Of a stretch of DNA of 64,000 nt, positions 1-64,000 are shown piece after piece. Below the pieces are notes generated by a model. It saw only the letters and a list, made by a program, of their open reading frames with translations. It searched no databases and was not told where the DNA came from. This DNA is from Desulfobacca sp. (lineage in GTDB: Bacteria > Desulfobacterota > Desulfobaccia > Desulfobaccales > Desulfobaccaceae). The stretch covers positions 97 through 64,096 of the forward strand of contig DYEV01000036.1 of the NCBI GenBank assembly GCA_020725545.1, given 5' to 3'. Numbering within the stretch: position 1 is the stretch's first letter; the number at the start of each line of letters is the position of its first letter. A program made the translations under genes and the position numbers.

Positions 1-508
1 AATCCCCTTTATGCAACGGTCTCATAATATTGTCGGCGACCATTTGAAAATACACCGGCCGGGCCGTGTAAAAAACGCGGTATTTGGTTGATCCGATATC
101 AAGGTAGTTGTAGTTGAGCAGCCCAGCCAACTGTCCGGAATTATTAAAGAAACGCAGGGTCGGCGTGAGAGTGACATTATTGCTGAACATGTCAAACTGG
201 CCGAGGCGAAAATGGAAGTTCTGATTTAAGGAGTACTGGGCCAAGATGCCGAGATCAGAGGTTACTTGGTAGGTGTAGCCGGCCGTGAGATTGTGTTCAT
301 AAAAAAAATCTCCTTTGCCAAAGCCGAGGCGGTTGGTTTCATCGTCCAGATCCATAGGTCGGGATGGAACATTGGAGTCAAAACCAAACCCAGCCGTGAC
401 ATCCAGTTGCAACGGTAGGGCCTTCTCGGCCGCTCCCAAGGCCGGGCCACCACCCCCGAAAGTCAGGATAAAAATCAGCCAAAAGACCAAAAGCCATGGA
501 TTCATCAT
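1..508 (-). CDS. secreted, outer-membrane beta-barrel-like protein; N-terminal part only (3' end lies beyond window start)
   Basis: Hand translation of the minus strand from ATG 508 gives MMNPWLLVFWLIFILTFGGGGPALGAAEK..., open through to base 1. A hydrophobic signal peptide is followed by beta-strand-like alternating segments (YEHNLTAGYTYQV, FHFRLGQFDMF). It is absent from the ORF track because no stop lies in the window. Confidence 0.5.
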   Translation of the reverse strand, partial: MMNPWLLVFWLIFILTFGGGGPALGAAEKALPLQLDVTAGFGFDSNVPSRPMDLDDETNRLGFGKGDFFYEHNLTAGYTYQVTSDLGILAQYSLNQNFHFRLGQFDMFSNNVTLTPTLRFFNNSGQLAGLLNYNYLDIGSTKYRVFYTARPVYFQMVADNIMRPLHKGD

Positions 509-721
509 GAATTCCCCCCTTTTATGGTAACAGTTCTCCTTTTCGGGGCAATCAACAAACCTCTCCCCCGGTTGCCCCTATCACCGATCTTCATAGTGAC
601 TTATTGAGTGTTATGAATGTTTGAAAAGAACGATGAATTTGCCTTCAATACCACAAGATTATTTTTAATGTCAAGAATAATGGTAACTTTGTGAATAAAT
701 TAATTCACAGAATGAAGATGC

Positions 722-1747
722 CTAATAGGCCAGCAGCACTTGGATGGCTTCGCCGGGGTTGCGGGCCAGAAGGTCATAGGCCGTGGCGGCCTGGAGGAAG
801 GGGATAGTGTGGGTAATCAGCGGCGTCAGGGTGAGGTTTTGGAGCAGCTGCCAGGCTTGGGCCAGAAGCCGGGGTTTGTTCCAGCGGCCGCTCAGGGCCG
901 GAGAGATGGTGCTCACCTGGCTGCTGAGGAGGCGGATGCGGCTGCGGTGGAAGACGCCGCCTAGATGCAGGCTGGCAGGCTTGCGGCCATACCAGGAACC
1001 GACGACGATGCGGCCGTGGAAACCGGTGATGGCGATGGCTTGATCCAGGGCGGTGGGGTGGCCGGAGACCTCATAAGACAGGTCAGCCCCGGGATAGTAA
1101 CAGCCCGCGGGCAACAGGGCCCGAAGCTTGGTCAGACACGAGGGATCGCCGGGATCCAGGCTGGCGGTGGCCCCCAGCGTCTCCGAGGCCAGGCGGCGGC
1201 GGGGGTAAAGGTCTAACGTCAAAAGCGCCGCCAAGGGTAGCCGCGCCAAGACGGCGGTCAAGAGCAGACCGATGATCCCCTGGCCAAAGACTACTACCTG
1301 CTCTCCCAACAGCGGCGCACCGTCCAACGCCAAAGTTACGGCCGTCTCCATATTGGGCAGGAGGGCAGCCGCTTCCGGGCTGATTCCCGGCGGCACCGGG
1401 TGCAGCTCGTCGAGAGCGGCCACGAAATGACTCTCGTGGGGATGGAAGGCAAAGACCAGGCGGTCCTGCCAGGCAGGAGGCACCTCAGGGCCGGCGGCTA
1501 TCACCTGCCCCACTGCGGCATAGCCATACTTCAGGGGATATCGAAAGGTCCCGGCCAAGGCCAGGATGGTGGCATCCACGGGTATCTCCGTGGGAAACAG
1601 GTTATTATAGATCAAGAGCTCGGTGCCCGGACTGATGGCGGAAACCAGTGTTTGCACCAGGACCTGCCCGGGGCCAGGTAGCGGCAGGGGTTCTTCTCGG
1701 ACCACCGCCTGTCCCGGACCGTCAAAGTATAAGGCCTGTCGCAGCAT
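722..1747 (-). CDS. medium-chain dehydrogenase/reductase (zinc-type alcohol dehydrogenase-like) oxidoreductase
   Basis: 341-aa ORF with a GroES-like N-terminus (GQVLVQTLVSAISPGTELL) and a Rossmann motif (VVVFGQGIIGLL). Its ATG abuts the stop of the upstream RibD-C-like gene. Confidence 0.7.
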   Translation of the reverse strand: MLRQALYFDGPGQAVVREEPLPLPGPGQVLVQTLVSAISPGTELLIYNNLFPTEIPVDATILALAGTFRYPLKYGYAAVGQVIAAGPEVPPAWQDRLVFAFHPHESHFVAALDELHPVPPGISPEAAALLPNMETAVTLALDGAPLLGEQVVVFGQGIIGLLLTAVLARLPLAALLTLDLYPRRRLASETLGATASLDPGDPSCLTKLRALLPAGCYYPGADLSYEVSGHPTALDQAIAITGFHGRIVVGSWYGRKPASLHLGGVFHRSRIRLLSSQVSTISPALSGRWNKPRLLAQAWQLLQNLTLTPLITHTIPFLQAATAYDLLARNPGEAIQVLLAY

Positions 1748-2467
1748 TTAATCCTGCCAATCCGGTCGCCCCCGCACCACCAGGTCAACGCCGATCTGTT
1801 GATAGACAACCTGGGTCAGGCGAGGCAAGCCATTGGAGCGGGGCAAGTGCTGGACGTCGAGCACCCGGACGCCGCCCACCAAAACCGGGGCGATGGTGAC
1901 AATGAGCTGATCCACCGCACGACTGCTAAGAAAACTGGTAATGACTTGGGCGCCGCCCTCCACCATGAGACTGTGGATGCCCTTCTCCCGCAGCATCGTG
2001 AGCAGCGCCGGGAGATCAATGCCACCGTTGCGGGCCGCCGGCAGGCGAAAAACCGTGGCGCCAGCCTCCTCCAAAGTCCGCTGCCGCGTTGCCGCCGCCG
2101 TGGTGCCGGTGATAATCCAGGGAGAATGAGAGGGATGGCGGAGTAATTTGGCAAAAGGAGGAAAACGCAGGCGGCTGTCCAGGATCAACGGTTGGGGATT
2201 AGGGCCCTCTACCAGACGCACCGTCAGACTGGGGTCGTCGGCCAGGACCGTGCCGATGCCCACTAAAATGGCATCATGGGCGGCCCGCAGAGCATGGGTC
2301 ATGGTCTGGGATTCCCGGCAGCTGAGGGCCAGAGGGTGCCCGGGCCGCGCCGCGATGGCGCCGTCCAGACTCTGGGCATACGTGAGCGTCACATAAGGAC
2401 GGCCTGTCTGTTCAGCAGAAGCCGCCGCCTTGGCAGCTAATGAGGTCGCCTCTTCCAGAATTGCCAT
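1748..2467 (-). CDS. RibD C-terminal-domain reductase (diaminohydroxyphosphoribosylaminopyrimidine reductase-like)
   Basis: Start re-picked to the internal ATG at 2467 (MAILEEATS...). The sequence PYVTLTYAQSLDGAIA...HDAILVGIGTVLADDPSLTVR...MVEGGAQVITSFL is typical of RibD_C. The upstream 76 codons of the track ORF look non-coding. Confidence 0.75.
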   Translation of the reverse strand: MAILEEATSLAAKAAASAEQTGRPYVTLTYAQSLDGAIAARPGHPLALSCRESQTMTHALRAAHDAILVGIGTVLADDPSLTVRLVEGPNPQPLILDSRLRFPPFAKLLRHPSHSPWIITGTTAAATRQRTLEEAGATVFRLPAARNGGIDLPALLTMLREKGIHSLMVEGGAQVITSFLSSRAVDQLIVTIAPVLVGGVRVLDVQHLPRSNGLPRLTQVVYQQIGVDLVVRGRPDWQD

Positions 2468-2810
2468 GGTGCTGCTCCCTATGAAACGCCGACCGCGGCA
2501 CGATCCGCCTGCCAGGCGCCAGAGGCAGTGGGCGCCCGGCCGGTCCCGCCAGGTTCCGGGCCCGCAAGCAGCCGCAGCAGTAATGCAACCTAACAAGCCA
2601 GGAGGCGGCCCAAACGCCTTAGCTTTTTGACCGATGGCCATCATGATATAATAAAATATATACCCTGACAAGATGGGGCAAAGCACCACGGCCACCGAAA
2701 TAATTTGCTTCGGACCGCCGGATGCTTACCTTTTGGTTGTTCAAGGAAAAGATGGTAATAACCTGGCCGCGGCTCAGCCGCAGGGTGCAGCCTAATCTCG
2801 ATAAGGTATT

Positions 2811-4187
2811 ATGAAAACTCTTTTATCTCGAAAAACTTTCGTTTGGCGGATCATTCTGCCGGTCGTGGCCGTATTGGTGTTAGGTGGCCTGCTCTGGTTC
2901 TGGTGGGCCAGAGACAACGGCGCGGACACTTTCCGTCTGGCCACGGTGAGCCGGGGCGATCTGGAGGTGACGGTCAGCGCCACCGGCACCGTCCAACCCG
3001 AAGAATTAGTGGATGTGGGTGCCCAGGTAGCCGGCAAGATCGTCGCCTTCGGCCTGGATGTGGACGGCAAGTCGGTGGATTATGGTTCGGTGGTCAAGGC
3101 CGGCATGATCCTGGCCCGCATTGATGACGCCATTTACAGCGCCGAGGTCTCCCAGGCCACGGCGCAGTTGGCCCAGGCCCGGGCCAATGTGCAGCGGGCC
3201 CAGGCCGATCTGGGGCAGCTGAAGGCCAAACTCTTCCAAGCCGAAAACGATTGGGGCCGGGCCAAACAATTGGGTCCCTCCGAGGCTTTGTCGCAGAGTG
3301 ATTTTGACGCTGCCAAATCGGCCTATGAGGTGGCCCGGGCCAATCTTAGCGTCGGGGAGGCGGCCCTGCGCCAGGCCAAAGAAGCGGTGGCCCAGGCCGA
3401 GGCCACCCTGCGCAAGGCCAAACAGAATCTGGACTATACGACGATCCGCTCGCCGGTGGACGGCGTCATCATTGACCGCCGGGTGAATATCGGCCAGACG
3501 GTGGTGGCCAGCCTCAATGCCCCCAGCCTCTTCCTCATCGCCAAGGATCTGAAGCGCCTGCAGATTTGGGTGCCGGTGAACGAAGCCGATATCGGCAACA
3601 TCCAGGTGGGCCAGCCCGTTTCCTTTACCGTGGACGCTTTTCCACAGGATACCTTTGTGGGCCAGGTGGGCAAGATCCGCCTGAACGCCACCATGACCCA
3701 GAATGTGGTCACCTATACGGTGGAGGTGACCTTTGACAACTCTGACGGCCGGCTGATCCCTTACCTGACGGCCAATGTTAAGTTCCTGCTGGACACCCAC
3801 CGGGATGTGCTCCTGGTGCCCAATGCCGCCTTGCGTTGGAAGCCCCAGCCGGAACAGATTGGCGCCGCCTGGCGTAATCAGCCAAAAAGCAGCCAACCGA
3901 GTGGCGGCCATGGTGCCGTAGCCGGCACCTATAGCTCGGCCGCCGCCAAAGACCTGAAAAAAACCCGGGAACAAGGGACCATCTGGGTGCCGACCGGGGG
4001 CTCGGTGCGGCCGGTGACGGTCCAGGTCGGCGCCAGTGACGGCAATTTGACCGAGATCAAAGGAACGGAGATTTCTGAAGGCCTGCAAGTAGTTGTAGCC
4101 AGCGAACCAGGGGAGGGCGGGTTTACCTCGGTTTCCAGTCCTTTTACGCCCAAACTCTTCAAAGACAAACGTCGGCCGCAACACTAA
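2811..4187 (+). CDS. macA: efflux periplasmic adaptor (membrane fusion protein, MacA/HlyD family)
   Basis: 458 aa with an N-terminal TM helix, a coiled-coil hairpin (AQLAQARANVQRAQADL...) and lipoyl/beta-barrel motifs. It lies directly upstream of a MacB-type gene. Confidence 0.85.
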   Translation: MKTLLSRKTFVWRIILPVVAVLVLGGLLWFWWARDNGADTFRLATVSRGDLEVTVSATGTVQPEELVDVGAQVAGKIVAFGLDVDGKSVDYGSVVKAGMILARIDDAIYSAEVSQATAQLAQARANVQRAQADLGQLKAKLFQAENDWGRAKQLGPSEALSQSDFDAAKSAYEVARANLSVGEAALRQAKEAVAQAEATLRKAKQNLDYTTIRSPVDGVIIDRRVNIGQTVVASLNAPSLFLIAKDLKRLQIWVPVNEADIGNIQVGQPVSFTVDAFPQDTFVGQVGKIRLNATMTQNVVTYTVEVTFDNSDGRLIPYLTANVKFLLDTHRDVLLVPNAALRWKPQPEQIGAAWRNQPKSSQPSGGHGAVAGTYSSAAAKDLKKTREQGTIWVPTGGSVRPVTVQVGASDGNLTEIKGTEISEGLQVVVASEPGEGGFTSVSSPFTPKLFKDKRRPQH

Positions 4188-4226
4188 GAGGCGGGGGCCA
4201 GCAGTTGAGGCTGCGGTCGGATACCC

Positions 4227-6347
4227 ATGAAACTCTTAGAATTACGTGATATTTATAAGACCTACCAATTGGGCGAGATCCAAGTCCCGGTCCTAAAAGG
4301 GATCTCCTTGGATGTTGCCCAAGGGGAATTCGTCGCCCTCATGGGCACCTCCGGCTCTGGCAAGACCACCCTGATGAACATCTTGGGATGTCTGGATCGG
4401 CCTTCTTCTGGCCAATATTGGCTGGATGGCCAGGAAGTCTCTACCCTGTCGGCGGATGAACGGGCCCAACTGCGCAATCAGAAGCTGGGATTTGTCTTTC
4501 AAACTTTTAACCTCCTGCCCCGCACCAGCGCCCTGGAAAATGTCCTCATGCCGCTGTCTTACAACGGCATGCACCTGGCCGAGGACGATGCCCTGGCCAA
4601 GGCCCGATCTTTACTGCAGCGGGTGGGACTGGGAGAACGGCTCGACTATGAGCCCTCCCAACTGTCCGGCGGCCAGCAGCAGCGGGTGGCCATCGCCCGG
4701 GCCCTCGTCAACAATCCCGCCGTCCTGCTGGCCGATGAACCCACCGGCAACCTGGACGCCCAGACCACCGAAGAGGTCCTGGAGATCTTCCGTCGTCTCA
4801 ATGAGGAAGGGGTAACCATTATCCTGGTGACCCACGACGAGGCGGTGGCCAAAGTAGCCAAGCGGGTCATCCGCATTCATGACGGCCGGATTGCTGCCGA
4901 CGACACCACGCCGAACCCGGAGCCTCGGTCCGAAGAGGTGGCTGCCGCGCCCCTGCAAGGGAGATACTGGGGTTTGGCCCAGCTCAAATGGTTGTTGCGC
5001 ACCAGTTTCCATGGTCTGCGCCGCAATATCCTGCGGGCGGCCCTGACGGCCCTGGGCATTATTATCGGCGTCGCCGCCGTCATCGCCATGATGGAAATCG
5101 GCCGGGGGTCGGCCACGGCCATTAAACGCACCATCGCCAGCATGGGGGCCGACAACCTGCTGATTTTGCCGGGTACGGCCGCCAGCGGCGGCATCAGTTT
5201 CGGCATCGGCACCGCCGTCACCCTGACGCCCCAGGATGCCGAAGCTATCCTCAAAGATATTCCTGGCGTCCGGGCCGTGGCGCCGGTGGTCCGGGCTCGG
5301 ATTCAGGTTGTTTATGGCAACCGCAACTGGGTGCCCATCTATATCTATGGCACCACGCCGGAGTTTCTCGACGTGCGCCAATGGCCCTTGACCGCCGGAG
5401 AAATGTTCACCGAGCAGGATGTGCGCAACGCCAGCAAGGTCTGTCTGGTGGGCCAGCGTCTGGTCCGAGAGCTTTTCGCCGGGGAAGACCCCATTAATAA
5501 AGAGGTGCGGCTGAACAATATCCCTTTCAAGGTCATCGGTGTCCTCAGCGCCAAGGGGGCCAATATGATCGGGGTCGATCAGGACGACATCCTCCTGGCG
5601 CCTTGGACCACCTTGCGCTACCGGGTCACCCGTGCGGCTCTGACCAACGTCAATCAGAGCGCCACTACCTCAAGCACCACCTCTCAGGTGAACACCTTGA
5701 ATAAACTGTATCCCACCGACAAACTCAAACTCTATCCGGAGCAGTCGGCCTCTCAGGCTGCCAACAATCCGCTGCCGGTGCGTTTCACCAACATCGATCA
5801 GATCATGGTGGCAGCCCGCTCCCCCCAGGATATCCCTGAGGCCATTGAGCAGATCACCGCGCTTCTTAGGGAGCGGCACCGGATCAAACCCGATGAGCCG
5901 GAAGATTTCCAGATCCGCAATATGACCGAAATGACCTCGGCCTTTACCTCCACTGCCAACCTCATGACCAAGCTGCTCCTGGCCGTGGCTTTGATTTCCC
6001 TCATCGTCGGCGGCGTCGGCATCATGAACATCATGCTGGTCTCCGTCACGGAGCGCACCCGGGAGATCGGTCTGCGTCTGGCCGTGGGGGCCTGGCGCCG
6101 GGACATCCTCCAGCAATTCCTCACCGAGGCCGTCCTCCTCTGCTTCTGTGGCGGCCTCCTGGGCATCGCCATCGGCCGGGGCATCTCGGTGCTCATCCGC
6201 CAGGTCCTCAACTGGCCCACCGAACTATCCCTCGGGGCCATCGCCGTCTCGTTTATCGTCTCGGTGGCCGTGGGCATTATTTTCGGCTTCTACCCGGCCT
6301 GGAAGGCGTCAAGGCTTGATCCCATTCAGGCCCTGCGGTATGAATAG
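4227..6347 (+). CDS. macB: MacB-type fused ABC ATPase-permease
   Basis: Walker A (GTSGSGKTT), signature ([15 protein letters not shown]) and Walker B (LLADEPTGNLD) are followed by a periplasmic domain and an FtsX-type 4-TM C-terminus ending DPIQALRYE. Confidence 0.9.
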   Translation: MKLLELRDIYKTYQLGEIQVPVLKGISLDVAQGEFVALMGTSGSGKTTLMNILGCLDRPSSGQYWLDGQEVSTLSADERAQLRNQKLGFVFQTFNLLPRTSALENVLMPLSYNGMHLAEDDALAKARSLLQRVGLGERLDYEPSQLSGGQQQRVAIARALVNNPAVLLADEPTGNLDAQTTEEVLEIFRRLNEEGVTIILVTHDEAVAKVAKRVIRIHDGRIAADDTTPNPEPRSEEVAAAPLQGRYWGLAQLKWLLRTSFHGLRRNILRAALTALGIIIGVAAVIAMMEIGRGSATAIKRTIASMGADNLLILPGTAASGGISFGIGTAVTLTPQDAEAILKDIPGVRAVAPVVRARIQVVYGNRNWVPIYIYGTTPEFLDVRQWPLTAGEMFTEQDVRNASKVCLVGQRLVRELFAGEDPINKEVRLNNIPFKVIGVLSAKGANMIGVDQDDILLAPWTTLRYRVTRAALTNVNQSATTSSTTSQVNTLNKLYPTDKLKLYPEQSASQAANNPLPVRFTNIDQIMVAARSPQDIPEAIEQITALLRERHRIKPDEPEDFQIRNMTEMTSAFTSTANLMTKLLLAVALISLIVGGVGIMNIMLVSVTERTREIGLRLAVGAWRRDILQQFLTEAVLLCFCGGLLGIAIGRGISVLIRQVLNWPTELSLGAIAVSFIVSVAVGIIFGFYPAWKASRLDPIQALRYE

Positions 6348-6496
6348 CAGGTCTCCATTCTTTAGTATCTTGGCACGCCCGCTATCCTGAGGAGTCCGAA
6401 AGGGGTAACACCAATTTGGTCAAAAGGCCAATGGATATTATTCTGGTTCCCAAGATCCGGCTGGGAAACGAGCTGCATCGAGTAAAGGGAAATACT

Positions 6497-7948
6497 ATGT
6501 CGGCCTGGACGACATTGTTACTTTTCTGTTTTTTTATGGTGGGCTGCGCCGTCGGACCTAACTTCGTGCCACCCCGCACCCAGGTGCCCGAGACCTGGGA
6601 GGCCCAGGAGGTGGTGGGGCCGGCCCAGGAGAGCAAGACCACCTTGGCACCGGCCGATCTGGCAGGCTGGTGGCGCTCTTTTCAGGACCCTACCCTCACT
6701 TCCTTGGTGGAGACGGCCCTTGCTACCAACCTGGACCTGCGCCAAGCCCAGGCCCGCATCCGTCAGGCCCGGGCCGCCCGGGGCATCGCCGGCGCCGGAC
6801 TCTACCCCCAGGTGGACGCCCAGGCCCTGTTTGAACGGAGCAGCGGTTCCAGCGCCCTGGTCGGTTCTCAGGGAACCACCGCCGTCGCCACCGGCCCGGC
6901 TTTCCGGGATCTCTTCCAAGTGGGGCTCGATGCCTCCTGGGAACTGGATATCTTCGGCGGCACCCGCCGCACTGTCGAGGCGGCCACTGCCGACCTCCAG
7001 GCCGCCGTCGAGGACCGCCGGGCCGTCCTGGTCTCCCTGGCCGGCGAAGTCGGGACCACTTACCTCAGCCTCAGGGGTTTGCAGCAGCAGTTGGCCATCG
7101 CCCGGCAAAACCTGGCAGCCCAGGAAAAGACGGCCCGCATCATCCGCAAACGCTATGAAGCCGGCTTCGCCAGCCGTTTGGACGTGGAAAACGCCGAGGC
7201 CCAGGTCAATACCACCGCCGCCCAGATCCCCCTCCTCGAGTCCAATATCCGGACCGCCATCTACAGCCTCAGCGTCCTCCTGGGGCAGCCGCCGGGCATG
7301 TTGGCGTCGGTCCTCCTCCGACCCCACCCCATCCCCACCACGCCCCCCCAGATTCCCGTGGGCCTCCCTTCAGACCTGGTCCGCCGGCGGCCTGACATCC
7401 GCCGGGCCGAAGCCCAGTTGCATGCCGCTACCGCCCGCATCGGCGTCGCCGTGGCCGACCTCTTCCCCCGCTTCTTCCTCACCGGCAGCGCCGGCTTCTC
7501 GGCCCGGGACGTCTCCCTCCTGGGCAGTGACAAAAGCCGCTTCTGGTCCTTCGGCCCCAGCCTCAGCTGGCCGGTTTTTGCCGGCGGCCGCATCCGCTGG
7601 AACATCGAACTCCAGGATGCCGTCCAGGAACAGGCCCTCCTGGCTTACCAGCAAACCGTCCTCACCGCCCTCAAAGACGTGGAGACCGCCCTGGTGGCCT
7701 ATGCCAAAGAACAGGAGCACCGCCAATCCCTCATCCAGGCCGTGGCCAATAACCGCCAGGCCGTGGACCTGGCCATGAAGCTCTACCTGGCCGGCCGCAG
7801 CGATTTCCTCAACGTCCTCACCGCCCAGCGCTCCCTTTTCGTCACAGAGGAGGCCCTGGCACAGTCAACCCGCAACTTGGCCGTCAACCTCGTCGCCCTC
7901 TATAAAGCCCTGGGCGGCGGCTGGAAAGACCTGCCGCCTGGCTCTTGA
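6497..7948 (+). CDS. outer membrane efflux lipoprotein (NodT/TolC family OMF)
   Basis: Start re-picked to ATG 6497 (MSAWTTLLLFCFFMVGC, a lipobox with Cys), preceded by AAAGGGA. Both halves carry the typical OMF repeated coiled-coil and beta motifs. It completes a MacA-MacB-OMF operon. Confidence 0.85.
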   Translation: MSAWTTLLLFCFFMVGCAVGPNFVPPRTQVPETWEAQEVVGPAQESKTTLAPADLAGWWRSFQDPTLTSLVETALATNLDLRQAQARIRQARAARGIAGAGLYPQVDAQALFERSSGSSALVGSQGTTAVATGPAFRDLFQVGLDASWELDIFGGTRRTVEAATADLQAAVEDRRAVLVSLAGEVGTTYLSLRGLQQQLAIARQNLAAQEKTARIIRKRYEAGFASRLDVENAEAQVNTTAAQIPLLESNIRTAIYSLSVLLGQPPGMLASVLLRPHPIPTTPPQIPVGLPSDLVRRRPDIRRAEAQLHAATARIGVAVADLFPRFFLTGSAGFSARDVSLLGSDKSRFWSFGPSLSWPVFAGGRIRWNIELQDAVQEQALLAYQQTVLTALKDVETALVAYAKEQEHRQSLIQAVANNRQAVDLAMKLYLAGRSDFLNVLTAQRSLFVTEEALAQSTRNLAVNLVALYKALGGGWKDLPPGS

Positions 7949-7970
7949 TGAAAGATTATGGGTTTTTGTA

Positions 7971-8122
7971 GGGGAGGGGGCCGGGGACCGAGGGTCCCCC
8001 CTGCCCTGAAACCCCACCCCCACCCCCGACGGCGGGTTTTGGCTCCGCCCAATGCCAAAAGGTTGCGGGGGTTGGGAGGGGAGTCTGAGGGGAGGGCGGG
8101 GGGCCGCCGGCCCTCCCCTCAG
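7971..8122. repeat. GC-run palindromic intergenic element (nested hairpins)
   Basis: Contains GGGGAGGGGGCC (7971-7982), hairpin GGGGACC-gag-GGTCCCC (7983-7999), TTTTGGC/GCCAAAA arms, TGCCAAAAGG (8053-8062) and a 13-bp stem at 8085-8097/8110-8122. A related copy lies at 34391-34458. Confidence 0.6.
8085..8122. terminator. strong hairpin between convergent genes (candidate bidirectional terminator)
   Basis: CTGAGGGGAGGGC (8085-8097) pairs perfectly with GCCCTCCCCTCAG (8110-8122). It sits between the OMF gene (+) and the DsrE-like gene (-). No clear U-tract is present. Confidence 0.45.
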
Positions 8123-8160
8123 GATAGCGGCTCCGCCAAGAGCCAAGCCTCGCCGCCGGG

Positions 8161-8517
8161 TTAGAACGAAAAGACTTTGCTGTCTACAGCCAGATCGATA
8201 AGGGTGACGCCCGTGCCGATCTCGCAGCCGGGCGGCAGGTCATCAGCGCCGATCAGGCGGGTTTCGGCGCAAGGTTTGCAGACCAGAATCTTGGCCTGTT
8301 TCTCCACCAGAAACTTCCAATAGCCGTTCATTTCATCGCCCGTCGGGGCCTTGACCCGCTCCATCAGAGACATATTAGTAAAATAGACGGCATCGTCCAC
8401 GAGAAAGACCGTCACCTCATGGCCTTTGTCCGCCGCAATCTTGGCAAATTGGAAACAGCGCACCGCCCGGATGGGATCTTCCGGGCCCCGGGAGAGGACA
8501 AAAAGAAATTTCGCCAT
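8161..8517 (-). CDS. DsrE/DsrF-like sulfur-relay family protein
   Basis: 118 aa, MAKFLFVLSRGPEDPIRAVRCFQFAKIAADKGHEVTVFLVDDAV..., matching the DsrE-fold pattern. An AGGAGG-type RBS lies upstream. Confidence 0.7.
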   Translation of the reverse strand: MAKFLFVLSRGPEDPIRAVRCFQFAKIAADKGHEVTVFLVDDAVYFTNMSLMERVKAPTGDEMNGYWKFLVEKQAKILVCKPCAETRLIGADDLPPGCEIGTGVTLIDLAVDSKVFSF

Positions 8518-8621
8518 CGCAACCTCCTGAGGTGAACATTTGTTCTATAATACGACGCCGGCCTTCTGGTTGGCAAGTCAAATCAGGGGCCACTTTTTCG
8601 TGGGCCGTGAGCCATACGCCT

Positions 8622-8646
8622 GGGCGGGCACGGCGGCCCGCCCCAC
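8622..8646 (+). repeat. 25-nt GC hairpin element GGGCGGGCACGGCGGCCCGCCCCAC
   Basis: 8-bp stem GGGCGGGC/GCCCGCCC. The reverse complement of 60581-60605 matches it at 24 of 25 positions. Confidence 0.6.
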
Positions 8647-9189
8647 TAAAAAGTGTCCATGCGCAAAGCCCCTAATTCCCTCGGCCCGCTTGCAAGAGGA
8701 TAGACCGGAGACATGGATAACACCTGTTCGGGGACCTAACTACCACTTTCTTTGAGTCATTTTCGACAGCACGATGCTCATTTTGCCACTTTTTGAGAAT
8801 CAACTGCTTGAAAATACTTGCTTCCAATTTTTTCAATTTTAAAAGTGTGGTGCCAAGTTATTTTCAGCTAATTACGGTTTGCTCCGCTCTTTGGGCAAAT
8901 TCAGCGACAACCTGGGAGTGGTGGAGGCGGTCCGAACTTCGGGATTGGCGGCCAGGACCGCGAAGCAGTGGGGGCCGGCTGTGGTCTTTGGGCGGTTGTG
9001 GGAAAAGCAGCGTAATCGCCTCCTCGCCCATCCTGTAAACCTTGTAGTGCCAAACACTTTTTTGTACTGTTTAACCTGCTGTTATCGCATAACTATTTTT
9101 GTCTTGCTATCGAATTTCAGTCTGAGATAATGTTAACTACCTGCCTTTTTCACCTCCATTTTTTATTGCCATATTTGCTGTAATTAAAA

Positions 9190-9233
9190 ATTGCCCCGGA
9201 AAAAAATGTCAGAGACACTTTTTAAGGGGCAAT
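9190..9233 (-). terminator. hairpin plus T-run downstream of tRNA-Ser
   Basis: ATTGCCCC (9190-9197) pairs with GGGGCAAT (9226-9233), with additional internal pairing. On the minus strand the hairpin is followed by TTTTTAATTA. Confidence 0.5.
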
Positions 9234-9268
9234 CTTGCAGCTAATCTATTGATAATACTAACAGCATG

Positions 9269-9354
9269 TGGCGGAGGGAGTAGGATTCGAACCCACGAAC
9301 CTTTCGGTTTGCGGTTTTCAAGACCGCCGCCTTCAACCACTCGGCCATCCCTCC
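9269..9354 (-). tRNA. tRNA-Ser (anticodon UGA)
   Basis: The minus strand reads GGAGGGATGGCCGAGTGGTTGAAGGCGGCGGTCTTGAAAACCGCAAACCGAAAGGTTCGTGGGTTCGAATCCTACTCCCTCCGCCA. It has a 7-bp acceptor stem, anticodon loop CTTGAAA, a long variable arm, a GTTCGAATC T-loop and an encoded CCA. Confidence 0.92.
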
Positions 9355-9364
9355 ATGTTGCTGT

Positions 9365-9393
9365 ATTTAACCAAATCTCAGGGTTTCTGTCAA
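9365..9393 (-). promoter_or_regulatory. sigma-70-type promoter for tRNA-Ser
   Basis: Minus strand has TTGACA (9393-9388), a 17-nt spacer and TTAAAT (9370-9365). The -10 element ends 10 nt upstream of the tRNA 5' end. Confidence 0.6.
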
Positions 9394-9586
9394 CTAGGGC
9401 CGCCGGCTCCCTGACCCGCTGGGGCTCAGAAAATCCAAGGGATCTCGGGGCAGACACCTGGGGCCGCCCTTCTAAAAACCGGCTCCCTGATTTCCTCGGC
9501 AGGCAGGGGAGCTTGGCGCAGGGGCTCTGTCCCCCGGCCCCGACCCTAAAAGACCTGGTGCCACAACCTGTTGGAAGTGCCGCTGA

Positions 9587-9832
9587 TCAGCCCTCGCCAA
9601 GTTTCCCTAAAAAGCGCCGCATCCTTTGGATGGGGTGGGCCAGACCCGGCCAGCGGGATTCGACCCAGCCCACGAAGCGGGCCATAAAAGGCAGATCAAT
9701 GGACAACACCAGGGCAGCCAGGGCCAAGAAGAGCCAGCCCTGCAGGAGCGGCACCACCAGGCCGATCAGCCCCAGGGCCAGGAACAGGAGTCCTAGGGTG
9801 AGGCGAAAAATTCTGAAGACGTGTTTCCGCAT
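9587..9832 (-). CDS. small two-TM membrane protein (PGPGW-like), translationally adjacent to glgB
   Basis: 81 aa, MRKHVFRIFRLTLGLLFLALGLIGLVVPLLQGWLFLALAALVL.... Its ATG directly follows the glgB stop. Confidence 0.45.
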   Translation of the reverse strand: MRKHVFRIFRLTLGLLFLALGLIGLVVPLLQGWLFLALAALVLSIDLPFMARFVGWVESRWPGLAHPIQRMRRFLGKLGEG

Positions 9833-11803
9833 TTATTCTGGTCTCGGTTTGAGAAACACCACGGCCAGGGGCGGCAAGGTAAGATTGAGGGAAAATGGTC
9901 GGCCATGGTGCGGCAGGGCCTCCGCCTGCACCCCCCCGGCATTGCCTAAACCGCTGCCGCCATACTCCCTGGCGTCGCTGTTCAGCAGCTCCTCCCAGAA
10001 GCCCCCCTGGGGCACCCCCACGCGATATGGCAGCCGGGGCACCGGCGTAAAGTTGCAGGCCACCAGCACCACGTCTTCAGGGCGCCGACCACGACGCAAG
10101 AAGGTGAACACACTGGCATCCACATCGTTGCAGTCGATCCACTCAAAGCCCGTCCAGGTGAAATCGAGCTCATAAAGGGCCGGCTGCTGGCGGTAGACCC
10201 GATTCAAGTCTGCCAGCCAGAGCTGTATCCCGGCGTGGCTGGGTTGGTCTAACAGATGCCAATCCAGACTGACCTCGTGATACCATTCATTCCACTGGCC
10301 GAATTCACACCCCATAAACAGGAGCTTTTTCCCTGGCTGGCCGAACATATAGCCGAACAACAGGCGCAGATTGGCAAATTTTTGCCACGGATCGCCGGGC
10401 ATGGCTCTGATCAAAGAGCCTTTGCCATGGACGACCTCGTCATGGGAAAGGGGCAGGACAAAGTTCTCGTGAAAGGCATAGAGCAGCCGGAAGGTGATGG
10501 TATTGTGGTGGTAGCGCCGGTGGATGGGGTCATTGGCCATGTATTTCAGGGTATCGTGCATCCAGCCCATGTCCCATTTGAGGCCGAACCCCAGGCCGCC
10601 CAGATAAGTGGGCCGGGAAACCATGGGCCAGTCGGTGGACTCTTCGGCGATGGTCTGGACATCGGGATAATGACGATAGACCTCTTCATTGAACTTGCGC
10701 AAGAACCAGATGGCCTCCAGGTTCTCTTTGCCGCCATAGATGTTGGGAATCCACTCCCCCTCCTGGCGGGAGTAATCCAGATACAACATGGAGGCCACCG
10801 CATCCACCCGCAGACCGTCGGCATGGAATCGGTCCAGCCAATACAGGGCGCTGCTTAACAGGAAACTGCGCACCTCGTTGCGGCCGTAATTGAAGATGTA
10901 GCTATTCCAATCCGGATGGAAGCCTTTGCGCATATCGGCGTGCTCGTAAAGGTGCGTGCCGTCAAAGAAGGCCAGGCCATGCTCATCGGCCGGGAAATGG
11001 GAAGGGACCCAATCCAAGATGACGCCGATATCGTGTTGATGCAGGTGGTCCACCAGATACATGAAGTCTTCGGGCGGCCCATACCGGCTGGTGGGGGCAA
11101 AATAGCCGGTGGTCTGGTACCCCCAGGACCCGTAAAAGGGATGCTCCATGATCGGCAGAAACTCCACGTGGGTGAAGCCCATGTCCTTAACATAGGCTGC
11201 CAGGAGAGGGGCCGCTTCCCGGTAGCTCAGATGGCGGTTGCCCTCTTCCGGCACCCGCCGCCAGGAGCCGAGATGGACCTCGTAGATAGACATGGGAGCG
11301 TTCAGGGCGTTGCGTTGCCGCCGGTCGGCCAGCCATTGCTGATCCCCCCAAGCATAGTCCAGCTCCCAGACAATGGAGGCCATCCGGGGCGGACCTTCCA
11401 AAAACGCGGCAAAGGGATCGGCTTTATCCACGCGATAGCCATTGTACCGGGAAAAGATATGGTATTTGTATTTCGCCCCCCGGCCAACGCCGGGAATGAA
11501 CCCCTCCCAAATACCAGATTGACCCCGGGAGCCCAGAAAATGGGACTCTTTCTGCCAGTTATTAAAATCGCCCATAACCGACACCCGCTCTGCATCGGGC
11601 GCCCATACCGCAAAGTAGACCCCAGCCACGCCCTCGTGCTCCAGGCAATGGCTACCCAACTTCTCATAGAGGCGGAAGTGGTTGCCTTCGTTAAACAAAA
11701 ACAGATCGTCAGCACTCAGCAAAGAGACGTTGTAACGCACCGGACCGACCGCCTCAGGGCGAGGTGCAGCTTCGGTCTGCTGGGATGTTTTCTTTTTTGG
11801 CAT
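9833..11803 (-). CDS. glgB: 1,4-alpha-glucan branching enzyme
   Basis: 656 aa with GH13 catalytic motifs ([39 protein letters not shown]). Confidence 0.95.
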
Positions 11804-11977
11804 GGCAGGTTCCCTCCGCGGCGTTGCCAGGAGTAAGCGTTATAATGATTGAGTTCCCGGGGGAAGCGTCATCCGGCCCAGGAGTGCCCCCTGAACCTGA
11901 AACCCCATTGCCCTCAGAATGGCGAGAACAATGGGGTAAAGGGATGGGGGTAGCATCGGCCCCCGCAAGTGCTCTGG

Positions 11978-12364
11978 TTAGCGGGAACTGGCTTTGGCGA
12001 TTTTTTCTTTCTGAGATTGGCAGTCACGGCATAAGGCCGTTTCGGGCATGATCTCCAGCCGCCGGGGTTCGATGAGCTTGCCGCAGCCCTCGCACTCGCC
12101 ATAGGTGCCATTTTCCAGGCGTTGCAGGGCCTCTTCGATGGCCACCAGCTCTTGGCGCTTGGGTTCAATGAGAGAAAACTGGGTCTCTTCCAAAAGGTTG
12201 ACCTGGGCCTGATCCTCTTCATCCCGGGCTGTTTCTAAAAGGTCCTGATAACTCTCGCCCAAACCGGTTTTAATCTGTCCTTTGACTTCCCGCCAGAGTT
12301 TGCGTTTCCGTTCCAATAATTTTTCCCGCAATTGGGTGATTTTTTCAGCGTCCATCAATGCCAT
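11978..12364 (-). CDS. DksA/TraR-family C4 zinc-finger protein (DksA paralogue)
   Basis: Start re-picked to ATG 12364, preceded by GGGAGGGA. It has a coiled-coil with DEEDQA (a DxxDxA-type tip) and the finger CEGCGKLIEPRRLEIMPETALCRDC. It lies immediately downstream of rpoD. Confidence 0.8.
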   Translation of the reverse strand: MALMDAEKITQLREKLLERKRKLWREVKGQIKTGLGESYQDLLETARDEEDQAQVNLLEETQFSLIEPKRQELVAIEEALQRLENGTYGECEGCGKLIEPRRLEIMPETALCRDCQSQKEKIAKASSR

Positions 12365-12426
12365 GGGTAAATCCCTCCCAAGAATATGCCATACACACAA
12401 GGCGAGGCGCAATCAGAGACCAACGT

Positions 12427-13737
12427 TTATTCTAAAAAATCCTCGAGGGTTGCCTTGCGGGTGGGATGTTTCAGTCGTTTGAGGGCCTTCTTCTCAATCT
12501 GTCGAATCCGCTCCCGGGAAACTTTAAATTCCCGGCCGATCTCCTCCAGGGTGTGCTCCACTTCAGCGCCGATGCCAAAGCGCATCTTCATAATCTTTTC
12601 TTCCCGGGGAGTGAGGGTGGAGAGGATGGCATCGGTTTTTTCGGACAACTCCGAATTGATAATGGACTCGAAAGGCGAAATGGCCGCATCATTGCGGATA
12701 AAATCTCCCAAACGGTCGCCCTCGTCCCCCACCGGCGTCTCCAGAGAGATAGGTTCATCAGAGAGGTTGGTAACCACCAGGATCTTGTCTTCCGGGACCC
12801 CGGAGCGCTCGGCAATTTCTTTGAGCAACGGTTCCCGGCCCAACTCCTTCAACAGATCGTAAAAGGCCCGGTAGCAACGGTTGCGAATTTCCTGCAGGTG
12901 GACCGGAATACGAATTGTCCGGGTTTTATCATAAATGGCCCGGGTAATGGTCTGCCGAATCCACCAGGAAGCAAAGGTGCTTAAACGATAGCCCGTCGTG
13001 TAGTCGTAACGCGTGACGGCCTTCATCAACCCCAGGTTGCCCTCTTGAATGAGGTCGGAAAAACTGAGGCCACGATGGAGATATTTCTTGGCAATACTCA
13101 CCACCAGGCGCAGATTGGCTTTGATCATCTCGTCCCGGGCCTTGATGACCTCGTTTTCTTTGATCTTGATTCTTTTTAGCAGGTCTTTAATTTCTTCTGC
13201 CTGGGGGTAGTTGCGGGCCACCTCCTGCAACGTCCGGTTGATGAAGCGGAAGAGCTTTTCTTTGGCCTGGGCGGTCTTTTCCTCGGTGCGGAACCACTCC
13301 TGCACTTTCTCTTTCAAATAGCGGATTTCCGCGAGATCGGATTCAACGACGCTGACCATCTTTAAAATGGTTTCCTGACCATTTTTGATGATCCGTCCCA
13401 ACTCCTTCTCTTCCTCAGGGGTCAGGACCGAATAGCGGAGCATTTCCCGAAAATAGGCTGCAACGATCCCCTCTTGTTCCGGAACTTCCTCGGTGTCGAA
13501 AACCTCGCCACTCTCCACCTCCCCCGGCTCTTCGGCCAACTCCACGCCGGTGTAAGAAACTTCTTCGAGGCTGTCCACGACCTCAATTTCCTCCTCTTGG
13601 AGGGAGTCGAAGACCTCCTTGATCTCACAGGGATCGATGATGTCGGCCGGGATCAGTTCGTTGAGGTTATCGTAGGTCAGATAGCCCCCTTTTTCTTTTC
13701 CCAAATGTATTATTTTGTCGATATAATCTCTATCCAT
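12427..13737 (-). CDS. rpoD: RNA polymerase sigma-70 family factor, RpoD-like
   Basis: 436 aa with an acidic N-terminus, region 2 (DLIQEGNLGLMKAVTRYDY...FASWWIRQTITRAI), and regions 3 and 4 (LTPREEKIMKMRFG...TLEEIGREFKVSRERIRQIE). Confidence 0.88.
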   Translation of the reverse strand: MDRDYIDKIIHLGKEKGGYLTYDNLNELIPADIIDPCEIKEVFDSLQEEEIEVVDSLEEVSYTGVELAEEPGEVESGEVFDTEEVPEQEGIVAAYFREMLRYSVLTPEEEKELGRIIKNGQETILKMVSVVESDLAEIRYLKEKVQEWFRTEEKTAQAKEKLFRFINRTLQEVARNYPQAEEIKDLLKRIKIKENEVIKARDEMIKANLRLVVSIAKKYLHRGLSFSDLIQEGNLGLMKAVTRYDYTTGYRLSTFASWWIRQTITRAIYDKTRTIRIPVHLQEIRNRCYRAFYDLLKELGREPLLKEIAERSGVPEDKILVVTNLSDEPISLETPVGDEGDRLGDFIRNDAAISPFESIINSELSEKTDAILSTLTPREEKIMKMRFGIGAEVEHTLEEIGREFKVSRERIRQIEKKALKRLKHPTRKATLEDFLE

Positions 13738-14114
13738 AGGAAAATCTGGCTAACCGTTAGACTGGGCTGCAGGAAAATTTAAAAATTGATACTATCATAT
13801 CGGCCCCAAAAGAGCAAAAAAAATTTTAACCGGGGGCCATTTATAATTAAGTCAGGTTAAGGCACTGGGCCTGGAGGTCAGAGAGCCAGGCACTCTCGGC
13901 ATGGTTCTCTCTTTCTCTATCGGCCTAACCATAGATCTAAATTAATTCTAAGAAAACAAAAAGTCAAGCATGCTGCGAGCCTCGGCAGCACGCTGACGGA
14001 GAGGGTTGCGGGCCGAGCCCGCCGCCATGCGGCGCCACAATCTTGTGGCGACCGCCTTCTCACTATTTTCAGTGCAACGCTGGCCTGGCCAGCAGGTCGG
14101 CTCGGAGAGTTCTT

Positions 14115-15137
14115 ATGCCCCATATATTTGTGAGCCAGCTCAGGGAAGGCATGGAGGTGCAGCAATATTTTGTGGTGCGGCAGGCGGAGGAAAGACTTAC
14201 CCAACACGGTAAGCCCTATCTCAACCTGCAGTTGGCCGACCGCACCGGTATCATCCGGGCCAAACTCTGGTCCGAAGCCTTGCGGGAGTATCCCGGCCCC
14301 TTTCGGAACGGCGATTACGTCGGGGTGGTGGGCTTCGTGCGCGCCTATCAGGGCGAGCCGGAGATTACCATTCAAAAAATCTGGACATTGGCCCAAATCA
14401 AGCAAAAAAAAGAACTGGTCAACGAAGAACCCAAAGACTTTGACATCAGCCTCCTCCATGCCACCACTCCGTATGATCGGGAGCAGCTGTGGCAGGATTT
14501 GCTCGCCCTGGCCACCGAGGCCTTGACGCCCCCTTTGCGCGATTTAGTTCTCAATCTCCTGCACGCCAACGAGGCGGCCTGGCAGACACATCCAGCGGCC
14601 CGGCGGAATCATCATGCCTATGTGGGCGGCCTGCTGGAGCATACCTGGTGTGTCGCCCGCCTGGCCCAACAGATCGCCGCCGTTTACCCCGATATTCACC
14701 AGGAATTGGTAGTAGCCGGCGCCATCTTGCACGATGTGGGCAAAATCAAGGAATTGGGCCAACCCCACGCTCCAGATTATACGGTGGCCGGGCAATTGTT
14801 GGGCCACATTGTCTTGGGGTGGGAGATGATCCGCCAGGAGGCCGCCAACCTCACCTTTCCCGATGAGAAATTACTCCTGCAGTTGGAGCACATTGTCCTG
14901 ACCCACCACGGCCAGCAGGAATTTGGCTCGCCGGTCCTGCCCAAAACCCGGGAAGCCCTGCTGGTTTACTACGCCGATGACCTGGATGCCAAACTCAAAA
15001 TTATGGAACAGCACCTGCAGGCGGATACTTCGGAACGGGAATTTACCCCTTACCATCGCCTGCTGCAGAGAGAATTGTATAAAATCGGCCGGGAAACCGA
15101 ACCCCCTGAGGAAGAGGAAAAATTTCTAGAGGAGTGA
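14115..15137 (+). CDS. OB-fold plus HD-domain phosphohydrolase (YhaM-like 3'-5' exoribonuclease family)
   Basis: Start re-picked to ATG 14115 (RBS GGAGAG). It has an N-terminal OB-fold pattern and the HD motif HHAYVGGLLEHT...GAILHDVGK. Confidence 0.72.
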   Translation: MPHIFVSQLREGMEVQQYFVVRQAEERLTQHGKPYLNLQLADRTGIIRAKLWSEALREYPGPFRNGDYVGVVGFVRAYQGEPEITIQKIWTLAQIKQKKELVNEEPKDFDISLLHATTPYDREQLWQDLLALATEALTPPLRDLVLNLLHANEAAWQTHPAARRNHHAYVGGLLEHTWCVARLAQQIAAVYPDIHQELVVAGAILHDVGKIKELGQPHAPDYTVAGQLLGHIVLGWEMIRQEAANLTFPDEKLLLQLEHIVLTHHGQQEFGSPVLPKTREALLVYYADDLDAKLKIMEQHLQADTSEREFTPYHRLLQRELYKIGRETEPPEEEEKFLEE

Positions 15138-15163
15138 AAGCTTTTTTTGCGGAATAATTTATA

Positions 15164-15192
15164 TTGACAGTCGCCTGCTTTACCATTAAGTT
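15164..15192 (+). promoter_or_regulatory. sigma-70-type promoter upstream of the usp gene
   Basis: TTGACA (15164-15169), a 17-nt spacer and TAAGTT (15187-15192). This implies a leader of about 145 nt. Confidence 0.4.
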
Positions 15193-15343
15193 ATGGAAAA
15201 GGGCATGTTTTCATCATGTGGCAAAATTAACTTGCGTAGTACTACCAGATTCTTCGCAAACAACCGGCGCTCCCCGGAGACGCCTTCGGATCGTTACACC
15301 TGAGCAATGTTGACCGATAACTTTAACAATTGCAGGAGGAAGC

Positions 15344-15820
15344 ATGTTTAAGAAGATTCTGGTTCCATTGGACGGCTCAGAGCTGGCGGCAAAAATCCTG
15401 CCAAAAGTTGAAGAACTGGCGAAACTCTGTGACGCCCAGGTCACCTTGGTATCGGTCATTGCCGAAGCCACTGATGTACCTGGTGATCCCAGTCCGGAAA
15501 TTTTTCTCAAGGCGGCGGCTCACGAAAAGCAGGCGTGTCAGACGTATTTGGGCAACACGGCCAAGGATCTGCAAAACAAAGGCCTCAAGGTTGATGTGGC
15601 CTGTTTGGAGGGGGTGGCGGCCCGGGAAATCGTCAAGTTCGCCCAAGATCAGAATTTTGACCTCATTGCCATGGCCACCCACGGTCGGGGCGAGGTCGCC
15701 TGGGTCATCGGCAGCACCGCGGAAAAGATCCTCAGCCATGCCACGGTGCCGGTCCTGTTGTTCAGGGTATTGGAATACAAGCCACCGGCCTTGAAAGAGG
15801 AATTTTTCCTGGGGGCGTAA
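15344..15820 (+). CDS. universal stress protein (UspA family)
   Basis: MFKKILVPLDGSELA...ATHGRGEVAWVIGSTAEKILSHATVPVLL, the canonical Usp ATP-binding pattern. RBS is GGAGGA. Confidence 0.85.
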   Translation: MFKKILVPLDGSELAAKILPKVEELAKLCDAQVTLVSVIAEATDVPGDPSPEIFLKAAAHEKQACQTYLGNTAKDLQNKGLKVDVACLEGVAAREIVKFAQDQNFDLIAMATHGRGEVAWVIGSTAEKILSHATVPVLLFRVLEYKPPALKEEFFLGA

Positions 15821-15926
15821 GAGCCAGAAAAGCATAATGTTGCGAGGGGCGGGCCAGGGGCTCGCCCTTTGGCGTTACCAGGGGCGCAATCCACAAAAAG
15901 CAAGGCACCGGCCTCCAGCGATCGGA

Positions 15927-16748
15927 TTACTGCTCCCCATCGGTCAGGCCAATGACCGCAATCTTGGCCCGATCCGCCGCCTGCAGCATGGCCAGCCGGT
16001 CAAACATCAAGGTCTTGCCCGCCTCCAGGGCCAGGACGCTGGCCTTGACCTCGGCCATGACGGCAATGGTCTCCAACCCCACCGCTGGCACATCGAACCG
16101 TAAATCCTGGGTGGGTTTGCTGACCTTGACAACCACGGCCTGCTCCCCTGCCAAAGCACCACCCCGTCGGATGGTGGCATCGGTGCCGTCAATGGCCTCC
16201 ACCGCCAACACTGCCTGCCGCCGGACGACAACGCACTGGCCTATATCCAGCCTACCGATTTCTTTAGCTATTTTCCAGCCAAAAAGGACGTCCTGCATCT
16301 CCTTGGCCGTGGGTTGGCGGCGGCCCAGCACCCCGCGGGGCGCCAGCAGATCCGCCAGGTAGAGAGTCGGGGAGACAATGGTGATGCCCTCTTGTTCCAG
16401 TTCTGCGGCCACTTCCCGGAGGATGCCGTCGTCGCCCACATGGCTCAGCCGGCTGAGCAGGCGCACGGCCCGCAGATCGGGCCGGAGATGGGTAAAGAGG
16501 CGCCCCTTGCTGATGCCGCCGGCCATGACCGCCTGGCTGACGCCGGCCTGCTGAAAGAATCTGATGATCTTTCCCAACTGGCCCACATAGACCCATTTCA
16601 GGGATGTGACCAGGTGTTCCAGAGCCGGGTCCGTTTCGCCCCGATGAGCCGCGGCCACGACTTCCAGACCCTGGGCGCGGGCAGCTTGGGCAAAGATCAG
16701 GGGAAACTTACTCTTTCCCGCGATGAGGCCGATTTTCTCGGGTTTCAA
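15927..16748 (-). CDS. lpxI: UDP-2,3-diacylglucosamine diphosphatase LpxI (DUF1009 family)
   Basis: 273 aa, KIGLIAGKSKFPLIFAQAARAQG...DIGQCVVV...DGTDATIRRGG...KPTQDLRFDVPAVG. The track start at 16748 is a TTG codon and overlaps the lpxA 3' end by 41 nt. Confidence 0.78.
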   Translation of the reverse strand: MKPEKIGLIAGKSKFPLIFAQAARAQGLEVVAAAHRGETDPALEHLVTSLKWVYVGQLGKIIRFFQQAGVSQAVMAGGISKGRLFTHLRPDLRAVRLLSRLSHVGDDGILREVAAELEQEGITIVSPTLYLADLLAPRGVLGRRQPTAKEMQDVLFGWKIAKEIGRLDIGQCVVVRRQAVLAVEAIDGTDATIRRGGALAGEQAVVVKVSKPTQDLRFDVPAVGLETIAVMAEVKASVLALEAGKTLMFDRLAMLQAADRAKIAVIGLTDGEQ

Positions 16749-17523
16749 TGGGGGCCAGACCTCTCTCGGAATGTTCCAAAAATTGCAGCAACGTCGTAAC
16801 GGCCGGTTCGGCCGGGAAGCGCTGCCGAAGCTGTGCCATGGCTTCCTTGAGGGTCAGTTCGGAGAAAAACAGGGTTTCAAAAGCGGTTTTCAGGGTATCG
16901 AGGGTGGCGGTGCCAAAGCCATGACGTTTTAAACCCACCAGGTTGAGGCCGACGATCTTGGCCCGGTTGCCCACGGCCATGCAAAAGGGCGGCACATCTC
17001 GGGCCACCGCCGAGGCGCCGCCGATAAAGGCGTGGGCCCCGATCCGGCAGAACTGGTGGATGGCCGACAGCCCACCCAGGATGGCGTAATCATCCACGGT
17101 GATGTGCCCGGCCAGGGTCGCGGCGTTGGACATAATGATATGATTACCCAGGCGGCAGTCGTGGGCCACATGGGTATAGGCCATGAACAGATTGCCGTGG
17201 CCGATCTGGGTAACGCCGCCACCGCCAGCGGTGCCCCGGTGCAGGGTGGCGAATTCCCGGATGATGTTGTCGTCGCCGATAATCAGCCGGGTTTCCTCCC
17301 CCTGGAATTTTAAATCCTGGGGCACTTCCCCGACCACGGCAAACTGAAAGATGCGGCAGCGTTTGCCGATAGTGGTAAAAGGCCGGATTACCACATGCGG
17401 GCCCACCTGGGTATCGTCATCGATGGTCACCGGGCCGTCAATGATGCTGTAGGGTCCCACCGACACACCGGCGCCCAAGGCCGCTTTGGGGTCAACGATG
17501 GCGGTAGGGTGAATCTTAGGCAT
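16708..17523 (-). CDS. lpxA: acyl-ACP--UDP-N-acetylglucosamine O-acyltransferase
   Basis: Left-handed beta-helix hexapeptide repeats. MPKIHPTAIVDPKAALG...VVGEVPQDLKF is typical of LpxA. Confidence 0.9.
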   Translation of the reverse strand: MPKIHPTAIVDPKAALGAGVSVGPYSIIDGPVTIDDDTQVGPHVVIRPFTTIGKRCRIFQFAVVGEVPQDLKFQGEETRLIIGDDNIIREFATLHRGTAGGGGVTQIGHGNLFMAYTHVAHDCRLGNHIIMSNAATLAGHITVDDYAILGGLSAIHQFCRIGAHAFIGGASAVARDVPPFCMAVGNRAKIVGLNLVGLKRHGFGTATLDTLKTAFETLFFSELTLKEAMAQLRQRFPAEPAVTTLLQFLEHSERGLAPIETRENRPHRGKE

Positions 17524-17983
17524 GACTGGGAATCTCCTCCTGGGTCAAGGCGGCCATAAATTCTCCTTCGGCCACAATATTGCCATCCACCAAGGCCTTG
17601 CCAGCCATTTTCCAGACTTTTTTGCCGCTGCGCAGCATGGTCAACTCCATGATCAATTGGTCGCCGGGGACCACCGGCCGCCGAAACCGCACCTTATCCA
17701 TGCCAAGAAAGAGGTATAATTTCTTTTCCTCATGTCCTTTGGTGGTCATATAGGCCAGGACTCCGCCCACCTGCGCCATGGCCTCGACGATGAGGACGCC
17801 CGGCATCACCGGCCGGCCGGGGAAGTGTCCGGCAAAAAACGGCTCATTGAAGGTGACGTTCTTCAGGCCTTTAATAAATTCCCCCGGTTTAATCTCCAGG
17901 ATCCGGTCCACCAGCAGAAAGGGATAGCGATGGGGCAGGTAGTGCATGATTTCTTCCAGGGAAAGGTGCGTGGGCAGCGTCAT
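17516..17983 (-). CDS. fabZ: 3-hydroxyacyl-ACP dehydratase
   Basis: Start re-picked to ATG 17983 (MTLPTHLSLEEIMHYLPHRYPFLLVDRI...FFAGHFPGRPVMPGVLIVEAMAQ). The long N-terminal extension in the track ORF is a shadow of lpxD. Confidence 0.92.
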   Translation of the reverse strand: MTLPTHLSLEEIMHYLPHRYPFLLVDRILEIKPGEFIKGLKNVTFNEPFFAGHFPGRPVMPGVLIVEAMAQVGGVLAYMTTKGHEEKKLYLFLGMDKVRFRRPVVPGDQLIMELTMLRSGKKVWKMAGKALVDGNIVAEGEFMAALTQEEIPSHA

Positions 17984-19029
17984 CCTGCAGCCTCCTTCTC
18001 CAGGGCCGCCTTGAGGGCGGCTACCTGCTTTTCTAAAGCTTTCAAGCGTTCGTACATTTCCGGCAGTTTTCTCTGAATGGCGCTGACCCGTAAAAATTCG
18101 CGCTGGGGCAGCACCGGCGAGCCACTGACCACACTGCCGGCCGGCACGGAGTTGGAAACGCCGGATTTGGCCCCGATGCGCACGCCATCGCCGATCTCGA
18201 TATGACCCACGATCCCCACCTGACCGGCCAACATGACATTGCGGCCGATCCGCGTGGACCCCGAGATACCTACCTGGGCCACGAGGATGGAATTTTCCCC
18301 CACCTCGACGTTGTGGGCGATCATCACCAAGTTGTCGATTTTCACCCCACGGCAGATGCGGGTCTCCCCCAAAGCGCCCCGATCGATGGTACAATTGGCA
18401 CCGATCTCCACGTCGTCTTCAATGACCACCGTGCCCAACTGGGGAATCTTGATAAAGGTGGCCCCATTGGGGGCAAAGCCGAAACCGTCGGCGCCGATCA
18501 CCGTGCCGCTATGGACAATAACCCGTTCTCCCAAACGGCACCGGTCATAGACGGTAACATTGGCATGCAGGGTCGTATCGGCGCCGATCTCGACGCCATG
18601 GCCAAGGACCACTCCCGGCAGCAGGGTGACCCGATCAGCCAGCCGGACGTCATCGCCGAGCCAGACAAAAGGCGCAATGCTGACGTCGGCGCCCAAATGG
18701 CAGTTGCGGCCCAGGATGGCTTGGTTGCTGACCCCCGGCCAACGGCGCTGGGGCGGAGCAAAAACCGCGGCAATCTTGGCATAGGCCAGATAAGGGTTGG
18801 GAGTAATGATCAGGGGACGGGGGGTGGCTTGCAGATCGGGCGAGACGATAAAAGCTCCGGCCCGGCTGGTCTCGATCAGCTTGGCATATTGGGGCCGGGC
18901 CACAAAGGTAATCTCCTCGGGCCCGGCCTCGTGGATAGCCGCCAGCCCCCGAATGACAAGATCTTCCGGCCCCTGACAGACACCGTCCACCAGCCTGGCC
19001 AATTCTAACAGGGTCTTAGTCTCTGCCAC
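17980..19029 (-). CDS. lpxD: UDP-3-O-acylglucosamine N-acyltransferase
   Basis: Hexapeptide-repeat protein with an LpxD-type N-terminal domain. The likely start is GTG 19029 (VAETKTLLELARLVDG), directly after the skp stop. The track start at 19113 would overlap skp. Confidence 0.88.
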   Translation of the reverse strand: MAETKTLLELARLVDGVCQGPEDLVIRGLAAIHEAGPEEITFVARPQYAKLIETSRAGAFIVSPDLQATPRPLIITPNPYLAYAKIAAVFAPPQRRWPGVSNQAILGRNCHLGADVSIAPFVWLGDDVRLADRVTLLPGVVLGHGVEIGADTTLHANVTVYDRCRLGERVIVHSGTVIGADGFGFAPNGATFIKIPQLGTVVIEDDVEIGANCTIDRGALGETRICRGVKIDNLVMIAHNVEVGENSILVAQVGISGSTRIGRNVMLAGQVGIVGHIEIGDGVRIGAKSGVSNSVPAGSVVSGSPVLPQREFLRVSAIQRKLPEMYERLKALEKQVAALKAALEKEAAG

Positions 19030-19030
19030 G

Positions 19031-19537
19031 TTATTTGTTGAAAGCGGCCTTGACTTTGTCCGTGATATCAATGCTGGGATCAAAGCCGACCACCACCCGC
19101 TTGTCCAGGACAACGGTATAGCCGTTTTCCTTGGCGATGTCGTTCACCACTTTGGCGAATTTATCGTAGAGAGGCTTGAATTCCTTTTCCTCGAGTTTGG
19201 CCAGTTCCTGCTGGGAGGCCCCCACCTTCTGCTGCAACTCCATCTGCTTCTTGCTGAACTCTTCCTCTTTCTTTTTGCGGGCCTCTTCCTTCATGACCAC
19301 GGCCTGCTTCTGATAGGCTTCCACCTCTTTGCCGAATTCTGTCCGCTGGCGCTCCAATTCCTTGCCCAGTTCCTGACCTTTGCGCTTCAGGGTCTCCTGG
19401 GCCTTTTTGCCTTCCGGCGAATTAAAAATGATCTCGCCCATGTCCACGACGGCAATCTTGACTTCGGCCTTGGCTACGGCCGGCATCATCAGGCTGACGA
19501 TCAGGGCACTGCACACCAACCATTTGTTGAACTTCAT
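19031..19537 (-). CDS. skp: periplasmic chaperone OmpH/Skp
   Basis: 168 aa with a signal peptide and a lysine/glutamate-rich coiled-coil. It holds the conserved position between bamA and lpxD. Confidence 0.8.
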   Translation of the reverse strand: MKFNKWLVCSALIVSLMMPAVAKAEVKIAVVDMGEIIFNSPEGKKAQETLKRKGQELGKELERQRTEFGKEVEAYQKQAVVMKEEARKKKEEEFSKKQMELQQKVGASQQELAKLEEKEFKPLYDKFAKVVNDIAKENGYTVVLDKRVVVGFDPSIDITDKVKAAFNK

Positions 19538-19645
19538 TGCTTTCTCCTCAAAGTTTATAATATTATGAGCACATCCGCTTGCCGATATCTAACGGGATGT
19601 CTGTCTGGCATCGGCCCGGCACCGCTCTGTTCCGCATTGCTGATC

Positions 19646-22288
19646 TTAGAATTGCCCACCAATGGAGAAGTCAAAGGCACTCTTGCGGTCGTAGGATTTG
19701 GGATTGAGGTTATAGCCCCATTCCAGGCGTAAGGGACCCAGGGGTGAGAACCACCGGATGCCGGTACCGACGCTGGTCCGCATGCTGCTGAAATACGACC
19801 GACCGGAGCCATAGACATCACCGGAGTCCATGAAGATCACCCCCGTAAGGCCGGCTTTTTTATAAATGGGGTAGCGCCACTCCACATTGACAAACTGGAA
19901 TTTGTCGCCGCCGATGCGCTCACCGGTGACAGGATCCCTGGGACTGATTTCCGCATATTTATATCCCCGGATGGTATCGATGCCGCCCAGATAGAACTTT
20001 TCGTAGGCCGGCAGGGCGCCCCAGGAGTTGCGGCTCATATAGCCGATGCGGCCGTGGAGCACGCCCACCGTCTCCCAGAACAGGGGGAAATACCAGCCGC
20101 TGTCCAAGACCAGGCGGGTAAAGGCGGCGTCGCCGCCCAGGCCGGCCAGTTCCACCGCCAGACTATTGTCCGAACCTTTGGTCGGGGTGAAAATGGCATC
20201 CCGGGAATCCCGCCGAATGGTCAGAGACGTGGCACTAGTGTTTTTGATCTTGGCCGCGTCCAGCAATATCTGGGAAGAGTAGGGCGACAGATCATTGAGC
20301 GCGGTATTCTCATACCGGTACATCCACAGGAGATAGGTATATTCCCACCGCAAAGGATGGCCCAGGCGGAGGCTGCCGCCGGCGCTGCGCCGGGTATACT
20401 CCAGGAACTGACGTTCCCAATTATAGGCATCGACGCCAAAGCTGAGGGGGCGGTCAAAGAGATATGGTTCGGTGAAACTCAATCGGTAACGCCGGGATAG
20501 CGAGCCGAGCGCCGCCTGAGCCCGCAGTTGCTGGCCGCGACCGAAAAGATTGGATTGGGAAATCTCCACCATACCAATAATGCGATCTTGGGTGCTATAG
20601 CCGGCCCCGATCCCGAACTGCCCGGTGGGACGCTCTTTGACGTTGATCGTCAGGTTCACCTTATCCGGGGCACTACCGGGGCTGGTGCTGAAATTAACAT
20701 CTTCAAAAAATTCCAGGCGCCTCAGGTTCTGGGTGCTCTTTTTGATCTTGCTGGCGGAGAAGAGATCCTGCTCATAGACGCGCAGCTCCCGGCGGATGAC
20801 CTTGTCCCGGGTCTTCACATTGCCGACGATTTCGATGCGCTCAAAATAAACCTTCTCACCTTTCATAATGTCGAAGGTGATGTCTATGGTCCGATCCGCT
20901 TCGTGTTCCTTCAGCATCGGATTAATATCCGCATTGGCGTAGCCTTGGTCGGCATAGAGGTCGCCCAAGGTGGTCAAGTCTTTTTGAATAGCTTCCCGAC
21001 TGTAGACCTTGCCAGGGCTGATAGCCAGCTTTTTCTGCAGGGCGGCCGGCTCCTCCAGGAGATCCCCGTGAAAGTCCACTTTCCCCACCCGGTATTGGGG
21101 ACCTTCCTCTATGGGGATGGTAATGTAGATGCCCTTGGCCGTCACCTCAACCTTGGGCTCCCCGATCTTGGCCTTAATATAGCCGTGATTAAAATAAAAG
21201 GCCGACAATTTCTCCAAATCCCGTTCCAAGGCATCCTGTTTAATGATCCCCCGGCCGGTGAAGACGCTGATAATATTCTTGGGTTTGAGTTCCATGACCT
21301 TACGGAGTTCTTTGCTGCTGAACGCGGCATTGCCTTCAAAATTTATCTGCCGGACATAAACCTTGCCCTTTTCGGCCACCTCGAGGATGAGATTTACTTC
21401 GGTGGGAGTAATGGGTTCCAAGTGATAGGTGATCTCGGCTTCATAGAAGCCCTTCTCCCGATACATGGCCTTGACTTTGTGGATGGCATCTTTGATGGTA
21501 GCTTCCGAGGCAATGCTGTAAGGCTTGATTTCAAGAACTTCCTGGATTTTTTTGGTCTTGATCTTCTTGTTGCCGCGCACGATAATGCTGCTGATGGAGG
21601 GCTTTTCCTGCAAGATAAAGGTGACGACCCGGCCGGCGCTGGTATCGCTTACGTCAATTTTGATATCCGTAAAGGAGCCCAAATTATAAAGGGCTCTCAG
21701 GTCGTCCCGCAGGGTGACGGTGTTGGTCAATTCCCCGGGACGGGTCTGGATCGTGGCCATGAGGGTTTCCTTCTCCACCCTGCGGTTCCCTTTGAATTCG
21801 ACCTTGGCGATCCTCTCCTGCCCCAGGATCTTGAATCCGGCATCCTTGGCGATCTGGTTGGCCATCTGAGTCAAGGCGGCAAGGCCCACCCCTTCCTGCT
21901 TAAAAATGGTCGGCGGCAGTTTCCCCGTTAAATCGACAAGTTGACCTTCAATGGCCACCGTCGGGCCGATCTTAATAATGGAACCGGTGAGGATGACATC
22001 AGCGCCCAATCTCTTCCCTAAATCGGCGGCCGCGGGGCCGGTCGGGGGCGGGCCGGCGCCGATTTCCCGCTCCAATTCAGATTTACTGGCAACACCAAAA
22101 CCTTCTTTTTCCAAATACTCAATGATGGTGGTTTGGACTTTCTCCGCCACCCCGGGCAATGGTTCTTTGCTGAGCAGGGCAAAGGGTAAAACTGCCACCC
22201 GTTTTACCGTGATATCCTGAGAACCGGCCGGGATGGCTGCCAGCAAGCAGATAAGGGTTGCCAAAATGACCTTATTCACGTCTGCCAC
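19646..22288 (-). CDS. bamA: outer membrane protein assembly factor BamA with an extra N-terminal domain
   Basis: 880 aa with a GTG start 1 nt after the lolD stop. POTRA repeats begin near aa 160 (IAKVEFKGNRRV...). The C-terminal Omp85 barrel ends FDFSIGGQF. Residues about 25-158 form an additional domain. Confidence 0.9.
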   Translation of the reverse strand: MADVNKVILATLICLLAAIPAGSQDITVKRVAVLPFALLSKEPLPGVAEKVQTTIIEYLEKEGFGVASKSELEREIGAGPPPTGPAAADLGKRLGADVILTGSIIKIGPTVAIEGQLVDLTGKLPPTIFKQEGVGLAALTQMANQIAKDAGFKILGQERIAKVEFKGNRRVEKETLMATIQTRPGELTNTVTLRDDLRALYNLGSFTDIKIDVSDTSAGRVVTFILQEKPSISSIIVRGNKKIKTKKIQEVLEIKPYSIASEATIKDAIHKVKAMYREKGFYEAEITYHLEPITPTEVNLILEVAEKGKVYVRQINFEGNAAFSSKELRKVMELKPKNIISVFTGRGIIKQDALERDLEKLSAFYFNHGYIKAKIGEPKVEVTAKGIYITIPIEEGPQYRVGKVDFHGDLLEEPAALQKKLAISPGKVYSREAIQKDLTTLGDLYADQGYANADINPMLKEHEADRTIDITFDIMKGEKVYFERIEIVGNVKTRDKVIRRELRVYEQDLFSASKIKKSTQNLRRLEFFEDVNFSTSPGSAPDKVNLTINVKERPTGQFGIGAGYSTQDRIIGMVEISQSNLFGRGQQLRAQAALGSLSRRYRLSFTEPYLFDRPLSFGVDAYNWERQFLEYTRRSAGGSLRLGHPLRWEYTYLLWMYRYENTALNDLSPYSSQILLDAAKIKNTSATSLTIRRDSRDAIFTPTKGSDNSLAVELAGLGGDAAFTRLVLDSGWYFPLFWETVGVLHGRIGYMSRNSWGALPAYEKFYLGGIDTIRGYKYAEISPRDPVTGERIGGDKFQFVNVEWRYPIYKKAGLTGVIFMDSGDVYGSGRSYFSSMRTSVGTGIRWFSPLGPLRLEWGYNLNPKSYDRKSAFDFSIGGQF

Positions 22289-22289
22289 C

Positions 22290-23018
22290 TCATCGCTGGT
22301 CGTTGGGCAGTCTGAAAACTTTGCCGTCGCGGATGGTTATCTGATAGGACAAGAGCGCCGCCAGTTCCAGATTATGGGTCACCACCACAGTTGTCAAGCC
22401 TTTTTCCTGGTTAAGGTGGGCCAGCAGATCATGCACTTGGCGGCCGCTGCGGGGATCCAAGTTGCCGGTGGGCTCATCGGCCAACAGGACATCCGGCGCC
22501 ATAACCAAGGCCCGGGCCACCGCCACCCGTTGTTGTTCGCCGCCGGAAAGGGCGCCGATCCGATGGTGTTGGCGATCTTGCAACCCCACCTGCACTAATA
22601 ATTCCTCCGCCCGCTCCTGGGCCTTAGCCCGGGGCAAGCGGGCAATGAGGGCCGGCAGCATGACATTTTCCAGGGCATCAAACTCCGGCAGGAGATGGTG
22701 AAACTGAAAGACAAAACCGATGCGGCGATTCCGAAAAGCCGCCAATTGCTCATCATTTAAGGCAAAAACATCGGTCCCCTGCCACAACAGGCTGCCGGCG
22801 TCGGGCCGCTCCAGCGTCCCCAGGATATGCAGGAGAGTGGACTTGCCCACCCCCGAGGCGCCTACAATGGCCACGCTGTCACCGGCGTGAATCTCCAGAT
22901 CCACGCCGTCCAAAACATCCACCCGGTTGCCGTTGGAAACAAAAAATTTCACGATATTCCGGGCCTGAATGAGCGGGCTCGCTGCCGGCTGGAGATTTTT
23001 TTTTGACATTCTCACCAA
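22290..23018 (-). CDS. lolD: lipoprotein-releasing ABC transporter ATP-binding protein
   Basis: Walker A GASGVGKST, signature LSGGEQQRVAVARAL and Walker B LLADEPTGNLD. It lies downstream of a LolC/E-type permease gene. Confidence 0.82.
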   Translation of the reverse strand: MVRMSKKNLQPAASPLIQARNIVKFFVSNGNRVDVLDGVDLEIHAGDSVAIVGASGVGKSTLLHILGTLERPDAGSLLWQGTDVFALNDEQLAAFRNRRIGFVFQFHHLLPEFDALENVMLPALIARLPRAKAQERAEELLVQVGLQDRQHHRIGALSGGEQQRVAVARALVMAPDVLLADEPTGNLDPRSGRQVHDLLAHLNQEKGLTTVVVTHNLELAALLSYQITIRDGKVFRLPNDQR

Positions 23019-23039
23019 CTAATTGCCATTACTTGTCTA

Positions 23040-23225
23040 ATTCGCCATAGAGCCAGGGACGAGGGCCAGCCCTCGGCTCACCCCGGGCCTCTGGTCCCTG
23101 GCCCCGCAGCAGTTAGAGGCCGAGACGAGTTCTTTTACCGGAAATTGGCAACCGAAAACCAAAATTTGTCCCCGAGCCGATGGCTCAGGGGCGATCAGCC
23201 TCTGGGCGCCACCTCCCACCTGGGT
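23040..23225. repeat. structured GC-rich spacer between lolC/E and lolD
   Basis: 9-bp stem GCCAGGGAC (23052-23060) / GTCCCTGGC (23094-23102) encloses GAGGGC-ca-GCCCTC (23061-23074). There is no credible ORF. Confidence 0.5.
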
Positions 23226-23227
23226 CA

Positions 23228-24457
23228 TCAGCCATAGCGGATGGCTTCCACCGGGTCCAGGCGGGAAGCCTGCCAGGAGGGATAGAGCGTGGCCAGGAAA
23301 CTGATCAACATTGTGGCACCGGCGATGAGGGCCACGTCCAAAACCTCGATTTTGACGGGCAGCGTCGAAATATAATAGACATCGCTGGGCAGCTTGATGA
23401 ATTCATAGCGTTTCAGGATGGCGGTCAGCACAAACCCGAGGCATAGACCGATCGCCGTGCCGATGGCACCGATAATCACCCCCTGCAGCATGAAGATCTG
23501 CATGATGCTCCGGCGGGTGGCGCCCATTGATTTTAATATGGCGATATCTTTGGTTTTTTCCATGACCAACATGATCAGCGAGCTGGTGATATTGAACGCC
23601 GCCACCAGGACAATCAGGGTCAGGATGATGAACATGGCGATCTTTTCCAGCTTTAGGGCGGCAAAGAGGCTGCGGTTTAGACGCATCCAGTCCCGGGTAT
23701 CATAGGCGGGGCCCAGTTTGGCTTTAATGGCCGCGGCGACTTTGTCGGCCGCGTAGATATCTTTCACCTGGATTTCCAGACCGGTAACCTTGCCCTCCAG
23801 TCCCAGATAATTCTGGACCTGAGGAATGCTGGCATAGACCAGCGTATTATCAAATTCAAACATGCCGGAGTGAAAGATGGCCCCCACCTGAAAATTTTTG
23901 ATCCGGGGCATCCGGCCCATGGGCGTCAGGGTGCCTAAAGGGGAAATTATCTTGATCTGGCTGCCGACGGTGGCGCCGATATTCTTGGCCAGTTCGTTGC
24001 CCAAGGCCACTTCCGGGAGTTCGCCTTCGGCCTCGCGGGCCAGATTTTGAAACGTGCCGGCCTGCAGTTCCAGGGCCGGCGGCCCGCCTTTGTCAATGGT
24101 CGGCAGGTCCAGACCCCGGATCACGCCGCCAGAGATGCTGCCCGGACCGGAGACCATGACCTGGGTATAAATAAAGGGCTTGGCCGACACCACCCCCGGC
24201 ACGGTTTCCACCTCCCGCACCAGGGATTCGTAGTCTTCCAGGCTGTAACCCGGTTTGATGAGGATGACGTGGGCGTTGACGCTCAGGATCTTTTTCTTCA
24301 GGTCCTGATCAAAGCCGGTCATGACACCGATGACCACCAACAGGGCCATCACCCCCACGGCCACGCCGGCGATGGAGATGAAAGAAATGAGGGAAATAAA
24401 TTTTTCCTTGCGTTTGGCCCGGAGATAGCGGAACGCCACCATGTGCTCAAAGGGCAT
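23228..24457 (-). CDS. lolC: lipoprotein-releasing system permease LolC/LolE family
   Basis: 409 aa, MPFEHMVAFRYLRAKRKEKFISLISFISIAGVAVGV..., with an FtsX C-terminus ending DPVEAIRYG. Confidence 0.85.
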   Translation of the reverse strand: MPFEHMVAFRYLRAKRKEKFISLISFISIAGVAVGVMALLVVIGVMTGFDQDLKKKILSVNAHVILIKPGYSLEDYESLVREVETVPGVVSAKPFIYTQVMVSGPGSISGGVIRGLDLPTIDKGGPPALELQAGTFQNLAREAEGELPEVALGNELAKNIGATVGSQIKIISPLGTLTPMGRMPRIKNFQVGAIFHSGMFEFDNTLVYASIPQVQNYLGLEGKVTGLEIQVKDIYAADKVAAAIKAKLGPAYDTRDWMRLNRSLFAALKLEKIAMFIILTLIVLVAAFNITSSLIMLVMEKTKDIAILKSMGATRRSIMQIFMLQGVIIGAIGTAIGLCLGFVLTAILKRYEFIKLPSDVYYISTLPVKIEVLDVALIAGATMLISFLATLYPSWQASRLDPVEAIRYG

Positions 24458-24462
24458 CGGGG

Positions 24463-25950
24463 TTACCCTTCCGGCCGCAGTTGCGGGAATAAAATGACGT
24501 CGCGGATGGACGGCGCGTCGGTCAGGAGCATCACCAGGCGATCGATGCCAATGCCAGCCCCGGCCGCCGGCGGCATGCCATACTCCAAGGCCAGGACAAA
24601 ATCTTCATCCATAAAATGGGCCTCTTCGTTGCCCGCATCCCGGGCCGCCACCTGTTTTAAAAACCGCTGGCGTTGGTCCTCCGGATCGTTCAGTTCGGAA
24701 AAGCCGTTGGCAATCTCACGGCCGGCGATGAACAATTCAAAGCGGTCGGCCACCTCGGGATCATGCTGATTCCGTCGGGACAGGGGCGAAATTTCAATGG
24801 GAAAGCCGGTAATAAAGGTGGGCTGGATGAGTTTCGGCTCCACCCGCAGGTCGAAGAGTTTGGCCATGGCCCGGCCATACCCTTCCCCCGGCCGCAGGGT
24901 GACGCCCTGATCCAGAGCCAGTTTGACCAGGGCCTCCCGATCCTGAACGATCTCTGCGGGGATCTCTCCCACTGCCGTCAAGGATTCGGCCATGGCCAGC
25001 CGGCGCCAGGGGGGGGTCAGATCAATCTCCTGCCCCTGATAGAGGATCTTGCCGGTGCCATAGAGGTCCAGAGCCAGAGCCGAGCACATCTCCTCGATGA
25101 GGTGCATCAGGTCCTGGTATTCAGCATAGGCCTGATAAAACTCCATCATGGTGAATTCGGGATTGTGTTGGGTGGAGATGCCTTCATTGCGAAAATTGCG
25201 GTTGATCTCAAAAACCCGCTGAAAGCCGCCCACCAGGAGCCGCTTGAGATAGAGTTCCGGGGCAATGCGCAAATACAGGGGCATGGCCAGGACATTATGA
25301 TAGGTCTGAAAGGGCCGGGCCGTGGCGCCGCCGGGAATGGGCTGCATCATGGGGGTTTCCACTTCCAGGAAGCCCCGCTGATCCATGAAATCCCGGAGGA
25401 AGCGGATGATGTGGGACCGACGGAAAAAAACCTCCCTGACCTCGGGATTGACCATCAGGTCCACGTAACGGCGGCGATAGCGCAGTTCAACGTCGGTAAG
25501 GCCATGGTATTTCTCGGGCAGGGGCTGGATGGCCTTGGTCACCAGGACAAAGTTCTGCACTGCCAAGGTTAGTTCATCGGTTTTGGTGCGAAACAACCGG
25601 CCGCTGAGGCCAATGATATCGCCCAGATCAAGCTGCTTAAAAAAGGTATAGGCCTCGGGCCCTACTTCCTGACGTTGGATATATCCCTGCAACCGGCCGC
25701 TGTCGTCCTGAAAATGAAAAAAGGTGGCCTTGCCGAACTGCCGCATGAGCATGAGGCGGCCGGCCAGACTAAAGGTTTCGTTCAAACCTTCCAGTTCCGC
25801 CTGGCCGAGCCGGCCATAGGCCGCAATCAGGTCAGCCACCCGGTGTTGGGGCCGAAAGGTGTTGGCAAATGGTTCAATACCCGCAGCCCGCAGTGCCCGG
25901 ATCTTTTCCCGGCGCTGCCGGATGATGGTTGGTTCGTCTGGCATGCTCAT
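24463..25950 (-). CDS. lysS: lysine--tRNA ligase (class II)
   Basis: 495 aa with an OB anticodon-binding domain and class II motifs (FLEVETPMM, FRNEGIS, GIGIDRLVMLL). Confidence 0.95.
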   Translation of the reverse strand: MSMPDEPTIIRQRREKIRALRAAGIEPFANTFRPQHRVADLIAAYGRLGQAELEGLNETFSLAGRLMLMRQFGKATFFHFQDDSGRLQGYIQRQEVGPEAYTFFKQLDLGDIIGLSGRLFRTKTDELTLAVQNFVLVTKAIQPLPEKYHGLTDVELRYRRRYVDLMVNPEVREVFFRRSHIIRFLRDFMDQRGFLEVETPMMQPIPGGATARPFQTYHNVLAMPLYLRIAPELYLKRLLVGGFQRVFEINRNFRNEGISTQHNPEFTMMEFYQAYAEYQDLMHLIEEMCSALALDLYGTGKILYQGQEIDLTPPWRRLAMAESLTAVGEIPAEIVQDREALVKLALDQGVTLRPGEGYGRAMAKLFDLRVEPKLIQPTFITGFPIEISPLSRRNQHDPEVADRFELFIAGREIANGFSELNDPEDQRQRFLKQVAARDAGNEEAHFMDEDFVLALEYGMPPAAGAGIGIDRLVMLLTDAPSIRDVILFPQLRPEG

Positions 25951-26537
25951 TCCTCACCGGGACACCCCTGTCGGCAAAGCGCCAGGGGCACCGACCCGAA
26001 ACAACCCTGAGCAAGGCTATGGACAGGATGATTTGGCGCGGAGGCTTCGAGTCCCGGAGTTGAGTTCTTCATGATGTGTCAATAACGTTAGAAATTTAGA
26101 ATATCATCACCGTGAAGTCAAGCGAATTCCCCTTTTTCCGCCCGAGGCAACTCAGAGTGGCGATCATCCTGGCATAAAGAGCAACGTACCGACCTTCTTA
26201 AGGCGAGCCGTAGCTTGCAGCGGTTCTCCGGGCCGGTGACCGCTGAGGAATTAAGGCACCTGGAAGATATCATCAGCCGACCTCTCGGCACGGTTTTTCG
26301 GCTCTGGTGCGGCAACCGGTGGTGGATATCACCCAGGCAGCGTAGGCCATGGGGTGGCGGCAAGCCGCCAAGGATTTGGGGCCGCTGGGGGCTGGGATTA
26401 AGTGGAGCCTGCCATTACAGAAAATTCTTCGCTGCGCTCGGCATGCCCCCCACTAAAGGGCTGCTCAAGTCAAGAGCATTGCCCTCAACCCCTGGCAACC
26501 GGGTCTGCGGGCTGCGCCAACAGGTAAGCAGGGGAGG

Positions 26538-27689
26538 TCAGCCGATGCGCCGCAAACCTTCGGCAATGGAGAGACGGGCGGCCCGCCAGGCCGGAAAGAT
26601 GGCCGACACCAGGCCCACCATAAGAGCGATCACCAGGCAGATAAGCAGGGTCTGATCCGAGACATTGAAGACCCGGAAATAATTGCCCAGGGCCGTGCGG
26701 AAGTAATGGGCCGCGGGGAAGAGGGCGATGAGCCCCACGACGCCGCCCATGAGGGCAATGGCCACAGATTCACCGGCGATAAGGACCACCAGATGACGCC
26801 CCTGAAAGCCCAGGGTCTTGAGGACGGCATGCTCCTCCTGGCGCTCCCGGGCCGTCATCGCCATGGTATTGGCCAGCACGATGAGGATAATGGCGATGAC
26901 CACGTACGAAACGATCTGGATGGCCACAACAATGGCCTTGGTCATGGAGACAAAGCCCATCTGAAAGGCCTTCTCTGATTCCGTCAGGGTTTCGGCCAAA
27001 GAATTGCGGAAGGTGTCGTCGATTTGGGCGGCGATGAGGGGGGCCCGATCAATATCTTCCACCTGGGAGATGAACCACCCCACCTGATTGGCGATGGCCG
27101 GGGTGTTCTTGACCAGGGTCTCATTGACATAGTCCCAATGGAAGAAAAAGCGGGTTTCATCGGTGGTCTCTTCGGCCCCCTGATAGATGGCCCGCAGCAC
27201 CAGCTCCCAATTGCCGGGGAAGACGGTGCCCCGCAGGGTGATGATGTCCCCCAGACGCCAACCAAAGCGTTGGGCCAGTTTGCGGCCGGCCACACAGGCA
27301 TTGCGTTCTTTCAGGAGAGCCTGCCGCTGCTCCGGCGCAATAACAAATTCAGAATAGATATCTAAATAATTCTGCAGCTCGACGGCAAACTGCGGAAAGA
27401 AATTTTTCTCATCAATATAGACGCCGCCGAACCAATAGCCATAGGCCACCCGCTTGATCCCGGGGATAGCCTTGATTTTATTCAAGTAGGCCAACGGCAG
27501 CCGAAAGATCAAGGAGATGGCGTTGCGGGTGACCAAGCGGTCAGCGGCCGCGCCCTCCACCCCGGCATACCAGGCGTCCACGACTGTGCGCAGCAAACCG
27601 AACGAGAGGATGGCGATGGCCATCCCCAGGATGGTCAGGGCGGTGCGCAGTCGGTGGCGCAGACTATTGCGCAGGATCAGTTTGAACAT
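26538..27689 (-). CDS. ABC transporter permease (FtsX/MacB-type, separate from the ATPase)
   Basis: 383 aa with an N-terminal TM helix, a large periplasmic domain and a C-terminal FtsX 3-TM bundle ending LSIAEGLRRIG. Confidence 0.8.
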   Translation of the reverse strand: MFKLILRNSLRHRLRTALTILGMAIAILSFGLLRTVVDAWYAGVEGAAADRLVTRNAISLIFRLPLAYLNKIKAIPGIKRVAYGYWFGGVYIDEKNFFPQFAVELQNYLDIYSEFVIAPEQRQALLKERNACVAGRKLAQRFGWRLGDIITLRGTVFPGNWELVLRAIYQGAEETTDETRFFFHWDYVNETLVKNTPAIANQVGWFISQVEDIDRAPLIAAQIDDTFRNSLAETLTESEKAFQMGFVSMTKAIVVAIQIVSYVVIAIILIVLANTMAMTARERQEEHAVLKTLGFQGRHLVVLIAGESVAIALMGGVVGLIALFPAAHYFRTALGNYFRVFNVSDQTLLICLVIALMVGLVSAIFPAWRAARLSIAEGLRRIG

Positions 27690-27691
27690 GG

Positions 27692-28399
27692 CTAGCCCCC
27701 GGCCGCGCAGGCATTCAGGACCCCTTTATCCAGATGTTGCAGCCGGCTGGCCCGTTCTGCGGCCCGGGGGTCGTGGGTGACCATGATGATGGTTTTGCCC
27801 ATTTCCTGGTTGAGGCGGGTCAGCAGGTCCAAAACTTCTTGGGCTGACACTTTGTCCAAATCGCCGGTGGGTTCGTCCGCAGCGATGATGACCGGATCGG
27901 TGACGATGGCCCGGGCAATGGCGACCCGCTGTTGTTGACCGCCGGAAAGCTGCCGGGGGTAGTGGTCTTGGCGGTCGGCAATGCCCACGAGTCGCAGGGC
28001 CAATTCGGCGTGGGCGCGGCGTTCCCGCCGCGGCAGTTCCGAGAGCATGAGGGGCAGCTCCACGTTCTCCAGGGCGGTGAGAACGGGCACCAGGTTGTAA
28101 AACTGAAAGATGAAGCCCACATTGCGGTGCCGCCAGATGGCCAGTTCTGATTCGGACAGGCGGGAGATATCAACGCCGGCAATGCGCAGTGTGCCTTCAT
28201 CGGGGTGGTCGATGCCGGCGATGAGGTTGAGGAGCGTGGTCTTGCCGGAGCCGGACGGACCCATCAGGGCCAGAAATTCGCCGGCCTGAATGTTAAGACA
28301 GACGTGCTGCAGGACCGGGATGATCTGTGAGCCCCGGCGATAGGATTTGGTCAGGTTATCTATGGCCACCAGAATCGGTGGCGCTTCTCCCGTCGCCAT
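27692..28399 (-). CDS. ABC transporter ATP-binding protein (MacB/LolD-like)
   Basis: Walker [10 protein letters not shown], signature [15 protein letters not shown] and Walker [12 protein letters not shown]. Confidence 0.9.
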
Positions 28400-28400
28400 A

Positions 28401-29636
28401 TCAGCCTTCTTTGATCTTCACCCGGTCGCCGCTCTTAAGACTTTTGGGAGGCTGCAGGACCACCCTGTCGCCATCCTGGAGGCCGGACAGGACCTCCACC
28501 AGGTCCCCCAACGGTGGACCGACCTGCAAGGCCACCGCTTCCACCCGTTGCCCCCGGAGCACGAAAACAACCGATGCACCGTTTTTCTGGATCAGGGCCT
28601 TGGGATTGACCACCAGGCGGGGCTGCTCTTCATCGGCCCGCAAAGGCCGGGACAGGAAAGCCACTTTGGCGCTCATTTCCGGCAGAACCCGGGGGTCCAG
28701 GCTGTCAAAGGCCACCTTGACCATAATGGTGGCCTTACTGCGGTCGGCGGTGGGGACGATCATGTGGACTTTCCCCGGAAAGCGTATCCCCGGGAGGGCG
28801 TCCAGGAGTATTTCACAGGGTTGTGCCAATCTTACCTGGTGAATGTTGGCTTCGGCGACATCGGCCTCTACCATCAGGGACTCCATATCCGCCATGGTGG
28901 CCACCGCCGCCCGGGCATTGACCGCGGCCCCGAAGGGCGCCACCACTTCCCCCACTTCGGCATTTTTGGTGAGCACGACGCCGTCAAAGGGGGCCCGGAT
29001 CAGGGAATATTCCACCGCGGTCCGGGCCTCATCCAAGGCCGCGGTCGCGGCGCTGATATTGGCCCGGCCATTGGCCACCCCCGCCACCGCCTTCTGATAG
29101 CGAGCCGTGGCTGCGTCAAAGTCCTGGCGAGAGATGAGATTTTGGGCCAAGAGGGTTTTCAGGCGATCATACTGCAGCCGGGCATCCTTCAGCTCGGCCT
29201 CGGCCTGGGCCAAGGTGGCTTTGGCCGCGTTCACATTGGCCGCGGCCCGGTCCCGGACCGCCACCAGGTCATCGTTCTCCAGGCGGGCGATGATCGCCCC
29301 TTTTTTCACCCGACTGCCTTCCTCGACCCCCAGGAAAACCAACCGGCCGGTGCTTTTGGAGGAGACCGAGGCCTTGCGTTGGGCCACCACATAGCCGCTG
29401 GCATTGAGCAGCGTCACCGCCTGGGAAGGATACATCTTGATCACCGGTGCCACCTGGACCGTTTGGCCAAACAGTACGCCCGAGAAAACCAGCCACAGGG
29501 TGACGGCCGCCGCCACCAGGATGATGGCCGTGATGAGAAACGTGCGTCGCCGCCGGCTGCGCAGGTAGCGCAGCTCCGCTTCGCCCCGATCGAGCCGCAG
29601 TGATTGGAGATTGAGAGGATTTTCCGGGGAACTCAA
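28401..29636 (-). CDS. efflux periplasmic adaptor (HlyD/MFP family)
   Basis: 411 aa with a TM anchor, a coiled-coil ([23 protein letters not shown]) and beta-barrel/MPD regions. It is the first gene of an adaptor-ATPase-permease operon. Confidence 0.8.
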
Positions 29637-29780
29637 AGAAGGCCTCGTACGTGTCGGATCAGTTTAGATTTTCACAAGCGCTTGACAGAATGGGCCCCGA
29701 GCCATATTTTATTCCAAATTTTAAACATAATACTGAATTTTCACGAGAGCAATGCCTAAATGTGCTCAGAGGAGAACCGT

Positions 29781-30266
29781 ATGATGAAATCGGCCGTCAT
29801 CTCGGCAACAACCGGGCGGACCCTGCTGCAACTCCTGCTGGCAGGGTTTCTGCTGGCTGCCACCGGCGCTCTCTGCCCGGTTTGGGGAGGCGACGCCATC
29901 ACCCTGCCGCCCCAAACCGTCGCCCCCGGGGAAGTGCACCTCACCGTCAAACTGACCCTGCCACCAGGCCATAAATTAAATGCCGAAGCCCCCTCCACCC
30001 TGATCATCAGTGCTCAGGATCAGGCCGTGGTGGCGGTGGCCAAAAAATACCCCGGCAATCTTAAGGCCAGCGATTTCCCCGTCACCCTCAAGGTGCCGGC
30101 CAAGGAAGGCAAAACCATTATTCACGCGGATTTTAAAATCAATTTCTGCGATGAAAAAGCGGGCCTCTGCTTTATGCGGGACGCCGCCATCCAACTGCCC
30201 GTGGCAGTGAGCAAAACCGCCACCCAGAAAAATCTGCAGATTGAGTATCAATTAAAAATGGATTAG
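29781..30266 (+). CDS. secreted hypothetical protein with a conserved Cys pair (possibly DsbD-N-like fold)
   Basis: Start re-picked to ATG 29781 (RBS AGAGGAG). It has a signal peptide (MMKSAVISATTGRTLLQLLLAGFLLAATGA), a beta-rich body and FCDEKAGLCF. The family assignment is tentative. Confidence 0.45.
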   Translation: MMKSAVISATTGRTLLQLLLAGFLLAATGALCPVWGGDAITLPPQTVAPGEVHLTVKLTLPPGHKLNAEAPSTLIISAQDQAVVAVAKKYPGNLKASDFPVTLKVPAKEGKTIIHADFKINFCDEKAGLCFMRDAAIQLPVAVSKTATQKNLQIEYQLKMD

Positions 30267-30279
30267 CCGCCGTCCTTGT

Positions 30280-30305
30280 CCAGGGTCTGGGCAGCCAGAC
30301 CCTGG
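30280..30305 (+). terminator. 11-bp perfect hairpin 14 nt after the stop codon
   Basis: CCAGGGTCTGG-gcag-CCAGACCCTGG. No T-run follows. Confidence 0.45.
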
Positions 30306-30460
30306 AGCGATACTGCTCTCGCCTTGCCCCCTTCTGCACGTTTCCGTCAGAACCTGAGAATTATCTGCTGAAATTGCGAGAACGAGCGAAAGCCCGAAGG
30401 CCGGAGCCTCGGGCTTCGTGGCGTTCTCTGGACCCTGCAGGTTGCAGAGTACGTTCTGGA

Positions 30461-30814
30461 CTATAGGCTGATAATGGTATCAGGCCCCAGGACCTTGGTC
30501 TTGACCAGCTCCAGGTGCCGCAGGGTAATCACCTCCTGGTGAATTTTGCTCTCATCCCAGCCCAATTCTTTGGCCGCCATTTTTAACGGCACCTCTTGTT
30601 TGACTTTCACCAGATCATAGAGCTTTTGCTGGTCCGCAGTGAGCTTACCGCCCTGCTTATCCATGGTTCGTTTGGCCACATACGAAGCCCAGGGATCGCA
30701 TTCCTTGGTGAGATCCACCAATTTGATGTAACAATCCTCACAGACCTTCTCTCCCATGAGGGGACGGAGTTCACTCTCGTCAACCTGTGCCTGACAACGG
30801 GGACACTGAGCCAT
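30461..30814 (-). CDS. hypothetical zinc-ribbon protein with a C-terminal wHTH-like region
   Basis: Start re-picked to ATG 30814 (RBS AGGAGG). It begins MAQCPRCQAQV...VCEDCYIKL, and the C-terminus reads LTADQQKLYDLVKVKQEVPLKMAAKELGWDESKIHQEVITLRHLELV. Confidence 0.5.
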   Translation of the reverse strand: MAQCPRCQAQVDESELRPLMGEKVCEDCYIKLVDLTKECDPWASYVAKRTMDKQGGKLTADQQKLYDLVKVKQEVPLKMAAKELGWDESKIHQEVITLRHLELVKTKVLGPDTIISL

Positions 30815-30989
30815 AGCCAACCTCCTGTGGTTAGATTGTGTGCTGCTGCAAAACTCCCTGACAGGGAGGGGGAAGCCCCATGGGCCGAACGACACCACCA
30901 CGGGCTTAGCCATAATATAGTCAGAATTAGTCCCTTTGGCAATTTTTTCTGTAAAAAAAATAATAGGGGCAGAAAACTTGTTTGTTTAG

Positions 30990-31172
30990 AAAAATGAACA
31001 TGATGTTTCATTTGCGGGCGCCGGCTGGCAGGGTGGCGGCGACGAATCCTGGGCCATAGACAATCTGCAAGTTTTGGTGCAACCCGTGGCTACCCCTCTG
31101 CCCGGCACCCTTGTATTGCTGGGTTCCGGTCTCCTGGGGCTTATAGGTTTACGCCGGCGCTTTGTGCGGTAA
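30990..31172 (+). pseudogene. relic of a PEP-CTERM protein gene (C-terminal ~60 codons only)
   Basis: Hand translation gives KNEHDVSFAGAGWQGGGDESWAIDNLQVLVQPVATPLPGTLVLLGSGLLGLIGLRRRFVR*. This is a PEP-CTERM-type sorting signal (P-x-P, TM helix, RRR). An in-frame TAG lies at 30987 and the frame contains no ATG. Confidence 0.55.
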
Positions 31173-31204
31173 GCCAGACAAGAAGAAATCTTCGGCTCAC
31201 AAAG

Positions 31205-31238
31205 GAAGACCCGGCCGCCATTATGGCACCGGGTCTTC
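31205..31238. terminator. bidirectional terminator-like hairpin
   Basis: GAAGACCCGG (31205-31214) pairs with CCGGGTCTTC (31229-31238), with an inner GCCAT-t-ATGGC. It lies between the PEP-CTERM relic (+) and the minus-strand hypothetical gene. Confidence 0.5.
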
Positions 31239-31679
31239 TTGTGTCCGCGGCTCGTCGCCCGGCCTTATCTTAGAGGCTGTAATCCCCCTCGATCGCCAGG
31301 ATATATTCTTCCGGTTTGCTGCCGGAGTGACGGTAAAGGTCCCCTCACCGCTGAGGTTTTTCAGTTTACCGGTGCCTTTATAGACCTTCCAGGTGCCTTT
31401 GGTGATTTTGGTGGCCGCGTCCCGGTGGCCCTCGTAGCGGCTGTAGACCTGGCCATCCTCAAAGGTGGTGACGGCATAGCCCTGCATGGGGCCGGAGCCT
31501 TTGATGCGGTCATGAAAACCAACGCTGTGTCGGGAAACGAACTCCCCGGCCACGCCCTTTTCATATTCCAGAGGCTCACCCTCCATCTCGGTGAGCATCA
31601 TGGTATGGTCGATCTGATCGCCCACCCGCATCATTTCCCGGCGGATGGTAAAAATTCTGTACTTGGCCTTTCTTTTCAT
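31221..31679 (-). CDS. hypothetical protein; 3' end probably frameshifted (alternative stop at 31270)
   Basis: 152-aa ORF beginning MKRKAKYRIFTIRREMM.... After ...GEGTFTVTP the listed frame uses rare codons and runs through the terminator hairpin. A shifted frame reads GSKPEEYILAIEGDYSL* with preferred codons. Confidence 0.5.
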   Translation of the reverse strand: MKRKAKYRIFTIRREMMRVGDQIDHTMMLTEMEGEPLEYEKGVAGEFVSRHSVGFHDRIKGSGPMQGYAVTTFEDGQVYSRYEGHRDAATKITKGTWKVYKGTGKLKNLSGEGTFTVTPAANRKNISWRSRGITASKIRPGDEPRTQEDPVP

Positions 31680-31929
31680 AGCTTCCTCCTGAGAATAGTT
31701 TCGAGTTTATTACGGGTTGTTGCAAAACCTACTTTCTTGTCCTCCTAAACGAAGTGCAGGATTTCTCTCTAGCTGGAAAGATGAGAGTCTGCGCTATACT
31801 CAGAATGACCTGGAATCGGCTTGCAGGATTTTGCAACAGCTTCTAAGATTCTGATAAACCTTGGGTTTTCCTGTCCTCCTGTCATTCTGGCTGGAGCAAC
31901 GATCCCATATCCCTGGCCCCTGCACCCTC

Positions 31930-34374
<2,445 letters not shown>

Positions 34375-34390
34375 TTATGACGATCCTTTT

Positions 34391-34458
34391 GGGGAGGGGG
34401 CCAGAGGGGCCCAACCCCTCCGCCAACCCCCGCGCTACCTTTTGGCAGTGCCAAAAGG
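34391..34458. repeat. second copy of the GC-run palindromic element, in the dnaN-gyrB spacer
   Basis: GGGGAGGGGGCC (34391-34402), GAGGGG/CCCCTC hairpin, and perfect palindrome CCTTTTGGCA-g-TGCCAAAAGG (34438-34458). It shares these blocks, in the same order, with 7971-8062. Confidence 0.6.
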
Positions 34459-34515
34459 CCTAAAAATAGTTATCCTCCCACCTGCAGAGCATGGGGAGCG
34501 TTTTTCAGCAAACTG

Positions 34516-35655
34516 TTAAAGGTCCATGGGCATGACGATGCTCAGATAGGATGGGTCACCGGGCTCCCGCAGGCAGAGGGGTTTCTTTTTGGCATTCAGT
34601 TCCATAAGGATTTCTTCACCTTGCATTACAGACAAAGGCTCTATGAGATATCTGGCGTTATAGCTGATCTCGAGGGGCAAGGTAAGGCCGTCGTCCTCAT
34701 CACTGGGGGCCAAAGTTTTTAAGGCGATGGGCAGCCTCTCTTCGCCGCCGCCGACCTCCGGATTATGGTAGCGAAAGTCCAGCAAATTATCTGTCACCGT
34801 CAGTACTACCCCCTTAAATCTTTCCGATGATAACAGGCTCATACGCTTGAGGATTTCCAAGAAAGGCTTCCGGGCCACCGTGAGCTGCAGTTTGGCGGTC
34901 TCCGGCAAGATCCGGCGGTAATCGGGAAATTTTTTATCCAGCAGGCGGATAAAGAGGTAATCCTCGCCTTGTTTGAGTACTAGATTTTTTTCCTCCAGGC
35001 CCAGGGCGCAGTCCTCCGCCTCCAGGAGGCGGAGCATCTCCACCACGCCTTTGCGAGGAATGATAAAGCCCTTCTCCGGGTCTAGCTGTTGGGCTATGGC
35101 CACCTCCCGATCAATGAGGGAGAGTCGGTGGCCGTCACTGGAGACGAAGCGGAGGTGGCCGCGATCCGGCAATCTCTCGGCATACACGCCGGTCAATTGG
35201 GGCTGCAGATCATCCAGGGACACCGAAAAAATGGTTTTTTCCAACATTTCCTTTAGCACGGCGCTTTTCATGGGCTGGAGGATTTGCTCGTCCGCCAGCG
35301 GCAGGGGGGGGAAATTATCCGGGCTCAATCCCATGAATTGATAGCGCATGCTGCCCATAAGGACCTGCAGGGAGTTGTTGGCCGTGCTTTCCAGAGAGAT
35401 GGTTCCTTCCGGTAATTCTTTGAGAAGGCTGAAAAAATTCATGGCCGGAACGGTCATCCCTCCCTCTTCGCTGACCTGAGCCGGATAGAAACCCCGAAAG
35501 CTGATTTCGTAATCGGTAGCGGAAATTTTCAGTTGGTCTGCCGTGGCTTCCAGGAGGCAATGGGCCAGTATGGGAGTATGACTGCGACGGTCTATGACTC
35601 CCTGAGTCCGTCCGATCCCCTGGAACAACGTATCCTTGTCAATTTCCAGCTTCAT
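34516..35655 (-). CDS. dnaN: DNA polymerase III beta sliding clamp
   Basis: 379 aa, MKLEIDKDTLFQGIGRTQGVIDRRSHTPILAHCLLEA..., with the three-domain clamp pattern. Confidence 0.95.
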   Translation of the reverse strand: MKLEIDKDTLFQGIGRTQGVIDRRSHTPILAHCLLEATADQLKISATDYEISFRGFYPAQVSEEGGMTVPAMNFFSLLKELPEGTISLESTANNSLQVLMGSMRYQFMGLSPDNFPPLPLADEQILQPMKSAVLKEMLEKTIFSVSLDDLQPQLTGVYAERLPDRGHLRFVSSDGHRLSLIDREVAIAQQLDPEKGFIIPRKGVVEMLRLLEAEDCALGLEEKNLVLKQGEDYLFIRLLDKKFPDYRRILPETAKLQLTVARKPFLEILKRMSLLSSERFKGVVLTVTDNLLDFRYHNPEVGGGEERLPIALKTLAPSDEDDGLTLPLEISYNARYLIEPLSVMQGEEILMELNAKKKPLCLREPGDPSYLSIVMPMDL

Positions 35656-35914
35656 CTTTACCTCAATTTTAACTAAGATATCTTTTTTGTAATTTTAGTT
35701 ATAGAGCCGATAATGTTCACAACTACTTTATGGCCTGGAAATCCCCAGGATTTTTTTCGACCCACTGATATGCCTTTGTCAACCTGGGGCCGAGTTATCA
35801 ACCTGGCCACGATCGGCTTGGCCGTGGCGCGGTTGATAACGAAGGCAGAGTGGCAATGAGGCGAACGTTTCTGGTTCATAACCCGGGTGGTTAGCCTAAT
35901 CCGAGGCCCCGACC

Positions 35915-37576
35915 TTAATCTTCCAAAACCGCGCCCTTGCTGCCGGAGGTCACCAATTGGCTGTAGCGGTAGGCGTAGCCCCGGCGGATCTTGGGGGCCG
36001 GTGGCTGCCACCGTTGCCGACGGGCGGCCAGTTCAGCTTCCGGTACCTTTAGGGTCAAGGTTTTGTTGGGAATGTCGATGGCGATGAGGTCGCCATCCTG
36101 GACCAGGGCAATGGGACCGCCGGCCGCGGCTTCCGGTGAGATATGGCCGATGGCCGCCCCCCGGGTGCCGCCGCTGAAACGGCCGTCAGTCAGGAGGGCC
36201 ACGTCTTTGTCCAGGCCCATGCCGGCGATGGCCGCGGTGGGAGAGAGCATTTCCCGCATGCCCGGCCCGCCTTTGGGACCCTCGAAGCGGATGACGATGA
36301 CGTCTCCCGGCTTGATGGTGTTCCCCATGATAGCCTCAGAGGCCGCTTCTTCGGAATCGAACACCCGGGCCCGGCCTTCCCGCTGCAGCATGGCGGGGTC
36401 GACCGCGGATTGCTTGACCACCGCTCCTTCCGGGGCCAGATTGCCGCGCAGGATGGCGATGCCGCCTTGCGTGTGGTATGGGTTCTTGAGATCACGGATG
36501 ACCGCCGGGTCCAGGACGCGGGCTTTGGCCAGATTGTCGGCCACAGTGCGGCCGGTAACGGTCAGTGGAGTACCGGCAATGAGACCGGCGGACAATAATT
36601 GGGCCATGACTGCCGGCACGCCGCCGGCCCGGTCCAGGTCCTCCAGATGGTGTTTGCCGGCCGGACTGAGAGAGCAGATATGCGGCGTCTGTTCGCTGAT
36701 GCGGTTAAAGAGGTCCAAGGACACCTCGATTTCGGCCTCATGGGCTATGGCGGGGATATGGAGCACTGTGTTGGTGGAGCAACCCAGGGCCATGTCCACG
36801 GCCATGGCGTTCTCAAAGGCTGTTAAGGTGGCGATCTGCCGGGGCAGAATCTGTCGCTGCACCAGGTCCATGATCTGCATACCCGCCTGTTTGGCCAGGC
36901 GATAGCGGGCCGCAGAGACCGCCGGTATGGTGCCGTTGCCGGGGAGGGCCAGCCCCAGGGCCTCGCTCAAACAGTTCATGGAGTTGGCCGTAAACATGCC
37001 GGCGCAGGAACCGCAGCCCGGACAAGCGGCGTCTTCCAACTCCGCCAACTCCGCTGCCGGCAGGCGGCCGGCCTTCACCGCGCCCACGCCTTCAAAGACG
37101 GTGATTAGATCCACCGACCGGCCCTGATAGGTGCCGGCCAACATGGGGCCGCCGCTGATGACGATGGCCGGAATATTCAGGCGCAGGGCCGCCATGAGCA
37201 TCCCGGGGATGATCTTGTCGCAGTTGGGAATGAGCACCAGGCCGTCAAAGGGATGGGCCATAGCCATGACTTCGATGGAGTCGGCGATCAATTCCCGGGA
37301 GGCCAAGGAATATTTCATGCCCTCGTGGTGCATGGCCAGACCGTCGCAGACGCCAATGACCCCGAACTCAATGGGGGTGCCGCCGGCCAACCGGACCCCC
37401 GCCTTGACGGCTTCGCCGATCTTATCCAAGTGAATGTGTCCGGGGATGATTTCATTTTTGGCATTGGCGATGCCGATGAGGGGGCGGTTGATTTCGGTAT
37501 CCGTCAACCCCATGGCTTTTAACAGCGACCGGTGGGGAGCTTTCTCCAGACCGGTTTTCATCCGATCACTCCGCAT
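35915..37576 (-). CDS. ilvD: dihydroxy-acid dehydratase
   Basis: Start re-picked to ATG 37576 ([23 protein letters not shown]). It has Fe-S ligand motifs ([23 protein letters not shown]). It overlaps the RNase E/G stop by 11 nt. Confidence 0.95.
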
Positions 37577-39230
37577 GAAACAATCCTTTCTGGTCCTGTA
37601 GACGTTCTTCAATGACTCCCTGCAGAACCGCTTTGGTCTTTTCCGTATCCATCTGCCGTCTGATGAACTCCACCCGATTGTCGGCCCCCACCAGGGTGGG
37701 GTCGGGCTCAATGATCAGACGCAGGTTGAACTTTTCTTCCAGGGCCACCAACTCATGGCGTTTCTTATTCAGCAGATAATTGCTGACCTCCACGGGCAGA
37801 TGAGCCCGCACCTCCTGGATATCATTTTTGGCAGCCTCATGACTGATCTTCCGCAAGACGCTGAGACCGCTGGCCTCGGGCGAACGGATGACCCCCCGCC
37901 CCCGGCAATGGGGACAACTGATGTAGAGGCTGGTGGCCATGGCGGAACGGAGCCGTTGCCGGGACAACTCCAGGAGGCCGAATTTGGAGATCTGGCCTAC
38001 GGTCACCCGGGCCTTTTCTTTTTTCAGGGCGGTTTTCAGGGCCTTTTCCACCTCTTTGCGGTGTTTTCGGTCTTTCATGTCAATGAAATCGACGACAATC
38101 AGGCCGCCCAGATCCCGGAGCCGCAGCTGCCGGGCGATCTCTTCGGCCGCCTCCAGATTCGTCCGGAAAGCCGTTACCTCAATGTCCTTGGGAGAAATAC
38201 AGCGACCAGAGTTGACGTCAATGGCCACCAAGGCTTCGGTGGGATTAATGACAATACTGCCGCCGGACTTCAGCGGCACCTGATTATCGAAGAGGCGCTC
38301 CAATTGCTCTTCGATCTGATACTTGGAAAAGATGGGTCGCTTTTCTTTGTAGAGCTTTAAGGCTTTGGTATGCTTCGGGGAAAAAGCCTTGAAAAACTTC
38401 TTGATCTGGTTGAAGGTCTCTGGATCGTCAATGAGAATTTCGTTGATATCCGCAGTGTAATAATCCCGAATGGTGCGAATGACCAGGTCCAGTTCCTTAT
38501 AAATCAAAGAGGGTGCCGGGGAGGTGCCGGCGTTGCGTTTGATCTCCTCCCAGAGATTGAAGAGATATTGATAATCTTTCACCAGATCACGTTTTTTAGC
38601 GGTTGCGCAGGCCGTGCGCACGATCAGTCCGACTCCGGGGGGAAGATTAAATTCCTTGGTCAGGGCCTTTAATTCCTGCCGCCGGGCTTCATCTTCGATC
38701 TTGCGGGAGATGCCCACCTGCTCCTGGCCGGGCAGCAAGACCAGAAACCGCCCCGGCAAGGAAATATAGGTAGTGAGATACGCGCCTTTGGCGGCAATCT
38801 CCTCTTTGATGACCTGGACCAGCAACTCCTGCCCTTTTTTCAGGACTTCCTGGATCTTGGGCCGGCCCCGGTTGGCTGCCTCCTGATGAAAATACTCCGG
38901 ATGCACTTCCGAGATAGGCAAAAACCCCTGGCGCTCGGCCCCATAATGCACAAAGGCAGCCTGCAGGCTCGGTTCGATATTGGAGATGACCCCTTTATAG
39001 ATATTGCCTTTCAGTTGCTCTTTGCTGGCAACCTCAATGGCAAATTCCTCCAACCGGCCGTCTTCCACAATGGCCACCCGGAATTCTTCGGGATCAGAGG
39101 CGTTAATCAGCATTTTGGCCAAGGCCGGCGACGGCTCAGCATGGACTGCTTCACTACCGGCTTGTGGGGGCGATGCCCCTTTGGCATCACTTCTGGCCGG
39201 GCGGGAACTTTTTTTCTTTTCCAATGGCAT
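37566..39230 (-). CDS. rng: ribonuclease E/G family endoribonuclease
   Basis: S1 domain ([23 protein letters not shown]), DNase I-like and Zn-link regions (CPHCRGRG). The track start at 39284 is a TTG codon. ATG 39230 or ATG 39113 (MLINAS...) are more plausible, so the start is uncertain. Confidence 0.85.
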
Positions 39231-39378
39231 GTAATCTAGCAGGGCAGGGAATTTGGGATTCGCCTCTTTCAACCAAAAAGGCAAATTATTTTCAATAAAT
39301 AGTCAAATAAGTGTATCTTTTTTCCCTTTTTTTGTCAATGTCTTTTCTGTTCACAAAAGCATTTTAGATTCGTTGGTT

Positions 39379-39405
39379 GCGCCGCTCCAACAGTTGGAGC
39401 GGCGC
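39379..39405. promoter_or_regulatory. perfect 12-bp palindrome in the divergent rng/rhodanese control region
   Basis: GCGCCGCTCCAA-cag-TTGGAGCGGCGC. It is embedded in AT-rich sequence upstream of both divergent genes. Confidence 0.4.
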
Positions 39406-39561
39406 TGGTGTGGGCTTAGGGAACGAAGTGGTGAAAAAATCTTGGGAAGACGAAGGAATCCTGCTATATATGATAGCTGGCAGATGATTCAGGGTTTTTC
39501 TGCCGCCTGCGGGCACGTCGCCTAGATATAGCCGTTTTTATCATCAGGAAGGAGGTCTGCC

Positions 39562-39954
39562 GTGCCGATAACACTTCGGGAAACTATGCCTCTGGCCGAG
39601 GTCTTGCGGGAGATGGACCTGGCCTTTATTGCCGCCGGGGACCACAGTATCACCGTGGAGGAGGCGGTGAAATTCATCCGCCATCCACATTTTGTCTTTT
39701 TAGACGTCCGCACCGCAGAGGAGCGGGCCCATCTGGCCTTCCCCTTTGCCCGGCACATTCCCCTACAGGAACTGCCTGACCGACTCCAGGAATTGCCGGC
39801 AGACAAGTTTTTCATCACCTTCTGTTTCAATGGGGCGCGGGCCATTTTAGCCTATGCTTTTTTACGCACCCAGGGTTTTGACGAAGTCAAGGCCTTGGAG
39901 GGACGGGTCCAAGAACTGGCCGACGCCTTGTCGCCGGGCCGATTGAAGTTCTGA
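39562..39954 (+). CDS. rhodanese-like sulfurtransferase domain protein
   Basis: GTG start preceded by AGGAAGGAGG. It carries FLDVRTAEE...ITFCFNGARA (a CxxxxR active-site loop). Confidence 0.78.
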   Translation: MPITLRETMPLAEVLREMDLAFIAAGDHSITVEEAVKFIRHPHFVFLDVRTAEERAHLAFPFARHIPLQELPDRLQELPADKFFITFCFNGARAILAYAFLRTQGFDEVKALEGRVQELADALSPGRLKF

Positions 39955-40012
39955 CCATCCACTTTAGCAAACATTTTTACCAGGCCTCTGGGCCGTAGTT
40001 CAACTCGGACGG

Positions 40013-40492
40013 ATGTTTATGCAGCCAAAAAAATTCCCACATTTTTGGGGATCGCAGACCTCCATCGGCATTTCGGGCCTGCTGCAAAAGATGCAGAATG
40101 TTATTGTCGTGGGTCTTTGTCTACTCATCTTTTGGATTATGTTGGTGCAGATATATCAGACCAGCCTGGAGACGTTGGGCCGGAAGAACTTCCGGGATAT
40201 CGCCGGGCATCTGATCTACATCTTTGTGCTGGTGGAACTCTTTCGGTTGCTGATCTACTATCTGGAAGAGCAGCGCATTCTTTTAAGTACTATTGTTGAA
40301 GTGACTATCGTCAGCATGCTCCGGGAAGTCATTCTTGAGGGCATCTTGACCATCTCCTGGGAGCGGGTGCTGGCTCTCTGCGGCCTCCTGCTGACTTTGG
40401 GGGCCATCATGTTTGTGCACCATGCTATGGTCAAAGACCGCCCGAGGCTGGAGCAGATCACCATAAAAAAGGCCTCAGGGGGTGAGGTGTGA
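40013..40492 (+). CDS. membrane protein, PsiE-like (phosphate-starvation-inducible E family)
   Basis: 159 aa with four predicted TM helices. FVLVELFRLLIYYLEEQRILLSTIVEVTIVSMLREVIL resembles PsiE-family motifs. Confidence 0.5.
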   Translation: MFMQPKKFPHFWGSQTSIGISGLLQKMQNVIVVGLCLLIFWIMLVQIYQTSLETLGRKNFRDIAGHLIYIFVLVELFRLLIYYLEEQRILLSTIVEVTIVSMLREVILEGILTISWERVLALCGLLLTLGAIMFVHHAMVKDRPRLEQITIKKASGGEV

Positions 40493-40761
40493 TTGCTTGA
40501 CGCGCTTACACCTCTGCCAGGGTGACGTTAGGCAAAGGCTGATTGCTTCAGGGGAGGCCATATTGTAACCGGGGCAAGCTGACAGCTCGGCCAGAGAGCA
40601 CTATCTTCTTCGGGCAAAGTCAGGTGCGGACGCAGGTTTGGTGTTACCGCTATTATGGCGAAATTTGGTTTACAAGGTTACAAGAGTTAGTTATATTTAT
40701 TTTTTTAGAATATGGAGCAATTTTTGGCGCCCAAGGCCCCGGCTGCGGCCCGCATAACGAT

Positions 40762-41154
40762 ATGATAAAGAGTAACTTGCCAGGTTTCCTGAAAAAAAAG
40801 AAATTATTGGACGATCCCCAGTTGCCGGCTGCCGCCTGTCGCACCTATGGCGACCTCTTTGTCGAGGCGGGGTGGCTGGCTGATGCTTTGGATTTTTATC
40901 TCAAAGGCAATGACGCCGAGGGCTTGGCCCGCCTCGAAACCATAGCCTTGGAGAGCGGTGATGCCTTCCTGTTAGAGCGCCTCCTGCAGGCCCAAGGCCG
41001 GGAGGCCCCGGAATTATGGCAACAGGTGGCGGCGGCGGCCACCGCTGCCGGGAAATTTACCCTGGCCCAATGGGCCCAGGAACGCCGCGGCCAGGCCGGC
41101 GTTACAGACGCGGCCGGACCAGCCGCCGGGAGTCACCATGCCCACGATGCCTGA
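40762..41154 (+). CDS. hypothetical helical (TPR-like) protein
   Basis: Start re-picked to ATG 40762 (MIKSNLPGFLKKKKLL...). Its 3' end overlaps the DnaJ-like start by 17 nt. Confidence 0.45.
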   Translation: MIKSNLPGFLKKKKLLDDPQLPAAACRTYGDLFVEAGWLADALDFYLKGNDAEGLARLETIALESGDAFLLERLLQAQGREAPELWQQVAAAATAAGKFTLAQWAQERRGQAGVTDAAGPAAGSHHAHDA

Positions 41155-42184
41155 TTATTATCGCATTCTGGGCGTTTCGCCTCACGCGGATCTGGCCGAA
41201 ATCAAACGCCGGTATCGGTTGTTGGCCCTGAAATTTCATCCTGATCGGAATCCCCGTAATCCTCAGGCAGCAGCTCGTTTCCGCGAGGTGGCCGAGGCCT
41301 ATGCCGCCATTTGTCAAGGCCAGCGGCGGCGGCGCCGGGTTGCGGAAGACCAGCGCCAGCAGGCCACCGATAATTACCACTGCCGTACTTTTGCCCGTCA
41401 GCATGTCGCGGAATTTTTTGAGTGGGAGGAGGGCCCGGCAGACTTTTCCAGTTTCGGCGGACCGGATTACCGCTACGATCTGCAGATTCCCTTTTTGGCC
41501 GCCATGCGGGGGACGGAACAGGAAATCGCTTTTCAATGCCTGGTTCCCTGCAGCCACTGTCAGGCCACCGGCATGCAACCGGGCACCGGTTATCAGGACT
41601 GCCCAACCTGTGATGGTCGGGGCCGGCGCGGGGCCACGCCGGGGCAGCTCAAAATCGGGGCTTTGTGCAGCGATTGCCAGGGACACGGCAAGATCATGAG
41701 CCACCCCTGTCCCCTTTGCCACGGTCTGGGATACCGGGTTGAGTGGAAAAAGTATCGCATCAGCATCCCCTCCGGCATTGAGGACGGCACCCGCATCCAT
41801 ATTATGGGGGAAGGCGGGGAAGGCTTTGCCCACGGCCCCCGGGGACATTTGGTGGTAGTGGTGCACGTGGAACCTCACAGTTTTTATACCCGCCACAACA
41901 ATGATCTGTATGGCACGCTGGTGGTCAGCCTGGCCCAGGCGGTTTGGGGGGATACCATTGAGATTCCCACCCCCTGGGGGCCAAAGTTCGTGGAACTGCC
42001 CCGGGGCAGTCGTTCCGGGCAAAGCTTCCTTTTTCCCGGCTTGGGGGTCCCGGCCAACGGCACTTGCCGGTCCGGTGATCTAATTATTACCATTCAGGTC
42101 CGGGATGACGCCAAAAGCCGCGCGGCTGATCACCAACCAGGCCGCGAGGTCGGCCAGCCCGCACCCTTGGCATCTGACGGGTAG
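41138..42184 (+). CDS. DnaJ-class chaperone (J domain, Zn-finger and C-terminal domains; no G/F linker)
   Basis: J domain DYYRILGVSPHADLAEIKRRYRLLALKFHPDRN. CxxCxGxG-type repeats are present (CSHCQATG, CPTCDGRG, CSDCQGHG, CPLCHGLG). Confidence 0.85.
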   Translation: MPTMPDYYRILGVSPHADLAEIKRRYRLLALKFHPDRNPRNPQAAARFREVAEAYAAICQGQRRRRRVAEDQRQQATDNYHCRTFARQHVAEFFEWEEGPADFSSFGGPDYRYDLQIPFLAAMRGTEQEIAFQCLVPCSHCQATGMQPGTGYQDCPTCDGRGRRGATPGQLKIGALCSDCQGHGKIMSHPCPLCHGLGYRVEWKKYRISIPSGIEDGTRIHIMGEGGEGFAHGPRGHLVVVVHVEPHSFYTRHNNDLYGTLVVSLAQAVWGDTIEIPTPWGPKFVELPRGSRSGQSFLFPGLGVPANGTCRSGDLIITIQVRDDAKSRAADHQPGREVGQPAPLASDG

Positions 42185-42189
42185 TCCGG

Positions 42190-42705
42190 ATGATTGCTGC
42201 CGAGCAGAATAGTTTTACGCATTTGGATGCCCAGGGTCAGGCCCACATGGTGGATGTGGGCGGAAAGCCGATTACCCAACGGCAGGCCATTGCCGTGAGC
42301 ACCATCTTCCTGGGGGATAAGGTATTTGACCGGTTGCTGGGGGGCCATTTAGAAAAAGGGGATGCCTTGGCCGCGGCCCGCCTGGCGGCCATCATGGCCG
42401 TCAAAAACACTCCCCAGCTCATCCCCTTGTGCCACACGATTCCCATCACGAGTGTCCAAGTTAATTTCAGTCCCGATCCCTCCGACCTCACTCTCACCAT
42501 AGAGGTTTTGGTCAAGGCCCAGGCCCAAACCGGGGTGGAGATGGAGGCTTTGACCGGCGCCGCGGTGGCGGCTCTGACGGTCTACGATATGTGCAAGGCT
42601 CTGGATCGGGGGATGGTCATTCAACAGATTTATCTTCGACAAAAAAGCGGCGGCAAAAGCGGCGATTATCATCATGGCGGTGGCGCGCCGGATGATGATA
42701 ACTAA
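42190..42705 (+). CDS. moaC: cyclic pyranopterin monophosphate synthase
   Basis: FTHLDAQGQAHMVDVGGKPITQR...LIPLCHTIPI...TGVEMEALTGAAVAALTVYDMCKA. Confidence 0.9.
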   Translation: MIAAEQNSFTHLDAQGQAHMVDVGGKPITQRQAIAVSTIFLGDKVFDRLLGGHLEKGDALAAARLAAIMAVKNTPQLIPLCHTIPITSVQVNFSPDPSDLTLTIEVLVKAQAQTGVEMEALTGAAVAALTVYDMCKALDRGMVIQQIYLRQKSGGKSGDYHHGGGAPDDDN

Positions 42706-42729
42706 CTGGCAAGGGAGGCAGGCAGGGCC

Positions 42730-43092
42730 ATGGAAGAGGAACAACTCATCCAGTTTAAAATGTCCCTGGAGGAGCGATTGCGGGAACTTCTCGGCGAAGC
42801 CGAGAAAACCGTCAGCGGCATGTCCGATGCCGTGGACACCTTTCCCGATCCCACTGATCGCGCCACCCTGGAAACCGATCGTAATTTTACCTTGCGCATA
42901 CGCGACCGGGAACGGAAACTCATTGGGAAAATCAAAGAAGCATTGGAACGTATCGAAAACGGGACCTATGGCTACTGTGAGGCCTGCGGCGAACCCATCG
43001 GCGAAAAACGCCTGCTGGCTCGGCCGGTGACCACCTTATGCATTAAATGCAAAGCCAAACAAGAGCAGCAGGAGCGCATGCGCCGTTCTTGA
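42730..43092 (+). CDS. dksA: RNA polymerase-binding transcription factor DksA
   Basis: FPDPTDRATLETDRNFTLRIRDRERKLIGKIKEALERIENGTYGYCEACGEPIGEKRLLARPVTTLCIKCK closely follows the E. coli DksA pattern, including the DxxDxA tip and C4 finger. Confidence 0.88.
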   Translation: MEEEQLIQFKMSLEERLRELLGEAEKTVSGMSDAVDTFPDPTDRATLETDRNFTLRIRDRERKLIGKIKEALERIENGTYGYCEACGEPIGEKRLLARPVTTLCIKCKAKQEQQERMRRS

Positions 43093-43180
43093 CCTCCTCA
43101 CCTGCCGGCCGGCCGTCGGACGAGGGGGGCGCGCGTCTGTCCGCCAACAGTTTTATTTACCCTCTTTCCTTCCCAGCAGC

Positions 43181-44209
43181 ATGACCAGCAACATAGATTT
43201 AAAAGATCTGACCCAGACCGAGTTCGAGCAGCTCATGATCGCCTGGGGCCAGGCGCCGTTCCGGGCTCGCCAGGTGCAGAAGTGGCTTTATAAGGGCATT
43301 ACCGACTTCGAGGCCATGACCGACGTCAGTAAGGCGGTCCGGGACCTCCTGCGGGAAAAAACGACCCTTAGTCAGTTGACCGTGGTGGCCCGTCAGCGGG
43401 CCGCTGACGGCTGTGAAAAGTTTTCCTTCCGGTTGGCCGACGGCGAGGTCATTGAAAGTGTCCTCATCCCGGAGACTGACCACCACACCCTCTGCGTTTC
43501 TTCCCAGGTGGGCTGTGCCCAGGGTTGCCGTTTCTGTCTCACGGCCCAAAGGGGGTTCCGCCGCAATCTCCGGCCGGCCGAAATCATCAATCAGATTTTG
43601 GCGGTCCGGTCCCTCATCCCGGTCAAGCCGGCCATTACCAATCTGGTGTTTATGGGGATGGGCGAGCCGTTGGCCAATTTTGCCAACCTGGTCAAGGCTC
43701 TGACCATTCTCCTGGCACCTTGGGGCCTGAATTTTTCCTCCCGGCGGGTGACAGTCTCCACCGTCGGCCTGGCGCCCCAGATCCCGGCATTGGGGCAAGC
43801 GGTGCAGGTGAACCTGGCTGTGTCGTTGAACGCCCCCAATGATGCCCTGCGAGCGACGCTCATGCCCATTGCCCGGCAGTATTCCCTGGCGCAGGTGTTA
43901 GACGCCTGCCGGGCCTTTCCCCTGCCGCCGCATCGGCGCATCACCTTTTCCTACGTGCTCCTGCGAGGGATCAACGATGGCCCGGCCCACGCTCGGGAAT
44001 TGGCCCGTCTGCTGCGCGGTCTCAAGGCAAAAATCAACCTCATCGCCTTTAATCCCCATCCAGATCTGCCTTTCCAGGCTCCGGACCGGGAAACGCTCCT
44101 GGCCTTCCAGGACATCCTGGTGCAAGCCCACTATACTACCTTAATCCGGGAAAGCCGGGGCGCCGATATCAGCGCCGCCTGTGGTCAATTGGCCGGCGAG
44201 ACGCAGTAA
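43181..44209 (+). CDS. rlmN: 23S rRNA/tRNA (adenine-C2)-methyltransferase, radical SAM
   Basis: CVSSQVGCAQGCRFCLT (CxxxCxxC), ...NLVFMGMGEPLAN..., ...DISAACGQL. Confidence 0.9.
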   Translation: MTSNIDLKDLTQTEFEQLMIAWGQAPFRARQVQKWLYKGITDFEAMTDVSKAVRDLLREKTTLSQLTVVARQRAADGCEKFSFRLADGEVIESVLIPETDHHTLCVSSQVGCAQGCRFCLTAQRGFRRNLRPAEIINQILAVRSLIPVKPAITNLVFMGMGEPLANFANLVKALTILLAPWGLNFSSRRVTVSTVGLAPQIPALGQAVQVNLAVSLNAPNDALRATLMPIARQYSLAQVLDACRAFPLPPHRRITFSYVLLRGINDGPAHARELARLLRGLKAKINLIAFNPHPDLPFQAPDRETLLAFQDILVQAHYTTLIRESRGADISAACGQLAGETQ

Positions 44210-44212
44210 GCG

Positions 44213-44599
44213 TCAGCGCGGCAGGACGTAAGGAGGATTGACGGCATCCCGGCTGGGAAAGGCCATGGCCCGATTATAGGCTCGCTGGCCGATGCCCACC
44301 AACCGGTCATCTTGAAACACCAAGGGTGTCAGGCCGCCGCGGATGGTTTCACTGCCTTCCGTGTCCATGGTGTGGGTCTGGTACATCAACACGGTCAGAC
44401 CGGGTTTAGCCCCCTCTTCCGTGACCCGCGGCGGCCCCATTTTCGTGATGACCTCCTGTTTGGTCATACCGGGCTTAACCTCCTGCAGGTGAAAATAGCT
44501 GGTCCACATCTTGGACTCAATGCGAGGATACAGGACATTGCCACAAGCCGGCAGCCACAGCAGTGCCAAAGCCAGCAGGGGGGAAAAGAGGCGCATCAT
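44213..44599 (-). CDS. lipoprotein with a BamE/SmpA-OmlA-like domain
   Basis: MMRLFSPLLALALLWLPAC (lipobox) and VKPGMTKQEVITKMGPP (typical BamE-fold motif). Confidence 0.5.
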   Translation of the reverse strand: MMRLFSPLLALALLWLPACGNVLYPRIESKMWTSYFHLQEVKPGMTKQEVITKMGPPRVTEEGAKPGLTVLMYQTHTMDTEGSETIRGGLTPLVFQDDRLVGIGQRAYNRAMAFPSRDAVNPPYVLPR

Positions 44600-44719
44600 G
44601 GACAGGTCTCCGCTGATCCGTAAGGAAAAGAGTGGTTATCGGTGTATTTTCATAAAAAATGTGAGCTGTGCGCAAAAAGTGGTGAGCCGCGCTAGAACCG
44701 GCCAGGCGTGGCTGGTGTA

Positions 44720-45214
44720 TCAGAGGCTCTGCAACAAGGCTGACGCCTGAGCCTTGATTTCCCGGGATCGGGAGGTCAATGACAGGGTCCGTAATTTGCC
44801 TTTCAAACCCTGCAGTTCAACCATGCTGGCGGTGGGGGCCAGCTTCTGCAAGCGCGCCAGGGCAGAGGTCACCACGGCCGGATCGGCATAATCCAGGAAC
44901 AGCATCAGACCCCGCCAATCCTCAGGGAGATCAAATTCCGCCAGAAACTTCTGGGCGGCGTCCTGAAACTCCGGCGTGGCCCGTTGTTCCTCCAGAGCCG
45001 CCAAGGCCTTTTTGTAGATTGGCCGCTGCTGCTTGCCGGCAAACAAGGCTTCGGCCTGTTTCAAGGCCTCCCGGCGGACTTTTTCCTGCTCCTGCTGTCG
45101 CCGGCCGCTGGGTTTAGGTTCCGGGCGGACATGTCGGGAGCCATCCCGGCGGCGGTCGATCTCCCGCCAACTCAACCGTTCCCGGTCTTCGTCACCGTTT
45201 CTTTCTGAGGCCAT
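44720..45214 (-). CDS. hypothetical charged/helical protein
   Basis: Start re-picked to ATG 45214, preceded by GAGGAG at 9 nt. The track start at 45262 has no RBS. No family was recognised. Confidence 0.45.
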   Translation of the reverse strand: MASERNGDEDRERLSWREIDRRRDGSRHVRPEPKPSGRRQQEQEKVRREALKQAEALFAGKQQRPIYKKALAALEEQRATPEFQDAAQKFLAEFDLPEDWRGLMLFLDYADPAVVTSALARLQKLAPTASMVELQGLKGKLRTLSLTSRSREIKAQASALLQSL

Positions 45215-45324
45215 GTGCGGTATCTCCTCTTCTTGCAGTGCGGCGAAGTCTGATTTCCCCATCGCCGTCGAGGGCGGGGGCGGTGCGTCCCAGCGTCTCT
45301 CTCCCAGCCTTTTTCCGAAACCTG

Positions 45325-45918
45325 TCAGGAAGCCCGCTGTTCCTCAGGCAAAGAGGCTGGCCCATGAAACAGGCTCATGGCCCGGCTCAAACCGGCCAAT
45401 AAGACCGCTTCGGCGGCTGAGGCGGCCCGGGCCAAGATGGCCTGGACAAGCCCCTCTTCGCAGGCATAGAAAGGGCTCAGGACGAATTGTTCCACCGTCT
45501 CGCCAAACTGGGGCCGGCCAATGCCGATCTTTAAGCGGACAAACTCGGTGGTATGCAACGTTTGAATGATGGAGGCGATGCCCCGATGTCCACCGGCCCC
45601 ACCCCGGGCAACAAACTTCAGCCGTCCCAGGGGCAGGTCCAGGTCATCATGGATAATCAGGAGGTCGGCGCTACTGGCCTCAAAATAGGCCATGAGCCGG
45701 AACACGGCCCGGCCGCTCAAGTTCATAAAGGTATCGGGTTGGGCCAGGACCACGGCTTGACCAGCAAAGCTGCCGCGGCCCCAATGGGCCGAGCAACTCT
45801 GTTGGTTGAGGCTGATGCCCCAGCGCCTGGACAACACTTCTATCACCTGAAACCCGATGTTATGTCGATTGTTTTTATATTTCAATCCTGGATTGCCCAG
45901 GCCAATAAACAGATGCAC
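45325..45918 (-). CDS. pth: peptidyl-tRNA hydrolase
   Basis: GTG start. LFIGLGNPGLKYKNNRHNIGF...TFMNLSG...HDDLDLPLGRLKF...GHRGIASI. Confidence 0.9.
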   Translation of the reverse strand: MHLFIGLGNPGLKYKNNRHNIGFQVIEVLSRRWGISLNQQSCSAHWGRGSFAGQAVVLAQPDTFMNLSGRAVFRLMAYFEASSADLLIIHDDLDLPLGRLKFVARGGAGGHRGIASIIQTLHTTEFVRLKIGIGRPQFGETVEQFVLSPFYACEEGLVQAILARAASAAEAVLLAGLSRAMSLFHGPASLPEEQRAS

Positions 45919-46206
45919 GGTTCTTCATCCTCAATCAGGATGGCCTGCGCCCGGCGGTAGGTGGTGGCGGCTGCGGCAGGCTGGAGACTAAGGCTCTCCG
46001 GCGTCAATCCACCACAGGGCGGGGCAGCCGATCCCGCTAGTTACAATCAAGTTGTTCTGCCACCCAGGAACAGAACAAGAAAACTACCATTGGCAACGGC
46101 AAATGAGAGTGGCGTTACAAACGTGGGGCAGCTCGCTCCCGGTCTAGGGTATTTGTATCAGAGAATTGCCCGGTGGGGAACTGTCGGCCAACAAAAATCC
46201 GCTTGT

Positions 46207-47139
46207 TCAAACAAAGAGGGAGCTGACCGAATCCTGCTGATGAATGCGCCTGATGGCTTCTCCCAGGAGCGCCGCCACCGAGAGCACTTTGATCTTATCA
46301 CACGCAGCGGCTTCCGGAGAGAGGGGAATAGTATCAGTGGTGATCAAGCTGCGGAGGAGAGAATTTTTAATGGTCTGCACCGAATCTCCGGCCAGGACCG
46401 GGTGGGTCACACAGGCATGGACGGCCCGGGCGCCGTGGCGCATCAGCACTTCGGCGGCCATGCTCAAGGTGGCGCCGGTATTGACCAGATCATCGATGAT
46501 GACGGCCTCTTTGCCCCAGACATTGCCGATGAGGGTCATCCCCGAAACAATGGCCCCTTCCCGGCGCTTGTCAATGATGGCCAGACTGCCTTGCAAGTGA
46601 CGGGCAAAGGCCCGAGCCCGCTCCACCCCGCCGGTGTCCGGCGAGACAATGGCCAGATCCGGGGCAAAATGGGTTTTAATATAGTCCAGCAGCACCGGTT
46701 TGGCATAGAGATGATCCACCGGGATATCGAAAAACCCTTGAATCTGACCGGCATGCAGGTCCATGGTCAGGACCCGTTGGGCGCCCGCCGTAGACAGGAG
46801 GTCAGCCACCAGTTTGGCGGCAATGGGCATGCGCGGGGCAATCTTACTGTCCTGCCGGGCATAGGCGTAATAGGGTATTACCGCCGTGATACAACCGGCT
46901 GAGGCCCGTTTCAGGGCGTCCATGACCACCAGCAGCTCCATGAGGTTTTCATTCACCGGCCGACAGGTTGGCTGGATCACATAAACGTCCCGGCCGCGGA
47001 CGTTTTCTTTGATTTCGACAATGATTTCACCGTCAGAAAAGCGGCCCACAGAGGCTTGGCCCAGGGGAATATTGAGATAGGCGCAGATTTTTTCCGCCAG
47101 GGGGCGGTTAGCATTGCCGGAGAAAACCTTCAGATTCAT
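46207..47139 (-). CDS. prs: ribose-phosphate pyrophosphokinase
   Basis: Start re-picked to ATG 47139 (MNLKVFSGNANRPLAEKI...). It has the PRPP-binding loop VIIDDLVNTGATL. Confidence 0.95.
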   Translation of the reverse strand: MNLKVFSGNANRPLAEKICAYLNIPLGQASVGRFSDGEIIVEIKENVRGRDVYVIQPTCRPVNENLMELLVVMDALKRASAGCITAVIPYYAYARQDSKIAPRMPIAAKLVADLLSTAGAQRVLTMDLHAGQIQGFFDIPVDHLYAKPVLLDYIKTHFAPDLAIVSPDTGGVERARAFARHLQGSLAIIDKRREGAIVSGMTLIGNVWGKEAVIIDDLVNTGATLSMAAEVLMRHGARAVHACVTHPVLAGDSVQTIKNSLLRSLITTDTIPLSPEAAACDKIKVLSVAALLGEAIRRIHQQDSVSSLFV

Positions 47140-47183
47140 CTGCCCAGACCTCATGTGGAAACTTTCCATGCAGCGGTAGGCCA

Positions 47184-48020
47184 TTATGGTAACCCTCGTA
47201 CAGCTGCGGTCCACAAACCAGTATCTGCCCGGAGGCGGGATGCCGCCTGGACCGCGCTCACCTCATCCGCAAAGATCCCGAAAAGCGTCGGCCCACTGCC
47301 GCTCATGAGCACTCCCTGGGCGCCCTGCTGCCGCAGCGCCTCTTTGTAGGCCGTCAGTTCCGGGTGTTGCCGCAAAGTGACGACTTCCAGATCGTTGTGC
47401 AGCCAGGTGGCCGGCGGGGCCTGCAGCATCTCCTCCACCTGAGTCTGAGAAGGGGCCGCAAAAGGCGGCTGTAACCCCGCATACACCGCGGCCGTGGCTA
47501 CGGCGAAACCCGGATTCAGCAGGACATACCACAAGGGTGGCAAGGTGATGGGCGTCAAGAGGTCGCCGATCCCCTGCCCCAGAGCAGGCCCGTCCAAAAG
47601 AAAAAAGGGCACGTCCGCCCCCAACCGGCGGGCCACCGCGGTCAATTGACTGAAGCTCAGAGGCGCGTTCAGGAGGCGGTTCAGACCCCGCAAGACCCCG
47701 GCCGCGTCACTGCTGCCGCCCCCCAACCCGGCTGCCACCGGGATGTGCTTGGCCAGCCGCAGGTGTACGCCAAACCGCTGGCCGCTGGCCTCCTGAAAAG
47801 CCCGGGCCGCCCGCACCGCCAAGTTGCCTTCATCCAGGGGCAGATCCAGACGGTCGCATTCCAGGTGGATATCGCCTCCCTGCCGGGTGATGGTAAGCTC
47901 ATCCGCCAAGGTGAGCGCTTGCATGACCGTAATCAGGTCATGATAGCCGTCGGGCCGCCGTCCCACCACTTTGAGATAAAGATTTACCTTGGCCGGACAA
48001 CGCAAGAGCAGGGAGTCCAT
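47184..48020 (-). CDS. ispE: 4-diphosphocytidyl-2-C-methyl-D-erythritol kinase
   Basis: CPAKVNLYLKVVGRRPDGYHDL...KHIPVAAGLGGGSSDAA (GHMP kinase motif). Confidence 0.9.
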   Translation of the reverse strand: MDSLLLRCPAKVNLYLKVVGRRPDGYHDLITVMQALTLADELTITRQGGDIHLECDRLDLPLDEGNLAVRAARAFQEASGQRFGVHLRLAKHIPVAAGLGGGSSDAAGVLRGLNRLLNAPLSFSQLTAVARRLGADVPFFLLDGPALGQGIGDLLTPITLPPLWYVLLNPGFAVATAAVYAGLQPPFAAPSQTQVEEMLQAPPATWLHNDLEVVTLRQHPELTAYKEALRQQGAQGVLMSGSGPTLFGIFADEVSAVQAASRLRADTGLWTAAVRGLP

Positions 48021-48466
48021 CAGGTTGTCGGTTTGGTCACCTCTTTGACATACCGCATCCGCAGATCATAGAGCAAGTGGTCAAAGATATTTTCTTCTTC
48101 GGGGGTCAGATTGTTGCGGGTCTTTTCCCGCAATAGACCCAAGAGATCGATGGTCTGCTTGGCCAGGGGCAGATTTTTTTCCGACGCACCGGTCTCGGGA
48201 TGGGGGAGGTCGCCCAGATGGAAGAACACGGACGTGCCCAATGACATGATGAAGGAGGCGAAGGTAATTTCCGGCATGGGCCCTTCGTCCGACTGGCCGG
48301 CATTGGCCGCGGCCTTTGTGGCTTCCGATTCATAAGCCTCTTTGGCCGCCTCACGCTCCCGGGATTCCTGGCGCAGACGTTCTTGCTCCTCTTCTGACTG
48401 TTGGAAAAAACGGCGGTCGTGAACGGTAAAGCCTTTATTCTCAGGTTCGGTCATGGCACTGTCCAC
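48020..48466 (-). CDS. DUF1844 domain protein
   Basis: FASFIMSLGTSVFFHLG...NLPLAKQTIDLLGLLREKTRNNLTPEE...LYDLRMRYV matches my recollection of DUF1844. Its stop overlaps the ispE ATG by 1 nt. Confidence 0.65.
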   Translation of the reverse strand: MDSAMTEPENKGFTVHDRRFFQQSEEEQERLRQESREREAAKEAYESEATKAAANAGQSDEGPMPEITFASFIMSLGTSVFFHLGDLPHPETGASEKNLPLAKQTIDLLGLLREKTRNNLTPEEENIFDHLLYDLRMRYVKEVTKPTT

Positions 48467-48554
48467 CCTTCCCTGCAGGTCTCTGGAGATGGGCTGTCTG
48501 CTTGGCAGGGGAAAGCCCTGCGAATGGGAGATCTGGCTGCGAACATGCCTTAAA

Positions 48555-48582
48555 CTTCCTCTCCCCCGGAGGGGAGAGGAAG
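48555..48582 (-). terminator. 12-bp perfect hairpin downstream of serA
   Basis: CTTCCTCTCCCC-cgga-GGGGAGAGGAAG. On the minus strand it is followed by TTTAAGG. It begins about 40 nt after the serA stop. Confidence 0.5.
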
Positions 48583-48622
48583 AGGTAAGGTAAACAACCC
48601 CTGGTATTCTCGGCCGTGGGCC

Positions 48623-50203
48623 TTACAATTCCAACGGCAGGGCCGAAGCGACGTGGGGCAGGGCCCGCACATCGGCCAAACATTCCGGGGTCACCGGCGT
48701 GTCGGTGGTGAGCAGGATGATGTTCTGGCCCCGATCTTTTTCCTGGCCCACCGTCATCCTGGCTATATTGATTTCATGCTTGCCGATGGTGGTGCCGATG
48801 GCGCCGATGACGCCCGGCCGGTCGGTATTGTAGATAAACAACATGTGTCCCTGAGGAATGGCCTCGAGCCGGAAGGCATTGATGCGCACGATCCGGGGTT
48901 CATAGCGGCCGAAAACCGTACCGGCCAGGAGGTTTTCCTTTTTGCCGGCCCGCACCGTCAGGCGCAGTTGAGTGGTGAAATCTTCGGCCGACTCCACCTT
49001 GGTCTCGGTGATATGGATACCCCGTTGTTTGGCCAAGGCCGGGGCATTCACATAGTTCACATCATCCCGCATGATGGGATAGAGCAGGCCCTTCATGATG
49101 GAATGGAATAACGGCGTGGTGTCCAGTTTGGAGATCTCGCCGATATATTCGATGTTGACGCTGTCAAGGGGGCCTTCGGCGATCTGGGTCTGGAAGGAAC
49201 CCAAAGCCTCGGCCAAGGTCAGGTAAGGCCGCAATTGGTTCAGCAATTCGCCACTCACCGAGGGGGCGTTGACCGCATTCTTGATGGTGCCATTGAGAAG
49301 GTAATCCACCATCTGTTCGGCCACGGCCACGGCGACATTTTCTTGGGCCTCTTCGGTGGAGGCGCCCAGATGTGGCGTACAAATGACATTGCCCATGAGC
49401 AGCAGGGGTGAGCCCACCGGCGGCTCTTTCTCAAAGACGTCCAGGGCGGCGCCGGCCACAATACCTTCTTCGATGGCTTCTTTCAAAGCATCTTCATCGA
49501 TGAGGCCGCCCCGGGCGCAGTTGATGATCATGACCCCGCGCTTCATCTTTTTAAAGGCCTCACGATTGAGGAGATGGGCGGTGTCCTTGGTTTTTGGCGT
49601 GTGCAGGGTAATGAAATCGGACCGGGCAAAGAGCTCATCCAGAGAGACCACCTCGACCCCACAAGAGGTTACCATTTCTTTCTTCACAAAGGGGTCATAA
49701 CCCAGGATGCGCATCTTCAGACCCTGAGCCCGGCTGGCCACCACCGTGCCGATGCGGCCCAGACCGATGATCCCCAAGGTCTTGTTGTAGACTTCCCGCC
49801 CTTGGAACCGCTTCTTTTCCCAGCGGCCCTCCCGCATGGAGTGGGCGGCTTGGGGAATGTTGCGGGCCAAAGCCAACATCATGGAGATGGCATGCTCCCC
49901 GGTGGTGATGGTGTTGCCGCCCGGGGTGTTCATGACCACGATACCCCGTTTGGTGGCCTCGGCAATGTCCACATTGTCCAGTCCGGTGCCAGCCCGACCC
50001 ACCACTTTCAAGCGGGTGGCCACTTCCAGGACTTTCGCCGTGACCTTGGTGGCGCTGCGGATGACCAAGCCGTCCACATCCTGGACTACCTCCAGGAATT
50101 CTTCCGGGGGCATCCCCGGCCGGTTAATGACTTCGATGTTGGGGGCGGCCTCGAAGATGGCTACCCCTTTCGCATGTAAATTGTCGCTGATCAGGACTTT
50201 CAT
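48623..50203 (-). CDS. serA: D-3-phosphoglycerate dehydrogenase
   Basis: 526 aa with the NAD-binding motif GIIGLGRIGT, catalytic R/E/H pattern and a C-terminal ACT domain. Confidence 0.95.
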   Translation of the reverse strand: MKVLISDNLHAKGVAIFEAAPNIEVINRPGMPPEEFLEVVQDVDGLVIRSATKVTAKVLEVATRLKVVGRAGTGLDNVDIAEATKRGIVVMNTPGGNTITTGEHAISMMLALARNIPQAAHSMREGRWEKKRFQGREVYNKTLGIIGLGRIGTVVASRAQGLKMRILGYDPFVKKEMVTSCGVEVVSLDELFARSDFITLHTPKTKDTAHLLNREAFKKMKRGVMIINCARGGLIDEDALKEAIEEGIVAGAALDVFEKEPPVGSPLLLMGNVICTPHLGASTEEAQENVAVAVAEQMVDYLLNGTIKNAVNAPSVSGELLNQLRPYLTLAEALGSFQTQIAEGPLDSVNIEYIGEISKLDTTPLFHSIMKGLLYPIMRDDVNYVNAPALAKQRGIHITETKVESAEDFTTQLRLTVRAGKKENLLAGTVFGRYEPRIVRINAFRLEAIPQGHMLFIYNTDRPGVIGAIGTTIGKHEINIARMTVGQEKDRGQNIILLTTDTPVTPECLADVRALPHVASALPLEL

Positions 50204-50206
50204 GGC

Positions 50207-51352
50207 TTAGGCACCCCCGAACAGAACTTCTTCGGCCGCCTTGACACCCGCGCCGTAGGGGGCTTTATAGCCCAATTCATTCAGGACCACTTCCAGGGCG
50301 GCGATGATCATAATGATGTCAAAGTTGCCGATGTAGCCCATGTGGGCGATGCGGAAGATCTTGCCCTTGGCATCGGCCTGGCCGCCGGCGATCATAATGC
50401 CATATTTTTCCCGGAGCAGCTTGACCACATCCTGGCCATTGACCCCGGCCGGCGCCAACACCGCGGTCAGGGCGTCGGAAGCACCTTCTTTGCTGAACAG
50501 TTCCAACCCCAAAGCCTGGACCGCGGCCTTGGTAGCCTTGGACATGAGCTGATGTTCGGCAAAAATCTTTTCCAGACCGGTCTCTTTGAAATACCGCAGC
50601 ACGTCCCGCAAACCCATGACCAGGGAGACGGCCGAAGTGTAAGCACCGGTGTTCTTCTGGATATTCTTTAATTCCTTGGAGAAATCAAAATAAAATCTGC
50701 TGCATTTGGCGGTCTTGGTGAACTCCCAGGCCTTGTCGCTGAGGCAGGCAAAGGCCAGACCCGGCGGCAGCATCATGGCCTTCTGGGAGCCGGCCACCAT
50801 GATATCAATGCCCCATGCATCCATGGGCAGCTCAAAGGCTCCCAGGGCGCTGATGGCGTCGACGATGAGCAGCGTGCCGGGCAGATTCCGGGTGAGGGCG
50901 GCAATCTCTTTGACCGGATGGCAGACGCCGGTGGAGGTTTCATGGGCCTGGATGCAGACCGCTTTGATATGGGGGTTGGCCTTCAGTCTGGCGGCAATCT
51001 CGTCAACCTTGACCGCCCGGCCCCATTCCACGTCGATGGCTTCAAAATTGACGCCATAGGCCTGGCAGATTTCCCCCCAACGCTCGCCGAACTTGCCACC
51101 CCGGACCACCAGGGCCGTATCGCCGGGGCTCATGGTGTTGGTGATGGAACCTTCCATGGCACCCGTTCCGGTGGAGGCCAAGATCAGGACTTCCTGTTTG
51201 GTCTGGAACAGATACTTGAGACCTTCACGACATTCGGCCACCACTTCGGCAAACTGCGGAGAACGGTGGTGAATGATGGGGGTGGCCATGGCCAGCAACG
51301 TTTCGGGGGGGACGGGCGTCGGCCCGGGTGCCAAAAGATAATGCTTCTTCAT
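50207..51352 (-). CDS. class V PLP aminotransferase (phosphoserine / serine-glyoxylate aminotransferase type)
   Basis: LLAPGPTPVP...TGTGAMEGS...VDAISALG...AGSQKAMM (PLP lysine). Its position immediately upstream of serA suggests a serine-pathway role. Confidence 0.82.
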   Translation of the reverse strand: MKKHYLLAPGPTPVPPETLLAMATPIIHHRSPQFAEVVAECREGLKYLFQTKQEVLILASTGTGAMEGSITNTMSPGDTALVVRGGKFGERWGEICQAYGVNFEAIDVEWGRAVKVDEIAARLKANPHIKAVCIQAHETSTGVCHPVKEIAALTRNLPGTLLIVDAISALGAFELPMDAWGIDIMVAGSQKAMMLPPGLAFACLSDKAWEFTKTAKCSRFYFDFSKELKNIQKNTGAYTSAVSLVMGLRDVLRYFKETGLEKIFAEHQLMSKATKAAVQALGLELFSKEGASDALTAVLAPAGVNGQDVVKLLREKYGIMIAGGQADAKGKIFRIAHMGYIGNFDIIMIIAALEVVLNELGYKAPYGAGVKAAEEVLFGGA

Positions 51353-51627
51353 AATCCTCTTTTTCCTTTAACAAACGTATTTTACCCCTGCCGCGACAGC
51401 AGGGTAAACCTCTACATCATGGGAAAGTAAAAAAAGATTTTATGTTTCTCAAAGGCTCTTGTCAACCGTCTTGTGAAAATAAATGCATGAACGCCCGCAG
51501 TCGGCAAGATGAGCGGTTGCGGCGACTCAGGTGGCGGAAAAAGTTTTCGAGAGGTTCGGGGCACTGGGAAAAGGGTGGGTCGCCACGTCATGGGGCGATA
51601 ATCTTTGGGTCAACAGAAAAGCCGCGG

Positions 51628-52506
51628 TTATTTCGGGGGCAGTTGTTCGGCCAGGACCTGTAGGCCTAGAGGCAACGGGCTGGTAGTATCCAGCCGCAGG
51701 ATCGCTTGCAGAAATTTGGTATCCAGGCGTTCCCGGCTGTCTTCAGTGCGGAAATCCCGCTGCCCCATGTAAGGGGCGATCTCGATGACCTCACCGGTGC
51801 CAACTTCCTGGAGGCCTTCCACGGTCTTGACGGTAAAACGGTCTCCCAGGTACAGGCGGTTGAACCAAAAAGCTTCCACGAAAAGCCGCACCTGATGTTC
51901 CAGGCGGCCGATGACGATTCGGCGGAAATCTTCAGGGGTGAGCTGCTCACCCAGGCGGACATCGAATTTATAGACCTTCCCGGCAATGGGGGCCCGCAGG
52001 GTGAGTTTGGCCAATTCCACCCGGCGCAATTCCACTTCGGCCCGGGCCGAGGCGATCTGTTGTTCCTCGAGCTTGGCCTGTAACCGGACCTGACTATAGT
52101 CGAATTCCGGGATGGCCTTTTTCTGTAATAATAATTCTTTGCGGCGCAGATCATCCCGGGTCAGGTCCAGGCGCCGGTTGGCTTCCTCCAGGCGGGAGGT
52201 GGCCAGGCGCAGGGCCTGCTGTTCAATATCATCATCCTGGCGGCAGAGAGGTTGGTCTTGGGCCACCCGTTCTCCCTCCCGCACATAAATGGCCACCACC
52301 CGCCGGGCCAGCAAGGGACCGACGAATACTTCCCGCTCAAAGGGTTCCACCAGGCCATAGACCCTAAAAGGTGCGTCATCTAAAGAAACCGGTGGCGGCG
52401 GCAGCGGTGGCTGGGAGGAGCGGCGCAGCGAGATGTAGGTATAATAAGACGCCCCGACAACGGCCAGGAGCATCAGGAGTAAGACTAGAACGGTGCGAAG
52501 TCTCAT
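51628..52506 (-). CDS. short HlyD/DevB-like membrane fusion protein
   Basis: 292 aa with a TM anchor, lipoyl-like segments flanking a coiled-coil (LRLATSRLEEANRRLDL...IASARAEVELRRVELAKL). Its ATG overlaps the ATPase stop (ATGA). Confidence 0.7.
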   Translation of the reverse strand: MRLRTVLVLLLMLLAVVGASYYTYISLRRSSQPPLPPPPVSLDDAPFRVYGLVEPFEREVFVGPLLARRVVAIYVREGERVAQDQPLCRQDDDIEQQALRLATSRLEEANRRLDLTRDDLRRKELLLQKKAIPEFDYSQVRLQAKLEEQQIASARAEVELRRVELAKLTLRAPIAGKVYKFDVRLGEQLTPEDFRRIVIGRLEHQVRLFVEAFWFNRLYLGDRFTVKTVEGLQEVGTGEVIEIAPYMGQRDFRTEDSRERLDTKFLQAILRLDTTSPLPLGLQVLAEQLPPK

Positions 52507-53219
52507 GAAGCCACATCCAGACCCTGGGGTTTGCCCGCGGCAGTATCTGCGACCACAGTGCCATTCTCCATTTTTATCAAGCGGTCGGCAAAGGGAAAGA
52601 CCCGGGCATCGTGGGAGACCACTACCACCAGGCGCTTTTCTGCCACGGCAATCTTCTTTAAGATGCCCATGACCACCTGGCCGTTCTCGGCGTCCAGGGC
52701 TGAGGTCGGTTCATCGCAGAGGATGATGGCGGGATCTTTGATCAAGGCCCGGGCGATGGAAACCCGCTGTTTCATGCCGCCGGAGATCATCTGCGGTGGC
52801 AGGCGGGCCGTATCGGCCAAACCCAAGCTGGTAAGAAGCTCGGCTACCCGCTGCCGTACCACTCCCGGGATGTGGGCGCCTTGAATGCCCAGGGCCAGCA
52901 GGATGTTATCCTGGACGCTCAAGCCGTCGATGAGCATGGGTTGCTGGAAGACGAAACCATAGGTGGCCAAACGCATCTTGGACGCGACATCGTCGGCCAG
53001 GCCGGTGACTTCCCGCCCGGAGAGCCACATGCGGCCTTCCGAGGGCCGCAGCACTAAGCCGATGATGGAGAGGAGGGTGGTCTTGCCGCTGCCGGAAGGG
53101 CCGGCCAACACCGTCAGCTCTCCTGGTTTGAAGGTGAGATTGATGGGGAACAAGACCCGGCGCAGTTGGCGGCCGTCGTAAAAATCCCGGGCAATGTTTT
53201 CCAGACGCAGATCAGCCAC
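52503..53219 (-). CDS. ABC transporter ATP-binding protein (DevA/MacB-like)
   Basis: Walker [10 protein letters not shown], signature ISGGMKQRVSIARAL and Walker B ILCDEPTSALD. Confidence 0.9.
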   Translation of the reverse strand: MADLRLENIARDFYDGRQLRRVLFPINLTFKPGELTVLAGPSGSGKTTLLSIIGLVLRPSEGRMWLSGREVTGLADDVASKMRLATYGFVFQQPMLIDGLSVQDNILLALGIQGAHIPGVVRQRVAELLTSLGLADTARLPPQMISGGMKQRVSIARALIKDPAIILCDEPTSALDAENGQVVMGILKKIAVAEKRLVVVVSHDARVFPFADRLIKMENGTVVADTAAGKPQGLDVAS

Positions 53220-53237
53220 AGATACCCTTTGCCAGAC

Positions 53238-54359
53238 TTAATGAAACACCGAGGCCGGGTCGGCCTGCAGGGCTTTGCGCAAGGCCACCAGGGACCCCAA
53301 GAGACTCACCAATAAAGTAATGCCAGCCAGCAGCGGTGGCACAACGGCCGGCAAAAAACTGGGGATATCAGACCCTCGCGTTGCGTTCAACAAGGCCGCC
53401 AGGAGGAATAATCCCAGAAAGATACCGATACCGCCGACGATGACCGCCTGACAGAGGACGATGACAGCAATATCCCGCCGCCGGCCGCCGAGAGCCCGCA
53501 TTACCGCAAAATCCCGGGTACGCTGGAGGACGCTGGCGTACATGGTCAAGGTAATAATGACAATGCCAATAAGCACGGCAATGGTGGTGGAAAAGCCGAA
53601 GCTGCCGCCGATGCCGGTATTGGTGAGATAGTAGAGTTGGGTCCGCCGGGATAACTCGGCGGTCGTTAACACGGAGCACTCCGGCAGCAGGGCCCGGAGC
53701 CGGGCTAAGGCGGTCTGCTGGTCTGCTCTCGGTTGGAAGCCCACCAGGATGGCGGAATACCGGCCCGGCGGCGTCTGGGCCATATCCCGGACCTGGTCCA
53801 GGGGCAGGAAGACCAGCGTCCCTTGGAAAGCCCGAGCTCCTTCGGTGATGGCGGTCAGGCGGACCCGCTTGCCGTTGATTTCGGTGAGGCTGCCCAGAGC
53901 CGGGTGCGCGAACTTTTTTAGATCCAGGCGGTCTACCGCGGCGCTTTCCAGGTCCAACAAGGCTTGGACCCGGCCCTGGGCCAAGGCCCATGGTCCTCCC
54001 TGGAGGCGAGGGCGGTGCAGCCCCACCAGACGGACGGCCTCAAAACTATCGTCTGCGGTGCGCATCAGGCCGTTGCCAAACAGGATCGGTGCAGCCCAGG
54101 CGACCTCCGGCAGTCCCATGACCCGCTCCAGATACTGCCCGGGGATCAGGTTGACGGCATCCACATTGCGGACCGAGGCGCTGGTAATCCAGACATCGGC
54201 GCCGCTATGGTCCACCAGCACAGACATATACTGGAGGAGGCCGAAGAGGATGGATAACTGTTGGCCCACCAGAAAAACGATGGCCACCACCCCCAATAAG
54301 GCCCCGGCGGTAGCGGAGCGGTCATGCCGGAGCAGGCGCCAGGCCACGGTGCTACGCAT
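53238..54359 (-). CDS. ABC transporter permease (FtsX/DevC-like)
   Basis: Start re-picked to ATG 54359 (MRSTVAWRLLRHDR...), which overlaps the upstream gene's TAG in ATGCGTAG. It has a periplasmic domain and a C-terminal FtsX bundle. Confidence 0.8.
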   Translation of the reverse strand: MRSTVAWRLLRHDRSATAGALLGVVAIVFLVGQQLSILFGLLQYMSVLVDHSGADVWITSASVRNVDAVNLIPGQYLERVMGLPEVAWAAPILFGNGLMRTADDSFEAVRLVGLHRPRLQGGPWALAQGRVQALLDLESAAVDRLDLKKFAHPALGSLTEINGKRVRLTAITEGARAFQGTLVFLPLDQVRDMAQTPPGRYSAILVGFQPRADQQTALARLRALLPECSVLTTAELSRRTQLYYLTNTGIGGSFGFSTTIAVLIGIVIITLTMYASVLQRTRDFAVMRALGGRRRDIAVIVLCQAVIVGGIGIFLGLFLLAALLNATRGSDIPSFLPAVVPPLLAGITLLVSLLGSLVALRKALQADPASVFH

Positions 54360-55398
54360 GCGTTCCCCCCAAAGCCCGGCTATGGGCCTGGGCAAAATCC
54401 TGAACCACCTCTATGCCGGCCGCGGCCAAGACCTGCTGGGCGGCGATGGTCCCACGGCCGCCCATGAAGATGGTCGGCGCAGGTTGGCAGCTCTGCACCT
54501 GCGCCGCCGCGGCCAGGGCTTCTTCCAGGCGAGAGAGCATGGTCAAAGAAAGAAAGACCACATCGGGTTTGAAGGCCGTCACGGCCGCGGCAATCTGCGC
54601 CCGCGGCAGGCTGCGCCCCAGGGACCAGACCCGCCAACCCCGCAGCTCCAGATACATGCCCAGGGCCAGAGGCAGCACTTGATGTTCTTCGCCGGGGACG
54701 CAGGTGACCAGGGCCGAGCGGCCCACGGGCGGTGCCGCCGCAAACCAGGCCGGCAGACTAGCCAGCAGCCGCAGGACCGTCTCCGTGGCCAGGTGTTCCT
54801 GATAGATGGCCAGCTCGTTCCGCTCCCAGCGCCGACCGATCTCCGCCATGGCCGGCAACAGCTTAGCCAGGATAATATCATAAGCCAACTGGCCCAGGGA
54901 CAGGTCGGCCCGGATCTCCCCCAAAGCGCCCCGCCAGTCGCCAGCAATCAGCAGCTCCACCAATTGGGCCACGGCCGGCGTCGGCAGGGTGTGGAGCCGT
55001 TCTTGCCCCTGGGCGACGATGGTCGCCAACTCGGCCCGCAGCTCTTGCAAGGGCTGGGCTAAAATATTACATTCCGGTGGTTTTAAGATGCCCTGCAGGG
55101 CTACCAGCCAACTGTCCACGAGCAGGGCCAAAGCCTCCTGCCCCGGCCCCCGGGAGGCCAACATTGAGGCATACCAGGAGGCCTCCTGCCGCAGGGCCGC
55201 GGTGAGATGGTAGCGCAAGACCACCCGCAGCAGCCGTCCGAATTCATTGACATAATCCTGGATCTCCTCCCCAAGCGCGGCCTCAGGAGGCTGTGGTCGG
55301 TATTGCCAGACCACGGCCAGGCGGCGGTGCACCAACGCCAAAAGCTGGTCATAGTGCTCCACAAAAAGGGTATAAGCCGGCGAAGGGGGGTGGATCAA
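54352..55398 (-). CDS. stand-alone cobalamin-binding protein (B12-binding_2 helical bundle plus B12-binding Rossmann domain; no DNA-binding domain)
   Basis: EIGRRWERNELAIYQEHLATE (W-x9-EH as in CarH-type sensors), then VTCVPGEEHQVLPLALG (E-x-H lower-ligand motif), LSLTM and FMGGRG. The N-terminal ~130 aa is an unassigned helical domain. The track start is a TTG codon, so the start is uncertain. Confidence 0.72.
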   Translation of the reverse strand: MIHPPSPAYTLFVEHYDQLLALVHRRLAVVWQYRPQPPEAALGEEIQDYVNEFGRLLRVVLRYHLTAALRQEASWYASMLASRGPGQEALALLVDSWLVALQGILKPPECNILAQPLQELRAELATIVAQGQERLHTLPTPAVAQLVELLIAGDWRGALGEIRADLSLGQLAYDIILAKLLPAMAEIGRRWERNELAIYQEHLATETVLRLLASLPAWFAAAPPVGRSALVTCVPGEEHQVLPLALGMYLELRGWRVWSLGRSLPRAQIAAAVTAFKPDVVFLSLTMLSRLEEALAAAAQVQSCQPAPTIFMGGRGTIAAQQVLAAAGIEVVQDFAQAHSRALGGTHA

Positions 55399-55466
55399 GG
55401 TGCGCCCCAGGGGCTCTGGTCATCGATCTGCCCAAAAATTAAATTATAACCAGCAATAGGCCTTCA

Positions 55467-58400
55467 TCACAAAAAATACAGGGCCAGCCGCACCAGAAAA
55501 CGACGAGCCGGGTAGAATTCCGGGTTGCGGCCGGGTTCCAGGGCGTAGTAGGCCCGGCGGTTTAGGAGGTTGTCCAGTTCAAAGGAGACCAGGCCACGTT
55601 TTTTGGATAACTCTTTGCCCAGCAACAGATTAACCTGAGGGTAGAAGCTGTCGGCCCAATTTTTCAGCTTCTGATAGACCCAAAAGGTCCCAACCCGGCC
55701 CAGCCAGCCATTTTTGTGGAGATAGGCCAGCCGCAGAAAAGGGTCCACTTCCCAATAAGCGCTGACCGTCTCTGCGAGGGCAAGGTCCGGCACCACCCGC
55801 TTGACCAGGGCTCCGAAAGTCAATCCCCAGGCCGGGCTCAGGATGCGGTTCAGGGTAAGGGAAGCTTGATAGCGTTGCCAATGCGTGGAGAGACGGAAGG
55901 GCAGATTATTGGGGTCATTGGCCAGGTTGGGGGTGGCAACCCGGATGGCGTCAAAGCGGGCCACAGTGAAGGTGCGGCTGTTCCATTGGGCTTCCCAGGC
56001 CGCCCCGGCCTGGCGGACCTCGCTGCCGTTGTCGCTGTCAATCAGCCAGGGAATGCCGGCAATCTGGGAGGAGAGCAGGAGGGGTTGCCAGAGGTAGTGG
56101 CAGTTCAGGTGGCGTTGCAAGGCCAGGCGCAGGGTGTGTTGGCCATTGAGCTGGACACTGAGACCCAGACGCGGGCTCCACAGAGATGCATAAATGGCGT
56201 CATGAAAGCCGGGGCGGGGGCTTTTGGCATATTCTTTTAACAGCCCCAGTTCCAGGAGGACCTTCTGACTCAGACGCCAATAATCTATCAGATAAATGGT
56301 GGCAGAGCGCTCCGGCGGCTGGTTGGCAAACGGGAACTCCTGAGAAAACAGGCCGGGAATAGTGACGGTGAGTAATTGCTTATAGTTAAAATTTGATTCG
56401 AACAGATCCAATCCGGCGATCAAGGTGTGCTGGCCCAGTACCAGGTGTTGCTGGACCTGGACATTATCAAACTCCCGGTCAAGATTCAAGGCCAGGTTAA
56501 GGTTGGCTACAAAGGGCAAAATGGTGAGGGAGGAATCCCGGACCAGTCGCAGATCAAAGGGTTTGTGGGCATAATAGGCAATCAAGGTGGCCTGTGGGTT
56601 GAAGTGATGCACAGAGGAGAACTCCCCGGACTTGAAGCGCAGGAAGGTCCGCCGGTTTGGGTCAGGGATATAGGCGGGATTATTTAATTCATTGCGGTCC
56701 CCCGCTTCGGTATCACCATATTGAAAAAAGCCCGTGAAGGTGCCCTTGACCGTCGGCTCCCATTTGACGGCCAGTTCCACATTCTGACCCACGGAACCGC
56801 CGTTGACCTGACGATAACCTCGTTCATCGGTGCGGTTGCCCAGCACATAAAAAGCCAGACCGGGGAGGCCGCCGTAGCCCAAGGCGGTGTAATCCTGGAT
56901 GGTACGGGAGCCTTCCCAGGCGCCTCCCCCCGCCTGGGTCACCAGCCGGATATAAGGCATCTCAAAAAGAGGGGTGTAGTCAAAGCCCAACCCCAGGTCC
57001 GGGGTATGAATGGTATAGGGTCGGATACGGATATTGTTGAAGGTATTCTGGTTGGCCAGGGACAAAACCCGAAACAACAACGCTTCAGCATTCTGGGCTG
57101 CCAGCAGTTGGCCGGATTGGCCATTGATGGACGAGGTATCATAGCTGTTCAACAGGAAAAGGTGGGCCGAACTGTTGAGAGGGTTGAAACCCACCGCGGT
57201 CACCGCTTTACTGGTGGCCCACTCCTGCAAGCCCAATTGATTATACGACCGGGCCAGGTTGTAGTTGCGCACCGCCAGGTCCCGGTTCAGGCCCAGGCGG
57301 GTGCGGAAGACGGCCCGGTTGTCGTTGAGGGCGATGGAGCAGTTGATCTCCGCAATGGCCTCCCCCGGGCGGTTCAGGTCGGCCAGGGCGATGCCTTTAT
57401 AGAGATGCGGGGTGGGGTCGTTGGGGTCCAAGGTTTTAGCATAATCATAAACATCCAGCGCCTTGCCAAAGGCCCGGACTTCATAGAGGGCTTTGCCCAA
57501 CTCTGCCTGATAGAGGGCCACATGGGGTTCGAGCAAAGTGGCCTTGAGCATTTCGGTCAGGCCGGCATCCATCCGGCGGTAGCGGAAGTGATAAATGCCC
57601 AGGCCGAGATGGGGCTCGCCCAGCCCGGGGCTGGCCTCGCTGGCCCGGGAGAAGAACCCGAGGGCACCAGGAAAATCGCGGAAGGCCAGGCGGACAAAGC
57701 CGGCCATGGCCAGGACCTCGCCGTTGTGGGGGGCCAATGCCATGGCCTTCTCCACCGCCCGGCGGGCCCGATCCAGGTAATCGGAGCCTAACCAGATCTT
57801 GGCCAAATAGAGATACGGTTCCAAAAAGCGGGGATCACTTTGCAAGGCCGCTTGGAACTGCCGGATGGCCGTGGGGAGATCGAACCAGGCGATGTTGACC
57901 AAACCCGCGGCCAGGAGGGCCTGGGCTGAGTCGGGCGCCAGCGACAGGGTCTCCTGGGCTTGCCGGCGCGCCTCATCCTTGCGATTCTGGATCAAGAAGA
58001 GCTGTACCAGTAAGGAACGGGGTAGGATAAAAGCCGATTGCCGGTCCACGGCCTGCTCCAAGAGACGCTGCCCTTCCTGAGGCCGACCCATTAGGATATG
58101 GAAATAACCCTGCATGGTCAGGAGCAAGGGGGTCTCTCGGCCCAGCGGCGCTGCTTCCTGAATGGTGGCATAGGCACCGCCCAGATCGTTCAGCCGGTAG
58201 CGTGCCAAGGCCAGGCCGACCAGACTGGCGTCATTGCCCGGCTGGACCCGGGCGAACAGATTCCTGGCTGCCGCCGGTCGGTTGTCCTGGAGGTTGAGCC
58301 AGCCCAGGAGGGTCAAGGCGGCGTGGTTGGCCGGATCACGCTCGAGCGCCGCCGCGGCCGTTTCCCGGGCTGCCCCTAACCGCCCCTGATTATAATCATC

Positions 58401-59138
58401 GGCCGCGGCCAATAGGGTTTGGTTAGCACCGGCCAGGCCTTGGAGGTTGATGGGGATATCCCGGAAGCTGAAGATGCCGGGAAAATACAGGGACCATTGC
58501 ACTGCATCAGCCGGCCGCAGGACCAATCGTTTGGTGGGCGGCTGGCCCGGTCGGGCCACCCCCTCCTCCCCCGGCCCCAACACCACCTGGCCCTGGGGAT
58601 TGGCAAACTGCACCTGCCCTTCCACCATGGTCAAGACACTGTCTGCCGCCGCCCCGACCCGGAGGTTGAATTCGGTGCCGCGGATAGCCGCAGTCACCGC
58701 CGGCGTCTGCAACTCGAAGCGAAACTTGTCATTTTTATTGCGCAGCCAGACTTCACCCTGGGAAACGCCATACAGACTTTCCACCGTCTGGCGGAGGGCG
58801 GCGGGCACCACCTCCCCCAGGCGCAGACGCGGCGAGGCTGCCACCTGGCGGATCTCAAAAACGGTATTTTCATTGAGCTTGATCTGGCTTTCGTCCAAAA
58901 ACAAGATGGCCGCGCCGGAAGCGGGGCCCGTGGTAATGACGTCGCCGACGCCGAGCATCTGGTTGACCTGGGCTGGCTGCCCCGAGCCGGAGCCTGCCGT
59001 CTGAACCATTACTTGACCGAAAACATTGAGGAGCTGCCCGGCCGGAGGAGCGGCATGGAGGGGCGGAGGACTGGCCAGGAGGGCAAAAAAACTTATGGTT
59101 AGGATCAAGATGCTGATAACCGGGCGCAAGCGTGGCAT
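55467..59138 (-). CDS. 1223-aa secreted protein: FecR-like domain, TPR array and a putative C-terminal outer-membrane beta-barrel
   Basis: Signal peptide MPRLRPVISILILTISFFALLASPPPLHA. A FecR-like segment follows (GQVMVQTAGS...GDVITTGPASGAAILFLDESQIKLNENTVFEI...AAIRGTEFN). There are about 450 aa of TPR-like repeats. The last ~500 aa is rich in alternating aromatic/polar strands and ends LVRLALYFL. Confidence 0.7.
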   Translation of the reverse strand: MPRLRPVISILILTISFFALLASPPPLHAAPPAGQLLNVFGQVMVQTAGSGSGQPAQVNQMLGVGDVITTGPASGAAILFLDESQIKLNENTVFEIRQVAASPRLRLGEVVPAALRQTVESLYGVSQGEVWLRNKNDKFRFELQTPAVTAAIRGTEFNLRVGAAADSVLTMVEGQVQFANPQGQVVLGPGEEGVARPGQPPTKRLVLRPADAVQWSLYFPGIFSFRDIPINLQGLAGANQTLLAAADDYNQGRLGAARETAAAALERDPANHAALTLLGWLNLQDNRPAAARNLFARVQPGNDASLVGLALARYRLNDLGGAYATIQEAAPLGRETPLLLTMQGYFHILMGRPQEGQRLLEQAVDRQSAFILPRSLLVQLFLIQNRKDEARRQAQETLSLAPDSAQALLAAGLVNIAWFDLPTAIRQFQAALQSDPRFLEPYLYLAKIWLGSDYLDRARRAVEKAMALAPHNGEVLAMAGFVRLAFRDFPGALGFFSRASEASPGLGEPHLGLGIYHFRYRRMDAGLTEMLKATLLEPHVALYQAELGKALYEVRAFGKALDVYDYAKTLDPNDPTPHLYKGIALADLNRPGEAIAEINCSIALNDNRAVFRTRLGLNRDLAVRNYNLARSYNQLGLQEWATSKAVTAVGFNPLNSSAHLFLLNSYDTSSINGQSGQLLAAQNAEALLFRVLSLANQNTFNNIRIRPYTIHTPDLGLGFDYTPLFEMPYIRLVTQAGGGAWEGSRTIQDYTALGYGGLPGLAFYVLGNRTDERGYRQVNGGSVGQNVELAVKWEPTVKGTFTGFFQYGDTEAGDRNELNNPAYIPDPNRRTFLRFKSGEFSSVHHFNPQATLIAYYAHKPFDLRLVRDSSLTILPFVANLNLALNLDREFDNVQVQQHLVLGQHTLIAGLDLFESNFNYKQLLTVTIPGLFSQEFPFANQPPERSATIYLIDYWRLSQKVLLELGLLKEYAKSPRPGFHDAIYASLWSPRLGLSVQLNGQHTLRLALQRHLNCHYLWQPLLLSSQIAGIPWLIDSDNGSEVRQAGAAWEAQWNSRTFTVARFDAIRVATPNLANDPNNLPFRLSTHWQRYQASLTLNRILSPAWGLTFGALVKRVVPDLALAETVSAYWEVDPFLRLAYLHKNGWLGRVGTFWVYQKLKNWADSFYPQVNLLLGKELSKKRGLVSFELDNLLNRRAYYALEPGRNPEFYPARRFLVRLALYFL

Positions 59139-59336
59139 GGCTCCTCCTGCACGCGGCTGCCTGCAGCCTTGCCATCAGGTGCCGACGGCAGGAGCGGGGA
59201 AGAGCCTGGCCAGCCCTCGTCCGGCTAGAAGGGGCTCTGAGGCAGCAACAAGATGCGCTATTATCGCGAAAAAAGTTGGCAATGACAAGGGAAAAGTGCC
59301 GAGGTCCGACGGCCCTGCGGTTGCCTGCGGCTGGCC

Positions 59337-60533
59337 CTACACCTGCCTGAGGGCCTGGTCCAGGTCCGCCTGCAAATCGGCCAGGGCTTCGCAGCCCACG
59401 GAAAAGCGGATCATGTCCTCGGTGATGCCGAGGCGTTCCCGTTCCTCCGGGGGGACGCCGGCATGGGTCATGGAGGCGGGGTGTTGGATGAGTGATTCCA
59501 CGCCGCCCAGGGAGACGGCTAGGCTGATAAGCTTGAGATGATTGAGGAAAGTCACGGCGGCCGGCCGGCCGCGGGTAAGGCCGAAACTGATCATAAAGCC
59601 GAAAGCAGCCATCTGCTGCCGAGCGATCCAGTGTTGGGGATGGTCCGGCAATCCCGGATAGATGACCCAGGCCACTTTGGGGTGCTGCCGCAAAAACTCC
59701 GCCAAGGCCAGGGCGTTGGCCTGGGAACGCTCCAGGCGCAGCGCCAGGGTGCGCACGCCCCGGAGGATCAGCCAGGCCTGATGGGGATCCATAACGCCGC
59801 CGGTGAGGGTTACGAAGCGCTTGATCTGCCGGTGCCAGGCCGGCTCCCGGCCGACGATCATCCCGCCGATGGCGTCGCTGTGGCCGTTCAAGGCCTTGGT
59901 GAGACTGTGCACGACGATATCGGCCTGGAACTCCAACGGCCGCTGGCAGTAGGGTGTGGCAAAGGTATTATCCACCACCAACAGACTGCCATGGTCATGG
60001 GCCAGACGGGCCGCAGCAGCCAAATCGGTAATTTGCAACGTCGGATTGGTGGGCGTCTCCAGAAAAAGCAATTTCGGCCGCGCCGCCAGGGCCGACTCCA
60101 GGGCGGCCAGGTCCGAAGTATCCACAAACCTCCTCTGCATGCCGAAACGGGGGAGTTCCCGGGCGATGACCGTATAGCTGGGGCCATACAGGCATTCACC
60201 GGCCACCACCGCATCACCGGCCGCCAGCAGGCCGAAAAGCACCGCATGGATGGCGGCCATGCCGCTGGCCGTGGCCACAGCCCAGGTCCCGCCCTCCAGG
60301 GCCGCCACGGCCTCTTCCAGGGCCTGCACCGTGGGGTTGCCCATGCGGGTATAGACATAGCCCGGCTGCTCACCAGTAAAGCGGGCCGCACCCACCTCGG
60401 CATCGGGAAAGGTAAAAGTAGAGGTCTGAAAGATGGGCGGCGAGACTTCGCCAAAAATCGACTGTTTCAGACCACCGGCATGAATGGCCAGGGTTTCCGG
60501 ACGCCACGTTGTTTTTTCAGGTTCTTTCCCCAC
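59337..60533 (-). CDS. Cys/Met-metabolism PLP enzyme (cystathionine gamma-synthase/beta-lyase or methionine gamma-lyase family)
   Basis: GTG start with an AAGAGG RBS. It has YTRMGNPT, the PLP lysine in HSLTKALNGHSD and SLGGVESL. Confidence 0.88.
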   Translation of the reverse strand: MGKEPEKTTWRPETLAIHAGGLKQSIFGEVSPPIFQTSTFTFPDAEVGAARFTGEQPGYVYTRMGNPTVQALEEAVAALEGGTWAVATASGMAAIHAVLFGLLAAGDAVVAGECLYGPSYTVIARELPRFGMQRRFVDTSDLAALESALAARPKLLFLETPTNPTLQITDLAAAARLAHDHGSLLVVDNTFATPYCQRPLEFQADIVVHSLTKALNGHSDAIGGMIVGREPAWHRQIKRFVTLTGGVMDPHQAWLILRGVRTLALRLERSQANALALAEFLRQHPKVAWVIYPGLPDHPQHWIARQQMAAFGFMISFGLTRGRPAAVTFLNHLKLISLAVSLGGVESLIQHPASMTHAGVPPEERERLGITEDMIRFSVGCEALADLQADLDQALRQV

Positions 60534-60580
60534 GGCATACCTCTTTGCAGATAGTGGTCAGTGGTCAGAAGATACCATTC

Positions 60581-60605
60581 GTGGGGCGGGCCTCCGTGCC
60601 CGCCC
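60581..60605 (-). repeat. second copy of the 25-nt GC hairpin element
   Basis: The reverse complement, GGGCGGGCACGGAGGCCCGCCCCAC, matches 8622-8646 at 24 of 25 positions. Confidence 0.6.
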
Positions 60606-60663
60606 TCGCCAGCCAGGTTCGGCCAAGGACAGGAAGCTGGGGGCGACGGTCGATGAATGATCC

Positions 60664-60692
60664 TTGCTCCCCTGGGGGAATGATAGTATTAT
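60664..60692 (+). promoter_or_regulatory. sigma-70-type promoter candidate for pgm
   Basis: TTGCTC (60664-60669), a 17-nt spacer and TATTAT (60687-60692). This would give a leader of about 235 nt. Confidence 0.4.
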
Positions 60693-60857
60693 AACAACAA
60701 ATTGGCAAGAGGCGGCGCAGGGCGCCAATAAAGTGAAGGAGTTGCAAGAGTATTGCACCCGGAAACCTAGGGTGGCCCACCGTCAGCAAGAACAGGGGGC
60801 CAGCCCTAAATCAGGGATTTAAGTAAGGAAAAAGCCAAGATTTGCAAAAGCCCCGAC

Positions 60858-60913
60858 CAACAACCAACAACTAGCAACTAACAACTCATAACTCACAACT
60901 GACTACCGACCAC
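60858..60913 (+). repeat. eight tandem heptads, C/A-rich and G-poor, abutting the pgm RBS
   Basis: CAACAAC CAACAAC TAGCAAC TAACAAC TCATAAC TCACAAC TGACTAC CGACCAC. The SD AAGGAGG follows within about 7 nt. Confidence 0.7.
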
Positions 60914-60933
60914 TCCCCCAAGGAGGAGATCGC

Positions 60934-62577
60934 ATGGGCGTCCATTCGCAGGCCGGTCAACTCCCGGCCCTGGCCGATCTGATCAATGTCCCCCGGCTGA
61001 TCACCGCCTATTTCACGAACCGGCCTGACCCGTCTATCCAGAGCCAACGGGTGGCCTTCGGCACCTCAGGACACCGGGGTTCGTCTTTGGATAATTCCTT
61101 TAACGAAGCCCACATTCTGGCGGTGACTGAGGCCATCTGCCGTTACCGTCAGCAAAAGGGCATCAATGGCCCACTTTTCCTGGGTATCGATACCCATGCC
61201 CTGTCAGAGCCGGCCCAGGCCACGGCCCTGGAGGTGCTGGCGGCCCACGGCGTCGAGGTTATGGTGGATGCCCGGGACGGCTATACGCCGACCCCAGTGA
61301 TCTCTCATGCCATCCTGACGTATAACCGGGGGCGGCAGCGTGGCCAGGCGGACGGCATCGTCATCACTCCTTCTCATAACCCGCCGAACTCCGGTGGGAT
61401 CAAATACAACCCGCCCCACGGCGGGCCGGCCGAAGCTGAGGTGACCAAATGGATCGAGATCGAGGCCAATAACCTGTTGGCCAATAACCTGGCGGGAATC
61501 CCACGGCTGCCTTACGAAAAAGCCAAAAGAGCCTCCACCACCCACCGTCATCATTACGTGGAGGCCTATGTGGACGACCTGCCGGCCGTGGTGGATATCC
61601 AGGCTATAGCCGCCAGCCGGGTGCATCTGGGGGTGGACCCCCTGGGCGGCGCCAGCGTCGCTTTCTGGCAGGCCATGGCCGAGCGGCATCGTCTCAACCT
61701 GGAGGTGGTCAACCCGGCCGTCGATCCCACCTTCCGCTTCCTGACCCTGGACTGGGACGGTCAGATCCGCATGGATCCGTCCTCGGTCTATGCCATGGCC
61801 GGGCTCATCGGCCTCAAGGACCGCTTCCGGGTGGCCTGCGGCAATGACGCGGATGCCGACCGCTTTGGTGTTGTCACTCCTGTCCAGGGGCTGCTCCAAC
61901 CCAATCACTATCTGGCCGTGGCCATCGCCTACCTCTTTACCAATCGGCCCCAATGGCCGGCCCAGGCCGGCATCGGCAAAACCCTGGTGAGCAGCAGTAT
62001 CATCGATCGGCTGGCGGCCCATCTCAACCGCCCCCTGGTGGAGGTGCCGGTGGGCTTTAAGTGGTTCGTGAAAGAGCTCTTTGACAGCTCCCTGGGTTTC
62101 GGCGGCGAGGAGAGCGCCGGGGCTTCTTTCCTTAGAAGGGACGGCACGGTCTGGTCCACCGACAAAGACGGCATTATTATGAATCTGTTGGCCGCCGAAA
62201 TCATTGCCAAGACCGGTAAAGACCCGGGCGAGCATTACCAGGAATTAACGGCCCGCTGTGGCACGCCGTATTATACCCGCATCGACGCCCCGGCCACGCC
62301 TGCAGAAAAGGCCCGTTTGGCAAAACTCTCACCCGAGGCGGTCAAAACCGGGACCCTGGCCGGGGAGCCCATCACTGCCAAACTGACCAAGGCCCCGGGC
62401 AACAATGCCGACATCGGCGGTCTCAAAGTGGTGGCCGCCAACGGTTGGTTCGCGGCCCGGCCCTCGGGCACCGAGGACATCTATAAAATATATGCGGAAA
62501 GCTTCAAGGACCAGCAGCACCTAGCCGCCATCGTGGCCGAAGCCCAAGAAATCGTCAAGGCGGCTATGGGGGCATGA
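60934..62577 (+). CDS. pgm: phosphoglucomutase (alpha-D-glucose phosphate-specific)
   Basis: 547 aa with the active-site TPSHNPPNSGGIKYN, metal loop GNDADADR and GGEESAG. Confidence 0.95.
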   Translation: MGVHSQAGQLPALADLINVPRLITAYFTNRPDPSIQSQRVAFGTSGHRGSSLDNSFNEAHILAVTEAICRYRQQKGINGPLFLGIDTHALSEPAQATALEVLAAHGVEVMVDARDGYTPTPVISHAILTYNRGRQRGQADGIVITPSHNPPNSGGIKYNPPHGGPAEAEVTKWIEIEANNLLANNLAGIPRLPYEKAKRASTTHRHHYVEAYVDDLPAVVDIQAIAASRVHLGVDPLGGASVAFWQAMAERHRLNLEVVNPAVDPTFRFLTLDWDGQIRMDPSSVYAMAGLIGLKDRFRVACGNDADADRFGVVTPVQGLLQPNHYLAVAIAYLFTNRPQWPAQAGIGKTLVSSSIIDRLAAHLNRPLVEVPVGFKWFVKELFDSSLGFGGEESAGASFLRRDGTVWSTDKDGIIMNLLAAEIIAKTGKDPGEHYQELTARCGTPYYTRIDAPATPAEKARLAKLSPEAVKTGTLAGEPITAKLTKAPGNNADIGGLKVVAANGWFAARPSGTEDIYKIYAESFKDQQHLAAIVAEAQEIVKAAMGA

Positions 62578-62653
62578 AAGAGTGGGACGTTGGCCACAGG
62601 GGTAAAAGACCAATGCTTGGGGAAAAGAGTGAGGTGGCAAACAGCTGAGCTGC

Positions 62654-62965
62654 TTAGTCGTTGTCGTCGTTCTGGAGCGGGGGAGAGGGAGGTTTGGGCC
62701 ACGGCGCGCTGTAGGACACCGGCCCCTGGCCATATTGGGACCAGAGACGCCAGACCACCGCTTTCCGTTCCCAGAGAGGGAGGCTGAAGTATAGCTCGCT
62801 CAGCATCAGCGTCTTAATAATGTCCTTAAGCTCCATGGCCGTCAGTTCGCTGTTGGGGCGCATTCGAGAATTGTCATCCTTATCGGTATGTTTGGCCAGT
62901 TGCATTAAATTCCTCAGGGCGGACAGCAGCTCCTTCCACGGACTCCCCCCAGTGCTGCGCTCCAT
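62654..62965 (-). CDS. hypothetical small protein
   Basis: 103-aa ORF with lower GC than its neighbours and no recognisable family. It is divergent from the IS630 fragment and could be spurious or IS-associated. Confidence 0.3.
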   Translation of the reverse strand: MERSTGGSPWKELLSALRNLMQLAKHTDKDDNSRMRPNSELTAMELKDIIKTLMLSELYFSLPLWERKAVVWRLWSQYGQGPVSYSAPWPKPPSPPLQNDDND

Positions 62966-63002
62966 AATTATTCCGATATAATCTCTTCCCAGGAGGTGGC
63001 TT

Positions 63003-63590
63003 ATGGGAAGAGGACCATCAGTTCAGATTACGCTGACGCCGGAAGAAGAAAAGACCTTGGCCCTGTGGACCAAGGCCGGTACCACGCAACAGCGTTTCAC
63101 GAAACGGGCCAATGTCATTCTGGGATCGGCCCAGGGGTTGGGGATGGCAGAGATAAGCCGGATGAGCGGTTTGAGCCCCAAAAATTGCGGCAAGTGGCGG
63201 GCCGGCGGTCAAGCTCAGAGATTGGCGGAGCTTCAGGACCGCTCTCGGCGCGGCCGGCCTTTAGCCATCAGCCCGGCGGTACGCCTGAAAGTGCTGGCCC
63301 TGGCTTGCACAAAGCCGCCGGACGGCAGCAACGCCTGGACCCGCCGCAAATTGAGCCAGGTTGTGGGGGTCAGCAATCCCTCCGTCTATCGTATTCTGAA
63401 CGAAGGACGGCTCCAACCCCACAAGGAGCAGTGCTGGTGCGGCACCAGTCCGGATCAGGAATTTGAGGCTAAACAAGCTGCGATCCTGGCGCTTTACCTG
63501 GACCCGCCGGATAACGCCCTGCTCTTGGCGGTGGCTGAAAAGACTGCCATCCAGACCCGGGACCGCACCCAGCCCATGCTGCTCCAATAG
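63003..63590 (+). mobile_element. IS630-family transposase gene, N-terminal fragment only (DDE domain missing)
   Basis: MGRGPSVQITLTPEEEKTLALWTKAGTT...GKWR...RSRRGRP...ALYLDPPDNALLLAVAEKTAIQTRDRTQPMLLQ* follows the IS630 HTH/linker pattern. It stops exactly where the catalytic domain should begin. Confidence 0.7.
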
Positions 63591-63676
63591 CCATAACTAC
63601 CTATGGTTCATCCAGATACCTTACCTATAAAGAGGTGTAAAGGTCCACAATTAATTGGACAAAGTCAAGGGTTAAA

Positions 63677-64000
63677 TCAGGCGGCCTGGGGAAGCGGCTG
63701 AAGTTGTTCCTGCCGCACCTGGGGTGGGGTTTTGTAATCGTGGCGTTGGAGAATCCAGTTGTCGTTGTAAAGGCGCTTAAAGTTTAGAAAAGCCAGACGT
63801 AACTCCTCTAAGGTGGAGAAGTCCTTGACCCAGAGCAAATTTTCCTTGATTATCCGGACCAAGCGCTCGGCGCAGCCGTTGCCTTCCGGAGCCCGGACAA
63901 AGGCTGGGGAACTGGTGATGCCCAAAAAAGCAATTTCTTCCTGAAAATCATGTGAAATATACTGACTGCCATGGTCATGGCGCAGGGCCAAGCCTGGGCG
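63677..64000 (-). mobile_element. rve (integrase-core) DDE transposase, C-terminal part; gene continues beyond window end
   Basis: RHDHGSQYISHDFQEEIAFLGITSSPAFVRAPEGNGCAERLVRIIKENLL...LNFKRLYNDNWILQRHDYKTPPQV is a typical rve-domain C-terminus of the IS3/IS481 superfamily type. The frame is open to base 64000. Confidence 0.75.

Follow-up and report, generated by a model that had tools for sequence, protein, structure and literature searches.

A conserved four-gene cassette pairing a predicted globin-cobalamin-binding protein with a MacB/FtsX-type ABC pump

Five genes follow one another on the minus strand of the 64,000-nucleotide stretch of Desulfobacca sp. DNA analysed here (the window), encoding a giant FecR-TPR protein, a B12-binding protein, and the permease, ATPase and adaptor of an ABC exporter. 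A sequence-only reading had suggested that all five form a single envelope-spanning machine, in which the barrel-like C-terminus of the giant would supply the outer-membrane partner and the B12 protein would gate activity. Which of these genes belong together, and what might a cobalamin-binding protein do beside a pump? The relevant features are listed below.

6416-7948: OEP (TolC-type) gene (PF02321, 195 bits)
51628-52506, minus strand: adaptor gene (cassette gene 4), 292 aa, membrane-fusion protein
52503-53219, minus strand: ATPase gene (cassette gene 3), 238 aa, GTG start, ABC ATPase
53238-54359, minus strand: permease gene (cassette gene 2), 373 aa, ATG at 54359, FtsX/MacB type
54352-54359, minus strand: 8-nt overlap ATGCGTAG, the permease start falls within the final codons and stop codon of the B12 gene
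54352-55398, minus strand: B12/globin protein gene (cassette gene 1), 348 aa, TTG start
55443-55472, minus strand: candidate cassette promoter, TTGTGA-18-TATAAT, in the 68-nt spacer and overlapping the giant stop codon
55467-59138, minus strand: giant FecR-TPR gene, 1223 aa, outside the cassette

Direct reading bore out the positions of the five minus-strand ORFs and the junctions described previously: a 68-nt gap between the giant and B12 genes, the ATGCGTAG overlap, an 18-nt gap from the permease TAA to the ATPase GTG, and an ATGA overlap of the ATPase stop and adaptor start at 52503-52506. The domains predicted earlier for the five proteins agreed with our Pfam search (FecR/TPR, B12-binding, MacB_PCD/FtsX, ABC_tran and, weakly, HlyD). 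The 348-aa B12 protein was identical to a database protein (P0001, exact match).

The giant FecR-TPR protein and the outer-membrane partner

The giant is a secreted protein with a signal peptide, a FecR domain (Pfam, residues 66-177), a TPR array (244-608) and a C-terminal beta-barrel region like that of TonB-dependent receptors. Its full-length homologues in Desulfobacterota number more than 270. The barrel assignment comes from orthologues, which matched PF00593 above the cut-off at about residues 770-1018, and not from the window's own member, whose C-terminus gave no Pfam match and no PDB sequence match. The OEP family (PF02321) did not match the giant. As an outer-membrane candidate, the C-terminus thus proved barrel-like through its orthologues, but of the TonB-dependent-receptor type and not an OEP/TolC duct.

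Several features would suit a five-gene machine: the genes are adjacent on one strand with a gap of only 68 nt, no terminator-like site was found in that gap, and the giant is exported, with a C-terminal region that is barrel-like by homology. Against it, the gap holds a near-consensus sigma-70-like candidate promoter (10/12 matches in a consensus scan that returned 8 such sites in the region versus 2.4 expected), which makes the giant/B12 junction the least operon-like of the four. Moreover, three closely related genomes with one backbone carried the giant together with the other four genes (the cassette; this window), the cassette without the giant (L005), or the giant without the cassette (L041). 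The B12 protein of L005 was 81% identical and its flanking genes were the same, while the giant of L041 was 83% identical and its flanking genes were shared. When the three syntenic genomes were aligned, the Aminotran_5 upstream region was common to all, and neither repeats nor other insertion scars were seen at the indel boundaries. No giant homologue was found within 4-10 kb in about 110 other cassette loci, and distant giant homologues adjoin CHASE2 cyclases instead. Given this independent presence and absence, the giant is a chance neighbour that lies outside the system; a five-gene machine is very improbable, and as a conserved system it is refuted.

The absence of an outer-membrane factor gene from the cluster was confirmed, and no TolC/OEP gene was found in the cassette or recurring within 4-10 kb at other loci. 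However, there is little reason to regard this absence as a puzzle. As a rule, MacAB and DevBCA work with an unlinked TolC-type protein, and in E. coli (macAB) and Anabaena (devBCA) the outer-membrane partner is encoded apart from the pump. The window itself contains the OEP gene at 6416-7948, as part of the separate, canonical MacA/MacB/OEP set (2811-7948) that the sequence-only reading had also recognised.

A four-gene cassette spread across bacterial phyla

The true unit consists of four genes, encoding the B12/globin protein, permease, ATPase and adaptor. The proposed linkage of a CarH-like module to an ABC exporter was upheld from both sides: in about 30 loci found through the B12 protein, the permease, ATPase and adaptor genes followed in order wherever downstream DNA sufficed, and in 63 of 64 loci found through the permease, the B12 gene lay directly upstream. 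Where enough downstream DNA was available, the ATPase was present in 59/60 loci and the adaptor in 54/55. This order and coupling were kept in at least nine bacterial phyla, with hosts in Desulfobacterota, Planctomycetota, Verrucomicrobiota, Lentisphaerae, Bacteroidota, Acidobacteriota, Synergistota, Riflebacteria/Ozemobacteraceae and Vecturithrix. Judging from record titles, the source habitats were mostly dark and anoxic (digesters, sediments and peat).

The -8 overlap between the B12 and permease genes, (A/G)TGCGTAG, was found in 81 of 97 loci (74/90 in the main clade and 7/7 in a sister clade). Across these 97 loci, the permease-ATPase spacing was 12-18 nt and ATGA overlaps were common. 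Such conserved overlaps and short spacings are typical for subunits of one complex. In the sister clade, the permease was about 51% identical and the upstream B12-type protein was retained along with the overlap, yet H239, EH and W75 were lost in several members. This loss of the cobalt ligand suggests that the B12 protein has its place in the system irrespective of any B12 transport, and fits a regulatory subunit.

An all-against-all BLAST of the ORFs of 35 loci revealed no recurrent flanking families beyond the four genes and shadow ORFs; no regulator, outer-membrane factor, haem oxygenase or methyltransferase partner recurred near the cassette in these loci. The cassette is a horizontally spread unit, transferred between phyla in self-contained form. 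No cob/cbi genes were linked to it in the loci examined, and no cobalamin riboswitches or other Rfam families were found near it in this window and nine further loci, so that its neighbours do not corroborate a B12-linked physiology. The sole finds of the Rfam scan of these sequences were one tRNA and one group II intron.

The permease is a type VII ABC protein with the four-TM FtsX architecture, in which a periplasmic MacB_PCD domain separates TM1 from TM2; it matched PF02687 (FtsX, 55.2 bits) and PF12704 (MacB_PCD, 38.3 bits), both above the cut-offs. Across phyla, it was exactly 373 aa long with zero indels and a mean column identity of 81%. In a PDB sequence search, the permease gave weak matches to HrtB (7w78) and MacB (5lil); the top match, HrtB (E 2e-6), was confined to the FtsX region. 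The ATPase (PF00005, ABC_tran, 110.9 bits) was DevA/LolD/MacB-NBD-like, with 64-88% identity among genome loci. The adaptor is a membrane-anchored periplasmic protein with a short coiled-coil hairpin. Its scores were below the cut-offs for TIGR01730 (RND_mfp, 74.5 versus 94.9 bits) and, narrowly, for HlyD_D23 and HlyD_3, and its PDB sequence matches were the MexJ and AcrA adaptors; judged by these scores, the adaptor assignment is weaker than that of the ATPase. The earlier label 'DevCAB-like' turned out to be loose, as the NCBIfam scores were 56.5 versus a cut-off of 290.35 for DevC, 188.2 versus 295.8 for DevA (TIGR02982, the ATPase) and 48.8 versus 129 for DevB.

The predicted globin-cobalamin-binding protein

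In the B12 protein, residues ~141-348 make up a cobalamin-binding module of the CarH type, with a four-helix cap (PF02607, B12-binding_2, residues 144-213, 45.9 bits) and a Rossmann domain (PF02310, B12-binding, residues 228-330, 47 bits). The W191-x9-E201-H202 and E-x-H239 motifs reported by the sequence-only reading were present, and the protein lacked a DNA-binding domain as described there (no MerR match in Pfam or NCBIfam). In a motif census of 90 main-clade orthologues, W191, E201 and H202 were present in all 90; G188xxW191, E201H202 and G261xxxP265 were 100% conserved, and the lower-ligand histidine H239 was found in 87. In a 28-sequence alignment, this histidine was displaced by one residue in two members. 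Of the four 'light-responsive' cobalamin-binding-domain (CBD) signatures defined in PMC11796333, three were intact in the family; in the fourth, GxxH, G236 was variable but H239 was kept. The best PDB sequence matches were photocobilin (8j2w/8j2x) and CarH, with AerR (7te2) also among the matches, and Foldseek matched the cobalamin-binding part to CarH and photocobilin 8j2w. By analogy with these proteins, the B12 protein most likely binds cobalamin, as AdoCbl in base-off/His-on form through H239, and the upper ligand is most likely enclosed by W191, E201 and H202, as it is in CarH and photocobilins.

JGI automatic names call this protein 'methanogenic corrinoid protein MtbC1', and a role in methyl transfer would be in keeping with the common B12-binding fold and with weak NCBIfam matches to MtgC/MtbC. 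These scores were far under the cut-offs (36 versus 370 bits), however, the CarH-type Wx9EH motif was invariant, no conserved methyltransferase partner lay nearby, and the nearest structures were CarH and photocobilin. We therefore rejected the annotation, and a methyl-transfer function has next to no chance of being correct.

The first 140 residues, overlooked in the earlier note, were also found to be a conserved domain, which the AF2 model and Foldseek identify as a phycobiliprotein-like globin domain. The full-length model had a pLDDT of 91.5, and the N-terminal domain modelled alone had one of 90.4. This domain matched allophycocyanin, ApcE and smURFP (TM 0.64-0.66, rmsd ~2.9 A), as well as neuroglobin and RsbR-N. 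The domain gave no Pfam match and no PDB sequence match, and when 1.84 billion representatives were searched with a profile, only 102 proteins were retrieved, nearly all of the same architecture, and the photoglobins were not reached. A KPPEC110 motif was invariant and peculiar to the B12/globin family. HMMER aligned residues 69-95 to the SasPcob globin, non-significantly; by eye, the helix that corresponds to the CxQD-bearing helix of photoglobins seems to carry L69-x-x-E72. As regards biliverdin or another bilin as a ligand next to the corrin, an O2-dependent haem oxygenase is doubtful in most hosts, which are apparently anaerobes.

A globin-plus-CBD arrangement has been described for photoglobin/photocobilin proteins (PMC8717448, PMC10979010), and standalone photocobilins are proposed to regulate partner proteins by contacting them (PMC10979010). 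The cassette protein resembles photocobilin (SasPcob, 8j2w) in combining a globin-like domain and a CarH-type CBD in one standalone protein of about 350 aa. It differs in that its globin is N-terminal and a sequence family of its own, its hosts are diderm anaerobes and not mainly Terrabacteria, and it has a fixed partner, a MacB-type pump. With the photoreceptor-repressors CarH/LitR of Thermus, Myxococcus and Bacillus it shares the four-helix cap and Rossmann module, the W-x9-EH pocket and the histidine lower ligand. Unlike them, it has a globin-like N-terminus in place of a MerR domain, its presumed output is an ABC pump rather than DNA, and it scored 48.7 against the 400-bit cut-off of the NCBIfam CarH model.

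The AerR/PpaA anti-repressors are likewise standalone cobalamin-binding proteins that have no DNA-binding domain and act via a partner (PMC9144470), in their case the transcription factor CrtJ/PpsR; they lack a globin domain and are not linked to transporters. An expression regulator of this kind, working with an unlinked DNA-binding partner and without contact to the pump, would be consistent with the way in which standalone AerR operates, with the AerR match (7te2) and with the position of the gene at the head of the operon, which is common for autoregulators. We consider such a role unlikely, as the protein lacks a DNA-binding domain and no locus had a conserved DNA-binding neighbour. In addition, conservation of the 8-nt overlap across phyla points to production of both proteins in stoichiometric amounts, and an unlinked partner would hinder a cassette that moves as a self-contained unit.

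By reading, no signal peptide or TM segment was evident in the B12 protein, which would thus face the ATPase. Two apparent B12-FtsX fusions (P0091 and P0097) were artefacts of an internal deletion and a frameshifted read-through, and were not counted as evidence of association.

Proposed function and relation to known pumps

We lean towards the interpretation that the cassette encodes a MacB/FtsX-type pump with a dedicated cytoplasmic globin-B12 sensor, through which cobalamin state or light would gate transport. The sensor would adopt a cobalamin-dependent, possibly light-dependent, conformation or oligomeric state. Through direct protein contact, it would pass this state on to the ATPase, or to the permease on its cytoplasmic side, and thereby turn ATP-driven mechanotransmission on or off. 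The pump would then drive a substrate from the periplasm or outer leaflet out through a TolC-type channel encoded elsewhere. We infer both the physical association of the B12 protein with the pump and the gating itself. The dark, anoxic habitats argue against light as the natural signal, leaving cobalamin availability or another cue.

The cassette shares an FtsX permease with MacB_PCD, a cognate ATPase and an adaptor with MacAB-TolC, DevBCA-HgdD, LolCDE and PvdRT. In contrast to MacB, its ATPase is a separate polypeptide, and it differs from MacB-superfamily systems in its gene order (permease-ATPase-adaptor) and its short adaptor of 292 aa. None of MacAB, DevBCA, LolCDE and PvdRT has a gene for a cytoplasmic cobalamin-binding subunit, whereas the cassette does. 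To our knowledge, no cytoplasmic sensor subunit of this kind is known for any MacB-type pump, which counts against the sensor interpretation.

Alternatively, the B12 protein might be a corrinoid carrier or presenter that feeds the pump, making the cassette an exporter of cobalamin, cobamides or damaged corrinoids. The translational coupling of a B12-binding protein to an exporter would fit this role, and MacB-family pumps do move tetrapyrroles: MacAB exports protoporphyrin, and the haem pump HrtBA provided the best, albeit weak, PDB match of the permease. HrtBA (7w78; PMC9271180) resembles the cassette in its MacB-family permease, but it is a Gram-positive system without adaptor or B12 protein, and its weak similarity does not extend beyond the TM domain. 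A bacterial B12 exporter is, moreover, unknown so far (PMC13440303). On the other hand, the invariant Wx9EH/GxxW motif is a mark of AdoCbl-sensing modules and not of carriers (PMC11796333), and the sister clade retains the protein even though members lose the cobalt ligand. Type VII pumps handle periplasmic or outer-leaflet rather than cytoplasmic substrates (PMC5985334; PMC9271180 for HrtBA), and cob/cbi genes and riboswitches are not linked. Corrinoid export by such a carrier is, in our judgement, quite unlikely. For the sensor-gated pump, a tetrapyrrole is nothing more than a reasonable guess at the substrate.

So far, B12-based sensing is known to act on transcription, as in CarH and AerR, and since 2024 also on enzymes fused to or partnered with photocobilins. 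An obligate, translationally coupled sensor-pump pairing, if true, would extend it to transport and give MacB-class ABC transporters a novel kind of cytoplasmic regulatory subunit. The cassette is apparently undescribed despite its wide conservation. The sequence-only reading had not recognised the combination as a described system, and we likewise found no fuller description in the literature; one supplementary sentence points that way, however, naming 'transporters (e.g. ABC transporter)' among photocobilin neighbours. If the cassette were a corrinoid efflux system, it would be the first bacterial B12 exporter; a close second would be the first transporter under direct control of a photoreceptor subunit based on B12, with efflux responding to green light or AdoCbl. 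For anaerobic communities, in which no B12 exporter is known (PMC13440303), the cassette offers a concrete candidate for the traffic of tetrapyrroles or corrinoids that can be put to the test, and it could serve synthetic biology as a green-light- or B12-switchable efflux module. Experiments are feasible, as the cultured Desulfobulbus alkaliphilus DSM 24258 carries the cassette.

Gene layout and the giant neighbour

We located five minus-strand open reading frames at the positions proposed in a sequence-only reading, which had tentatively combined them into one envelope-spanning, cobalamin- or light-gated export or signalling machine.

Adjacent minus-strand genes in the window
55467-59138, minus strand: giant FecR-TPR protein, 1223 aa
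54352-55398, minus strand: B12 protein, 348 aa, TTG start
ATG at 54359 to 53238, minus strand: permease, 373 aa
52503-53219, minus strand: ATPase, 238 aa, GTG start
51628-52506, minus strand: adaptor, 292 aa

The junctions claimed in that reading were all confirmed in the sequence: a 68-nt spacer between the giant and B12 genes, an overlap of the B12 stop and permease start (ATGCGTAG, 54352-54359), an 18-nt permease-ATPase spacer, and an ATGA overlap between ATPase and adaptor (52503-52506). Its domain predictions were matched by Pfam and NCBIfam searches, which returned FecR and TPRs for the giant, B12-binding_2 and B12-binding for the B12 protein (identical to database protein P0001), MacB_PCD and FtsX for the permease, ABC_tran for the ATPase, and a weak HlyD/RND-MFP signal for the adaptor. 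No cobalamin riboswitch was found in the window. A near-consensus sigma-70-like site (TTGTGA-18-TATAAT, 55472..55443) lies within the giant/B12 spacer, which weakens the idea of a five-gene operon.

Three close genomes share a backbone of PGM, Cys-Met PLP enzyme, a segment X, class-V aminotransferase, phosphoglycerate dehydrogenase, DUF1844, GHMP kinase and PRPP synthetase.

Content of X in the three genomes
This window: giant plus four-gene cassette (B12 protein, permease, ATPase, adaptor)
Locus L005 (B12 protein 81% identical): cassette only; the PLP gene end abuts the B12 start
Locus L041 (giant 83% identical): giant only

The cassette and the giant thus occur independently of each other, which makes a five-gene machine that includes the giant very improbable. 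The expected conservation of the giant beside the cassette also failed to appear, as no giant homologue was detected in 40 genome loci (7 from B12 homologues and 33 from GTDB species representatives) or in 80 metagenome loci. The giant is an independent neighbour, separate from the cassette. Its family comprises more than 270 full-length homologues (1200-1290 aa) in Desulfobacterota, and distant homologues adjoin CHASE2 guanylate cyclases, which hints that the giant family is part of a separate envelope signalling system. The giant's C-terminus had been proposed as the pump's outer-membrane partner. In orthologues aligning over 99-100% of its length, PF00593 (TonB-dependent-receptor barrel) scored above cut-off at approximately residues 770-1018; the C-terminal third is therefore probably an outer-membrane barrel, of a kind that is not a TolC/OEP duct. 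Distant members of the giant family were also observed beside or near CHASE2-domain guanylate/adenylate cyclases at L042 11818-13827 and L043 14877-16877, two further comparison loci.

The region upstream of the aminotransferase gene was kept in all three syntenic genomes, with divergence beginning just 5' of it. On the minus strand, a GC-rich stem-loop (CCCTGC...GCAGGG, window ~51384-51405) lies 5' of the Aminotran_5 gene (50207-51352), within the conserved leader of the class-V aminotransferase/phosphoglycerate dehydrogenase genes; three related genomes share the stem unchanged but differ in the loop. Upstream of the stem-loop is a strong promoter-like site (TTGACA-17-TAAAAT, 51465..51437).

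Conservation of the four-gene cassette

The proposed linkage between the B12 module and an ABC exporter was recovered from both sides. Starting from the B12 protein, the order B12 protein-permease-ATPase-adaptor was the same in every locus with enough downstream sequence (identities: permease 64-91%, ATPase 64-88%, adaptor 41-92%). In a permease-side metagenome scan, the B12 gene was directly upstream in 63 of the 64 loci having at least 1050 bp upstream of the permease; the ATPase was present in 59/60 and the adaptor in 54/55. The sole locus with ample upstream DNA and no B12 gene, L122 (Ga0078972_1000347, match 4001-5005), has a permease match beginning at residue 39 and a fragmentary ATPase match, and is probably a decayed copy.

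The 8-nt (A/G)TGCGTAG overlap was found in 74/90 main-clade loci and 7/7 loci of a sister clade, permease-ATPase spacing was 12-18 nt, and ATGA overlaps were frequent. The permease is invariably 373 aa, without indels, at a mean column identity of 81%. Outside the closest relatives, the B12 protein (roughly 35-60% identity) and adaptor (roughly 40-70%) diverge far more than the permease, so the similarity is a matter of constraint rather than of recent transfer alone.

Hosts include Desulfobacterota, Planctomycetota, Verrucomicrobiota, Lentisphaerae, Bacteroidota, Acidobacteriota, Synergistota, Riflebacteria/Ozemobacteraceae and Candidatus Vecturithrix, with one cultured strain, Desulfobulbus alkaliphilus DSM 24258; no typical monoderm phylum was seen among the named genome records. 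The family is rare: a profile search of 1.84 billion representatives yielded some 100 clusters at the 50% identity level. Because the flanks differ by locus (toxin-antitoxin genes in L003, a group II intron in L001), no other gene family recurs across cassette loci, and cassette G+C is slightly higher than that of the surrounding DNA, the cassette would fit a self-contained, horizontally mobile module, and it tends toward variable genomic regions. In L001, a Thermoguttaceae genome, the intron spans 1320-3273, some 7 kb upstream of the four genes; it matches RF02005 and RF00029 and comes with a reverse-transcriptase ORF.

Two domains of the B12 protein

The C-terminal two-thirds of the B12 protein is a CarH-type module predicted to bind cobalamin. 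Its best PDB sequence matches were photocobilin SasPcob (8j2w/8j2x), a Chloracidobacterium MerR-family cobalamin-binding domain (CBD; 8jbs) and CarH (5c8d), with methionine synthase and methyltransferase corrinoid proteins ranking lower; Foldseek on the confident AF2 model (pLDDT 91.5) agreed overall. G188xxW191, E201-H202 and G261xxxP265 are invariant in the 90 main-clade sequences, so that three of the four 'light-responsive' CBD signatures, GxxW, EH, GxxxP and GxxH (PMC11796333), are intact; in the fourth, lower-ligand H239 is conserved (87/90) and G236 variable (62/90). The invariant W-E-H residues and the lack of a MerR domain bear out the suggested CarH-like module without DNA-binding domain; the lack of a MerR domain also distinguishes the protein from CarH itself. 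A role as a methyl-transfer corrinoid protein has a negligible probability, since the CarH-type motif shows no variation and linked methyltransferase partners are lacking.

Residues 1-140 gave no Pfam or PDB sequence match, yet show strong conservation: across the 90 main-clade sequences E72 and W97 never vary, and G54, L69, W75 and C110 almost never do. Modelled alone, this region forms a seven-helix domain (pLDDT 90.4). Structurally it came closest to allophycocyanin, smURFP and the bilin-binding domain of ApcE, at TM 0.64-0.66 and an rmsd near 2.9 A across some 125 columns, with neuroglobin and the RsbR globin next. Judged by its modelled fold, it is a phycobiliprotein-like globin. By profile search, it is a family of its own, confined to this globin-CBD architecture. 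A globin + CBD arrangement has been described for photoglobin-B12 proteins and photocobilins, the latter binding AdoCbl and biliverdin and controlling partners via protein-protein contact (PMC8717448, PMC10979010). The B12 protein shares this arrangement and is, by sequence, only a putative member of the photoglobin family. The KPPEC motif (residues 106-110, window ~55069-55083, minus strand) has Cys110 in 88/90 main-clade proteins, with K106 and P107 more variable; Cys110 is main-clade specific, being Ala or Ser in the sister clade. The motif could serve for bilin attachment, for docking, or as a ligand to cobalt following photolysis.

In the sister clade (L115-L123), the permease is only about 51% identical, and the upstream globin-B12-like gene and same 8-nt overlap are kept. 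Several members have the cobalt-ligand His replaced by E, D or S, and EH by ER or AA. Their joint loss of W75 suggests that the globin domain may contact corrin, as Trp296 does in SasPcob (PMC10979010). As the protein is retained despite ligand loss, the sequences indicate a probable structural or regulatory place in the system, not substrate delivery. At metagenome loci L115-L119, where the gene at ~2700-4005 upstream of the permease no longer encodes the cobalt-ligand His and/or the EH motif, the products would be B12-independent variants, paralleling the B12-independent class II LitR proteins (PMC9758184).

Possible function of the sensor-pump cassette

From the linkage, coupling, signature residues and fold, we infer, with slightly better than even confidence, that the globin-CBD protein is a sensor subunit gating a type VII ABC pump; cofactor binding, pump contact, gating and substrate are the predicted parts of this model. 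The protein lacks any evident signal peptide or TM segment and should therefore be cytoplasmic. Its state would depend on cobalamin, possibly also light, and would reach the ATPase, or the permease's cytoplasmic face, through direct contact. This contact would gate ATP-driven mechanotransmission, and a substrate from the periplasm or outer leaflet would be pumped out via a TolC-type channel whose gene is unlinked. Light is doubtful as the natural cue, given the dark, anoxic nature of most sources; the cue might instead be how much AdoCbl is available.

An AerR-like role in controlling expression is unlikely, since no DNA-binding partner is conserved. A corrinoid exporter would have its appeal, given that B12 exporters are not known so far (PMC13440303). 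Its chance is slim, with three things speaking against it: the sensor signature, the sister clade and the way MacB pumps work. The permease's best PDB sequence match, a weak one, was the haem exporter HrtB (7w78), giving only a hint of a possible tetrapyrrole substrate.

The kinds of component are already known: a CarH/photocobilin-type sensor, and a MacB-superfamily pump with adaptor. The 'DevCAB-like' label was not sustained, as the cassette differs from DevBCA, with NCBIfam Dev scores far below cut-offs. The combination had not been recognised as a known system, and the literature searched contained no description of an ABC pump with a translationally coupled cobalamin-sensor gene, the only hint being one supplementary sentence on standalone photocobilins 'associated with ... 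transporters (e.g. ABC transporter)'. The originally proposed five-gene envelope machine is not upheld; the fixed sensor-pump cassette merits experimental follow-up.

Elsewhere, the window carries a canonical tripartite MacA/MacB/OEP operon.

Genes within 2811-7948, plus strand
MacA: 458 aa, HlyD
MacB: 706 aa, fused ABC_tran + MacB_PCD + FtsX
OEP/TolC-type outer-membrane factor: 510 aa, PF02321 at 195 bits

The genome thus encodes a TolC-type channel, which could also serve other pumps.
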